Shown here: piece after piece, positions 1 through 64,000 of the stretch | Numbering within the stretch: position 1 is the stretch's first letter | Layout of the letters: each line of letters begins with the position of its first letter | Source of the DNA: Macrostomum lignano | Lineage: Eukaryota | DNA: 64,000 nucleotides | Assembly (NCBI GenBank): GCA_002269645.1 | Contig: NIVC01002212.1 | Span: forward strand, 1-64,000 | Direction: 5' to 3' | Translations under genes and position numbers: made by a program | The notes under the pieces: generated by a model | Databases searched by the model: none | Told to the model about the DNA's origin: nothing | What the model saw: only the letters and a program-made list of their open reading frames with translations

Positions 1-514
1 CACACGCGACTGCATTTCCGCTCGGGTTCGTAGCAATACACCACGTTTCGTCACATGTGACAATGTCTGTGACAGACTTCGAGTCCCTCCGCGCAAACCT
101 GTCCACATTTCTGGCACCAGCTCATGCGGGCCTGCTTCTGCTTGGTGGTGAGCAAATGCGGCACCCAGCAACTGGTCAGCTTGCGGACAGCGAGGTGATC
201 ACGAAGGATAGAAGGCGACTGTCGGCGATGAGATTCCAAGACATGCCTCAATCGTTTGAACGTCACTCGCCGATCCAGCCTCAATCATGCGCCCACGGTC
301 GATAGTTTCAGGTGTCGTCACTGAAACAGGTCGGCCGGTTCGACCTTCGTCTTCCAAGCTGTCTCGGCCACGCTTGAACTCCGGAACCAGGCGGTGACGG
401 TGGCGATGGAGGGCGCAGGTTAGGAAAGCAGCCAGACAGCCGCTGTGGCCTGGTGAAATGTCAAAAAATCGAAAAAATCATCACATTGAAAAGTGTTCAC
501 GGATTGAGCTCCAT
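1..514 (-). mobile_element. Mariner (DD34D) transposase remnant, frameshifted, runs off the window edge
   Basis: Minus-strand pieces read MELN..(start 514), TVTAWFREFKRGRDSLEDEGRTGRP, LRDHLAVRKLTSCWVPHLLT (WVPHEL-type motif) and DIVTCDETW (first catalytic Asp). Stops and frameshifts lie between the pieces. Confidence 0.88.
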
Positions 515-745
515 TACAGTATCACAGTTGTTGAGAATGATAGGTGCATGAAATACAGAGCAAACACGAGATAAAACTTCTTATTCAATATGCTCAGAAA
601 ATATGCCAATTTGAATAAACAGTTTGACCGCAGCTAAAAACTTATCAGTGCCCCTCGTATATTCAACATCTTACTTTGAATCTTACAATATAATTATGTA
701 TAGGCCTATAACATGCTAAAAAATTCTGAAACCAAAAATTATACA

Positions 746-879
746 AAGAGCTTGCGTGCATGGCCGCCGTTCACATAAGCTCAGAATTGTATGCATACAT
801 GCAAATAAAGCACTAGGTAGATAGCGCCATGCACACAATTCTGAGCTTACATGAATGGCTGCCGTGCACGCAAGCTCTT
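746..879. repeat. Fold-back inverted repeat (about 51-bp arms, 32-bp loop), MITE-like
   Basis: 746-796 (AAGAGCTTGCGTGCATGG...CAGAATTGTATGCAT) is the reverse complement of 829-879 with about 6 mismatches. Confidence 0.75.
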
Positions 880-1596
880 CGAAAATTATATGCTTGACAC
901 AGCTACACTATATGCAAGCATAATAATACACAAATTTACCATGGGATAATGGCACTATCATTGTAATATACTAGATATATGTCTAATTGCCAAGCATATT
1001 TTTAGATCAATTATATAGGCTTACTTATAGGCACATAGCCAGGATTCATGTCAAGGGAGAGAGAGCCATAAATATATTTCCAATGTTAGCAATAAAAGCA
1101 AAATACAAGGCAATAAAAAAATTGCCCTGCCTGCAGGGGGCACATGTCCCCAGTGTCCCCTCCCTTTGGTTAGGCCTATGCCTGGCCTACCAAATTAAAT
1201 ATAGCACTTAAAAAGATTTGCTGATTTATTAAAATTAGATATTGGTTATAGCATAAGTATTTTTAGTCTATATTTAAATTGTAGCAGCATGGACAAAACT
1301 GATAAGAATCATTAAAAAATTAATTAAGGATAAAAAAGATTGATTTCAATTCTTTGATTTTTGATCATGATTTGAAATTAGATTTAAGATGACATGCACA
1401 TGTTTGAAAAATTTACTAATAGAACCATGTACATGAAGCATGATCATATCTACTGTAAACTGAATTGGCTTGTAACTGTACTTACAAGCTGTCTGTAGGC
1501 CTATGTATGAAGTATCCAAGAATTGCATAACTAATACAATTAATACAGATCTAACAAGTAAAATTCCTCAGCCTGCTAAGAATAGTTTCTTGACTA

Positions 1597-1955
1597 AAGC
1601 ATGACGTGAAATAGCAATTTGATTTTGAACTGGAACGGAGAACTGTGATGCCGTGTGTAACCCATGTCGTTTCGACAATGTCAGTACGTCATGCTTTGGA
1701 TATGGGTTCAATAGCAAAAAATGATGTCGTTACGACATTGATACGACATAATACTTCGATGTCGTACAAAACGACTTACTTACGACATGGAAAAAATACC
1801 CAATTTAAGCCAAATAAATACGAAAAAAGCTAAAAAAAGGGACAATTATGCAATAATTAATAGTTTTTTCGATCCCATTTTCATTTTTTTAAAAACGACA
1901 TGATTTCGATATCTTGATGTCGTTTCGACGTCGTTTCGATGTACCTTTCCCAGTG
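1597..1955. mobile_element. Possible non-autonomous DNA element rich in ATGTCG/CGACAT/GTCGTTTCGA motifs
   Basis: Dense degenerate short motifs in both orientations end at ...TTTCCCAGTG. No matching second terminus or TSD was found. Confidence 0.3.
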
Positions 1956-3896
1956 GTGTGGGATTCTAAAACCATTTTAAGTCTTGCATAGTTCATTTAT
2001 TGCGTATGCGGCAGCTGCACTGGTTGAACGGGGCCGCTGTACGTGCACAGAGAAATGAAGTAGAATGACGCGCTGCACTTGAAAAATCGTGCAAATTTTG
2101 CTGAATGTTCGATCAGGCACCTGAATTCCAAATGAAGGTATAATTCGCTCATGAAGTAGTACGTGTGATACACAAATTTAGTCGTGAACAGTCTGCGCAA
2201 GAAAAAGCCGTGTATAGAAAATACACTTATGAAACAGGAGCGTATTTCATCAAAAATAATTTGGTAACTTTGTGAGCTGTGTATAACCTATTTAAAACAA
2301 GTCCAAAAAGTGACATAAACTATGAATTTCGCGTTGAAAAACGAAAAACAATCCCTATCTATCGATAAATTAGAAAATATTGGTTCAAAAACCGCCCCCA
2401 GTGCACTTCTCGCGGGTGTAGCGCAGTTCTACGAACAATCGTTTTTAGATGTCCATTATTTATAGTATTATATGGACTTGTACTGCACTGAATGTTTGGA
2501 CTAGCTAGTGCGTTGTATATATTTACTGGATGCAAGGGGATACATTTAGAAAATGGAACTGCGTCGGAAATACTGTACTTCTAATTGCAGACACGGCCCA
2601 CCACTCGTCATTCCTAATGCTTGAATTGAGGGCATTACCATTATACATATAATGTACATGTAATATATTGATTTACGAGCTAAATTACTGTACGTCGAAA
2701 TAGTATATGTCGTACAGTTGCATGTACATGTATCGCAAGTAGACCAATCGACGTATATCAAGAGAAAAGGCTTTTTGTAGGACTTCCAGTGCGTATTGCA
2801 CTACGAATGTATTCGTTTTTAACGACATTTGCGCCGTTGCTACCCAAGCAAATGGTTTGATTTCAATTTCTCCAAAGAATAATAAGATCTGGACATATTG
2901 TGCAGTACTAATAATAACCGTCATTGTCCATCATAGACAGGCTTGTTTAGTATATATGTGCAGAAATGCTTTTCAGGTGAATCTTGTCTTAATTAGTATT
3001 CAAAATTGGAGTGAAGTATTCTTGGATCCTAAAATATACAAAGGTCAAACATCACATCATCTAGATGCAAATAGTGAAATAGTTTAGCAGTATTCACTTC
3101 TTTATAAATTCATACCCTTTTTAAGCTTTTTTATTGTTTATTTGAGTGTGAATAGCTTGCCATAACAGTTTTTAAGCTCTTCTATATAATGCACACTCAG
3201 TAATTCGCATATATTGAATTTTCAATATATACTAATAGCCATTATGTAACTTACTTACGCTCATATTTGCTATTTACTTATTTACATTTACCAGCATTGC
3301 TAGAGTGTGACAGTTTTGTATGTATTTAACATGCTGGCTACAAATGCTGCACAATTATTTGCCTTTAAATTTTTTCAACTTTGTGAACTTTACTGTTGAT
3401 CACAGGTTCTGCATTGGTCATTAGCAGGTCATAACTCATCAGTGAATCTCTACTCTTTATTTTTTAGCTCCAATTAAAAAACTACAGTACTAGCTTAATT
3501 GGTGACTTTCTGGTATATTTTTCTTCCTTCTTAAATTCAAAATATTTTTTAAAAGCTCCTTTTTTCTGTCACCATGAATGACCACAGAATTTAAAATATA
3601 ACCTTTATATTTTATAAAAAAAATTATAGAACAGCAATTAAACTTAAAATAAAGGTTTGATATAAAAATGACTTCTGAAACTTTTTTCTTCTTACATATT
3701 TATAAATATTTTTTATATGTGCCGCCAGCAGAAAAACTTTGATTTAATAATACAAAAAAGCCTTGTCTAAATATAATAAGCTTTATCATTAGTATATGGA
3801 TATATTAAGCTGATTCTCTTATTTATACTCGTAGAGTGACATTATTAAATTATTTCTTGAAAATCTTATAAATATATAATTAATGCATGCCTCGCC

Positions 3897-6800
3897 ATGA
3901 GCCACGTGGTGGAGGACCTGCTGGAGCGGCACAGCCTGCTCGATCGGCCCAAGAAGCCCCGCATGATCAATGGCGAGTCGGCCGTCGAATACCGCTGGCG
4001 GGTGCTGCGCAACTGCGTCAAGAGCGTCTCGGACGACATCATGAAGGAGGACGCACTGAACTTGTTCGTGTCCCACGGCATCGTGCCTGGCCGCAGCCTG
4101 AGCCACGCCCAGCCAATCACCGACTTTCTGCTGCTGCCGCAGCTGCCGAATCCTCTGCTGACGCTGGACGGCGCCTTCCTCCGCTTCTACGACTCCGAGG
4201 GCCGCCTGGCCGACGTGGTGGCGCCGCCCAAGCCGATCGCCCGGCTGGCCTACGCCAGCCACGTCGGCCAGTTCGTCGGCTGGACGGAGGGCGGCCGAAC
4301 GCTGATTAACCTCAGCGGCGAGTTCGCCGTTCTGACCGAAGCCACCACCGAGGCGCCGCTGACTCAGGTTTGAGAGCCGAATGTTTTCTATTGTAATTTA
4401 ACCCAATAGCGGTTGCTTGCCTATTAGCACTACTGTTAGTAGACAAACTGTTTTCGCTTATTTTATCTTTTTTTATTTGAACTGGTTTTCACCAACGAGC
4501 ACTGCTAGGCACCCCGATTAACAACACCAACGAGGAATTCTTTAGAAAGCCGAAAATGTTGCTTGCATGGACCGATCTTAAAATGCTAAATAGGCAAATA
4601 AGTAATGCAAAGAATACGTTCCTCTGTAGCTGGCACCCCTCTGTAGCTGGCGCCCCCTCTGTAGCTGGCACCCCTCTGTAGCTGGCACCCCTCTGTAGCT
4701 GGCGCCCCTCTGTAGCTGGCGCCCCTCTGTAGCTGGCGCCCCTCTGTAGCTGGCACCCCTCTGTAGCTGGCACCCCCTCTGTAGCTGGCACCCCTCTGTA
4801 GCTGGCACCCCTCTGTAGCTGGCGCCCCTCTGTAGCTGGCGCCCCTCTGTAGCTGGCACCCCTCTGTAGCTGGCACCCCCTCTGTAGCTGGTGCCCCTCT
4901 GTAGCTGGCGCCCCTCTGTAGCTGGCACCCCTCTGTAGCTGGCACCCCTAGCTGGCGACCCATCGAATATATTCAGGCGGAAACCTGTAACGGGCAGAAC
5001 TCCGATTCAATTTTGATTCAACCGCCATCAGTAGTGCTACTGAGGCGGTTGGTATATTTGCTTTAAATTCAATTCGCAGGTGCTCTACAACGCCAACAAA
5101 GAGGAGGTGCTGAGCTTTGAGCCCGGCCAGATCACCAGCTGGGTGTTCCGCTTCGGCAATCGGCACCTCCTGCCTCGGCGGCGCCTGCAGGCCGGCCTGC
5201 CAGCTGACCGCGGCTTCAGCCTGGTGGCACTGGAGGACACAGCGGCCAAGCGGCAGCGCGCCTTCTGCGCCATGGACCGCAGCGTCCATGTGCTGTTGCT
5301 GCAGCAGGGCCAGTGCGCGGCCGTGCACCGCGACCTGCACTCGGACGCCATCAGCGCCGTGCACTTCTTCAACCCGATGAAGCTGCTGTGCACCGGAGCC
5401 AAAGACGGCAGCGTCAAGGCCTGGGTGGCCGACACCTTCCGGGTGCACTGCGTCTTCGTCGGGCACAACGGCGCGGTGAACGCGTTGCACTTTTATCCCA
5501 CCGGCCCCATGCTGCTGTCCGCCTCGGAGGACCGCAGCGTGCGGGTCTGGCACCTGGAGCTGCGGGATCAGGTGCGCTTCGGGGCGGTGCAAAGGAAGAG
5601 ATTCATGAGCTGGGATGTGTGACCCACACAGTTCATTGACTGGGACCCTTGAACAGTGAACAGTGTGAACAGTGTGAACAGTGAACAGTGTGAACAGTGA
5701 ACAGTGTGAACAGTGAACAGTGTGAACAGTGAACAGTGTGAACAGTGAACAGTGTGAACAGTGTGAAGAGTGAACAGTGAACAGTGAACAGTGTGAACAG
5801 TGAACAGTGTGAACAGTGAACAGTGTGAACAATGAACAGTGTGAACAGTGTGAACAGTGAACAGTGTAAACAGTGTGAACAGTGTGAACAGTGAACAGTG
5901 AACAGTGTGAACAATGAACAGTGTGAACAGTGAACAGTGAACAGTGTGAACAGTGAACAGTGTGAACAGTGAACAGTGTGAACAATGAACAGTGTGAACA
6001 GTGAACAGTGTGAAGAACAGTGAACAGTGTGAACAGTGAACAGTGTGAACAGTGAACAGTGAAAAGTGTGAACAGTGAGCAGTGTGAACAGTAAACAGTG
6101 AACAGTATGAACAGTTAGCAGTGTGAACAGTGAACACTGAACAGTGTGAACAGTGAACACTGAACAGTGTGAACAGTGAACAGTGAACAGTGTGAACAGT
6201 GTGAACAGTGTAAACAGTAAACAGTGTGAACAGTGAACAGTGTGAACAGTGAACAGTGTGAACAGTGAACAGTGTGAACAGTGAACAGTGAACAGTGAAC
6301 AGTGTGAACAGTGAACAGTGTGAACAGTGAACAGTGTGAACAGTGAACAGTGTGAACAGTAAACAGTGAACAGTGTGAACAGTGAGCAGTGTGAACAGTG
6401 AACAGTGTGAATAGTGAACAGTGTGAACAGTAAACAGTGAACAGTGTGAACAGTGAGCAGTGTGAACAGTGAACAGTGTGAATAGTGAACAGTGTGAACA
6501 GTAAACAGTGAACAGTGAACAGTGAGCAGTGTGAACAGTAAACAGTGATCTGCTAATCCACCCCTCAGGTGGACGAGGTTCGCCTCGACTCCGCCGCCGA
6601 CCCCGATGCCGAGACGCCGCTCCGTCTGGCCGCTCAGTTCGGCGCCGCCGCCTTCTACACGTCTGGCGCTCGGTCCGTCCGCGCCTGGCGAGTCCAGGAG
6701 ATCTACACTCACCGGGCCAGCCTGTGCGCCCCGGTGCTGCGCATCCAGGCCAGCCCGCCGAGGCCCGGCCAGCCGCCCAGGGTGCTGGTGACCTGCCAGG

Positions 6801-9800
6801 ACTCCAGCGTGCACGTCGTCTCGCCGGCCACCGGGGCGATTCTGTCCTCCGCTCTGGCCGGCGGCTCCGGGCTTGCCGGAGAAGCGCCGCAGGTTGGTGC
6901 AAATTGAATGAAATAAAAAATGTTTCACTTTCTACTGTTGTCAGTAGACTGTCGCGACAGTGCAAGCTAGGTTTGCTGCATTCTGAAAATCGCAGAAAAA
7001 AGATAAATACATCCGTTCCGCTGCAATAGAGCTGCCACCCTATCACTGCGGAGTGAACTGCAGCTCAGAGCTGCCACCCTAACACTGTGGAGTGAACTGC
7101 AGCTCAGAGCTGCCACCCTATCACTGCGGAGTGAACTGCAGCTCAGAGCTGCCACCCTATCACTGTGGAGTGAACTGCAGCTCAGAGCTGCCACCCTATC
7201 ACTGCGGAGTGAACTGCAGCTCAGAGCTGCCACCCTAACACTGTGGAGTGAACTGCAGCTCAGAGCTGCCACCCTATCACTGCGGAGTGAACTGCAGCAA
7301 CGATTAAGTGACCACTTGCTCACTACAGTTGCTAATTCGGCTGCTTACTAACCATGACCAACTCAGCTTAACTTGCAGGGCTAGCGCTAGCCCACTGGGC
7401 TAAGGGCACTTTTGTTTATAAGTCAAGCGGCGATAGTACAAATCGGCCTTCAAAAACCGCAACCAACATTGAAGTGTAGCTAGGACTAACGCCCCCCACT
7501 ACTCCACGCAGGTGGCCGCAGCCGCCTACAGCACGGACCCGAAGCGGCACCGGCTATACTGCGCCATGTCCGACGGCTCCCTGGCCGAGTGGGATCCGGA
7601 CAGCCGGCCGGCCCGCCTGCTGCGCAGCTGGCCAAGCCCCGGGCCCGGCTGCGAGTGCCGCTGCCTGGCTCTGTACGAATACGCGGCCGGCGGCGGCGCC
7701 AGCAAGTCGCTGCTGGTAGCCGGGCGCGCCGATGGCAGCCTGTGCACCTACGGAGAGCAGGGCCCGGACTACGCGGTGGACGGGCACGGCAACAAAGGCG
7801 TGCTGGAGCTGGAGGCGAACCCCAGCCAGGACCAGGTGGTGTCGGCTGGCCTGGACAACATCATCCGGGTGTGGCGGGTGTTCCCGTTCGTGCGCGAGGC
7901 GCTGGCGCCGCTCATGCAGTTCTTCTGCGCGCACACCCCGGTGTGCATGAGCGCGCTGCGGTCGCTGCTGCTGGTCGGCTTCCAGGTGTGTGCAAGCAGC
8001 CATCAGGGTGGTTAGAGACTGTTCTCAAATGTTTGATAGGCTACTTATAGTACATCGGCTGCTCCGTGGCTGACATGGCTGATGCTGAATCGCTACACAA
8101 TTGCAGGACGCCCAGTCCGCCACGTACAGCGTGGTGACGTACGACCTCGAGGACAAGAGCCGGCAGGACCACAGCCCGGAGGACGACCACCTGGACAAGC
8201 TCACCGGCGCCGCCGCCTGCCCAAAGCTCCGCCTGTTCGCCACGGTCAGCCAAGACGGCACCCTGCGGGTGTGGAGCAGCGCCAACCAGCTGCTGAAGGC
8301 CGTCCAGCTGCACGCCCGGCCGCAGGGCGTCGCCTTCTGCTCGGACACGGGCGACCTGCTGCTAGGCATCGGCGCCAGCCTGTACGGCATCGAGCACCGG
8401 CGCTACCTGCCGAAGATGCAGACCCGCCGGATGGCCATGATGCACTTCGAGCCGGCCGCGCCGGAGCCGCTCAGCGGCGAGATGAACGAGCGGCTGCTGG
8501 CCGAGCTGCCCTTCCCGGACAGGCAGCGGCTGCTCGCCTGCCGGCCGGCGCACAGCTTCGATGCGTTCGCCGACCCGGACCCGCTGGAGGAGGAGCCTGA
8601 CGATGTCGAGGAGAGGCTGGCCCGCGAAGCCGCCTTCGGCACCATCGCCAGCCGGGAGCGCGAGCTGCGGATGCTGCGCGACGGCGACATCAAGCCGAAG
8701 AGGCGGCCGGCCGCCACCCCGGCAACCAAGGAAGAGGCGTTCAACAAGTGAGCAGCGAGCAGCGAGCTGTGCTTTTGCAAGCAGGGGATTGTCAAGCTTT
8801 TAAACAGGCTGTCATGTTAAAATATGAGCATTTGATCCGCTCCAATGAAAAGCTGACGCTTTGAGCAGAAAAAGTATAAAAATTTCTATCTCTCTAGTGA
8901 ATTTTTGCTTTCGAGCTTTCTAAGAAACGAATTTCTCGCTCTACTACGATCTCGTAGCTTCGATTGGTTTCCGAGAAACAGATTCTTTGTAATTGAGTTG
9001 TGCTACTATTCTACTATTTCAGTCTCAGTTCTCAATTGCCCAAATGGTGAGATTGTTTACAGGAAGTGTTGAGCAAAATTTGCGAGCGGTGCTATCACAT
9101 CACTGAAAATTCACTGTTCACTGTTCACTGTTCACTGTTCAATGTTCAATGTTCACTGTTCACGCTAATGTCTGACAGTCTGACTGTGCCTCACTCTCCC
9201 AGCTCCCTGCCCCTCGCCGCAGATTTCTGTTGCTGGTCGCGGACCACCCGGTGCTGCCGCCGCCCCCCAAGGAGGCGAATCTGGACGCCGCGGTGAAGTC
9301 GGCGCTGGAGCCGCCGCAGCTGCCCAGGCCCAAGCAGGCCTACAGGCCGGACATCTGTCCGGGCTTCTTCCCGTCCCAGGATGCAGCCGTCCGGCCGCAG
9401 GCGGGCCTCGCCCCGATCCCACGCGGCGGCTGCGTGCCGAACTCAGTGCTGGCCAAGCTGCTGTGGCCGCAGGAGGCGCTGCTTGAGCACGAGAAGACGG
9501 CAACGCAGGCCTCCGCCCGCGGCTGGCGGCCGCCCGACCTCAACGTGGAGCAGCTGCGGCAGCTGCAGGGCCTGCGACAGCGCGGCTCTGAGGACGAGGC
9601 CGAGCGGCAAGCGCTGCTGAAGAGCTGGGCAGACTCCGGCGACGGCGCCGGCGGGGATGACGAGGATGAGGAGGAGGCTGGGGAGCTGCTGTTCGAGCTG
9701 GACGCTGACAGGAAGCGGCGCGAGCAGCAGGTGCGTCGGCTCTGCCGATGATTGACATGACAGCATCACAGATGCTCTGATAAAGGTTTCTTGAGGACAC

Positions 9801-12326
9801 GGACACAAAGCAACCAATATGCACGCACAGTGACAAGAGGGGACAGGGCAGATCGGTGGTTCGATTCCGCGCTCGACCGCATTAATTTGGAGCTTGTGCA
9901 CGCAAATTGACCTGGAGCTTACAGTCACGAGGGCATCCCCAACACGCAGACAGTGTGCTCGTACATGATGATGATGAGAAAGATCAACAGAAATAAATGT
10001 CATGATAGACCAAGAAATATACACCAAAAAGAAGCGAAACAACCCAGTAGCCAGTTGCCCCGCAGCTTCCGTTTTCAGTCACCCGAATGCGCTCGAACCC
10101 CCACCCTCCCCTCCGGCAGGAGCAGGAGCAGAAGGAGCGGGAGCAGTCGGGCTTCATGCGCCGAATGCAGCAGGCCATGGACGAAGCGGCCACGGAGGCC
10201 GCAGCGGAGGCGGCCGAAGCCGAGGCTGCGGCGGCGGCGGCGGCGGCGGCTGAGGCGGAGGCGGAGGCGGAGGCGGCTCGAACCCGGGAGGCCTCCACCG
10301 TGTCGGGCGACTCGCGCCGGCCGCCGACCCGGCCAACGCGGCGGGCGACCCAGGAGGAGCTGGCAGCGGCGGCACGGTCCCGCAGCTCGCAGTCGCAGGC
10401 GTCGCCGAAGAAACGGCCGCCGCCGCCGCAGAAGCGACCGTCCGAGCAGCGGCGCTCGGCTGTGGCGGCTTCGCCCACCGCGGCGTCAGCGACGGCTTCG
10501 GCGGCCGCGACTCCGCCGAGCGTCTCTCGACAGGCCTCGGAGGCGGCGCTGACTGGCGGCCAGCAGCAGCAGGTGAGTCAGTCAGGGTACTCGATGTCCT
10601 TTTTGCGACAGCTTCAAACATTGTTATGAATGATTGCAAGAAAGCGAGAGGCTTGAACTAGAAGATTGAAGGTCCAACCTGTTAGCCTCATCTGCCTCTC
10701 TCATCCCGTTATCCCGATAGCTACGATCGAATTTCCCCGCAGACTCCGCAAGGGCCGCTGGCGCCTCCGCCGCTGCCAGACTACGTGGCGCAGTTCGCCG
10801 ACGAGGACTGGTTCGACGCCGCCTTCCCGGAGCCGCGCCGGCGAAGCCTCCCTGATCCGCTGACGCCCGCGACCTTCGCTGGGCGGCTGCTGCGGCTGCT
10901 GCCGGGCGCCGGCTGGCCGGAGCGGAGCGCCGTGTGCCGCGCGGTGCAGCAGCTGCAGACGCTGGAGTCGCTGGGCCGGCAGTGCCAGCAGGAGGCTCGA
11001 CGAATCGTCCTGGAGCTGCTGGAGCTGCCGCCGGACTGCGGCGTGGCCGAGCAGCGCGACTTCGTGCGCCACGGCCTGACGCTGCTGACCCAGGGCGGGC
11101 CGGACAAGCCGCTGCTTACCGAGCTGCTGCTGTGGTACTTCGAGGGCGACGAGCTCACGCAGAGCTTCGTGATGGAGGCGCTCAACTTTTTGGGTAGAAA
11201 GTGAGTCGGTAGCAACAAAATACATGAACTGCCTTGAAACATGTCATGCCGCCAAGATTAATACGGCAATATGCAGTCATTATATACAGTAATGCACTCC
11301 AGGCAAGCTTCAGGTAAGCCAAAATCCCATCAGGCAAGCTTCAGGTAAAGCCACAATATCCATCAAGCAAGCTTCAGGTAAAGCCACAATTCAATCAGGC
11401 AAGCTTCAGGTAAAGCCACAATTCAATCAGACAAGCTTCAGGTAAAGCCACAACCCCATCAGTCAGAACCTGAATTACTCGAAGCCAAAAAACATCATCC
11501 ACCCCTCGGCTGCCCCAGAGACGAGCACCATTGCCTGGAGCGCGAGCTGGACCAGTGGGACGTCTGGTCCGTCACGGAGCCCGAAAAGCGCCGGCCGCAC
11601 CTGCGGCGCGCCATCTCGGACTGGCTGGAGCGCTGGCTGGCGAATTTCCGGGCCGCCGTCCGGCAGACAGCGGAGCGCCTGGCTCGCGGCGAGCAGCTCC
11701 AAGGCCGCGTGCCGCAGGCCGCCACCGCTGCGGCCTCTGGCAAGCCGATGACCGTGACCTTCGAGACGGCGCCCGACCCCAGCCGGCTGGCAGACAGCGG
11801 CACCTACATGGAGGCCGTCAACTATTTCTGCGAGACGCAGCTCAGCCAGCAGCTCGCCCGCCTTCGCTCCAAGAAGCGCTCCTCCATGCGGGCCGGCCGG
11901 CCAGCCGCGGCCAGGGCGGCGGGCACAGGCGAGGCGGAGGCGGAGCCCGCCCGCAAGAACACCATCCTGGTGCTGCCGACTCTGCCGCAGCGGACTTCGC
12001 TGATGCGGCTCGGCGAGTCACACGGCGACGTTCAGCCGGCGCGGAGACGCGACTTTGGCGCCGGCGGCGTCGGCACTTTGGTGGCCGCGGCGGCCACTGA
12101 CTCGAGCCAGCCGGCCGCCTGCCAGCCGGGCCGCGCCTACCAGCAGGTCATGCGGGGTGGCTTCGCTCCGCTGATGCACCTGCCGATGAAGCCGGTGCGG
12201 CTCAACCCCTTTCCCAGCCTGCTGGACGACCTGGACTGGGAGGCCGCCACTCAGCCCGTGCTGCTCACGCTCAAGTGCTCAGGCAGGATGTTCATCCCGG
12301 CGCTGTCTCAAGTGCAGCAGGACTGA
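3897..12326 (+). CDS. WDR97: WD40-repeat protein, WDR97 (KIAA1875)/WDR87 family; 9 exons, about 1542 aa
   Basis: Exons 3897-4367, 5080-5571, 6569-6892, 7512-7985, 8107-8747, 9223-9730, 10120-10572, 10743-11200 and 11519-12326. All are GT-AG and phase-consistent, 4629 nt in total. WD repeats include GHNGAVNALHF..LLSASEDRSVRVW and VSAGLDNIIRVW. The segment LLKAVQLHARPQGVAFCSDTGDLLLGIG..HRRYLP resembles WDR97 as I recall it. The C-terminal half is low-complexity and helical. Confidence 0.85.
4621..4957. repeat. Intronic minisatellite, 17/18-bp unit CTCTGTAGCTGGC(A/G)CCC(C), about 19 copies
   Basis: Direct tandem array in WDR97 intron 1. The same unit recurs inverted at 27265-28310. Confidence 0.95.
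5650..6548. repeat. Intronic microsatellite/minisatellite of AACAGTG and AACAGTGTG subunits
   Basis: It fills WDR97 intron 2 to within about 20 nt of the acceptor. Confidence 0.95.
7028..7298. repeat. Intronic 39-bp minisatellite, about 7 copies
   Basis: Unit AGAGCTGCCACCCTATCACTGCGGAGTGAACTGCAGCTC in WDR97 intron 3. Confidence 0.95.
9108..9163. repeat. (TTCACTG)n microsatellite, reverse complement of the intron-2 repeat
   Basis: TTCACTGTTCACTGTTCACTG... in WDR97 intron 5. Confidence 0.85.
11300..11460. repeat. About 31-bp minisatellite, 5 copies, each containing CTTCAGGTA
   Basis: Unit CAGGCAAGCTTCAGGTAAAGCCACAAT.. in WDR97 intron 8. Confidence 0.9.
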
Positions 12327-12366
12327 CAGCCGCCACCACCTCCCACTGTGGCGAACTTCTTTTACT

Positions 12367-13545
12367 AAAGCTCTCCCCCTCATCAATCTCCCTCGTCAAT
12401 CTCTATCCCTCATCAATCTCTCTCCCTTGTCAATCTCTCTCCCTCGTCAATCTCTCTCCCTCGTCAATCTCTCCCCCTCGTCAATCTCTCTCCCTCATCA
12501 ATCTCTCTCCCTTGTCAATCTCTCTCCCTCGTCAATCTCTCTCCCTAATCAATCTCTCTCCCTCATCAAGCTCTCCCCCTCATCAATCTCTCTCCCTCGT
12601 CAATCTCTATCCCTCAGCAAGCTCTCCCTCATCAATCTCTCTCCATCATCAATCTCTCCCCCTCATCAATCTCTCCCTCATCAAACTCTCCCCCTCATCA
12701 ATCTCTCTCCCTCGTCAATCTCTCCCCCTCGTCAATCTCTCTCCCTTGTCAATCTCTCTCCCTTGTCAATCTCTTTCCCTTGTCAATCTCTCTCCCTCAT
12801 CAATCTCTCTCCCTTATCAATCTCTCTCCCTCGTCAATCTCTATCCCTCAGCAAGCTCTCCCTCATCAATCTCTCTCCATCATCAATCTCTCCCCCTCAT
12901 CAATCTCTCCCTCATCAAACTCTCCCCCTCATCAATCTCTCTCCCTCATCAATCTATCTCCCTCGTCAATCTCTATCCCTCAGCAAGCTCTCCCTAATCA
13001 ATCTCTCTCCCTCATCAAGCTCTCCCCCTCATCAATCTCTCTCCCTCGTCAATCTCTATCCCTCAGCAAGCTCTCCCTCATCAATCTCTCTCCATCATCA
13101 ATCTCTCCCCCTCATCAATCTCTCCCTCATCAAACTCTCCCCCTCATCAATCTCTCTCCCTCGTCAATCTCTATCCCTCAGCAAGCTCTCCCTAATCAAT
13201 CTCTCTCCCTCATCAAGCTCTCCCCCTCATCAATCTCTCTCCCTCGTCAATCTCTATCCCTCAGCAAGCTCTCCCTCATCAATCTCTCTCCATCATCAAT
13301 CTCTCCCCCTCATCAATCTCTCCCTCATCAAACTCTCCCCCTCATCAATCTCTCTCCCTCGTCAATCTCTATCCCTCAGCAAGCTCTCCCTAATCAATCT
13401 CTCTCCCTCATCAAGCTCTCCCCCTCATCAATCTCTCTCCCTCGTCAATCTCTATCCCTCAGCAAGCTCTCCCTCATCAATCTCTCTCCCTCATCAATCT
13501 CCCTCTCTCATAAAGCTCTCCCCCTCACCAATCTCTCTCCCTCAT
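12367..13545. repeat. CT-rich 17/18-bp minisatellite (CTCTCCCTCATCAATCT variants)
   Basis: Tandem array directly 3' of the WDR97 stop codon. The overlapping Ser/Leu/Pro ORFs are by-products. Confidence 0.95.
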
Positions 13546-14726
13546 CAAAAAAGTCTCGCATTAAACAACTATCAAAAGCCACCGCCGCCTGCCATGAAAG
13601 TGCCTACAATTGGTTCCACAGACATTGAATTTTTCCCTTGATTCTGCAAGCCTGCACGTACGAGAACAGCAACTGCTCTTTACTGGAAAACTGTTCATCT
13701 TCCTTGTGGGAGAGTATTCCGTTCACAACTTGAAGTGCGCCGCTTTCCTCTGTTACAATTAGACATTTTGTGTACATTTCGTACAGTACAGTCCTACTGA
13801 AGGCAAATATATTTTAACAGGCCGAAACACACAGGCACTTTATCACCTGGCCACTGCTACCGCGACCTCAAATGACCCGCGAACAGAACTGGTTTATTGC
13901 CTTTTACAGCCCACGTCACTTGGGCAGATAAGAGTAAATAAAGCCGGCAGCCTATCAGTGCAACATCTGGGTGGAACGCTGTGTATTTGCACTCACCGCT
14001 GCTAATACTATTACAGGCATTGCGGTAAGTAATAAATAATTAGTCTTCATTTAGTCAACTATTTTGCGGGCTAAAATTCTTAGCCAGCCTACTTGCAGTA
14101 GGCGGGACGCGACTAACGGGAGAAAAGTGTGCAAACGGTACAATAGCTGTACGAAATCATTGTGCGGCAGACAAGCAAAAAGGCAAATTGCGCGAGCCAA
14201 TTTGAACGATCAGCGCTGAGGGGTATAGGATCCGGGTGACTCACCCAGCCCGTCACTGCAACACACTGCCCTTGCCCCATGCCTGCACATGTGCCCGCCA
14301 TTGATGAAGTGGAGAGGCTGAGGGAGGGGCGAGGGGATGAAGCGGATGCGATGAGCGGTGCGGCATCAGCTGAGCGGTGCGGCGGCGGAGGCGGCTGCCG
14401 CAGAAATGGCAACTAGTGGAATGCAAGCGGGCTGTCAGAGGCTGTCAGATGCTGTCATATGCTGACAGGGTCTTTCACAGGTCACCCCAAGAGCTGTCGA
14501 GTCGACTGTCCGACACTCTGTTAAATGAGGAGAAGGTCGCGAGTTCGCGGCTTGTAAAAAATGTGATGGAAATCAGCATTAGTTGACTCTTAGATCCCAG
14601 TAAAGATACTTTAGCTTAAATATCTAAGAAACCGACTCAACTGAAATATATAGAGAGTAAATCTACAGATCTAGATCCAAGAAACAATTTACAAGTAAGT
14701 TGTCCTTACTGTGTGTGCATAAAAAA

Positions 14727-15050
14727 CAAAATCTACAGAATTCTGTATAGATCAATTGAACAAATCTACAGAATTCTGTATAGATCAATTGAACAAATCT
14801 ACAGAATGCTGTATAGATCAATTGAACAAATCTACAGAATTCTGTATAGATCTATAAACCAAATCTACAGAATTCTGTATGGATCTATAAACCAAATCTA
14901 CAGAATTCAGTGTAGATCAGTTAAACAAATCTACAGAATTCAGTGTAGATCAATTAAACAAATCTACAGAATTCTGTGTAGATCTATAAACCAAATCTAA
15001 AGAATTCTGTGTAGATCTATAAACCAAATCTACAGGATTCTGTAGATCTA
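14727..15050. repeat. 33-bp minisatellite built on the palindrome TCTACAGAATTCTGTAGA, about 10 copies
   Basis: Unit AAACAAATCTACAGAATTCTGTATAGATCAATT, immediately downstream of the RhoGEF stop codon. Confidence 0.92.
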
Positions 15051-15080
15051 GAGAAGACTAAATCCACAGCAACTTAGCTC

Positions 15081-18000
15081 TCACTTTCTTCGCGACAGGA
15101 ACATCTTCCGGAAGGTCTCCTTCACGGCGGTTCTCGGGGACGATTTTCGTCGCCTGCCGCCGCGCCCCGACAACGCCGTCGCAGGCGACGCTGCCCCCGT
15201 CGAAGAAGTCGCCACCGCGCCCGGCGCCGCTTGGTGCAGGGAGCCGCCCCCTATGGCCGAGCCGCCGCTGGCGATGACGTCACCGGCTGAGCGGCTCCGG
15301 TCGCCGGGTCGAAGCCGGCGGGCGGTCTCCGGGCTGATCTGCAGACCGGAGGGGGTTCGAGTCGGGAGCTGGTTGAGGGGTATCGCATTGCCATGGAAAC
15401 CAACTTGGAAAACAGCAACAATGTGCCTGCGTTTGGTTACCATAGCAATAAACTTGGAACTCAGCAACACTTCAAGGTCATTCAACCAATCTCTACATTT
15501 GGTTACCATGGCAACCCACCTCGAAGACGACCACTCTGCTCCGGCTGCCGCTGGCCTCTTCTGGCGGGACAGAGCGGCACCGCTGCTGCTCCGGCTGCTC
15601 AGCCTGCTGCCCGGCGACCCGCCGCTGCGACCGCTTGAGGTGCCTGGGCGAGTCCCAGGGGTGGTGGGCCAGCGCCTCCGGCTGTGTGGAACGCCGGCGC
15701 TGCCGCGAGGACTGCCCGGCGCCCAGCAGGAAATGCTGCTGCTGCTGCTGCCGGTCGCCAAAGGAGGCGGCGGCTTCCTCGTCCACGGCAGCAGCCGTCG
15801 CTGCCGACGAGTCCCCTGCTGGCCAAGCGGTGGCCTCAGCCAGGGCGCCCTGAATGCTGCAGTTGAGCTGGTCAAGGAGACCCCGCAGGCGGTCGGTGGC
15901 GCGGGTCAGGTGGCCGAGGTCCGGGTGGCGCGGGTCGGTGCGGTCGGCCAGCTGGCGCAGCAGCAGCAGGTAGCGGGGCAGCCGCTGCACAGGGGTGAGC
16001 AGGAAGGCCGTGAGTTCGAGTCCCTCACAGTCCGGATGCCGCTGGAGGCTCAGCAGGAGGTCGCGAAATTTGCGCGACCGGCGTCTCAGACGGCGAACGC
16101 AGCGCATGGCGGCGCCGAACTGGGCAACGTAGCTGCGGTACAGCTGCAGCAGCCGGCGCTCGTGCCGCTGCAGGAACTGCTGGACGGCCTGCGCCAGGCT
16201 GCACTGCGGCAGCGGCGGCTGGCGCTGCACTGAGCAGTCATCTGACTCCTCCAGGCTGCCGAGGAAGGCCGCGTGAATGTCGTAGAGGCGGGGCAGCGTG
16301 TTCGGGAAGATCAGGCTGCGGATGGGGCAGCGGGGGCGAAATGATGAGATGTTCTCAGCCATTACTGTGCTCATACAGCGATGGGTTCATTCTGTCACTC
16401 CGGACTCATCTCATTCTGTCACTCCGGAGTCAACTCATTCTGTCCCTCCGGTGTAATCTCATTTTGTCACTCCGGAGTAATCTCATTATGTCAATCCGGA
16501 CCCCTCATTCTGTCACTCCGGAGTCATCTCATTCTATCACTCCGGAGTAATCTCATTCTATCACTCCGGAGTAATCTCATTCTGTCACTCCGGAGTCACC
16601 TCATTCTGTCACTCCGGACTCATCTCATTCTGTCACTCCGGAGTCATCTCATTCTGTCACTCCGGAGTCATCTCATTCTGTCACTCCGGAGTCATCTCAT
16701 TCTGTCACTCTAGAGTCATCTCATTATGTCACTCCGGAGTCACCTCATTCTGTCACTCCGGACTCATCTCATTCTGTCTCTCCGGAGTCATCTCATTCTG
16801 TCACTCTAGAGTCATCTCATTATGTCACTCCGGAGTCATCTCATTCTGTCACTCCGGACTCATCTCATTCTGTCTCTCCGGAGTCATCTCATTCTGTCTC
16901 TCCGGAGTCATCTCATTCTGTCACTCCGGAGTCATCTCATTCTGTCACTCTAGAGTCATCTCATTATGTCACTCCGGAGTCATCTCATTCTGTCACTCTA
17001 GAGTCATCTCATTATGTCACTCCGGAGTAATCTCATTATGTTACTCCGGACTCATCTCATTCTGTCACTCCGGAGTCATCTCATTCTATCTCTCCGGAGT
17101 CATCTCATTCTGTCTCTCCGGAGTCATCTCATTATGTCACTCCGGAGTCATCTCATTATGTCACTCCGGAGTAATCTCATTATGTTACTCCGGACTAATC
17201 TCATTCTGTCAATCCGGAGTCATCTCATTCTATCTCTCCGGAGTCATCTCATTCTATCACTCCGGAGTAATCTCATTATGTTACTCTGGACACCTCATTC
17301 TGTCAATCTGGACTTATCTCATTCTGTCACTCCAGAGTCACCTCATTCTGTCACTCCGGAGTCACCTCATTCTGTCACTCCGGACTCATCTCATTCCGTC
17401 ACTCCGGAGTTATTTCCTTCTGTCACTCCGGAGTCATCTCATTCTGTCACTCCGGAGTCACCCCATTCCGTCACTCCGGACTCATCTCATTCTGTCACTC
17501 ACCAGAGATCCCGAGTGCTGATGAAGGCGGCGGCCCTCAGCGAACCGCCAATCAGGTCAATGAGAGTCCACAGACAGGAGCAGTACTTGCGCTCCGTCTC
17601 CACGATCTCTTCGCACACTTTGCGGCGCTGGTCTACGGAAGAGGAATTGGATTGAATTGGATTGGACTGGATTGGATTGGGTTGGATTGAGTTTGATTGG
17701 ATTGGATTGAGTTGGATTGGATTGGATTGGGTTGGGTTGGATTGGATTTGATTGGATTGGATTGGATTGGATTGGATTGGATTAGATTGGATTGGATTGG
17801 ATTGGATTGGATTGGATTGGATTGGATTGGATTAGATTGGATTGGATTGGATTGGATTGGATTGGATTGGACTCACTCTCAATGATTAGCCTCTCGTGCG
17901 GCGCAACGCGCCTCGCCAACTGATGCTGCTGTGTTCCCGAGTCCCAGCTGCGACACTGGTGAATCTCCGACTGCTGGTGCTGGTGCTGGTGCTGGTGCTG

Positions 18001-19169
18001 GTTCTGGTGCTGGTGCTGGTTCTGGTGCTGGTTCTGGTGCTGGTGCTGGTGCTGGTGCTGGTGCTGGTTCTGGTGCTGGTTCTGGTACTGGTGCTGGTGC
18101 TGGTGCTGGTCCTCGAGCTGGTCAGCGGCCCCAGCAACCGCAGCAGGACAGCCCTGTTCGCAGGCCCCATTGCTGACTGGCATCTGAAAGGGCAGAAGAA
18201 TCGCAGAAAAGCCTGACTGGCCGATCCATTTATTTTCGCAAGCCCAGCCGAAACCCCAGACTCCCGGGTCGTCAGTCACGCCTTTGGCCCAGCGACCATC
18301 TGCGGAAACCTTCATCGGTCCCTCTGAAAGTCCCTGCAGCCTCCTGTTTTCGTGCACTTTTTCAGCCCAGCTGGACGCCGCATCGGGCGCTGCAACTCCT
18401 CACGGCCGCACTGACGCCGCCGCACTAATTACTCCCGGGCCAGGACAGGTCGGGCGGCGGATCCTTGATGGGGAATTTCCAGTTCAAATTCAATTTTCCA
18501 CCTCGGATGTCAGCGCTGCTGTCTGTTTACCATTGAACAGAATCAGCGAGACTTGTGGAACCTGCCGTCTTCCATGGCGTTTGGAATATCTCATATTGGA
18601 CAGATTGGAAATGCAGGTTCGCATGTCCCTGTCCCGCAGATTTTTTATGGCTGGCCTAACCGGATCCTAATATAATGCTTGGAATTATCTCTGATAAATT
18701 CCTATTAGTTAATAAATTGACTTTCCTAATACCTCAATTTACATTTATTAAAACATCCGCGTGTAGTCCCTGATTCGCAGCACACAAATATTGATATCAA
18801 AAAGACATCCATAAAAACAAATCTAAAAAACTAAACTAATTGGAATCCCAGATTCAAACTAAGCATCCCAGATTCTAATCAGGAATCCCAGACCCCAATC
18901 AGGCATCTCAGATCCCAACCAGGCATCCCAGATCCCAATCAGGCATGCCAGATCCCAATCAGGCATCCCAGATCCCAATCAGGCATCCCAGATCCCAATC
19001 AGGCATCTCAGATCCCAGTCAGGCATCCCAAATCGCCACTGACCGCTGCCGTCTCCTCCGCCTCCTCCTCGCTGCTGCTGTCAACGTGAGCGAACTGCTC
19101 CGCCAGCGCCAGGCTGAGCGTCAGGCTGCGCCGCGCCGACTCGGCGCCATCCCCGGCGCCGGCGCTCAT
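15081..19169 (-). CDS. Dbl-homology (RhoGEF) protein with a Gln/His repeat and no recognisable PH domain
   Basis: Exons 19169-19044, 18183-17877, 17632-17503, 16315-15520 and 15338-15081, phase-consistent GT-AG. DH motifs: RRKVCEEIVETERKYCSCLWTL, LIFP..LYDIHAAFL and LELTAFLLTPVQRLPRYLLLLRQLADRTDPRHPD. The frame stays open upstream to an acceptor at 19256, so the N-terminus may be longer. Confidence 0.85.
15387..15515. promoter_or_regulatory. Cluster of three RFX X-box-like motifs in the last RhoGEF intron
   Basis: GTTACCATGGCAAC at 15502-15515 (consensus match), GTTACCATAGCAAT at 15436-15449 and ATTGCCATGGAAAC at 15387-15400. Confidence 0.5.
16385..17500. repeat. 24-bp intronic minisatellite, about 46 copies, with internal palindrome ACTCCGGAGT
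   Basis: Unit CTCATTCTGTCACTCCGGAGTCAT. It begins at the splice donor of RhoGEF exon 3. Confidence 0.95.
17645..17870. repeat. (ATTGG)n / (CCAAT)n pentanucleotide microsatellite filling RhoGEF intron 2
   Basis: About 45 copies between the GTGAGT donor and the acceptor pyrimidine tract. Confidence 0.97.
18845..19030. repeat. 20-bp minisatellite AGGCATCCCAGATCCCAATC, about 9 copies
   Basis: RhoGEF intron 1, next to the donor. It shares CAGATCCCAAT with the 55-bp satellite. Confidence 0.9.
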
Positions 19170-20452
19170 CGCCGCAGAGGCGGATCTGCCGCAGGCGGTC
19201 CGAAGTCGCGGCTCAGGCGGGTCGTTCGCAGCTGCCGAACTACAGCGGCCGGGAACTGGAAAAGATTTTCCAATGCAGACTGAACGAGAGACAGCGGCGC
19301 CCGGCTGCAGCTTGCGGCCCCATGTTTATAACCCCCGTGCTGTGGGAGCGGAGCGCCCCCGGTGGCTTAAAGTGCGCATTCATTGAGGAAAGGGATGGAT
19401 GGAGAGGAATAGGGACGGATGGGGCGGCCTGCCTGGGACCGTCCGCAACTTCCCGCCCGGTGAGGGGAGCCGATGGAGGCAGGAAAGGTGGAATGCCGCA
19501 GCTGGGAGGGGGATAATCAGCGATGGATGCTGAGGTCGGGGCCGGAATGCCGCAGCTGGGGAAGTAGGGCGGTGGCTTGAAAATTAGGAGCTAAAAATGC
19601 GACCAGTTCGGGGGCCAAGGAGCCACGGCATGCGCAGCAGATTACTGCTAGTAGGCATTTCGGTTGCTGAAGTTAATTTTACTCGTATTCGACAGGAAAT
19701 TTCAAGTCCTCCCAATCTCCCATTCTCTCCCTGCATCTCCGCTTCCGAGTCGGATCACGTGACTCACTTGAGCGCCGCCTACGCCAGTCAAAGCCGGCTC
19801 GGTTTATGAATGCCGGGCTTTGGGATTTCCTGCCCCAACTCCTCACTGCCCGCATGCAGCCTCGCGCCCACTTCGCCCCGGGATCCTCAAATGGGGATTA
19901 CGTAACCCACTCCGGGGCAAGGGGGGAAGTTGACGAGTGGAGGACCGGGGAGTGCACGGGGATTCTGGACTGATAAACAAGAGGAAGCAAGGAGAGGCCC
20001 AAGTTTATTCGCGCAGCCTCCGGACTGCCGCAGAGCCATTAGCATTGAATCAATCAAAACAGTCTGAGGAGCCCCTCTCTCCGGCTTTGTTGGCCCGAGT
20101 CTGCTTTGGGGGATTTCTGCGGAGATCTGGGGACTAATATCAATAATAATATATTCTCTTGCAATAATTTCCCCTTGGCTTTCGCAGTCAGTCAGTCTGG
20201 GATTTCACTACAAATTCCTCTGGAACTTCTTCCCTCCGACCCCCGGCAGTGAATGAGTGGCCTGTCGGGCCCTCAGCTGTTGCCGATTCTTGCAGATTGC
20301 GTCACTGCTAATAAGTCAGAGGCATTTGCTGCATGCAGTTCCTCCTGCTGTCTGCTGGCTTGCCTGCTGCCTGTGCTGCCCCTGTCTCCAGCAGTTTATG
20401 CAACTTTCCTGGCACAATCTTGGCGTTGAAATTGCCAATACTCGTATGAATG

Positions 20453-22113
20453 GGGATTTCTATCTGGGTTTAGCACACGGAATCAGGATGGGGAGCAGAT
20501 CCCAATGGGGATTTCTACCTGGGACTCACACACGGAATCAGGATAGGGAGCAGATCCCAATGGGGATTTCTACCTGGGACTCACACACGGAATCAGAATG
20601 GGGAGCAGATCCCAATGGGGATTTCTACCTGGGACTCACACACGGAATCAGAATGGGGAGCAGATCCCAATGGGGATTTCTACCTGGGACTCACACACGG
20701 AATCAGAATGGGGAGCAGATCCCAATGGGGATTTCTACCTGGGACTCACACACGGAATCAGAATGGGGAGCAGATCCCAATGGGGATTTCTACCTGGGAC
20801 TCACACACGGAATCAGGATAGGGAGCAGATCACAATGAGGATTTCTACCTGGGACTCACACACGGAATCAGGATAGGGAGCAGATCACAATGAGGATTTC
20901 TACCTGGGACTCACACACGGAATCAGGATAGGGAGCAGATCACAATGAGGATTTCTACCTGGGACTCACACACGGAATCAGGATAGGGAGCAGATCCCAA
21001 TGGGGATTTCTACCTGGGACTCACACACGGAATCAGGATGGGGAGCAGATCCCAATGGGGATTTCTACCTGGGACTCACACACGGAATCAGGATAGGGAG
21101 CAGATCCCAATGGGGATTTCTACCTGGGACTCACACACGGAATCAGGATAGGGAGCAGATCCCAATGGGGATTTATACCTGGGACTCACACACGAAATCA
21201 GGATAGGGAGCAGATCCCAATGGGGATTTCTACCTGGGACTCACACACGGAATCAGGATAGGGAGCAGATCCCAATGGGGATTTCTACCTGGGACTCACA
21301 CACGGAATCAGGATAGGGAGCAGATCCCAATGGGGATTTCTACCTGGGACTCACACACGGAATCAGAATGGGGAGCAGATCCCAATGGGGATTTCTACCT
21401 GGGACTCACACACGGAATCAGAATGGGGAGCAGATCCCAATGGGGATTTCTACCTGGGACTCACACACGGAATCAGAATGGGGAGCAGATCCCAATGGGG
21501 ATTTCTACCTGGGACTCACACACGGAATCAGAATGGGGAGCAGATCCCAATGGGGATTTTTACCTGGGACTCACACACGGAATCAGGATAGGGAGCAGAT
21601 CACAATGAGGATTTCTACCTGGGACTCACACACGGAATCAGGATAGGGAGCAGATCACAATGAGGATTTCTACCTGGGACTCACACACGGAATCAGGATA
21701 GGGAGCAGATCACAATGAGGATTTCTACCTGGGACTCACACACGGAATCAGGATAGGGAGCAGATCCCAATGGGGATTTCTACCTGGGACTCACACACGG
21801 AATCAGGATGGGGAACAGATCCCAATGGGGATTTCTACCTGGGACTCACACACGGAATCAGGATAGGGAGCAGATCCCAATGGGGATTTCTACCTGGGAC
21901 TCACACACGGAATCAGGATAGGGAGCAGATCCCAATGGGGATTTATACCTGGGACTCACACACGAAATCAGGATAGGGAGCAGATCCCAATGGGGATTTC
22001 TACCTGGGACTCACACACTGAATCAGGATAGGGAGCAGATCCCAATGGGGATTTCTACCTGGGACTCACACACGGAATCAGGATAGGGAGCAGATCCCAA
22101 TGGGGATTTCTAC
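20453..22113. repeat. 55-bp satellite, about 30 copies, with a 14-mer (770-bp) higher-order duplication
   Basis: Unit GGGAGCAGATCCCAATGGGGATTTCTACCTGGGACTCACACACGGAATCAGGATA. Variant patterns recur at +770 (20598/21368, 21000/21770). Confidence 0.95.
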
Positions 22114-22597
22114 CAGGAATTGAACGGTTCGCGCAGTGGCCTTGCAAAGCAGGGCGCAATGCAAATTCGAAGCCATAAAAGCAGACTGAGCGGCAGCCGA
22201 GTGCAACAGAATTAGTTCGAACTCCCAAGAAGCAAGCAAGCAGTTCCCAATCTTATTGGAACGGCCTGCGCACATCTGGAAGTTGTTGCCGCGATTTTCC
22301 TGCTTTTGCTAGGCAAATTCTCTCTTCTAGAAGAGAGAAACTCCAACAGCAGCGGGCCATCAATTTGCATTTGCGCAACGGGTGGCTCTCCAGCCAGATC
22401 CCATGGGATCTCTGGACCAACAGGGTTTCCGCCAGATTGGGAGGAAACCTCCGCACTTTTAATGGCATTTTTTCGAACTCGGGTCAGCTTTTGGGGAAAT
22501 TTTTCTCTTGAGCAAGAAAACTTCCTCGTGTATTTAAACTGAATTTTTTATGGGGTTCCAGGCTTGAGCACTATTCTCCTGCCCCCAAAATTTGAAC

Positions 22598-22720
22598 CCG
22601 TGACACCTGAGTTCACAATCCCCTGTGTTCACAATCCCCTGTGTTCACAATCCCCTGTGTTCACAATCCCCTGTGTTCACAATCCCCTGTGTTCACAATC
22701 TCCCATGTTTACAATCACTC
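22598..22720. repeat. 16-bp minisatellite TGTTCACAATCCCCTG, about 7 copies
   Basis: Direct tandem array that degenerates to the right. Confidence 0.9.
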
Positions 22721-23108
22721 ATGCTCACAATCCTTTGTTTAAAGTCCCCTAGATTGATAATCTCCTGTGTTCACGTCCCAAAAAATTCAGAACTCAGAGT
22801 GTTTATTATTCCACATTTTTCTGAAATCTCGAAACTTCTCAACCCCAAAAGAAACTTACCAGAGGTTTTCACTCCATCTGCAGCGCGGATTACAGTTGGT
22901 GAAAATGCCTCTTTGCGGTGGGAGGGCTCCAGCTCATGGTGGCTTGTGCTGAAAGTTGAAGACAGGGATTTCGGTACTTGCAGCACAGTCTGGACAGCCC
23001 AGACCTCGGACTTTCCCAGATCCTAACTTTTATAATTACAAATTGCATTTCATTCCCCCAAATGGTAAAACGGTAAAAGTAACAAAAATCTGAATTCCTA
23101 AAGTTGAG

Positions 23109-26057
23109 GGTTTGTGAAGTGTAGGGTTTGTGAAGTGTAGAGTTTGTGAAGTGTAGGGTTTGTGAAGTGTAGGGTTTGTGAAGTGTAGGGTTTGTGAAGT
23201 GTAGGGTTTGTGAAGTGTAGGGTTTGTGAAGTGTAGGGTTTGTGAAGTGTAGGGTTTGTGAAGTGTAGGGTTTGTGAAGTGTAGGGTTTGTGAAGTGTAG
23301 AGTTTGTGAAGTGTAGGGTTTGTGAAGTGTAGGGTTTGTGAAGTGTAGGGTTTGTGAAGTGTAGGGTTTGTGAAGTGTAGGGTTTGTGAAGTGTAGGGTT
23401 TGTGAAGTGTAGGGTTTGTGAAGTGTAGAGTTTGTGAAGTGTAGGGTTTGTGAAGTGTAGGGTTTGTGAAGTTAAGGGTTTGTGAAGTGTGGGGTTTGTG
23501 AAGTGTAGAGTTTGTGAAGTGTAGGGTTTGTGAAGTGTAGGGTTTGTGAAGTGTAGGGTTTGTGAAGTGTAGGGTTTGTGAAGTGTAGGGTTTGTGAAGT
23601 GTAGGGTTTGTGAAGTGTAGGGTTTGTGAAGTGTAGGGTTTGTGAAGTGTAGGGTTTGTGAAGTGTAGGGTTTGTGAAGTGTAGAGTTTGTGAAGTGTAG
23701 GGTTTGTGAAGTGTAGGGTTTGTGAAGTGTAGGGTTTGTGAAGTGTAGGGTTTGTGAAGTGTAGGGTTTGTGAAGTGTAGGGTTTGTGAAGTGTAGACTT
23801 TGTGAAGTGTAGAGTTTGTGAAGTGTAGGGTTTGTGAAGTGTAGGGTTTGTGAAGTTAAGGGTTTGTGAAGTGTAGGGTTTGTGAAGTGTAGAGTTTGTG
23901 AAGTGTAGGGTTTGTGAAGTTAAGGGTTTGTGACGTGTAGAGTTTGTGAAGTGTAGGGTTTGTGAAGTGTAGGGTTTGTGAAGTGTAGGGTTTGTGAAGT
24001 GTAGGGTTTGTGAAGTGTAGGGTTTGTGAAGTGTAGGGTTTGTGAAGTGTAGGGTTTGTGAAGTGTAGGGTTTGTGAAGTGTAGGGTTTGTGAAGTGTAG
24101 AGTTTGTGAAGTGTAGGGTTTGTGAAGTGTAGGGTTTGTGAAGTTAAGGGTTTGTGAAGTGTAGAGTTTGTGAAGTGTAGGGTTTGTGAAGTTAAGGGTT
24201 TGTGACGTGTAGAGTTTGTGAAGTGTAGGGTTTGTGAAGTGTAGGGTTTGTGAAGTGTAGGGTTTGTGAAGTGTAGGGTTTGTGAAGTGTAGGGTTTGTG
24301 AAGTGTAGGGTTTGTGAAGTGTAGGGTTTGTGAAGTGTAGAGTTTGTGAAGTGTAGGGTTTGTGAAGTGTAGGGTTTGTGAAGTTAAGGGTTTGTGAAGT
24401 GTAGGGTTTGTGAAGTGTAGAGTTTGTGAAGTGTAGGGTTTGTGAAGTGTAGGGTTTGTGAAGTGTAGGGTTTGTGAAGTGTAGGGTTTGTGAAGTGTAG
24501 GGTTTGTGAAGTGTAGGGTTTGTGAAGTGTAGGGTTTGTGAAGTGTAGGGTTTGTGAAGTGTAGGGTTTGTGAAGTGTAGGGTTTGTGAAGTGTAGAGTT
24601 TGTGAAGTGTAGGGTTTGTGAAGTGTAGGGTTTGTGAAGTTAAGGGTTTGTGAAGTGTAGAGTTTGTGAAGTGTAGGGTTTGTGAAGTTAAGGGTTTGTG
24701 ACGTGTAGAGTTTGTGAAGTGTAGGGTTTGTGAAGTGTAGGGTTTGTGAAGTGTAGAGTTTGTGAAGTGTAGGGTTTGTGAAGTGTAGGGTTTGTGAAGT
24801 GTAGAGTTTGTGAAGTGTAGGGTTTGTGAAGTGTAGGGTTTGTGACGTGTAGGGTTTCTGAAGTTAAGGGTTTGTGAAGTGTAGGGTTTGTGAAGTGTAG
24901 AGTTTGTGAAGTGTAGGGTTTGTGAAGTTAAGGGTTTGTGACGTGTAGAGTTTTTGAAGTGTAGGGTTTGTGAAGTGTAGGGTTTGTGAAGTGTAGAGTT
25001 TGTGAAGTGTAGGGTTTGTGAAGTTAAGGGTTTGTGATGTGTAGAGTTTGTGGAGTGTAGGGTTTGTGAAGTGTAGGGTTTGTGAAGTGTAGGGTTTGTG
25101 AAGTGTAGGGTTTGTGAAGTGTAGGGTTTCTGAAGTTAAGGGTTTGTGAAGTGTAGGGTTTGTGAAGTTAAGGGTTTGTGACGTGTAGGGTTTCTTAAGT
25201 TAAGGGTTTGTGAAGTGTAGGGTTTGTGAAGTGTAGGGTTTCTGAAGTTAAGGGTTTGTGAAGTGTAGGGTTTGTGAAGTGTAGGGTTTGTGAAGTGTAG
25301 GGTTTGTGAAGTTAAGGGTTTGTGACGTGTAGGGTTTGTGAAGTTAAGGGTTTGTGACGTGTAGAGTTTGTGGAGTGTAGGGTTTGTGAAGTGTAGGGTT
25401 TGTGAAGTGTAGGGTTTGTGAAGTGTAGGGTTTGTGAAGTGTAGGGTTTGTGAAGTGTAGGGTTTGTGAAGTGTAGGGTTTGTGAAGTGTAGGGTTTGTG
25501 AAGTTAAGGGTTTGTGACGTGTAGGGTTTCTGAAGTTAAGGGTTTGTGAAGTGTAGGGTTTGTGAAGTGTAGGGTTTGTGAAGTGTAGGGTTTGTGAAGT
25601 TAAGAGTTTGTGACGTGTAGGGTTTCTGAAGTTAAGGGTTTGTGAAGTGTAGGGTTTGTGAAGTGTAGGGTTTGTGAAGTGTAGGGTTTCTGAAGTTAAG
25701 GGTTTGTGAAGTGTAGGGTTTGTGAAGTTAAGGGTTTGTGACGTGTAGGGTTTCTTAAGTTAAGGGTTTGTGAAGTGTAGGGTTTGTGAAGTGTAGGGTT
25801 TGTGAAGTGTAGGGTTTGTGAAGTGTAGGGTTTGTGAAGTGTAGGGTTTGTGAAGTGTAGGGTTTGTGAAGTGTAGGGTTTGTGAAGTTAAGGGTTTGTG
25901 ACGTGTAGGGTTTGTGAAGTTAAGGGTTTGTGACGTGTAGGGTTTCTTAAGTTAAGGGTTTGTGAAGTGTAGGGTTTGTGAAGTGTAGGGTTTCTGAAGT
26001 TAAGGGTTTGTGAAGTGTAGGGTTTGTGAAGTGTAGGGTTTGTGAAGTGTAGGGTTT
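23109..26057. repeat. 16-bp telomere-like satellite GTGTAGGGTTTGTGAA, about 184 copies
   Basis: G-rich strand on +. Variants are GTTAAGGG, GTAGAG, TTTCTG and GACG. Confidence 0.97.
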
Positions 26058-27264
26058 CAAGTTTAGTTTAAGCACTCACCAATTTCCCGACTCAAAGTTC
26101 AACTTTCCCACACAGTTCGACGAGGTCGCGGGCTCGATTTGCGCCTGCTCAATGAAAAAAGCGCGGAGGCAGTCAATCAGCTGATCCACTGTCAGCAGCA
26201 GCAGAGCTGTCAGCTTCAGCAGCAGCAGAAATGGCCAGGAAATCATGGCCAGAAAGTCCAGTTTGCTTTCGCCGCAGCAGTTGTCAGCCATGCCGAGTTC
26301 CGCTATCTTGCGGTCCCCATCGCGGATCCGGCAGGGTTGTGTGGGGCTATCAAAGTCGGTTCGCGAGCCCCTGCTTTGCCCCAGACGACTTTGGCAGAGA
26401 GGCGGGCGTGACTCCGCAAGCGAGGGTGGGGAGATCTATATTAAGGGGTCCCAGCGTGTCCCGCACGTCTTGGGGATGCGGGAGAGGCGGGTTTGTGTGG
26501 GAGAGGACAGACTGAAGGGGGGTGACACGCGAAGAAGGGGAGGCCGACCAATAACAGCCATTACCCTCAGTGTTTCTCCCCAATGTACACTCGGATAGGG
26601 GAGGAGAGCTGGCTGGCCTTGCCAATAGAGTTTTGGGAACTTGGGCAGGATAAGCTGGAAAAGAACCCCTCGCGCCGCTCAACCCCCCCTCAGATTTGCC
26701 TCCTCCGCCCGAGAGCCCCAGAGGCTGACGTCACCTCCTCTGGCAGCGCTGAGGTGCGGCTGTGAGCGCCGCTACTCGAGCTCAGCTCATTCTGCGAATC
26801 GATTTCCCTATGCGGATGGGAATTTCGAATCTCCACCCGCAGATATTCGGGGACAGCCGCTATATCGAGCGCTCCGAGATTCATTTATCCCATGGTTGCG
26901 AGGCGCACCGCACCAACAGGCTTTTCAGACTTTCAGAGTAGCGACCCGCTATAAGAAACTGGCGCGTCGGGCAGCACAGGAGACGGAGCCGCCGGAGTGC
27001 AAGAAATTCTGAAAAACAATTCTCCAAGGCGTTCGTTCAACGATTCTCAATCTAGCTCGAAATTTAGCAGCACCTTGTAAATAAATGATTTATAAACCAT
27101 TAAATTAAATTTAATTTAAATTAACTCATAACCACAGATACTATACACGTAAAAGAATCGAACTTGTATAAGAATTTTTAAAAAAGGTTCCAGAGCATGA
27201 CGTCACATTGTCTGCTGTGCAGTTTAGTTGCTTGAATTTTTCAGATTGCACTGAATATCTTATA

Positions 27265-28310
27265 AGGGGCACCAGCTACAGAGGGGGCGCCAGCTACAAA
27301 GGGGCGGTAGCTACAGAGGGGCGCAGCTACAGAGGGGCGCCAGCTACAGACGGGCGCCAGCTACAGAGGGGCGCAGCTACAGAGGGGCGCCAGCTACAGA
27401 GGGGCGCCAGCTACAGAGGGGCGCCAGCTACAGAGGGGATGCCAGATAAAGAGGGGATGCCAGATAAAGAGGGGCGCCAGCTACAGAGGGGGTGCCAGCT
27501 ATAGAGGGGGTGCCAGCTAAATAGGGGGTGCCAGCTACAGAGGGGGCGCCAGCTACAGAGGGGCGCCAGCTACAGAGGGGATGCCAGATAAAGAGGGGGT
27601 GCCAGATAAAGAGGGGCGCCAGCTACAGAGGGGGTGCCAGCTACAGAGGGGGTGCCAGATAAAGAGGGGCGCCAGCTACAGAGGGGATGCCAGATAAAGA
27701 GGGGGTGCCAGATAAAGAGGGGCGCCAGCTACAGAGGGGGTGCCAGCTACAGAGGGGGTGCCAGCTAAAGAGGGGGTGCCAGCTACAGAGGGGGCGCCAG
27801 CTACAGAGGGGCGCCAGCTACAGAGGGGATGCCAGATAAAGAGGGGGTGCCAGATAAAGAGGGGCGCCAGCTACAGAGGGTGTGCCAGCTACAGAGGGGG
27901 CGCCAGCTACAGAGGGGGCGCCAGCTACAGAGGGGGCGCCAGCTACAGAGGGGGCGCCAGCTACAGAGGGGGCGCCAGCTACAGAGGGGGCGCCAGCTAC
28001 AGAGGGGGTGCCAGCTAAAGAGGGGATGCCAGCTACGGAGGGAGCGCCAGCTACAGAGGGGGCGCCAGCTACAAAGGGGGCGCCAGCTACAAAGGGGGCG
28101 CCAGCTACAGAGGGGGCGCCAGCTACAGAGGGGGCGCCAGCTACAGAGGGGGCGCCAGCTACAGAGGGGGCGCCAGCTACAGAGGGGGCGCCAGCTACAG
28201 AGGGGGCGCCAGCTACAGAGGGGCGCCAGCTACAGAGGGGGCGCAAGCTACAGAGGGGGCGCCAGCTACAGAGGGGGCGCCAGCTACAGAGGGGGCGCCA
28301 GCTACAGAGG
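27265..28310. repeat. 17/18-bp minisatellite GAGGGG(G)CGCCAGCTACA, about 59 copies
   Basis: Reverse complement of the 4621-4957 unit. It includes GATGCCAGATAAA variants. Confidence 0.95.
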
Positions 28311-29044
28311 CACAGGCTACAAAAGTTTTTGCTCGAAGCTGGCTGCTCCGAGCGCATGATTGACTCGCCGACATTTCCATAAAAGCGGAAAATACCGGCG
28401 GGCAGTTCTGGTGCTCCCAAAAGAGTCAAATCAGAAGCAGCCCGACTCAAATCTACGCTCGTATTCAGGAAATTCCAGTTTCCAAGGTCAAGCAAAACGC
28501 ACTGGTCACTGATAAACAAATCAGAATGACAAGTTGCAAATGCTTCTAAAATTAATTCTGATTACACGCTCGGCATGGACTTCTTGATTCCATGTTCTAT
28601 TTTTAGAAGTCCATGGTCAATGCAGCAAAGAGCAAAGCTATTTTCGAGCCTGACTTCAGGTCTTCAGCTGCCACGCTAAAATTAGCTTTGGCAGTTTTGT
28701 CATTTCGGAGTCATTTCGGCGGCAATTTGGGCCAAAAGAAAGCAGAGGTTTCCTTCTCTCGGCTGGAGCTTGGGACAGCGCTAGCGACGGCGGCAGTTAT
28801 TCCAGCAGCCATAAATCATCGCCATAACATGAGCCGGAGAAACAGGTTTGAAAGGAATTCCTGCAGGCCCGTGTAACTGTTTCTGATGGAGCTAGAAGTC
28901 TGGTAAAGTAGTAATGACAAATACCGCTTTCACCAGAAAAATGTTTAAGCGAAATGGCTTAAATAGTTGTCAATTAAAAGTACAATGTTCCGCAAGGAAA
29001 CAGATTTAAAGCAATTATTTCGATTCACATTCAGAACAATAATT

Positions 29045-29600
29045 GGGTCCACATTCGGAACACTGTTCGGGTCCACATTCGGAACACTGTTCGGATCCAC
29101 ATTCGGAACACTGTTCGGATCCACATTCGGAACACTGTTCGGTTCCACATTCGGAACACTGTTCGGATCCACATTCGGAACACTGTTCGGATCCACATTC
29201 GGAACACTGTTCGGATCCACATTCGGAACACTGTTCGGATCCACATTCGGAACACTGTTCGGATCCACATTCGGAACACTGTTCAGATCCACATTCGGAA
29301 CACTGTTCGGTTCCACATTCGGAACACTGTTCGGTTCCACATTCGGAACACTGTTCGGGTTTAACATTCGGAACAATATTCGGGTTCACATTCGGAACAA
29401 TGTTCGGGTTCACATTCGAAACAATTTTCGGGTCCACATTCCGAATATTCGGGTCTACATTCGGAACAAGATTCGGGTCTACATTCGGAACAAGATTCGG
29501 GTCTACATTCGGAACAAGATTCGGGTCTACATTCGGAACAAGATTCGGGTCTACATTCGGAATAAGATTCGGGTCTACATTCGGAACAATATTCGGATTC
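29045..29600. repeat. 24-bp minisatellite CGGATCCACATTCGGAACACTGTT switching to CGGGTCTACATTCGGAACAAGATT
   Basis: Tandem array with two variant blocks. Confidence 0.95.
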
Positions 29601-30451
29601 ACATTCGCAACAAAATCGCTGTGGCCTATTCAGGGCATGCAGCTATATTGAATAAAAATGAATTTCCATCCAACACGATCTGCGCAGAACAACTCAAGGC
29701 CTCACCCGGATGTCCGACTGCGCCAGATGCAGGCAGCTCACCCGGCCGCAAATTCGAGTCCTGGTGACCTGGAGACTTCGGGCCGCCGGCTGATCGACCT
29801 CGCTGGCCGCCGCCGGACCCACCGGCCGCTCCAGTCGGAGTTCCCGCAGCGAGCGCAGCGCGGCGGCCAGCTGGAGCTCGGCGGCTTTGAAGGAACTTCG
29901 CTGCTGATCGAAACTGGGAAGTTGAAGCATTGAAACTGGGAGAATTCTCAGACTTCGAGGCCAGGCTACGGAGCACAGAAAGAATCTTGAATGTCGAACG
30001 AAACGGCGCTGGAGATCTCGAGTCGTATTTTTCTTGTTATTGCAACATCGACTTTGAATGCCTGCAAAGTTGGGCGCTTGCAGCTGCAGTTCAGGCTTTA
30101 ATACTTGTGTAAGTGCGAAGCAGGGAGAGGCGGCTGAGGGAGAGGCAGAGGCCGTTGCAGTCACCAAGCGTTCATCAAGCGGGCAATAAAGTGCTTTCTG
30201 GGTTTCCAACTTTGCTTCTGTTTTCAAATTTTCCAGTTGCAGAGAGAGAGAGAAATGCCAGTGCGAGGCAATTTCCTTATGTTTTCATTAATTTCTGGCG
30301 TGGCAAAATGCGTGCATTCGCAATACGAGACTGCCACTGGGTCTCTTCCTTGCAGTGAGTATCAGCTGGGATCTTGAACTCCTTCCTAGCTGGCCTTTTT
30401 CACCGGCACCTGCAGACATTGGGGGTTGACGAGGGTCAAGGGCGGGGAGCT

Positions 30452-30792
30452 GCTGAGATTTCCAATGCTCAAATGAGGGGTTGCTGAGATTTCCAATGCT
30501 CAAATGGGGGCTGCTGAGAAGCCAATGCTCAAGGGGGTTGCTGAGATGCCAATGCTCAAATGGGGAGTTTCTGAGAAGCCAATGCTGAAATGGGGGGTTG
30601 CTGAGATTTCCAATGCTCAAATGAGGGCTGCTGAGAAGCCAATGCTCAAGGGGGTTGCTGAGATGCCAATGCTCAAATGGGGAGTTTCTGAGAAGCCAAT
30701 GCTGAAATGGGGGGTTGCTGAGATTTCCAATGCTCAAATGGGGGCTGCTGAGAAGCCAATGCTCAAGGGGGTTGCTGAGAAGCCAATGCTCA
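30452..30792. repeat. About 28-31-bp minisatellite (GCTGAGAAGCCAATGCTCAAATGGGG) with a 120-bp four-unit superperiod
   Basis: The variant order repeats at +120 (30504 versus 30624). Confidence 0.9.
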
Positions 30793-31894
30793 AAGCATTT
30801 CAAATACTAAACACTTTTCTAGATTTGCTCGGAGAGAAGAAAGCTCATGAAACGGAAAGAATAAGAATAATATGCATAGCAGCACTTAATGCATTAAAAA
30901 GAAATTTGCTGTGCTTTAACTGCACGTTTCCAAAAGAGCCAGTGTGCTATTGGTCGCTATTGTCTACTTCCCGGCAGTAGTGCCGTTGGAATGCTGATGC
31001 CACGCAGTTTACTGTCGGAATTCGTCTTGGTAAAATTTGAGCTGAAACCTTCTTGATTTTTGAATCCTTTTATGCTTATGGTTTAATCTGAATCGCATTC
31101 CTCATCACCGTTTCCAGAGCATCTGCACCACATTTGTGGAAATCTGTGGCTCCGATGCTGTTTAAAAGGCTGTTTGAAGAAGCTCTGACTTCACGAGTTG
31201 AATCCGAGATTAAATTTGTGCTACTCGTAGTAGTGAAACTGGAGCTCCTGCATCTAAAACTGACAACATCAAGTCGAATCGCTGCAGTTTACCGTCCATG
31301 CAGTATTTAGCTGTCCCTGGCTCCTATTGTCTTTTCCACACAATGGAGCGCAGAGCGACCTGGCAAAAGTGCATGCAGGACAGCTTGAAGGAGAGGGTGG
31401 TGGGGCCTGACTTTGCCCACTGTGGCTGCGGCGTGTATGAAAGTACTTTTGTTGGCTGTGAAGCGGTACCTCTAATTTACAGTTGAGAGCCTCGGACCCA
31501 AGCTGGTATGCTAGTTAATTAACTGCGACCTGTGTCTTGGAGTAAGGAGTTGATGGGGTTGCCAGGAAACACGGGAACTGCTGAGTTTGAGGAGGGGAAC
31601 AGAAAACAGAAAACAAAGTGTTTTTTACTTCACTTGAATTTTCCTCCCACTTAAATTCTTTCAGCCAGCCTGAGTTTTCTTGCTGGCGCTGGAGCCTTTT
31701 GTTTACACAAGTTCAATAGTGCACGTCTGCTGCTGTGATGCTGGAATGATGCTGCTGACTCCGGTCTGCCAGCTCGTTCAATATTCCATTGTGTTGGTCA
31801 ACTTTGCCACGCAATGGGTGCCGATGGGAATCGTTCACCCGGAACGTGAACTCTTACTTCTCCTTTAAATCAAAGGCTTCAGAATATTCTTCTA

Positions 31895-32675
31895 CTAGAA
31901 TATGCTTCCAGTAGAACATGCTTCTATTGTAGAATATGCTTCTATTGTAGAATATGCTTCTATTGTAGAATATGCTTCTATTGTAGAATATGCTTCTATT
32001 GTAGAATATGCTTCTATTGTAGAATATGCTTCTATTGTAGAATATGCTTCTATTGTAGAATATGCTTCTATTGTAGAATATGCTTCTATTGTAGAATATG
32101 CTTCTATAGTAGAATATGCTTCTATTGTAGAATATGCTTCTATTGTAGAATATGCTTCTATAGTAGAATATGCTTCTATAGTAGAATATGCTTCTATTGT
32201 AGAATATGCTTCTATTGTAGAATATGCTTCTATAGTAGAATATGCTTCTATTGTAGAATATGCTTCTATTGTAGAATATGCTTCTATTGTAGAATATGCT
32301 TCTATTGTAGAATATGCTTCTATTGTAGAATATGCTTCTATTGTAGAATATGCTTCTATTGTAGAATATGCTTCTATTGTAGAATATGCTTCTATAGTAG
32401 AATATGCTTCTATTGTAGAATATGCTTCTATTGTAGAATATGCTTCTATTGTAGAATATGCTTCTATAGTAGAATATGCTTCTATAGTAGAATATGCTTC
32501 TATTGTAGAATATGCTTCTATTGTAGAATATGCTTCTATAGTAGAATATGCTTCTATTGTAGAATATGCTTCTATTGTAGAATATGCTTCTATTGTAGAA
32601 TATGCTTCTATAGTAGAATATGCTTCTATAGTAGAATATGCTTCCAGTAGGATATGCTTCCAGTAGGATATGCTT
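31895..32675. repeat. 18-bp AT-rich minisatellite TAGAATATGCTTCTATTG, about 42 copies
   Basis: Each unit contains a TAGAA/TTCTA inverted pair. Confidence 0.97.
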
Positions 32676-33581
32676 CAATGCGTTTGACTCGTGAATAGAG
32701 AAAAGTTTCATACTGAAATATAAACTCACAAACTGCACTGACCCACAGCAATCAAACAGTGAAATAATTGCAAAGCAAGCACTGCAGACATCAAGTCAGT
32801 GCTCAGTCTATTCATAGCCGCAGCTGAGACGGGCAAAGCTTTTACCTACTAAAGCATTTTCTCTAAGAAACAGGCGTAATGCAGCTGGCACGATAGTGTA
32901 AACAAATGAAGGCAGCATGGCCACAGATGATTTTAGTAATTTTCTCAGCTGCCGATGCATTTCGTCAAACGAGAGGGCATCTTTTTGGCCAGTTTTTATA
33001 CGAAGAGCAAGTGTTGCTGGATTCTTTTATTTATGCATTCTAAGAAAATGTCTTCTATTGCTGCTGCCTCCCTAATTTCGCAGCTGTCATTCCGCTGAAT
33101 AAAACAGCAGGCGGAAGGAGTGCAGAACGGAAAAGACGAAGAGATTGAAATTTAAATCAGAATTCATTGATTCAAGTTTCATAGTTCCTTTCCGCATCCT
33201 CATGAGAGCTTCATCAGTATCTTGCATGGCAAGATCGATCGAGTTGATCTACAAAACTTGCATAGGCGTCTAGGAGTGTGATATGCTAAGTAACTTGAGA
33301 AATTAAAAAAACAGTGAAATTCAAACAAACTTTTTGGATAACTGTGGACACGGTGTTCCATCAACATGTTGATATAAATTATTATCACCATGGGGTGCTC
33401 GCACAAAAGTTTTTTCATAGCAAGCAGAGTCTCTCATTGACGCTTTAGCTGATGTACATGTAAAAAATAAATAACTTTAAAATTAAAAATTCTAAAATAT
33501 TTCGAGTAATTTTGAAGGCATTTAAAATTAGAAAATATTTAAAAAACTGGATTCGCGGGTTAAAAGGTAATTTGCTCTGAT

Positions 33582-34885
33582 TGGCAGTGGGAACAGGGCA
33601 CAGGTGCAGAGAGCCAAAGCAGGATCTGCAGTGGGGACAGGGCACAGGTGCAGAGCCAAAGCAGGATCTGCAGTGGGGACAGGGCACAGGTGCAGAGCCA
33701 AAGCAGGATCTGCAGTGGGGACAGGGCACAGGTGCAGAGCCAAAGCAGGATCTGCAGTGGGAACAGGGCACAGGTGCAGAGCCAAAGCAGGATCTGCAGT
33801 GGGAACAGGGCACAGGTGCAGAGAGCCAAAGCAGGATCTGCAGTGGGGACAGGGCACAGGTGCAGAGCCAAAGCAGGATCTGCAGTGAAGACAGGGCACA
33901 GGTGCAGAGAGCCAAAGCAGGATCTGCAGTGGGGACAGGGCACAGGTGCAGAGAGCCAAAGCAGGATCTGCAGTGGGGACAGGGCACAGGTGCAGAGCCA
34001 AAGCAGGATCTGCAGTGGGGACAGGGCACAGGTGCAGAGCCAAAGCAGGATCTGCAGTGGGGACAGGGCACAGGTGCAGAGAGCCAAAGCAGGATCTGCA
34101 GTGGGGACAGGGCACAGGTGCAGAGCCAAAGCAGGATCTGCAGTGGGGACAGGGCACAGGTGCAGAGCCAAAGCAGGATCTGCAGTGGGGACAGGGCACA
34201 GGTGCAGAGAGCCAAAGCAGGATCTGCAGTGGGGACAGGGCACAGGTGCAGAGAGCCAAAGCAGGATCTGCAGTGGGGACAGGGCACAGGTGCAGAGAGC
34301 CAAAGCAGGATCTGCAGTGGGGACAGGGCACAGGTGCAGAGAGCCAAAGCAGGATCTGCAGTGGGGACAGGGCACAGGTGCAGAGCCAAAGCAGGATCTG
34401 CAGTGGGAACAGGGCACAGGTGCAGAGCCAAAGCAGGATCTGCAGTGGGAACAGGGCACAGGTGCAGAGAGCCAAAGCAGGATCTGCAGTGGGGACAGGG
34501 CACAGGTGCAGAGAGCCAAAGCAGGATCTGCAGTGGGGACAGGGCACAGGTGCAGAGAGCCAAAGCAGGATCTGCAGTGGGGACAGGGCACAGGTGCAGA
34601 GAGCCAAAGCAGGATCTGCAGTGGGGACAGGGCACAGGTGCAGAGAGCCAAAGCAGGATCTGCAGTGGGGACAGGGCACAGGTGCAGAGAGCCAAAGCAG
34701 GATCTGCAGTGGGGACAGGGCACAGGTGCAGAGAGCCAAAGCAGGATCTGCAGTGGGGACAGGGCACAGGTGCAGAGAGCCAAAGCAGGATCTGCAGTGG
34801 GGACAGGGCACAGGTGCAGAGAGCCAAAGCAGGATCTGCAGTGGGGACAGGGCACAGGTGCAGAGAGCCAAAGCAGGATCTGCAG
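33582..34885. repeat. 42/44-bp minisatellite, about 30 copies
   Basis: Unit GCAGTGGGGACAGGGCACAGGTGCAGA(GA)GCCAAAGCAGGATCT. Confidence 0.97.
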
Positions 34886-35153
34886 TTGCGACATTAAGTT
34901 CAACAGCCCAAGTATGGAAGTAGAAAGACAGGAAATCTCGTTTCTTAGAAAATATGTTGGGGCTGCTTTTGCACGAACAATACGAGCTACTCTTGTAGGA
35001 AAAAACTTGGAATGATCTGCTTTATAAAGCTTTTCTTAGAAACGACGTTTCCCGACCTCCTCAAGTCCCCTCTGTATGCAGCTTGATCGATTGTACTGGT
35101 AAGAAGAGAAAAATGTTCGTCAGATTTGCTCAGAGACCAGGCAAGCCTGTCGG

Positions 35154-36093
35154 TCACATGTAGCCGTAAGCGACCACCTCGCAGAAGGTGAGGTGCCCGT
35201 TCAGCCGGTTGGTCACCCGCAGCCTGCGGCCGGCCATGTTGCAGGTGAAGTTCCGCACCGAGAAAGCGGTTGAGGTGACGAAGTCCACACAGGCGACGCC
35301 GTCCACCGTGATGACGAAGTTGTTGAGCCGGTGCGGGCAGCAGTCGCCGCGGTTGTACAGCGTCACCTCAGTGATGAAGGCCGGGTCAGCTGTGCCAGCC
35401 TCCCACCACTCGTTGACGCCGGACTCGGTGCAGAAGCAAGTCGAGAACGCCTGGGCCACGTTGCCGTCAGCAGCCTTGCCGCACAGGTTGCCGGTCGAAT
35501 ACACGGTGCTCTGCTCGCAGCCGGAGAGCGGCAGCTTGCAGATGCTGGAGACTAAAAGCAATAAAAGGTGGAACTGCTGGCTTATTGGAGTGATTGGGAA
35601 CGGCACTTCCCCCTTTTGAAGCAACAGAGATACAAATACTATAGATGCAGACCATCAGATGAATCAGATCACTAGGCTTTCGCTACTTTTGTACATCACC
35701 CGTGCAAATGATGACTGCATGTCAACAGATGCATGAATAGCCATACATGTATCTTATGCCCCTTTGCTCACAATCGAACTGTTGGTTCTTGTACACGGTC
35801 CCGGCAGCGGCCAGCCCGGCAGCTGTGGGCGACACCTCGCCGCCGGGAAGCATCAGGGAGCACTCGGAGTCTGCGAAGCGAGCGCAGAGGCACCAGCTCA
35901 AGATGGAGCACTCGTACAGGCACTGCACGAGACCGCGGCTGCTCACAGACAGCCGGACAACTCCGCATTGGCTGTCCGACTCCAGCCACATCGATCCATC
36001 AGCCACAGCGACTTCCGGCCCGGCCAGCAGCAGCCACAGGGCCAGCAAGAGAAGCGGCGGAACTCGAGACGGCAAAAGCGGACGGCAGAACAT
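35154..36093 (-). CDS. Secreted PAN/apple plus F-type (fucolectin) lectin domain protein, about 239 aa
   Basis: Exon 1 (36093-35772) has a signal peptide (..PPLLLLALWLLLAG..) and a PAN-like SRGLVQCLYECSILSWCLCARFADSECSL. Exon 2 (35551-35154) has KAADGN..CFCT..NEWW..EVTLYNRGDCCPHRL..LTFCEVVAYG. The intron is phase 1, GTGAGC..TTTTAG. Confidence 0.88.
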
Positions 36094-36480
36094 CTTCCGG
36101 AATTCGAGTCTGGGAACCCTAAAAGCGGCTTTGCAAGTTTATAAATGACTAAAAATGAGTGCGCCGGCTGAATACCACCTGCTGCATGCTAACTGCTTTT
36201 AGTTGGACATCGCCAGTCCGCTCCAATAGCAGTGAAGATGGAGGCCTGTGCTTTAATGACAAGACAGGCTGATACTCTTAGTATAATTGGGATACACCTG
36301 CTTATAACACAATTTTATTAATCCTGCGAAAAATCACGAAAAATAGCGAAATTCTCAACCATTAGCAATTATGAATTAATATAAATTCTCATAAACACGA
36401 TTCAGTAAAATATCAAAAGAGAAAAGCATGACAGAGTATGCAATAAACTACGAGTGCCGTCACAACAATACGGTGAAGTT

Positions 36481-39400
36481 CTAATGCAGTTTATTATTCT
36501 TGATCTTAAGAAATTTAATACGATTGTGGGTGGACTCCAGAGTGTTAATAAACACCTGAGTGGCGTCCTGAAGCTCTTTGCCGGCCTCCTGGTACCACTG
36601 CTTGAACGAGTCCTCGCAGATGATTGCGTTATCAAGGTAGGCGAAGAAGAGGTCGTTTATCAACTCTGCAGTGCATTTAGAAGGAATGCGCAGTTGAAAC
36701 TACTGAAGCACAGTGAGTAGAAAGGTCAGAGCATTGCTACCAGCAAAGCAAAACTCACCAAGTGAAAGGCCTGCACTCTTTATGGTGTCGCAGGTGGCGC
36801 TGAGAACCCACTGCTGTTGCTGCTCATGGGTCTCAATGTGCCGCATAAGGACTGGCTTAACCAGCAGGAACAGCGGCTTGTTCAGCTTCTTGCTCTCTGC
36901 AAAGCGTGAGAATTCAAGTCACAACTGACCTGCCATAAAGATGCTCCATCACTGCAAATGCACATCACCGACTGCCCACTCACGAGTGCAGCCGCGACAG
37001 ACGCTTCGCACGAGAACCCGGATGAACTCCCGAGACTCCATCTGCTTCTTGTCCACCTCCTTCTCTATGAGGGCGATCAGCTCCTCGGACAGCAGGTCCT
37101 TCGCCGAGGCGTCGCCGTCTGCGTTGCCGATTTTCTGCTCGATCCAGTCGCCGACGACGTCCAGGGCGATGGGCGATGGCGACAGCGTCGTCTCATGCAG
37201 AGTGAACTCCAGCTTGTTGGCTGCAACGAAGTCCGCCGAGTCCGCCTGCGGCAGCTCCAGCAGGCTGTGCCACGCCATCCCCGCCTCCCGGAACGCCGCG
37301 CCCACCCGGTTGTGGCCGAGCCGCCCGCTGGCCAGGTGTAGCGCCCGCGACACCACCTCGCCCCGCAGAGGTCGCCGGCTCGAGTCTCGCAGGTCGGCGG
37401 GGATCCTCAGCACCAGCTGCTGCACGCAGGACAGGTAGGAGGCCGCCTTCTGCACAAAGGAGGAGAAAATCTCTCCCAGGTAGCTGGACAAAAGCGGGAA
37501 GTCCGACAGGAAGTCGTCCGCCATCTCCATGATGGGTGAGAAGCTGCGGGGGAGCGGATGATGGGTGGGAGTCTGCAATCTACTGAAATCAATTCACAAC
37601 CCAAGGCCCAGAGCCGCTGTGCCACCCAGGCTGCTGACAGCTGGGCCTCCCAGGCTTCTGACAGCTGGGCCTCCCAGGCTTCTGACAGCTGGGCCTCCCA
37701 GGCTGCTGACAGCTGGGCCTCCCAGGCTTCTGGCAGCTGGGCCTCCCAGGCTTCTGACAGCTGGGCCTCCCAGGCTTCTGACAGCTGGGCCTCCCAGGCT
37801 TCTGACAGCTGGGCCTCCCAGGCTTCTGGCAGCTGGGCCTCCCAGGCTGCTGGCAGCTGGGCCTCCCAGGCTGCTGGCAGCTGGGCCTCCCAGGCTGCTG
37901 ACAGCTGGGCCTCCCAGGCTCCTGACAGCTGGGATCGCGTCGAGCTTCAGACAGCAAAAACTTCGTCAGCCGGGGGCCTCGGGGGCCTCACCGGGTCAGA
38001 CGGTAATTCCAAAATTCATCCTGCTGACGCATCGCGGTGAGCAGCTTCATCACTTTGCCCAGACTCACCCCTCAATAAGATCTTTCGAGCTGAGCAGCTC
38101 GCTGTGCAGCAACTCGAAGAGCAGCTGGCCGCCCTTCTCCCGAAGCTCTTTGCTGTTTTCATTCAGCAGGTGCTCCGCGTTCACCTCCACGAAGGCGCTG
38201 ATTTCCGGGTGACGCGAGATTTCAATGAAGTTGGATTTGGTGTCCTGAATGGAAGAAGGTGAGGGAGAGGATGTGGTGCTTCAGATTCTTCAGACACATT
38301 TATGCAAGGCAAGAGCTTACATCTAGCGAGCACAGGGAGCCGAGCCACTCCATCATTATGTTTTTGCTCTTCCGCTCCAGAACGTCCCGCGGTATCGGCG
38401 GCGGCTCAACGGACCGTGGCGACTCAACGGCCCGCGCCGGCAGCTCCTGGCTGGACTGAGAGCGCGGCATCTTGCCGGAGGCCGTCAGCGCTGCCACAGC
38501 GGGTTGCTGCAGCTGCTGCGATGGCGACAGCGTCGTCTCATGCAGAGTGAACTCCAGCTTGTTGGCTGCAACGAAGTCCGCCGCGTCCGCCTGCGGCAGC
38601 TCCAGCAGGCTGTGCCACGCCATCCCCGCCTCCCGGAACGCCGCGCCCACCCGGTTGTGGCCGAGCCGCCCGCTGGCCAGGTGTAGCGCCCGCGACACCA
38701 CCTCGCCCCGCAGAGGTCGCCGGCTCGAGTCTCGCAGGTCGGCGGGGATCCTCAGCACCAGCTGCTGCACGCAGGACAGGTAGGAGGCCGCCTTCTGCAC
38801 AAAGGAGGAGAAAATCTCTCCCAGGTAGCTGGACAAAAGCGGGAAGTCCGACAGGAAGTCGTCCGCCATCTCCATGATGGGTGAGAAGCTGCGGGGGAGC
38901 GGATGATGGGTGGGAGTCTGCAATCTACTGAAATCAATTCACAACCCAAGGCCCAGAGCCGCTGTGCCACCCAGGCTGCTGACAGCTGGGCCTCCCAGGC
39001 TTCTGACAGCTGGGCCTCCCAGGCTTCTGACAGCTGGGCCTCCCAGGCTGCTGACAGCTGGGCCTCCCAGGCTTCTGACAGCTGGGCCTCCCAGGCTTCT
39101 GACAGCTGGGCCTCCCAGGCTGCTGGCAGCTGGGCCTCCCAGGCTTCTGGCAGCTGGGCCTCCCAGGTTGCTGGCAGCTGGGCCTCCCAGGCTTCTGACA
39201 GCTGGGCCTCCCAGGCTTCTGACAGCTGGGCCTCCCAGGCTTCTGACAGCTGGGCCTCCCAGGCTTCTGGCAGCTGGGCCTCCCAGGCTGCTGGCAGCTG
39301 GGCCTCCCAGGCTGCTGGCAGCTGGGCCTCCCAGGCTGCTGACAGCTGGGCCTCCCAGGCTCCTGACAGCTAGGATCGCGTCGAGCTTCAGACAGCAAAA

Positions 39401-42400
39401 ACTTCGTCAGCCGGGGGCCTCGGGGGCCTCACCGGGTCAGACGGTAATTCCAAAATTCATCCTGCTGACGCATCGCGGTGAGCAGCTTCATCACTTTGCC
39501 CAGACTCACCCCTCAATAAGATCTTTCGAGCTGAGCAGCTCGCTGTGCAGCAACTCGAAGAGCAGCTGGCCGCCCTTCTCCCGAAGCTCTTTGCTGTTTT
39601 CATTCAGCAGGTGCTCCGCGTTCACCTCCACGAAGGCGCTGATTTCCGGGTGACGCGAGATTTCAATGAAGTTGGATTTGGTGTCCTGAATGGAAGAAGG
39701 TGAGGGAGAGGATGTGGTGCTTCAGATTCTTCAGACACATTTATGCAAGGCAAGAGCTTACATCTAGCGAGCACAGGGAGCCGAGCCACTCCATCATTAT
39801 GTTTTTGCTCTTCCGCTCCAGAACGTCCCGCGGTATCGGCGGCGGCTCAACGGACCGTGGCGACTCAACGGCCCGCGCCGGCAGCTCCTGGCTGGACTGA
39901 GAGCGCGGCATCTTGCCGGAGGCCGTCAGCGCTGCCACAGCGGGTTGCTGCAGCTGCTGCGATGGCGACAGCGTCGTCTCATGCAGAGTGAACTCCAGCT
40001 TGTTGGCTGCAACGAAGTCCGCCGCGTCCGCCTGCGGCAGCTCCAGCAGGCTGTGCCACGCCATCCCCGCCTCCCGGAACGCCGCGCCCACCCGGTTGTG
40101 GCCGAGCCGCCCGCTGGCCAGGTGTAGCGCCCGCGACACCACCTCGCCCCGCAGAGGTCGCCGGCTCGAGTCTCGCAGGTCGGCGGGGATCCTCAGCACC
40201 AGCTGCTGCACGCAGGACAGGTAGGAGGCCGCCTTCTGCACAAAGGAGGAGAAAATCTCTCCCAGGTAGCTGGACAAAAGCGGGAAGTCCGACAGGAAGT
40301 CGTCCGCCATCTCCATGATGGGTGAGAAGCTGCGGGGGAGCGGATGATGGGTGGGAGTCTGCAATCTACTGAAATCAATTCACAACCCAAGGCCCAGAGC
40401 CGCTGTGCCACCCAGGCTGCTGACAGCTGGGCCTCCCAGGCTTCTGACAGCTGGGCCTCCCAGGCTTCTGACAGCTGGGCCTCCCAGGCTGCTGACAGCT
40501 GGGCCTCCCAGGCTTCTGACAGCTGGGCCTCCCAGGCTTCTGACAGCTGGGCCTCCCAGGCTGCTGGCAGCTGGGCCTCCCAGGCTTCTGGCAGCTGGGC
40601 CTCCCAGGTTGCTGGCAGCTGGGCCTCCCAGGCTTCTGACAGCTGGGCCTCCCAGGCTTCTGACAGCTGGGCCTCCCAGGCTTCTGACAGCTGGGCCTCC
40701 CAGGCTTCTGGCAGCTGGGCCTCCCAGGCTGCTGGCAGCTGGGCCTCCCAGGCTGCTGGCAGCTGGGCCTCCCAGGCTGCTGACAGCTGGGCCTCCCAGG
40801 CTCCTGACAGCTAGGATCGCGTCGAGCTTCAGACAGCAAAAACTTCGTCAGCCGGGGGCCTCGGGGGCCTCACCGGGTCAGACGGTAATTCCAAAATTCA
40901 TCCTGCTGACGCATCGCGGTGAGCAGCTTCATCACTTTGCCCAGACTCACCCCTCAATAAGATCTTTCGAGCTGAGCAGCTCGCTGTGCAGCAACTCGAA
41001 GAGCAGCTGGCCGCCCTTCTCCCGAAGCTCTTTGCTGTTTTCATTCAGCAGGTGCTCCGCGTTCACCTCCACGAAGGCGCTGATTTCCGGGTGACGCGAG
41101 ATTTCAATGAAGTTGGATTTGGTGTCCTGAATGGAAGAAGGTGAGGGAGAGGATGTGGTGCTTCAGATTCTTCAGACACATTTATGCAAGGCAAGAGCTT
41201 ACATCTAGCGAGCACAGGGAGCCGAGCCACTCCATCATTATGTTTTTGCTCTTCCGCTCCAGAACGTCCCGCGGTATCGGCGGCGGCTCAACGGACCGTG
41301 GCGACTCAACGGCCCGCGCCGGCAGCTCCTGGCTGGACTGAGAGCGCGGCATCTTGCCGGAGGCCGTCAACGCTGCCACAGCGGGTTGCTGCAGCTGCTG
41401 CGATGGCGACAGCGTCGTCTCATGCAGAGTGAACTCCAGCTTGTTGGCTGCAACGAAGTCCGCCGCGTCCGCCTGCGGCAGCTCCAGCAGGCTGTGCCAC
41501 GCCATCCCCGCCTCCCGGAACGCCGCGCCCACCCGGTTGTGGCCGAGCCGCCCGCTGGCCAGGTGTAGCGCCCGCGACACCACCTCGCCCCGCAGAGGTC
41601 GCCGGCTCGAGTCTCGCAGGTCGGCGGGGATCCTCAGCACCAGCTGCTGCACGCAGGACAGGTAGGAGGCCGCCTTCTGCACAAAGGAGGAGAAAATCTC
41701 TCCCAGGTAGCTGGACAAAAGCGGGAAGTCCGACAGGAAGTCGTCCGCCATCTCCATGATGGGTGAGAAGCTGCGGGGGAGCGGATGATGGGTGGGAGTC
41801 TGCAATCTACTGAAATCAATTCACAACCCAAGGCCCAGAGCCGCTGTGCCACCCAGGCTGCTGACAGCTGGGCCTCCCAGGCTTCTGACAGCTGGGCCTC
41901 CCAGGCTTCTGACAGCTGGGCCTCCCAGGCTTCTGACAGCTGGGCCTCCCAGGCTTCTGACAGCTGGGCCTCCCAGGCTGCTGGCAGCTGGGCCTCCCAG
42001 GCTGCTGGCAGCTGGGCCTCCCAGGCTTCTGGCAGCTGGGCCTCCCAGGTTGCTGGCAGCTGGGCCTCCCAGGCTTCTGACAGCTGGGCCTCCCAGGCTT
42101 CTGACAGCTGGGCCTCCCAGGCTTCTGACAGCTGGGCCTCCCAGGCTTCTGGCAGCTGGGCCTCCCAGGCTGCTGGCAGCTGGGCCTCCCAGGCTGCTGA
42201 CAGCTGGGCCTCCCAGGCTCCTGACAGCTGGGATCGCGTCGAGCTTCAGACAGCAAAAACTTCGTCAGCCGGGGGCCTCGGGGGCCTCACCGGGTCAGAC
42301 GGTAATTCCAAAATTCATCCTGCTGACGCATCGCGGTGAGCAGCTTCATCACTTTGCCCAGACTCACCCCTCAATAAGATCTTTCGAGCTGAGCAGCTCG

Positions 42401-45400
42401 CTGTGCAGCAACTCGAAGAGCAGCTGGCCGCCCTTCTCCCGAAGCTCTTTGCTGTTTTCATTCAGCAGGTGCTCCGCGTTCACCTCCACGAAGGCGCTGA
42501 TTTCCGGGTGACGCGAGATTTCAATGAAGTTTGATTTGGTGTCCTGAATGGAAGAAGGTGAGGGAGAGGATGTGGTGCTTCAGATTCTTCAGACACATTT
42601 ATGCAAGGCAAGAGCTTACATCTAGCGAGCACAGGGAGCCGAGCCACTCCATCATTATGTTTTTGCTCTTCCGCTCCAGAACGTCCCGCGGTATCGGCGG
42701 CGGCTCAACGGACCGTGGCGACTCAACGGCCCGCGCCGGCAGCTCCTGGCTGGACTGAGAGCGCGGCATCTTGCCGGAGGCCGTCAACGCTGCCACAGCG
42801 GGTTGCTGCAGCTGCTGCGATGGCGACAGCGTCGTCTCATGCAGAGTGAACTCCAGCTTGTTGGCTGCAACGAAGTCCGCCGCGTCCGCCTGCGGCAGCT
42901 CCAGCAGGCTGTGCCACGCCATCCCCGCCTCCCGGAACGCCGCGCCCACCCGGTTGTGGCCGAGCCGCCCGCTGGCCAGGTGTAGCGCCCGCGACACCAC
43001 CTCGCCCCGCAGAGGTCGCCGGCTCGAGTCTCGCAGGTCGGCGGGGATCCTCAGCACCAGCTGCTGCACGCAGGACAGGTAGGAGGCCGCCTTCTGCACA
43101 AAGGAGGAGAAAATCTCTCCCAGGTAGCTGGACAAAAGCGGGAAGTCCGACAGGAAGTCGTCCGCCATCTCCATGATGGGTGAGAAGCTGCGGGGGAGCG
43201 GATGATGGGTGGGAGTCTGCAATCTACTGAAATCAATTCACAACCCAAGGCCCAGAGCCGCTGTGCCACCCAGGCTGCTGACAGCTGGGCCTCCCAGGCT
43301 TCTGACAGCTGGGCCTCCCAGGCTTCTGACAGCTGGGCCTCCCAGGCTGCTGACAGCTGGGCCTCCCAGGCTTCTGACAGCTGGGCCTCCCAGGCTTCTG
43401 ACAGCTGGGCCTCCCAGGCTGCTGGCAGCTGGGCCTCCCAGGCTTCTGGCAGCTGGGCCTCCCAGGTTGCTGGCAGCTGGGCCTCCCAGGCTTCTGACAG
43501 CTGGGCCTCCCAGGCTTCTGACAGCTGGGCCTCCCAGGCTTCTGACAGCTGGGCCTCCCAGGCTTCTGGCAGCTGGGCCTCCCAGGCTGCTGGCAGCTGG
43601 GCCTCCCAGGCTGCTGGCAGCTGGGCCTCCCAGGCTGCTGACAGCTGGGCCTCCCAGGCTCCTGACAGCTGGGATCGCGTCGAGCTTCAGACAGCAAAAA
43701 CTTCGTCAGCCGGGGCCTCGGGGGCCTCACCGGGTCAGACGGTAATTCCAAAATTCATCCTGCTGACGCATCGCGGTGAGCAGCTTCATCACTTTGCCCA
43801 GACTCACCCCTCAATAAGATCTTTCGAGCTGAGCAGCTCGCTGTGCAGCAACTCGAAGAGCAGCTGGCCGCCCTTCTCCCGAAGCTCTTTGCTGTTTTCA
43901 TTCAGCAGGTGCTCCGCGTTCACCTCCACGAAGGCGCTGATTTCCGGGTGACGCGAGATTTCAATGAAGTTGGATTTGGTGTCCTGAATGGAAGAAGGTG
44001 AGGGAGAGGATGTGGTGCTTCAGATTCTTCAGACACATTTATGCAAGGCAAGAGCTTACATCTAGCGAGCACAGGGAGCCGAGCCACTCCATCATTATGT
44101 TTTTGCTCTTCCGCTCCAGAACGTCCCGCGGTATCGGCGGCGGCTCAACGGACCGTGGCGACTCAACGGCCCGCGCCGGCAGCTCCTGGCTGGACTGAGA
44201 GCGCGGCATCTTGCCGGAGGCCGTCAGCGCTGCCACAGCGGGTTGCTGCAGCTGCTGCGATGGCGACAGCGTCGTCTCATGCAGAGTGAACTCCAGCTTG
44301 TTGGCTGCAACGAAGTCCGCCGCGTCCGCCTGCGGCAGCTCCAGCAGGCTGTGCCACGCCATCCCCGCCTCCCGGAACGCCGCGCCCACCCGGTTGTGGC
44401 CGAGCCGCCCGCTGGCCAGGTGTAGCGCCCGCGACACCACCTCGCCCCGCAGAGGTCGCCGGCTCGAGTCTCGCAGGTCGGCGGGGATCCTCAGCACCAG
44501 CTGCTGCACGCAGGACAGGTAGGAGGCCGCCTTCTGCACAAAGGAGGAGAAAATCTCTCCCAGGTAGCTGGACAAAAGCGGGAAGTCCGACAGGAAGTCG
44601 TCCGCCATCTCCATGATGGGTGAGAAGCTGCGGGGGAGCGGATGATGGGTGGGAGTCTGCAATCTACTGAAATCAATTCACAACCCAAGGCCCAGAGCCG
44701 CTGTGCCACCCAGGCTGCTGACAGCTGGGCCTCCCAGGCTTCTGACAGCTGGGCCTCCCAGGCTTCTGACAGCTGGGCCTCCCAGGCTGCTGACAGCTGG
44801 GCCTCCCAGGCTTCTGACAGCTGGGCCTCCCAGGCTTCTGACAGCTGGGCCTCCCAGGCTGCTGACAGCTGGGCCTCCCAGGCTTCTGGCAGCTGGGCCT
44901 CCCAGGCTTCTGACAGCTGGGCCTCCCAGGCTGCTGGCAGCTGGGCCTCCCAGGCTTCTGACAGCTGGGCCTCCCAGGCTTCTGACAGCTGGGCCTCCCA
45001 GGCTTCTGGCAGCTGGGCCTCCCAGGCTGCTGGCAGCTGGGCCTCCCAGGCTGCTGGCAGCTGGGCCTCCCAGGCTGCTGACAGCTGGGCCTCCCAGGCT
45101 CCTGACAGCTGGGATCGCGTCGAGCTTCAGACAGCAAAAACTTCGTCAGCCGGGGGCCTCGGGGGCCTCACCGGGTCAGACGGTAATTCCAAAATTCATC
45201 CTGCTGACGCATCGCGGTGAGCAGCTTCATCACTTTGCCCAGACTCACCCCTCAATAAGATCTTTCGAGCTGAGCAGCTCGCTGTGCAGCAACTCGAAGA
45301 GCAGCTGGCCGCCCTTCTCCCGAAGCTCTTTGCTGTTTTCATTCAGCAGGTGCTCCGCGTTCACCTCCACGAAGGCGCTGATTTCCGGGTGACGCGAGAT

Positions 45401-47594
45401 TTCAATGAAGTTGGATTTGGTGTCCTGAATGGAAGAAGGTGAGGGAGAGGATGTGGTGCTTCAGATTCTTCAGACACATTTATGCAAGGCAAGAGCTTAC
45501 ATCTAGCGAGCACAGGGAGCCGAGCCACTCCATCATTATGTTTTTGCTCTTCCGCTCCAGAACGTCCCGCGGTATCGGCGGCGGCTCAACGGACCGTGGC
45601 GACTCAACGGCCCGCGCTGGCAGCTCCTGGCTGGACTGAGAGCGCGGCATCTTGCCGGAGGCCGTCAACGCTGCCACAGCGGGTTGCTGCAGCTGCTGCG
45701 GATCCAGGTGCAGCGAGGCCTCCCGACTGGTGCCACGACTGGCGCTGGACTCTCGCGAGTTCTTCTGACTGCCCAACCTAGCGGAGGAGCGAGTTTGTGT
45801 TTAGCAAATTCTAAACATTTCTGAGGTCCAGGACAGGAAAACTAATTGAGGACGTCGAGAATCAAAGACAGTGTTTTCCCTTCTCTGAATTTTAGTATAC
45901 GACAAATCTTAGACATTTAGTATAGGTGGAAACCATTTTATGTTCTTTCCTATAATAGGTTATACCAGGGATGCTCAGAATATTCTCACCTCGGCGTGCC
46001 ACGGCCTCCGTCATCCTTGTCGCTGGGCCTTGCCTTGGCCACAAACGACGGTCGAGACGGGCCCAGCCGAGTCTGTGACTGGCCCTGCACCTGGCAGCTG
46101 CCGATGACCATCTTGCGAGCGTCCATCTTCTGTGCCTTGCGAGTCGTTGTTACTGGGGTCCACTTGCTGTTGGCCGCAAGGGTTTGCCCAGCAGGTGGAC
46201 GACTGAAGCCGCCCTGCCGGCCACCTCGAGTCTGCTGCTGCAGCTGCTGCGCCCACGATTCCTCATCCTGCCTGGCCTTCTGCTCCAGCTCCTCCTTCGT
46301 CATCGGCCTCTCGTGCAGCCGAATCTCCATCTCGCGCCGCTCCCAGTTCCGCTGCCGCATCTCTACGATGTCCTGCAGGCGGAACCGAACCTTCGACTCG
46401 ATCTCCTTGCTGTTGATCAGCTTCTTGATCCGCTCGAAGTACTGGTCGATTCGAGCCTTGGCGTTGTTCTCACTCTCCAGCTTTTTGCCGACTGTCTTCA
46501 GCAGCTCGCACAGGCACTCCAGCGACTCCGTGAACATGCTCTTGCTGCTGTGGTCTGACTTCAGCTGCGATACAATGCACTGATGGATGATGTTTGCCGT
46601 CAGGATGTCCTTCATGAACAGCTCGCCGATGAATCTGCAGTGAGGCATCATGAAATCACACAATACACTCTGCTAAGGAAGCGATTGACCCAGCTTCTAA
46701 CAGAAACTCACCTGATGTTCCCGTAATATTGGTCCTTTGCTTTCTTCATCTGCTCGTCCCTCTCCTCTTCCAGCGCCTTCTTCTTGTCTTCCTTCTCTTC
46801 TGCGTCGATCTTCTCTTGCCACTGCGCCCCCTTCTGCTCCATCTGCTCCTTCAGCGGAGTCTCGAACATTTCCTGGCATTTCTTCAGCAGCAGAGACCGG
46901 AAACCGATGAACTGTTTGTTCTCTTGAGACTGCTCGGGAAAGTTCACCTTGAGCTGCAGGTATGAAAATAGGAAACGTTAGAAATGATATTTACAAGCAC
47001 ACAAAACGTCTCAGTGTTTGCATAATATTTGTGACTATCGCTTACAAAGGCCAGCCGCTTGCAGATCTCAGCGAACACGGATGAGTAGGACTTCTCACGA
47101 GTGGCCTGCAGACAGAAAATGGGCGCATATTTAGCCAGGTGGGTGCAAGAGCAACTGCAGATTAGTTGAAATGAATTTTATTTATGGCGTAATCAGACAT
47201 AAACTGTTTTCTGCATTGCATATAAGTCAGGGATAACGGTCATCATAGGAGAAGTAGGTACCAGTCTACTCTCTCACTACAAGACAGTTATTACCTTCTC
47301 AAAGATGATGTCAACGCAGGCATTGAGACCTTGGATGCTGCCGATATCGCAGGTTGTGGTCAGCTGAGAGAAGCAGGACTCGAAGTTCTGCGGAGCAATC
47401 TTGTTCAGGATGGACCGAATGTCCCGCTCGGTCTTCTCCTTCTTGAGCTGCTCCTGGTCGTCAGGCTTCTTCTGCAGGAATCCGGGCACGTAGGGACAGT
47501 CGGTCTTGCGCATGTCGACCTTGACCTTGCGCACCTCAGTCGTAAGCTGTGACTTGGGTGCTGGTTTTGGCTGAGAGCTGTAGGACGTGTTCAG
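36481..47594 (-). CDS. EIF4G: Eukaryotic translation initiation factor 4G (MIF4G, six MA3, W2); 5' end unresolved
   Basis: Exons 47594-47295, 47105-47046, 46953-46712, 46634-45990, 45777-45501 and 45424-45249. Then five pairs: 44627-44060/43983-43808, 43187-42620/42543-42368, 41770-41203/41126-40951, 40329-39762/39685-39510 and 38888-38321/38244-38069. Then 37543-36984, 36896-36759 and 36665-36481. Total 6303 nt, in frame. Motifs: IRSILNKI, GNIRFIGELF, ESLECLCELLKTVGK and RFRLQDIVEMR (MIF4G); MADDFLSDFP..YLGE (MA3); YLDNAIICEDSFKQW (W2 AA-box). Confidence 0.92.
37174..45700. repeat. Six-copy segmental tandem duplication inside eIF4G (1345, 1441, 1441, 1417, 1440 and 1441 bp)
   Basis: Unit starts at 37174, 38519, 39960, 41401, 42818 and 44258. 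Each unit holds two MA3 exons and an intronic 24-bp minisatellite, GCTGGGCCTCCCAGGCTTCTGACA (12, 16, 16, 15, 16 and 16 copies). Confidence 0.95.
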
Positions 47595-48599
47595 CTGCAC
47601 AACGTAAGTAGGCGTGGAGTCGAAGACGCGAATGGTTTAAGACGGCTGCTGCTTCATGCAATATATTGGGTGTTTTTAAGGTAAATCTTCAGTCGCATAG
47701 TGAAAGACAAATGACACAAGACAAAGACAAATGTTCAAGTGTCCACTTCTTGTGGAATTATCCTTTAAATTTTTATTTTATTTTGTACAAAGGCCTAATA
47801 ATATTTTTTCAACTTATCAGCGAGTATAAAAGTTTAATAAATATACTGATATTCTATTCTATAATGATATATTGATATGATAATCACAATAAATATCAGA
47901 CACATGCAACTTTCCAAACTGAAATATCCTATTTTTTACTTTGCTTTTATTACAATATTAGATTGTTTAAATCATTATTGTCAAAATTAATTTTTATTTA
48001 GGTTTCCCAAAATGTATAAATATATACCAATTTGCAAATAGAACCCATATAAATACTTGACTTGATAATTGAAATTTAAATATTTGACTTTATTCTTTGT
48101 TACTCAAAATCAAGTAATTTTTATTATATTTCTCAATACTCAAATAGTTAAGTTGAGAATGAGTCTATCAGTTAATAAGATAAATTTAAAATAATTTATT
48201 TGATAACTTATAAATCTGCACAATTACATTTCATGAAAAGAAAACAATGCTATACTTTTATCATGTTTTATTAACCTATCAATTTGCTCTACAATTGGGA
48301 TCTCTGATGTATTCTACTTAATATATAATTATGATATTAATTAATATCAGATCCTTAGTACATTAATCAAGGTCCATATTACATAGAATGTTTCATGAAT
48401 TTATTGTAAAATATATAGTTATTTGTTCAGCTTTTTCCCCATTTTAAATGTTAGATTTTATATAGTTTATAAAAGTTAGGGCAGCTATAAAATAGTGCAT
48501 AGATGGCACATAAATAATAAATAGATTGTTTCCCAAAAATTATTCTGGTATATGCATGCAATGCTACGAGGCTGGGATTCTACCTGCAACTGCAAGCCA

Positions 48600-49790
48600 T
48601 TACTTTAAACTTTTTTATTTGTTTTGAATGGACTTCTTTTGAATGGACCATGGCGCACATCGTTGCAGTTACTAAGAAGCCAGGCACCACAAGGCTTGTG
48701 GAGCATCGAGGTATCTGCCTTCAGTCCTGCGCTGCAAAGTTGTTCAACCGGGTGCTGTTATTGCGGTTGTAGCCCATGCTGGATCCATACCTGCATCCTG
48801 AGCTGAATGGCGTCTGGCCCCATTGCGGCACTGTGACGCAGATCCTGGCTCTTCGGCGAGTCATCGAGGAAGCACGGATATGCCAGTCGATCCTGATTGT
48901 TATCTTTATAGATTTCAAGAAGGCATTCGACTCGATCGTCAGGTCTGTGCTCCCAAAGATGCTCCGTGCGTACAACGCAGCTGATTTCCGCCATCATGGC
49001 GATATACCGTGATACGAAAGCTGCTGTTTCAACACCGGACGGCCTGTCGGACTTCTTTGAGACATCCTCCGGGGTGCTTCAGGGAGATACGCTTGTGCTG
49101 TTCCTGTTCTTTCTGGTGCTGGACTGGGCGCTGCGGACCGCTCTTTTTACCAACAACGACGGCTTTTGTTGCGGCCACGCGTGGGTCGACGTCAACCGGA
49201 GAGGTGGCTCAGCGTGCTTGGCTACGCCGACGATCTTGCCCTGCTGTCCTCAACTGTCGAGGGCGCCCAGCGACAACTGGACAAGCTAGTTGCTGTTGCG
49301 GCGAGTGTCGGCCTGGTGTCAACATGCAGAAGACCGTCGTGCTCTGCGTGCCGGACGACATCGAGGCTGCGATTTTGTACCGAGGCGCTGATGGACATGC
49401 GACAGAGCTTCCGCGTTGTCAGCAGTTCGTCTACCTCGGCGGTCTGGTTCCTGGCGTCCGCGAGAATTTGTGGCGTCGCCGCGGGCTTGCCTGGGCTGCT
49501 TTTCGTTCTGTGAGGGCAGTCCTCCTGCAGTCCGAGGCCTTACCTGACCGCCAGAGGCGTTGTTCCAGGCAGGATCGAGACTATCCTGCTGTACAACGCC
49601 AAGACTTGGTGCTGACGGAGTCGCTCGAGCAACAAGTTGACGCGTGCGCGCCGCCTTCAAGATCAGCTACGAGCGAGTGACCAACACGGCTTTGTATCAC
49701 CGCGCCGGCCTGGTCCGTCAAAGCGACCTGTTGCGCCGTCGGCGACTCCAGCTGACATGCCACATCATCCGTGCCGAGTCGTACTGCCAA
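48600..49790 (+). mobile_element. Non-LTR retrotransposon (RTE-like) reverse transcriptase remnant
   Basis: Motifs HRGICLQSCAAKLFNRVLL, QILALRRVIEE..IFIDFKKAFDSI, GVLQGDTL..FLFFLVLD and LGYADDLALL. There is an in-frame stop and several frameshifts. Confidence 0.92.
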
Positions 49791-51779
49791 AATAGGAAAG
49801 TCACATAATATAAATAATATATAATATTTGTACATGCACATGATTGATAGAATACTGGGTAGATTGAAGTGAAACAAAGCAGGACTTAGAGATGCTATGC
49901 ATATACCATACTAAGAAGTCTGCATGTGACTCTCTAATCATGGTGACGCCTAAAGTAGTTCAAGTATGGCCATAAATGCGCAACTTCCGATCCGACCAAG
50001 ATGGCTAGCGAGGGGTCCAGCCAAGGTAAGAAGAAAAATGCATACCCGAAAAATAATACAGATGTAGTACTATAATCAGATGACACATTTTTTGCTTTTA
50101 TTATATAGTAATAATTACTCTGTCCTTTACCCAAAAAAGCGTTAAGTTTTCTTAGGTTTCTTTCGTAGATAGATCGCATTTTTTGGTTAAAAAGTAAGTG
50201 GCACTGCCGGTGCAAATCTGGGCGGTTGCGCATGTATGGCTAATGAATGGCCTTATAGTTAGGAAGGCCCATTGGGCATTGAATTGATTGAAAAATCAGA
50301 TAGCAACCGGCAGAATAAACAGGAAGTTAATTTCGTAACATATAATAATAATAATAATAGAAAGGCATTTAAAAAAGATACGGTTGTTCGTAGCCTTGTT
50401 GATGTCGCTTATTCATTTTCAAAAGTATTGCAAGACTCCTTAAAATGACTCTTAATAATTAGAAAATAAAATCGGTAATGTAAAATTAAAACATTAAACT
50501 CCATTTAGTTAATTATTACAGAATTTGAAAGAAAGAAAACAAATTTATCAGTTTGCCAAGTAAGACAGTAGACACACAAGAAACTTTTCAGAGGAAATAA
50601 AAAAGGTTCGGAGCAATACTCTTTCATATTACTTTGGCATGACCAATAATTAAATTTGCGCTTTTTCGTTTTCAAAATTAGTTTAGAGATATTAACTATC
50701 CTTAACTAATAATGAAATATTTTTTTTAATAATTGAATTTTTTACTTTTTACTAATTTATTCTTGTCATTTACAATATTAGAGCAAAATTGTTTAAATTG
50801 CAAATGTGAACTTAAAAATTCCGGAGTATTTTGAAATAATTAAAATATCTCGATGCCTGTGTCAGGATATGAACATGTTTCGTCAATGTTCTATGTTCAG
50901 GACACAAATTAGAAAGCCAGAACTGATTCTTTTTTTGGAAATACCTAATGAACAAAAAATTAAAGTTCCCCATTCAGAAACAAAGCCTGCACGCTTTTAT
51001 TTCTTCGCCCTCTCGGGCCTCAGCTCCCTCAACCACACCGGCATAGCCAGGTTCAGATTGGATGTATTGGGGCGCTGAGCCTAAATGACTCATAATGCTT
51101 TAAACGTTAAACAACAACGCATGCAGTTACAAACAGTCAAAAGCGTTATTGTACAATCTATACTATTGATTTATAGATCTCGAGAAATTTGATTTTTCTA
51201 GCGCAGATCTAGAAAATGGGGCGAAACCCCATTCACCTTTATACGTTCTATATAGAACATACTAGCTAACTGCACTAGCGATACAAGAATGCATTCTCTA
51301 CCGGTCTCCAGCTCATTCTAAGAAAATTGTCGAGTGAAATGTAACTTACTTTTAGTTTGCAGTTGTCCACGCGCCTGCGGTGCTGCCTGCTGGAACCCAT
51401 GCTCATGCGAGGCACGAGAGTTCTGAATTGTTAGAAAACTGTTTGCAGACTGTTTTTTACCCACTGCTTCTCCCTTTCCGTGACCGCTCCAGGCCTGATC
51501 TAGTTGGAATAAGCTAGCAATTTATTATACGCTCGTATCTGTATTAGTTTTACTCGATCCAGTGTGTTCCCTTAATTTGCCATTTGCGTGGGGTCAAAGC
51601 AGGATCTCGCCGTACAATCAGTTGCGCTGAGCTCGGTACATCTACAGTACGAGTGAGGCCAGAGATACTACGGCTAGAAAGTGACCGCGAGAACATGTAA
51701 GTGTACATATACAAATCATGTACATGCACATATCATTTACCATGATCATCAGTTGGCACTGCCAGTTGGCAAACGTGAG

Positions 51780-53780
51780 GCAACAATAGTGACGATGGAT
51801 GGACCATGGACGATCGACCCACCCTGGGAGAACTATTGCAGCCAAATGCAAACATTGAGATTCACCTTGAACGAATTGAGCAATGCTTCAATTTGCCAAG
51901 CAGTGAAGAAAGAGACAAAGGGTAGCAACTTGATCACTTGCAATATGTGAGGTGACCTATACTATATTACACTGCGGAGTTTCTGCTAGCTACAAGCTGT
52001 GGCGAAAAAGTCCTTGACTGAGTTGAAGAAAATTCTGGCAGGCAAGCAAGATGTTGCTTTCAGCAGCGCAGGCAGCAACCCGGCAAGAATCTCACTGGAC
52101 TCAAGGACTTGGCAATTCACTGCATATTCAGTGAAGACCGGCTGAATGAACAGCTTCGAGACCAGCAGGTTGTCGGCCTGCGGAGCGATGCCTTCGAATC
52201 GCTTCATGCGAAGCTGCTCTCACTCAAGGACTACTAGAGTAGAAGGACGGTTAAACTGCGTTTCTTGGAAAAATTTTAGGAGGCAGGTTCTACCGAAAGA
52301 ATACATCAAGGGGAATGCAGGTTCTCATTTTTAGCAAAAAATGTTATTGCTTTTGATAGGAGGCAGATCCAATGTCATATTTTGATATGTCCTGCTTTTC
52401 TTATAGCTCTATTGATATTCACAGAGCTCGTTTAGAAAACTAGGATTCTATGTTTAGGAAGGAAGGATATATCCTTATATCCTTTAGGCACGCACATGAC
52501 CTCTGCCTGAAAACAGCAGTCTGAGGAAGAGGCGGCCATCAACTCGCTACTGCTCGACGAGCCCACCAGATCGGCAGTCAACTTGCAGAGCAATAGCGCC
52601 GCACAGGACTAACGCTGCAGTTATGGTTTGTATGCTGAGATATCTTTAGAACGCAGCCTCCATCAGCGCTGACTTCAGTGACTTCACTCGCCGTCAACAT
52701 GGGCTGACTGTCAACGAAGGTGGCTTTCTGTGGGGCACCAGACTCGTAGTCCCGACAGGATTGCGGCAGCTTGTGCTAAGCGAGCTTCACCGGGTCCAAC
52801 CTGGCATCAGCCAGATGCGTGCACTAGTCCAGAGCTACGTCTGGTGGCTGAACATCGACAAGGCCCCTGGAGACTGTGATCAAGGCCTGTCGCACCTGCC
52901 AGCTCATTCAAGTGGACCCGGTCGAGTCTCCAGTCGAGCCATGGGAGCGGCTGCCCGTCGACTTTACGGGACCTGTGGACGGCCACAGCAACCTGGTGCT
53001 GGTGGATATGCGCATTCGCAGTGTCTGGAGGTCCAGCGCATGCATAGCAGCTGCCACAAGTATCTGCCCGAGAGAGATCTTTGCTCGCCTCGGTCTGCCA
53101 AGAGTTCTGGTGTCCGATAATGGGCCGCGATTCGCCCCGGGTTCCCCGAGTTCGTCAAGTCCAACGGCATCCGGCACGCATTTTCGGCGCCGTTCCATCG
53201 GGTGACCAACAGCCGGGCCGTCCTGAAGCGGCAGCTGAGCAAGAGCGGCCACTCCGAAGCGTAGCTCCAACGTCTGCTGTTGGCCTACTACAATGCGCCA
53301 CACAGTGTCAGAGTCTCTGCTTCCAGCCGACGTTTGGGTCTCCTGGTGCCATCACTGACCAGCGCCGTGCAACAGCGGCAGGAGCAGCGACTTGAGCAGC
53401 AGAGGGCGGCCCGCCAGTTCCAAATCAGCGACCGCCTGCTCTATCAAGACTTCAGTTTCTTCGGCCACAGCAGTGGAAAGCAGTCGCTGGGCTGAGGTCG
53501 TCATCGACATCGCCGCGGTGACCGCCATTGCACTGTCGGCTCTGGGCCCATCGTGCAAACTCGGCACACTGGCCAGCTGCTAGCAGCACTTGCTGGACGT
53601 GCCGAGACTTTCCAGCCATCCGCCAGCGCCACCCCGCTGGCTGTCTCGACGGGAACTGCAGCCGCAGAGAGCGCGCCGACCGCGCCACCGGCAACCGAGG
53701 CGAGCGCTGGTGGCGCTACCCGATTCGAGTTCGAACTCCACTCGATCGACTGTAGTTTCAGTGGTGGAGATTTGATCTGA
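51780..53780 (+). mobile_element. Ty3/Gypsy LTR-retrotransposon remnant (gag fragment plus integrase; no RT motifs seen)
   Basis: Gag-like PWENYCSQM. Integrase Zn region LWGTRLVVPTGLRQLVLSELH..PGISQMRALVQSYVWW..CRTCQ. Core PWERLPVDFTGP and IFARLGLPRVLVSDNGPRF. Frameshifted, and no LTR pair found. Confidence 0.88.
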
Positions 53781-56211
53781 CGTGTGTCTTTGTTCTACTG
53801 AAGTTGCTGGCGGGGGGGGGGCGTTCTCTATTCAAGGCGCGCTGTGTCTCAGCTCTGGGACTCTGCCCTGTCGGAGCGCTTTTGTCTCACTTGCAGAGCG
53901 TAAGATGTCAGCCCTTGAGAACAGTCAATAGCCAAAGAACACGCGGGTTAAAAAGAACTCACAGCAGCTGCATAAATAAGAAACCCAGCTGGGGGGGGGG
54001 GAGCAAGCAGAAATGGTGAAAGGAGCTCAAACGCCCAGCCAATCAGCGCGAACAGGCAGTCACGCATCAAAAAACCTGGCGAGAAGACAGAAAACGGCTG
54101 CTGTAAAGTTTTCCAACCAATCAGCATGCGAGAGAAATTTGAGTACATGCGGGGGCAAATCCCTGCTACCCAATCAAAGCGTCGCTGGCTCAGACTGATG
54201 CTACTTAACCTAATAGTTCACGCACCGCCGAGAAAGTACAAAACAATATCTTCAACTAATAGAATTTCATAACTACATCGAGAGACGCAGCAAGAGCGGT
54301 ATCGATGGCTTGAGCCGCAATTTCGATAATCTTCTTTCAGTGCCGGATTGCAGTTTGCTTGTGTTTGTCTTAAGCGGGCTCATTGCAATTAGGGAGCCAC
54401 GTTGCCCTTTGTTTCTTTCTCTTTCTCGGGTTGCCGCTCAGAGGACCCAGTTGTCAAGGCCGGCCCTGTACATGTAAACAGTACTCTAGTAGTTTTTTGT
54501 GGTTGTAGACGCTCCAGTACATCTATATCTGTGGAGGCCATGAATTACTTTCACAGAGAATGCAGATATAATTACTATACATACGAGCAGCATTCCATTA
54601 TATTCAATACTTTACTTACAGTAGAAATAGCGGAATATTACGCGAATAAAGTTATTTATATTAATCTTATATTTGGTGCTTTACTGATAGTAGAAGTATG
54701 GGGGAAAAAGCATTTAAACAATACAGTGAAGAAATTTCTTTCAATCAAATCACGACAACACCTCCCACCTTAGATGTCATTGTGAGTTCTTCACCAGAGG
54801 AACTCTGAATTCCTATCAGAAAGAGGGCGTTGCCAAAGAGACGCGCAGCCCGCAACTTCTACAGAGTTGCGGATGCTGCTGAAGGTTATCGGGAATATAG
54901 CAAGTACATGCGTGTCCTTTTAGTCACAAGTTACTCGAGACAATTAGGCGTTGAAAACATATCATTGAAGACCAAAAAATTAAAAAAATACTGCTGAGTT
55001 CTACAGATTGCTAATCACTAAGATTTAATCTGTATCACGTTAATTGGGCCAGGTTTCGCCATAGAAACACTTGGCACAGAAATCAATCTGAGCAACCATT
55101 TTCTTTTTCAGACTACACGAAGCACATAAAATCGCTGTTTTGCTTCTGGCACCCTGAGTACTTGGTGTCTTTGAATTCGGCACTCGACCTGTGCGCTGCT
55201 CAAACACTACTCATATTCAAGCTAGTTTCACAGTGGTTCGAGGCTTCGAGCTACACCTGTATTCATGCTTAAACATGTTTAATTAATACAAATGAATTGA
55301 CAAATCTGAATTTGAATCTCGCTCGCATCTCAGATAGATTGCTGAGAGCCCTCGAATTTCTTCTGCCATTGTCAGAAAGCTCAAAGTGATAGATTAAGAA
55401 GATTAGCCCGCATGGGTCTCATTCACAGCTGCGTTGTTAAGCCACATGGCGCGACAATTGCTGGCATATGAGTATCCGCAGTGAGCTCAGAGTGCGTGGG
55501 CGTGCTGATTGGCAAGAAGGGAAAATGCGTGGCAGTCTGATGTATAGTTCAGTTGGCTAAGTGTGTCGGTCTTCCAATTAAACTGATTGCATTTCATCAG
55601 GCATTCGAGCCCATGCAGATGTTATTTCGACTGGAGCAACAGACGAGCGTGTCGGCTTCAAAATTCTGAGAGAAGATAGAATTTTCTAGAATTTTAAAAA
55701 CAAATGTAATTTTGTTAATTGCAAAACAAGCCGCACTGGTAGGGCTCAAGGTGGAGAAGACGGCTTCGGTTGATGGCCGGGCTGTATAGCAAACGAAAGC
55801 TCATCTCATCCCTGTGGGATTAAAACTGCAGACAGTTAAACTTGCCATACCAGTCCAGAGGAGTTCAAGTCTATAGGAGTTCGTGAGCCACTGTCTCTAC
55901 TCAAATTCGAACAATTAGCTAAGTCAGATCTATCAATGATGGTCTCAAGCTAGCTGCTCTCTGCAGTAGGGAAATTAAGGAAGCAAAGCTGAAATGCTTC
56001 ACACAATAAACCATTGTATCGAGCATTTCTTATTGGCTGCGCAAAAGCCTATGGAGTGGTGGGGGGGGCGCAGGTTTTAAATGCCTGTGCGACCCGATCC
56101 TGCCGCTGCTGGCCTCCGAACTGCAGCCTTACAGCAGAGCAACAGCTCAGAGTCAAGTTCGAACCCTCTCCCGTCAAGAGTCAAGAGTCAACTAAAGAAG
56201 CTTGCTAAGCA

Positions 56212-56938
56212 ATGCCGGTAGTGACAGCCCATACCAAGGCCCTAATCTTGCTGGGACTCGTGCACCTGCTGCTGCTGCTGCAGGCCTCGGGCGGCGCGGC
56301 CAGCCCGGCCTCAGAAGAAGCTCCCGTTGGTAAGCGGGAGCAGCAGCCCCCTCTGGAAAAGCCGTCTTGGATCAAGGAATACCTGCAGAACCTGCACGGC
56401 TACATGACCCTCATCGCCCGGCCCAGGTGAGCCACTGTTTGTGTGAGAAATCAGAAGTGTACTTGTGGTTGCAGTACGTGAAGCACAGCTGTTGAGAGGT
56501 GAAGTAATACTGCCTGGATAGCAGCGCTCTTGAAGTAGTAAGCTTCCAGATGGACCAGAGAGTCCCTGAAGTGTTCCCCATAGACAGAATGTCACAGCAG
56601 TGCCAGCCCCGCAATATAGAAAGATGATTTTAGGGAAAATGCAAAAAACCTGCTATAGACATTGTTTCAGCGGGAGACAATGGAAAAATTGCTGCTTTGC
56701 TGTTTTTATAATGTTCGCTAAACATGAGCATTCATGCCAGAAGCAGAGGCGAGCAACTCAAAGAGCATCGCTTTTTACATTTAGATTTTTCTGATCGATG
56801 CTCGAAACCTTTTTGGCAGCCACGTTGTCAGAATTGGCGTGAAAAGCTTTAGAATCCTCAGCAACTGTCGCGCACCGCTTCCATACCACTCATAAATGAA
56901 AAAATTTCAGGTTCGGCAAGAGGCCCGACACGCCCTGA
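56212..56938 (+). CDS. NPF: Neuropeptide F/Y precursor, 80 aa; predicted mature peptide EQQPPLEKPSWIKEYLQNLHGYMTLIARPRF-amide
   Basis: Exons 56212-56426 and 56911-56938. Signal peptide, KR cleavage site and ARPRF-G-KR amidation signal. Tyr at positions 10 and 17 from the C-terminus. Phase-2 intron in the second Arg of RPRF, the known conserved NPF/NPY intron position. Confidence 0.95.
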
Positions 56939-57454
56939 TGCAGACTATACCAGCCTCGCGGGCCATCGAAGCTGCTGGCGCTGACTGATAGCGCGTCGGC
57001 TTTTCCTAAACGCTGCAAATATACACCGCCATTGATGTAGCAAGCTGACTGGCTGAATTGTAATGCTTTGAGTCTTTATTGTCTATTTTTGGCTTATGAA
57101 GAGGCTTGGAAAGCGTTGTAAAGTAACAAAGGAGTTGTTTAGCAAAATATTTAGGTGTTTTTTAATAATAGATTTAACACTATATATTTCTTCCCTCTCT
57201 CCAAGACTAATAATAATAGCTGTTTAGCACTCAACAGAGATAATTGCAACTCTGAAACAGCTAATAGCGACCCTGTCGTAAGTCCAAAATATGCCTACTT
57301 GGCCTGCAAATTATTTAGAAGTTTGAGTTCAAGTAAATCTTGCCCTACCGCGTAGAGATATTTATATTCGCTCGAAGCCAATAACAAGAAAGAGCATTGT
57401 CCATCATAATCCTTCCCCCATGTCTACAAGCAAAATCAAAGTCAGGAAACTGTA

Positions 57455-59170
57455 CTATAGCTATCTGAGCGAACGAGCTCGAGAGGTACATGAACGACAA
57501 TGTCATCATAGGACATTGAGACAGCGCCAGTCGGTGAAGCCAAACTCTTACACTCTCGCTGCGCTGGGCACGCATTTATATATGGTAAAGTTAGAATTGG
57601 GGTGGCGACACCCACCCCACTCCCCAGCCAATCAGCGTACACTTGGGCCGACATGCCGTACGTACGCACACTAAATCTCTCCCCCTTAAAATAGAGACTG
57701 AGAGAGAAGAAACCCGATTAAACGAAACTCTAAAATTTCAAAACTCGAAAGGCTCAGCGATAATGCGGAGATTAAAATAGTGAGAAAATAAGATATTTGA
57801 ATAGGAGGCGGGTTGGTCTCGGCTCGCCTCATCTGGAGCTCTCGGTGCAGCGGTCCGCGGCTGGGCGCCAGCGTCGGCCAAGTTGGGACTGACGACCTTG
57901 ACCGCCGTGCAGGTCGTGTCATCCCGTCGTAGCAGCAGCGAGTTGCTCGCTGGACTGTCCGGGCACCGCTCTCGAATGACGTCTGCGTCTTGCTGGCACC
58001 GACCCGCCATCGCAGCACCGACCCGGACGTTGTGCCCCCTTGGCGCCGGTGTCCGCTTCTCTTAGCCGCTGCTTGTTGATGCGGACTCGCTGGGATGGCC
58101 GGGCAGCGGGAATGACTTCGTTTGGCCGCCGGCCAACGGCTGGTGCGCGCGCGGTGGCCGTGTGCGGCGTGTTCCTGTAGGCCAGCAGCCACTCGTCCAG
58201 AGCGACCTTTCAGTTCCGCCGCTTCTCGAGGGCTGCTCGCACGAATTTTTTGATGGAGTAGTTGAGTCCCGTGGGTGGTCCATTGTCTATCACGAGCTCC
58301 TGCGGGATCCTGAAACGATGTTGTTGTTGATGGGTCCTACGAAGTCGGCGCCGATCGACAGCCAGGCGCCCGCGGGGATCGGCGTCGGCTGCAGAGGCGT
58401 AGCACGAACGGCTGGTGTGTGCGATGTTGCCATCCTCGGCCACCAGACCTTTGTACTGAGCCTGGCGATCATCTTCTGCGAGCACTGATGTCCTTGGTTG
58501 GGCCAATTCGAGCATCTGCTGCCAAGACCAGCTGGCACGACGATTCGCTGGTGCCAAAGGAGAACTCTGTCCACCGCAGACAGCTCCTCTCGCAGCGCGC
58601 AGAGCGGCCGTATCCCACTGGCCCCCTTGCGTCGCCGCTATCGTTGCTGGCCATGTCCCGGGTCGCCTCCTCCAAAGTCGGAATCTGGTGCCGCTCGCGG
58701 ATGACGTAGCGGTTGACATTGCGGGGATCCTATGTGATGCGCACCTCACCCGGCTCTTTTTTGGGCACGACGACCATCTGCGTGACCCACGGTGCCGCTG
58801 CGTTGACGGGCCTGATGATCCCGAGCTGTTCCAGCAGCTGAAGTTCCGTGTCCACCGCGCCTGCCAGGTGGATCGGCACCTTCGACGGTGCATGGCAGAC
58901 CGGGTGGGCGCTGTCGGTGAGGTGGATGTGGATGAAGCGGCCCGGTGAAGTAGCCGATGCCACTGAACACGCTGGCGTGCTACGCAGTACCCTGCCGATG
59001 TCCTCGATGTGTACTTGGGGCACTCCGTTAGATCTCATGTCGCTGAGAAAGCCGTCAGCGACCCGCAGCACCTGCTGGCCGGCTGTCGGTGGTGGCCCGA
59101 CCCCGCAGGATGTCAATCCCAGTGACAGTGTTCCTCTGCCTGCCGATGATTGCGTAGGCACACAGCAGGC
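57455..59170 (-). mobile_element. Second Ty3/Gypsy remnant (RT N-terminus fused to integrase) with PPT and probable 3' LTR
   Basis: IHLTDSAHPV..VPIHLAGAVDTELQLLEQLGIIRPV..WVTQMVVVPKK (RT start), LLWHQRIVVP..KVWWP, WLSIGADFVGP and FRIPQELVIDNGP. On -, the polypurine tract AAGGGGGAGAG (about 57677-57687) is followed by a segment containing TATATAAAT. The LTR boundary is approximate. Confidence 0.85.
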
Positions 59171-59254
59171 ATATGAATTCACATGAGCATGGTGACTGGT
59201 GTACATGCATGGCATATGAATTTACATGAGCATGGTGACTGGTGTACATGCATG

Positions 59255-59480
59255 GCCGCGCTCTACAAACGCCGCGCTCTACACGAGAGCACGCTTGATG
59301 CGGCCTTCTGACCAGCTGCACGGGCGGTGACTTCGACTGGCCTGCCACGTCATCCGGTCGGAGGCTCGCTGCCCTGAGCCGCTGCACGAGGTGCTGCTGC
59401 TCAAGCTGCAGGGAACGCGCAGGCGAGGCCAAGGGCGAACGGCGAGATACCCTGACAGGCTTTTGACCGATGCTGGGGGT
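59255..59480 (+). mobile_element. RTE-like non-LTR 3' fragment
   Basis: LYTRARLMRPSDQL..LRLACHVIRSE..PEPLHEVLLLKLQGTRRRGQGR is homologous to the C-terminus at 60831-61124. Confidence 0.8.
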
Positions 59481-60658
59481 GTGACTTTCTGAGGGCTATG
59501 GCCCAGAGACGCTCCAGGGTTCCAAGTCCATGCAACCTGAGCGGCTAATTGAGAAGCAGCTTTTCAGTTCTGCATAGGAACTTGAGTTTGTTTTACCCGC
59601 GCTAATTTGAGTCCAACTCTTGAACTGCAGGATCATTGCACTCATTTTACTTGGAGCTGCGATCTGAGAAAACTTGACCACTGCTTTCGGAGTGGAAACT
59701 TGTGAACATAGAATAAATGTAGCTTGGCCATGTGTGAATGGCAAATGGTAAATGGTACGAAAGCATTATAATGTGGTGATGGGGCTCAAGGGCTAGGTCC
59801 TTTCGTGCCCCTTTCCCAGACCCGGGTTCGCGTACTGACCCTGGCTGCGGTCCTCCACTGACACGCGTACGACGCGGTGTCCGTCGGGACTAGGCTGCTC
59901 GAGCGTACGACGCACGACAGCCTACAGACTCGCGTACGACGCAGAGCTGCTTGGGGTGGGACCGGCGTACGACGCACTTAATCCCCCTAAGGTGCCTAAT
60001 ACAGAGGCTAAATTGGAAGGCTTACCAGCCGCGATTTCGGTCGTACAACAAGACACAGCGCCGTCAGAGCAGTGGTAGTATTGATCGATATTCTTTTAAT
60101 TGTATTTGTATCGCAATTAACGCTGGTACAATCACCGGGGAGCCACGAAGATGACGAGAATGGGGTCTCAAGGGGGTCCGAATAAATAGGCAGCAAACTG
60201 GGGGTTGAGGGCGCGGGATAAAGGAGAAAAGGGGGCTTAGACATCAGCATAGGAAAAACATAAGCCGTACCAGCCAATCGCCGGGGCGCAGCACGGCAGA
60301 CTGGGACTGGCAGCCAATCACAAACAGCGGCGGGGCAGCAAAGCTAACAAAAGAATGGGGCGGGGGCGCACAGGGCGCACACAGAGCAAGGGGGGGGTTG
60401 ACTAAACGGAAAAGGCCTAGGCAGGGGGGTACGCACGCGCAGAAGTGCAGGTGGGTGAGTCAGAAAATATCTGTGGAGGGGGGAGAGGACGGCCGACTGG
60501 CCCGGCGTAGCAAAGTAGCAAAGTACACACAGTCATAATAACACATTCATGACAATAAGTTATAAGTTGAAGGTTGACTTCTGTTGGTGATGCGCTATGG
60601 ATTTGAAAAATATATTTTTTATATACGAGTCTACTAAATTTCAAAAACTACGACCTCT

Positions 60659-61400
60659 ATAACAACAACAATAACAACAACAAAATACGCGGCCCCGCAA
60701 GCAAAGGTCACAGTTAGAACAGGGCGGTTCAGATGGCGCGCCGCAGAGCCTGGGAGCAAACAAAGTCCGCTCCGTTGGCAGTGTCGGGCACCCCAGCGTC
60801 GCACAGCAGGCAGTCCACGTATCGACGGGTTCAGGCCTGACCCCGCCTGAACGGACCCTGCAAGGTGAGCAGCAGGACGTCCCGAACAGGTTGGGGGCAG
60901 TAGCCCACGGCCCGGATCACGTGGCCCGCCAGTTGAAGTCGCCGCCGGCGCAGGATGGTGGACGGGCGCTGCAGCTTGGCCCGATCGTACAGGGCCTCGG
61001 TCCCGACGCTCTCGTCAGCTCGAAAGGCTGCACGGAGCAGCCCTGAGTGCGCCGAGTCCAGCTGCCGCTCCAGCGTAGCCGTCAGCGTCCACTCGGCGTT
61101 GTATAGCAGGACGGTTTCGCCCACCGCCTGCCACAGCTGAGCCCTCTGGCGGTCGGGCAGCGCTTCAGACTGGAGGACGGCTCGGATCTAACGAAAGGCC
61201 GCCCAGGAAAGTCCTCTGCGCCGCCGGAGGTCCTCTTCCACGTAGGGCACCAGACCGCCGAGGTAGGTGAACCGCTGGCAGCGTGCCTGCTGGGATGTCC
61301 GCTGGGATGTCGGCCGGTACTGTCAGCACCTCGGTCTTCAGCGTGTTGACGATCACGCTGACGACCTCTATAGAAACTATAACTTCCAAGTGGTCTTTGA
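60659..61400 (-). mobile_element. 5'-truncated RTE-like non-LTR element with a (TTG)n 3' tail
   Basis: ETVLLYNAEWTLT..LDSAHSGLLRAAF..RRRRLQLAGHVIR..VLLLTLQGPFRRGQ. The (AAC)n run at 60659-60682 on + is a microsatellite tail typical of RTE. Confidence 0.88.
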
Positions 61401-62229
61401 TCATAAACTTCTGCATACCATTGACTCGGGTTCGGCTAATTTCTTAACAGTAGAAAGACGACGCTATTTTTCCTCATGACGAAAGACCATGGGGGTGTAT
61501 TACAAATACACGCAACCAATTTCATCATAGCTCGCAAACTGAATAACCGATTTTCGTAAAAGTCCAAAACTTGGATCAAAATTTCCCCCTCTTTCCAACG
61601 AATTAACTTTCAAAGTCATCCGACGTCAGCATCGTCGAGATATTCAACGATTCTTGTCGAAGACACTGGTGGCAAGGACAACCAACACTACACTGTATAA
61701 ACCTTTATGGTGAATCCATATTGGCTCAATAATCTGGGTCCATCTGTCGGAGAGGCCTTTCTTCTCAGCATCCCAGGAACTAGGGTCCCCTTCATCACCG
61801 TCTGGAGTATCGGCGGCGACCGTCGGGACCTTCAACAAAAGCACCCGATCGGCATCGCAGAGACGGCTGCGTTCCCAAAACTGAAATGGAAGAATCCTTT
61901 TCTGCATGCAGCATTCAGTCAGTAAACACAATCGGTGAATAAAATGGACGACGGCGACCCTCTAGGTTGACCTGTAGACATACAAGCGACCTTCGGGACC
62001 TTCGGGACCTTCGGGACCTTCGGGACCTTCAACGGAGTGCCACCACGCGGCCCCGACTGCTGGCACCCCCAACATCGTGATTTTTCTGTCAAGGCACCAA
62101 ACCAGGCATGTCTGCATATTATACTATGCTTTTGCACCGTGTTAAATTGTAGAGTTACAGATTTAACTGGCGACTGAATAATATAAAATATATTTAATTT
62201 GTCAAAAATGATATTACGCATGTCAAAAA

Positions 62230-62615
62230 TGATATTACAGCATTCAGGTAAAGTCGCTCGCTTGATGAAGAGTAGATAAATAAAGGTAAATATCAACATG
62301 AAGTTAGTTATTTATTTATTTGAGTTGCCGATGCATTTCGTCCATTTGCATTAGGACATCGTCAGGGTCTTTTTATTTAAGAAACAATTTAAACGAATAT
62401 TCAGTATATATAGATAGTTAAGAGTAACAAGAGTAGTTGAATTGAGTTTTTAATTGATGGTTTAAAACTTGTACATAGGAATCAATTTTTTGATTGTTTG
62501 ATTGTTTGAATTGTTTCTTAAATAAAAAGACCCTGACGATGTCCTAATGCAAATGGACGAAATGCATCGGCAACTCAAATAAATAAATAACTAACTTCAT
62601 GTTGATATTACAGCA
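62230..62615. mobile_element. Inverted-repeat insertion with a 13-bp TSD and hammerhead cores; probable Penelope-like pLTR fragment
   Basis: TGATATTACAGCA at 62230-62242 and 62603-62615. Perfect 101-bp inverted arms at 62289-62389 and 62509-62609. Confidence 0.7.
62529..62576 (+). ncRNA. Minimal type I hammerhead ribozyme-like motif (mirror copy on - at about 62322-62369)
   Basis: CTGACGA (62533-39), extra T, stem II GTCC/GGAC, GAAA (62559-62), palindromic ATGCAT stem III and an AUC cleavage triplet (after 62568). Stem I is weak, with 2 clear base pairs. Confidence 0.6.
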
Positions 62616-62719
62616 AATTCAAAGCAGAAGGATCTGAACACTGACACATAGACACAAAGGCTGAGTCAATTGTCACTATTTAATTTGGTGCACAACGTGG
62701 GCAGTAATGGTGACTCACT

Positions 62720-63311
62720 GTCTCTTCCATTGCAGTGTGTCTTCGGCAAATTCCTTCGTCACACATGCAACACTTCCTTGTTGTCGCACTCAAAGCTTCT
62801 CATCCTTTGACTTTTGTCTCGCGCGTGTTGCACAGCGCTTTCTACCACCAACTGACACCACAGCCGCCGCTTCGCGTGCCTGTTCCTTCATTTGCTCGTC
62901 GTTGAGTCGACAACCTGCGAGCTGGAACATCAGCCTGAGATGATTGGACAGATTTTGAAGAAGAGCGGCCGATTGCGAGCGCTCCTCGATCAGAGGTTGC
63001 AGAAGTTGCGCAGCTGCCTTGCGCTGGAACTCGTTGCGATAGTTCGGCGAGGCGCAGAGCTCCGGGTGCGCCAGTCTCCAGATAGCAGCGGCATTCACAG
63101 CTGCTATGTTGAGCATGCCGCCGGAGAAGATTGCCTTCTCGCATGAGTCGGACTTTCGCTTGCAGTCGGATGTGCGGAACATCCTGTTGCAGGTGTCCGT
63201 GCCACTCTTGGTAGAATTGTAGTACGAGCCTATTGCTACAGGCTTGCCATTGGGAAGCAATTGTCTGTCGTGATGCATGGTGTGTTCTGATGCTCTTGTC
63301 GAGTCATGCAA
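62720..63311 (-). mobile_element. piggyBac transposase C-terminal remnant
   Basis: TMHH..GKPVAIGSYYNSTKSGTDTCNRM..CKRK..IFSGGMLNIAAVNA, followed by a degenerate Cys-rich RKRCAT..RQK tail. No TTAA or TIR was identified. Confidence 0.82.
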
Positions 63312-64000
63312 AAAGAACGAGTCTTCACAGAAACAAATCGACTTTACGGCCGCAGCCCAATGCCAATCTATCTAACCAAAACGCAGTTGCACACTCTCGA
63401 GCAACTGAGACCGCAAACAAATATATATTAGCACTAGCACTTACGTAAAAGGGGGGGGGGGTGCTGAGCGCACGTACGTGCTACATGATTCAGAGAGGGG
63501 GGTTGGACTTCAATGTACGCAGAAACAAAAACTAAATAATATATATATATCTTAAATCAGAAATAAAAATATACCTTCTCCTGCCAACATCCCCCCCTTC
63601 CTGACAGAGCAATGTCAGCAACAAAGACCGGAAACACTGAGCTTGAGTACCTAGTAACCGAACGGACAAACTATGACCATAGCAAAAAAACATACAACGC
63701 CTGGGAACAGCACGAGAAGCGTGAGGGCTCAAAAGAGCTCAAAAGCCAAACTGAAAAGATGTCTCGGCACCCGCCACCAAGACTCGCAAATGAAAATAAT
63801 GAAAATGCGCAAGACCGCAAACTGAAATAAGTTACTACTAAACATCAAAAAATATAAAAATTTGCAACTCAGCTTAAACTCGCAATTTTAATAAAGTCGA
63901 AAACGGTTGACAGAAAAAAACCCATCACCATAACTTAACAGAAACTTCAAACAGCTCAAACTCAAAGGAAAAACAAATGCGCCAACTGCGCTCCAACTAA

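Follow-up and report, generated by a model that had tools for sequence, protein, structure and literature searches.

A probable young, in-frame tandem amplification of the MA3 domain in a truncated eIF4G paralogue of Macrostomum lignano

A minus-strand gene of the eIF4G family in Macrostomum lignano, a neopolyploid flatworm with a genome rich in tandem repeats, carries its MA3/HEAT-2 domain six times. The gene lies in a stretch of 64 000 nucleotides (contig NIVC01002212.1, positions 1–64 000; hereafter the window), in which positions 37173–45697 consist of six head-to-tail units of 1345–1441 bp each. We favour, with a probability of about 0.6, the explanation that an exon block in a truncated eIF4G paralogue has undergone a real and very recent tandem amplification, which is confined to a single homeolog or haplotype and is most likely neutral or nearly neutral.

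All six units are on the minus strand: U1 (37173–38517, 1345 bp), U2 (38518–39958, 1441 bp), U3 (39959–41399, 1441 bp), U4 (41400–42816, 1417 bp), U5 (42817–44256, 1440 bp) and U6 (44257–45697, 1441 bp). The trinucleotide GCG is present at both 37173–37175 and 45698–45700, and the homology of the units ends exactly there; array and microhomology together span 37173–45700. The corresponding CGC is found at both ancestral sites in a syntenic one-unit locus (L001; NIVC01000003.1 of Mlig_3_7) and in the full-length eIF4G gene of the species (L002). On the sense strand the junction 40-mer reads ...GACGCTGTCGCCATCGCAGCAGCTGCAGCAACCC... The units run head to tail with the same junction each time, the breakpoint has a microhomology and close relatives are single-copy; these features mark the array as a recent tandem segmental amplification. 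The window holds no second large-unit duplication. A preliminary description of this DNA had placed a breakpoint joining HETTLSPS to QQLQQPA at a 3-bp GCG microhomology and proposed a sixfold in-frame amplification of MA3/HEAT-2 through a chimeric exon. Both proposals are borne out at the same coordinates, with the whole domain inside each unit. The anatomy suggests that a first duplication joined the linker following MA3/HEAT-2 to the linker preceding MA3 at the CGC/GCG microhomology, and that unequal exchange between repeats may then have increased the copy number to six.

The first recognisable exon of the gene (E1, 47295–47594, minus strand as are all those below) has its acceptor at 47595/47594 and contains an annotated-type ATG start codon at 47513–47511 (MRKTDCPYVPG...), the same Met at which the closest annotated protein, P0002, begins. 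With exons E2 (47046–47105), E3 (46712–46953) and E4 (45990–46634), it encodes MIF4G/HEAT-1 and the beginning of a long disordered linker. The original pre-MA3 exon (E5, 45501–45777) encodes the first MA3 helix and contains the 5' breakpoint, before QQLQQPA, at the unit boundary 45697/45698. A 176-nt MA3 exon (E6) is found in six copies, at 45249–45424, 43808–43983, 42368–42543, 40951–41126, 39510–39685 and 38069–38244. The five chimeric exons of 568 nt (44060–44627, 42620–43187, 41203–41770, 39762–40329 and 38321–38888) unite the 5' part of E7 with the 3' part of E5 and read ...HETTLSPS/QQLQQPA... The terminal, non-chimeric E7 (36984–37543) contains the 3' breakpoint at the unit boundary 37172/37173 and is where the last MA3 domain ends and the W2/HEAT-3 region begins; E8 (36759–36896) and E9 (36481–36665, with the stop codon TAG at 36481–36483) supply a W2-like C-terminus.

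Every exon boundary is AG/GT, including those of the six E6 copies and of all five chimeric exons, whose splice sites had been described as intact, and the frame is open across HETTLSPS/QQLQQPA. Each unit has a coding content of 744 nt, or 248 in-frame codons. The open reading frame thus amounts to 2100 codons, compared with 860 for a gene with one unit (2073 and 833, respectively, from the ATG at 47513), in agreement with the earlier estimates of about 2100 and 860 residues, and it is free of stop codons and frameshifts. The locus is still a single reading frame because the breakpoints fall in unstructured linkers and each unit brings 744 coding nucleotides with its own splice sites. The encoded protein would comprise MIF4G, a long linker, six repeats of a 43-residue linker with a complete MA3 domain, and W2, giving 2073 residues from the ATG. 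Since the splice sites are identical in all units, skipping of whole units would probably stay in frame, and mRNAs with one to six MA3 domains could be produced in this way.

The domain assignments are of unequal strength. MIF4G matches Pfam PF02854 with E = 1.2e-27 (97.4 bits against a cut-off of 30.8), and in a Foldseek comparison the model of P0002, which is 97% identical, matched eIF4G HEAT1 (8huj_B) with a TM(target) of 0.87; the MIF4G helices occupy residues 20–307 of the AF2 model. MIF4G/HEAT-1 is known to bind eIF4A, eIF3 and RNA. The MA3 match to PF02847 is marginal (23.9 bits against 23.2), and phmmer aligns the protein to human eIF4GI MA3+W2 (1UG3) across both domains with E = 2.8e-19, the breakpoint falling on the interdomain EAPGQ segment. 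No match to PF02020 was obtained for the W2 region at E<=0.01; it aligns to 1UG3 as far as residue 333 of the 339-residue chain and forms a helical domain at residues 667–819 of the AF2 model.

In the AF2 model the unit corresponds to residues 416–663 of P0002. It starts inside a disordered stretch (309–453, pLDDT<50), ends inside a low-confidence segment (658–664) and encloses helices 459–648, for which the block-mean pLDDT is mostly 83–95. Because both breakpoints lie in predicted disordered linkers, each unit is predicted to hold a complete MA3/HEAT-2 domain. The D-x3-D-x-P motif of MA3 domains is retained in all six units, and its columns (D550, D554 and P556) are at least 90% conserved among 22 eIF4G-family sequences. 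The two D columns are probably equivalent to D414 and D418 of PDCD4, which are eIF4A-binding residues (PMC8551656). With the motif kept in each unit, the protein, if it is translated, might conceivably bind several molecules of eIF4A.

Each unit has one intronic block of a 24-bp minisatellite (GCTGGGCCTCCCAGGCTTCTGACA; no strand assigned), at 37616–37933, 38961–39371, 40402–40812, 41843–42232, 43260–43673 and 44700–45113, with core counts of 12, 16, 16, 15, 16 and 16; by their variant repeats the six blocks fall into four different maps. When the minisatellite is set aside, the units differ at one to three of 1053 columns (mean 1.9, or a divergence of 0.18%), a similarity far beyond chance. 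Exactly four coding differences were found, three of them silent; the sole non-synonymous variant is Ala to Ser at 37239 in E7, in the 3'-most unit. One derived silent variant is common to U1, U2 and U5, private substitutions occur once each in U1, U4 and U6, and U5 alone has lost one base from an intronic G-run, at 43711. The repeat counts, the intronic indel near 43711 and the tally of three silent changes and one Ser/Ala replacement had all been recorded in the preliminary description, and we found no further coding difference. The rest of the window is dense in minisatellites. Simple and tandem repeats account for 15% of the M. lignano genome, and 180–312 Mb lie in blocks that are at least 95% identical (PMC5730564).

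The locus had been described simply as the eIF4G gene. Its homology to the eIF4G family stands, but the gene is a recently duplicated paralogue lacking the N-terminus and not the organism's eIF4G, as judged from sequence comparison. The closest proteins are all from M. lignano: P0002 (825 residues, PAA94720.1, Mlig018935g1) at 97% and the full-length eIF4G, P0001 (1427 residues), at 96%, each with a single SPS/PIAL junction, i.e. one unit. Homology to P0001 starts only at 47571, breaking inside exon 1. A tblastn search of the window gave no match to residues 1–520 of P0001, which include the eIF4E-binding site YDRGFLL (KYDRGFLLSL); nor did the window yield a region for binding eIF4E or PABP, or any coding exon further upstream, and the gene begins just before MIF4G. 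The unmatched residues and an open reading frame that starts at or just before MRKTD identify a truncated paralogue. Its exons are 98–99% identical to the full-length gene on L002.

The nearest counterpart is Mlig018935g1, encoding P0002 (ML2 models A0A1I8I699 and A0A1I8G5Z3). It shares 97% protein identity, the start MRKTDCPYVPG, the exon structure and the intronic 24-bp minisatellite, and the two loci are syntenic over more than 23 kb; L001 is collinear with window positions 56158–25652 at about 97% identity, close to the 1.9–2.4% SNP divergence reported among the S, L1 and L2 subgenomes (PMC10733133). Mlig018935g1 differs in having one unit with 8 repeats, where the window gene has six units with 13–17, and the C-terminal tail and 3' flank are different: the window copy departs from both L001 and L002 in its final codons and flank, starting at about 36525 and continuing downstream. 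The window copy also has about 14 private amino-acid changes. Every other database copy has one unit; at least four copies of the paralogue are known, and just one has the array. Neither the junction peptide nor the junction open reading frame in its exact form turned up in the protein collections. A control open reading frame from this gene copy was missing as well, and the word-indexed search overlooked known positives. The annotated proteins that we recovered do not include the array-bearing copy. The GenBank annotation of Mlig_3_7 deliberately left out transcripts overlapping repeat annotations, which makes the absence of this copy from the protein set uninformative (PMC5730564).

Canonical eIF4G (Mlig013413g1-3, 1427 residues; human eIF4GI; 1UG3, 8HUJ and 8OZ0) has the same order of MIF4G/HEAT-1, MA3/HEAT-2 and W2/HEAT-3. 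The window gene lacks the N-terminus of about 590 residues, with its PABP region and Y-x4-L-phi eIF4E-binding motif, has six MA3 domains rather than one, and has a W2 region below the Pfam threshold. DAP5 (p97, eIF4G2) resembles it in having MIF4G, MA3 and W2 without the eIF4E- and PABP-binding N-terminus, and Foldseek returned structural matches to 4IUL, 3L6A and 3D3M. DAP5, however, is an ancient separate lineage, whereas the window gene is a recent partial copy, 94–99% identical, of the species' own eIF4G; with exons 98–99% identical to L002 and homology breaking inside exon 1, we rejected orthology to DAP5.

PDCD4, which has an N-terminal RNA-binding region, lacks MIF4G and W2 and is an inhibitor, whereas the window protein retains the scaffold domains of eIF4G. 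Membership of that family was rejected: MIF4G is present, the best relatives are all eIF4G and the Foldseek match to 2zu6_E has an E value of only 0.037. The two share tandem MA3 domains arising by internal duplication, two in animal PDCD4 and four in that of land plants, and the PDCD4 domains bind eIF4A (PMC3850090, PMC8551656). The statement that metazoan eIF4G has one MA3 domain does not hold universally, since predicted eIF4G3-like proteins of Synchiropus splendidus (XP_053716583.1, P0090) and Crassostrea gigas (XP_019923590.1, P0082) have MIF4G, two MA3 domains and W2, with no Pfam match to an eIF4E-binding domain at E<=0.001. Their duplicated block, like the unit described here, comprises a linker and a whole MA3 domain and ends just past an (E/Q)FT motif. 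Their two copies are old and have diverged to 73 and 68.5% identity, in contrast to the units here, which are more than 99% identical. Both are gene predictions, for which we found no experimental work in the literature.

Compared with L001, the array differs at 11–13 of 1053 columns (1.1%), against a mean of 1.9 within it. A divergence of 0.18% among units and 1.1% to the one-unit locus indicates that the array is young, much younger than the homeolog split. The earlier proposal of a recent array, formed at a microhomology junction and expanded by unequal exchange, fits these values, and a single unit is what the syntenic counterpart and every other known copy possess. A comparison of the window gene with L001 gives a dN/dS of about 0.43–0.47, a weak test of selection. 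On the window branch there are seven synonymous and 14 non-synonymous private changes (dN/dS about 0.6), more private amino-acid changes than in any other copy, among them R to W, G to D and a VEI-to-EKT cluster. With the altered 3' end, these changes fit relaxed constraint at least as well as new function.

An assembler might have created or inflated the six copies from noisy long reads or by mixing the three subgenomes. Only 64% of bases in Mlig_3_7 are error-free by REAPR and 36% of the assembly length is in subgenome-chimeric scaffolds (PMC5730564, PMC10733133), the 1-bp deletion in the G-run of U5 resembles a long-read consensus error, and the junction is in no other database copy. We nevertheless consider this improbable. 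The five junctions are base-identical at the microhomology, which false duplications of the haplotig type do not produce, and the units differ by 0.18% where about 2% would be expected of homeologs strung together. A simple assembly loop is hard to reconcile with four distinct minisatellite maps; with one shared and three private substitutions and the private deletion they make the units distinguishable, and the assembler must therefore have had reads for distinct copies. The 8.5-kb array is also within reach of a single long read. A less unlikely alternative, though still clearly less probable than our preferred explanation, is that the copy is an unexpressed, decaying pseudogene and the repeat a large-unit satellite in junk DNA, its frame open only through youth. 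It lacks the eIF4G N-terminus and any upstream coding exon in the window, lies in surroundings packed with minisatellites and is missing from the recovered protein set, although that absence carries no information given the omission of repeat-overlapping transcripts (PMC5730564). Its private amino-acid changes, the most of any copy, and last codons and 3' flank unlike those of L001 and the full-length gene mean that it may be decaying. Against this, 2100 codons without a stop or frameshift and a dN/dS below 1 leave room for function, and the 97%-identical single-unit counterpart is annotated from transcripts (PMC5730564). As dS is only about 0.03, however, the lack of disabling mutations says little in either direction. 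For the amplification as we prefer to explain it, the array would be tolerated because the neopolyploid, repeat-rich genome has at least three or four nearly identical copies of the truncated gene.

A further alternative follows the functional proposal of the preliminary description: a protein with six MA3 domains would be made and kept by selection as a multivalent scaffold for eIF4A or as a PDCD4-like sponge, perhaps polymorphic in copy number or tuned by exon skipping. We regard this as a long shot, less probable than either alternative above. The reading frame of 2100 codons is unbroken and its splice sites are all preserved, every unit is predicted to be a complete MA3 domain bounded by linkers and keeps D-x3-D-x-P, and three of the four coding variants within the array are silent. 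Older, diverged two-MA3 eIF4G3-like genes persist in a fish and an oyster. A single-unit paralogue is annotated in Mlig_3_7 from transcripts (PMC5730564), and multi-MA3 PDCD4 proteins bind eIF4A (PMC3850090). Yet about one third of duplications are expected to be in frame by chance, three silent changes against one replacement are too few for a test, and the array, much younger than the homeolog split, is confined to one of at least four known copies, which has a branch dN/dS of about 0.6 and a replaced native 3' end. The multivalent scaffold or sponge itself is conjecture, and the MA3 domain of DAP5 has been reported not to bind eIF4A, which also counts against it.

There is a similarly slender chance that the array copy is transcribed with several or all units spliced in, to yield a protein derived from eIF4G that has as many as six functional MA3 domains, lacks a cap-binding module and titrates or clusters eIF4A. 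If so, it would be a PDCD4-like brake or a cap-independent 'super-scaffold', its dose set by an array of variable copy number and by in-frame skipping of units, and the evolution of domain valency in a core translation factor would have been caught in the act in a neopolyploid.

With a generic repeat finder the window shows a tandem array that repeats roughly every 1.44 kb, in six in-register copies at spacings of 1345, 1441, 1441, 1417, 1440 and 1441 bp. Direct comparison set the unit boundaries at 37173, 38518, 39959, 41400, 42817, 44257 and 45698, and homology stops exactly at these positions except for a GCG common to 37173-37175 and 45698-45700. The units are numbered U1 to U6 from the lowest coordinate, so that U1 is the 3'-most on the minus-strand gene, and the junction reads GACGCTGTCGCCATCGCAGCAGCTGCAGCAACCC on the sense strand. 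When the six units are aligned, nearly all of the differences lie within a minisatellite of 24-bp repeats in an intron. The rest of the alignment has only five substitution columns, one bordering the minisatellite, and a single 1-bp deletion (43711, in a run of G); over the 1053 columns outside the minisatellite the units differ pairwise at 1-3 positions (mean 1.9, or 0.18%), a similarity far beyond chance. All of the numbers in the preliminary description were reproduced, including minisatellite counts of 12/16/16/15/16/16, and comparison of the units returned the same three silent and one Ser/Ala coding differences. The array is the only large-unit duplication that self-BLAST detected in the window. 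All other repeats are short-unit minisatellites, and on this ground a dispersed repeat family with further members in the window was rejected.

Exon boundaries on the minus strand were placed by motif and the dinucleotides were then checked. Exons E1 (47594-47295), E2 (47105-47046), E3 (46953-46712), E4 (46634-45990) and E5 (45777-45501) precede six copies of the 176 nt E6 and five of a 568 nt chimeric exon, followed by a terminal E7 (37543-36984), E8 (36896-36759) and E9 (36665-36481, ending in the stop TAG). Every copy of E6 and of the chimeric exon is flanked by AG and GT. The conceptual mRNA has 860 codons with one unit and 2100 with six, each with one terminal stop; from the shared ATG at 47513 these correspond to 833 and 2073 amino acids. 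Each unit adds 248 residues, from QQLQQPA through HETTLSPS, and at the protein level the units are identical apart from the Ala/Ser difference in the 3'-most. The gene model is validated by its collinearity, free of gaps, with annotated M. lignano proteins.

The closest matches to the window protein are proteins of M. lignano itself: P0001 (BOX15_Mlig013413g3, 1427 residues), a full-length eIF4G carrying KYDRGFLLSL, at 96% identity, and P0002 (Mlig018935g1, 825 residues, N-terminus MRKTDCPYVPG), a single-unit truncated paralog, at 97%. The eIF4G1/3 proteins of fish, molluscs and aphids are more distant (25-29%). Pfam recognizes MIF4G (E = 1.2e-27) and, barely over the cut-off, MA3 in the window protein; W2 gave no Pfam match, and the C-terminal 340 residues align in their entirety to the crystal structure of human eIF4GI MA3+W2 (1UG3, E = 2.8e-19). 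By tblastn, residues 1-520 of P0001 have no counterpart anywhere in the window, and nucleotide homology to the locus of the full-length gene (L002) begins at 47571, within E1. The gene is therefore not the organism's eIF4G, as had been supposed, but a truncated, redundant paralog. By sequence comparison it is a recent partial duplicate starting just upstream of MIF4G, of the same kind as Mlig018935g1. A literature search on Mlig018935, Mlig013413 or Macrostomum eIF4G found nothing. In another M. lignano gene model, P0077 (A0A1I8JPF8, 550 residues, named 'Ephrin_rec_like domain-containing'), a stretch of 125 residues matches the C-terminal part of the MA3 unit at 52% identity; this may be a further fragment of MA3, or the model may be a fusion.

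The positions of the breakpoints in the protein were considered on a structural model of P0002, the 97% identical stand-in, built from a 22-sequence alignment (mean pLDDT 73). It comprises a helical domain at residues 20-307, a disordered stretch at 309-453 (pLDDT < 50), a second helical domain at 459-648 (block-mean pLDDT mostly 83-95), a low-confidence stretch at 658-664 and a third helical domain at 667-819. Foldseek matched the model to eIF4G HEAT-1 (8huj_B, 8oz0_2), the eIF4GI C-terminal region (1ug3_A) and DAP5 structures. The repeat unit corresponds to residues 416-663, starting in the long disordered linker and ending in the short inter-domain linker, and so consists of a 43-residue linker and a complete MA3/HEAT-2 domain. 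On this model the six-unit protein should therefore be able to fold, as beads on a string. Every unit keeps a D-x3-D-x-P segment (MADDFLSDFP), and in eIF4G relatives conservation of its columns is 90% or higher. As a lead only, these may be the columns occupied by Asp414 and Asp418 of PDCD4. These two conserved acidic residues of the PDCD4 MA3c domain are involved in eIF4A binding (PMC8551656).

A syntenic locus, L001 (NIVC01000003.1:458027-481738 in assembly Mlig_3_7), is collinear with window positions 56158-25652 at about 97% identity and holds one unit, with only eight minisatellite repeats. The full-length eIF4G gene lies about 30 kb from the L001 paralog on the same contig, in the opposite orientation; if this order is conserved the corresponding gene would lie just outside the window. 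The interval of about 30 kb between the full-length gene and the inverted truncated copy also contains an LTR-retrotransposon pol ORF (RVT_1, RNase H and integrase; L002 5580-7697 on NIVC01000003.1). The three subgenomes of M. lignano, a neopolyploid flatworm, differ by 1.9-2.4% in SNPs (PMC10733133), and 180-312 Mb of its assembly lies in blocks at least 95% identical, with 15% simple or tandem repeats (PMC5730564). Given such a genome and the collinearity of about 97%, the best reading of the window is as a homeolog or haplotype of L001, although it could come from the corresponding locus of a very close relative. Some amino-acid changes, for example in KKEKTERD, GHNRVG and VGDWIEQ, occur in the window copy and in none of the others. 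In the exon that sets it apart from L001, the downstream neighbour matches the tail of P0075, an ML2 fusion model (A0A1I8I699), at 107 of 107 residues, against 95% for L001. This neighbour is a two-exon gene (35157-36093, minus strand) for a secreted protein with an F5/8 type C / NedA-like galactose-binding domain (PF22633, E = 1e-8). Exon 1 of the neighbour matches the C-terminal part of P0075 at 100% identity, and in several ML2 models the eIF4G paralog and the neighbour are fused.

All other M. lignano models (P0003, P0074, P0075, three full-length homeologs) have a single SPS-P junction, as does P0076, a Logan fragment from a relative. This fragment was the only match when a 193-residue junction peptide was compared with 5.8 billion proteins in a word-indexed search, which missed P0001 and P0002 even though both share long exact stretches with the query. 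Similarly, a search for other homeologous loci through homologs of the neighbour gene yielded nothing but a paralog at 57% identity, for which there was no contig, and failed to recover P0075 and P0003, both of which include the query. Since known long exact matches were missed, negatives from these searches are uninformative on absence. Exact-sequence look-up found neither the junction ORF nor a control, the terminal ORF of the same copy, so that this gene copy is simply missing from the protein collection.

In L001 and L002 alike, both ancestral sites carry a CGC/GCG triplet, and the first duplication therefore simply joined the 3' part of E7 to the 5' part of E5 at a microhomology. When the variants within the array are polarized against these two outgroup loci, one derived silent variant is common to U1, U2 and U5, U4 and U6 each have a private silent variant, the change of Ala to Ser is private to U1 and the 1-bp deletion to U5. 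The minisatellite variant-repeat map is abbcbbedgbbbdeecf in U2, U3 and U5, abbcdbbbdeecf in U1, abbbbeedgbbbdecf in U4 and abbcbbcdbebbdeecf in U6, compared with aeebeecf in L001. Taken together, the variants and maps make all six units mutually distinguishable. The units have 11 fixed differences from L001 in common, their history is nested and divergence within the array is about one-sixth of the split from the L001 lineage. This fits a real array, grown by unequal exchange after that split, and is a pattern that an assembler loop or homeologs strung together would not easily produce. The latter would show about 2% divergence; the observed 0.18% rules out a false duplication of the haplotig type. 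The earlier proposal of a recent array produced by unequal crossing-over is thus well supported by the sequence, both internally and by the one-unit syntenic locus.

Constraint on the window copy appears relaxed but not absent. Against L001, Nei-Gojobori estimates are dS 0.027-0.036, dN 0.012-0.017 and dN/dS 0.43-0.47, with a similar ratio against the full-length gene. Polarization with L002 assigns 7 synonymous and 14 non-synonymous changes (about 0.6) to the window branch and 7 and 8 to the L001 branch, all small counts. There are no stop codons or frameshifts in the 2100 codons, which at such low divergence proves little. The last eight codons (SPSTDS*) and the 3' UTR are 100% common to L001 and the full-length gene; in the window (36108-36571, minus strand) this native end is replaced by unrelated AT-rich sequence encoding ...NRIKFLKIKNNKLH*, so that the protein ends in another tail, of 16 residues. 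In L001 a sequence 80% similar to this 3' sequence lies about 720 bp farther downstream, with the exon end repeated in degenerate form ahead of it.

Long minisatellite arrays crowd the window, with units of 16-55 bp and lengths up to about 3 kb (23107-26057, 12372-13548, 20449-22114, 33584-34893, 31881-32676, 16387-17500, 27266-28310 and 5650-6548). Two are strongly strand-biased (GC skew +0.95 at 24-26 kb and -0.53 at 12-14 kb), and the array of 17/18-bp units at 4621-4949 is the reverse complement of the one at 27266-28310. Of two ORFs, at 15493-16374 (minus strand) and 8101-8751 (plus strand), one encodes a clear RhoGEF domain (PF00621, E = 9e-26) and the other has a weak EML β-propeller match (E = 1.5e-5, far below cut-off); they are probably exons of neighbouring genes.

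An exhaustive phmmer comparison of one chimeric exon with 1.84 billion representatives gave only 26 relatives. Two are eIF4G3-like predictions, from the fish Synchiropus splendidus (XP_053716583.1) and the oyster Crassostrea gigas (XP_019923590.1), and these RefSeq models have one MIF4G, two MA3 and one W2 domain. Pfam found no eIF4E-binding domain in either. As in the window, the duplicated block is a linker plus a whole MA3 and ends just after an (E/Q)FT motif. Unlike the near-identical window copies, the MA3 copies within these models are 73 and 68.5% identical, so the duplications are old, and the two models look like separate, earlier instances of this kind of block being duplicated. An Argiope protein (P0078, 2018 residues) with two MIF4G and two MA3 domains was rejected as a precedent; it looks like a fusion of two adjacent genes, and an older annotation divides it into 1259 and 837 residues. 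Internal duplication has also given PDCD4 its MA3 domains, of which there are two in animals and four in land plants (PMC3850090). With the fish and oyster models, this makes MA3 multiplication a known evolutionary move. What appears to be new here is the extreme of six near-identical MA3 domains in an eIF4G-type scaffold, very recent and confined to one gene copy.

The suggestion that the array produces a multivalent eIF4A scaffold or sponge is speculation, since a duplication is expected to be in frame one time in three, the array is in one of several copies and there are signs of relaxed constraint. If neutral or an artefact, it mainly shows that the repeat-rich, redundant M. lignano genome produces and tolerates such variants, and that local gene models need read-level validation. 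If real and expressed, the protein would have the highest MA3 valency so far seen among eIF4G-type proteins, and the locus would offer an unusually clean snapshot of the birth of a domain repeat, with breakpoints in linkers, a chimeric exon, preservation of frame and expansion through unequal exchange. The one-unit ancestor would still be in the same genome, allowing comparison. Duplication of the MA3 block seems to recur in eIF4G paralogs that do not have the eIF4E-binding region, and its recurrence in the fish and oyster models hints at a tolerated, perhaps useful, architecture.
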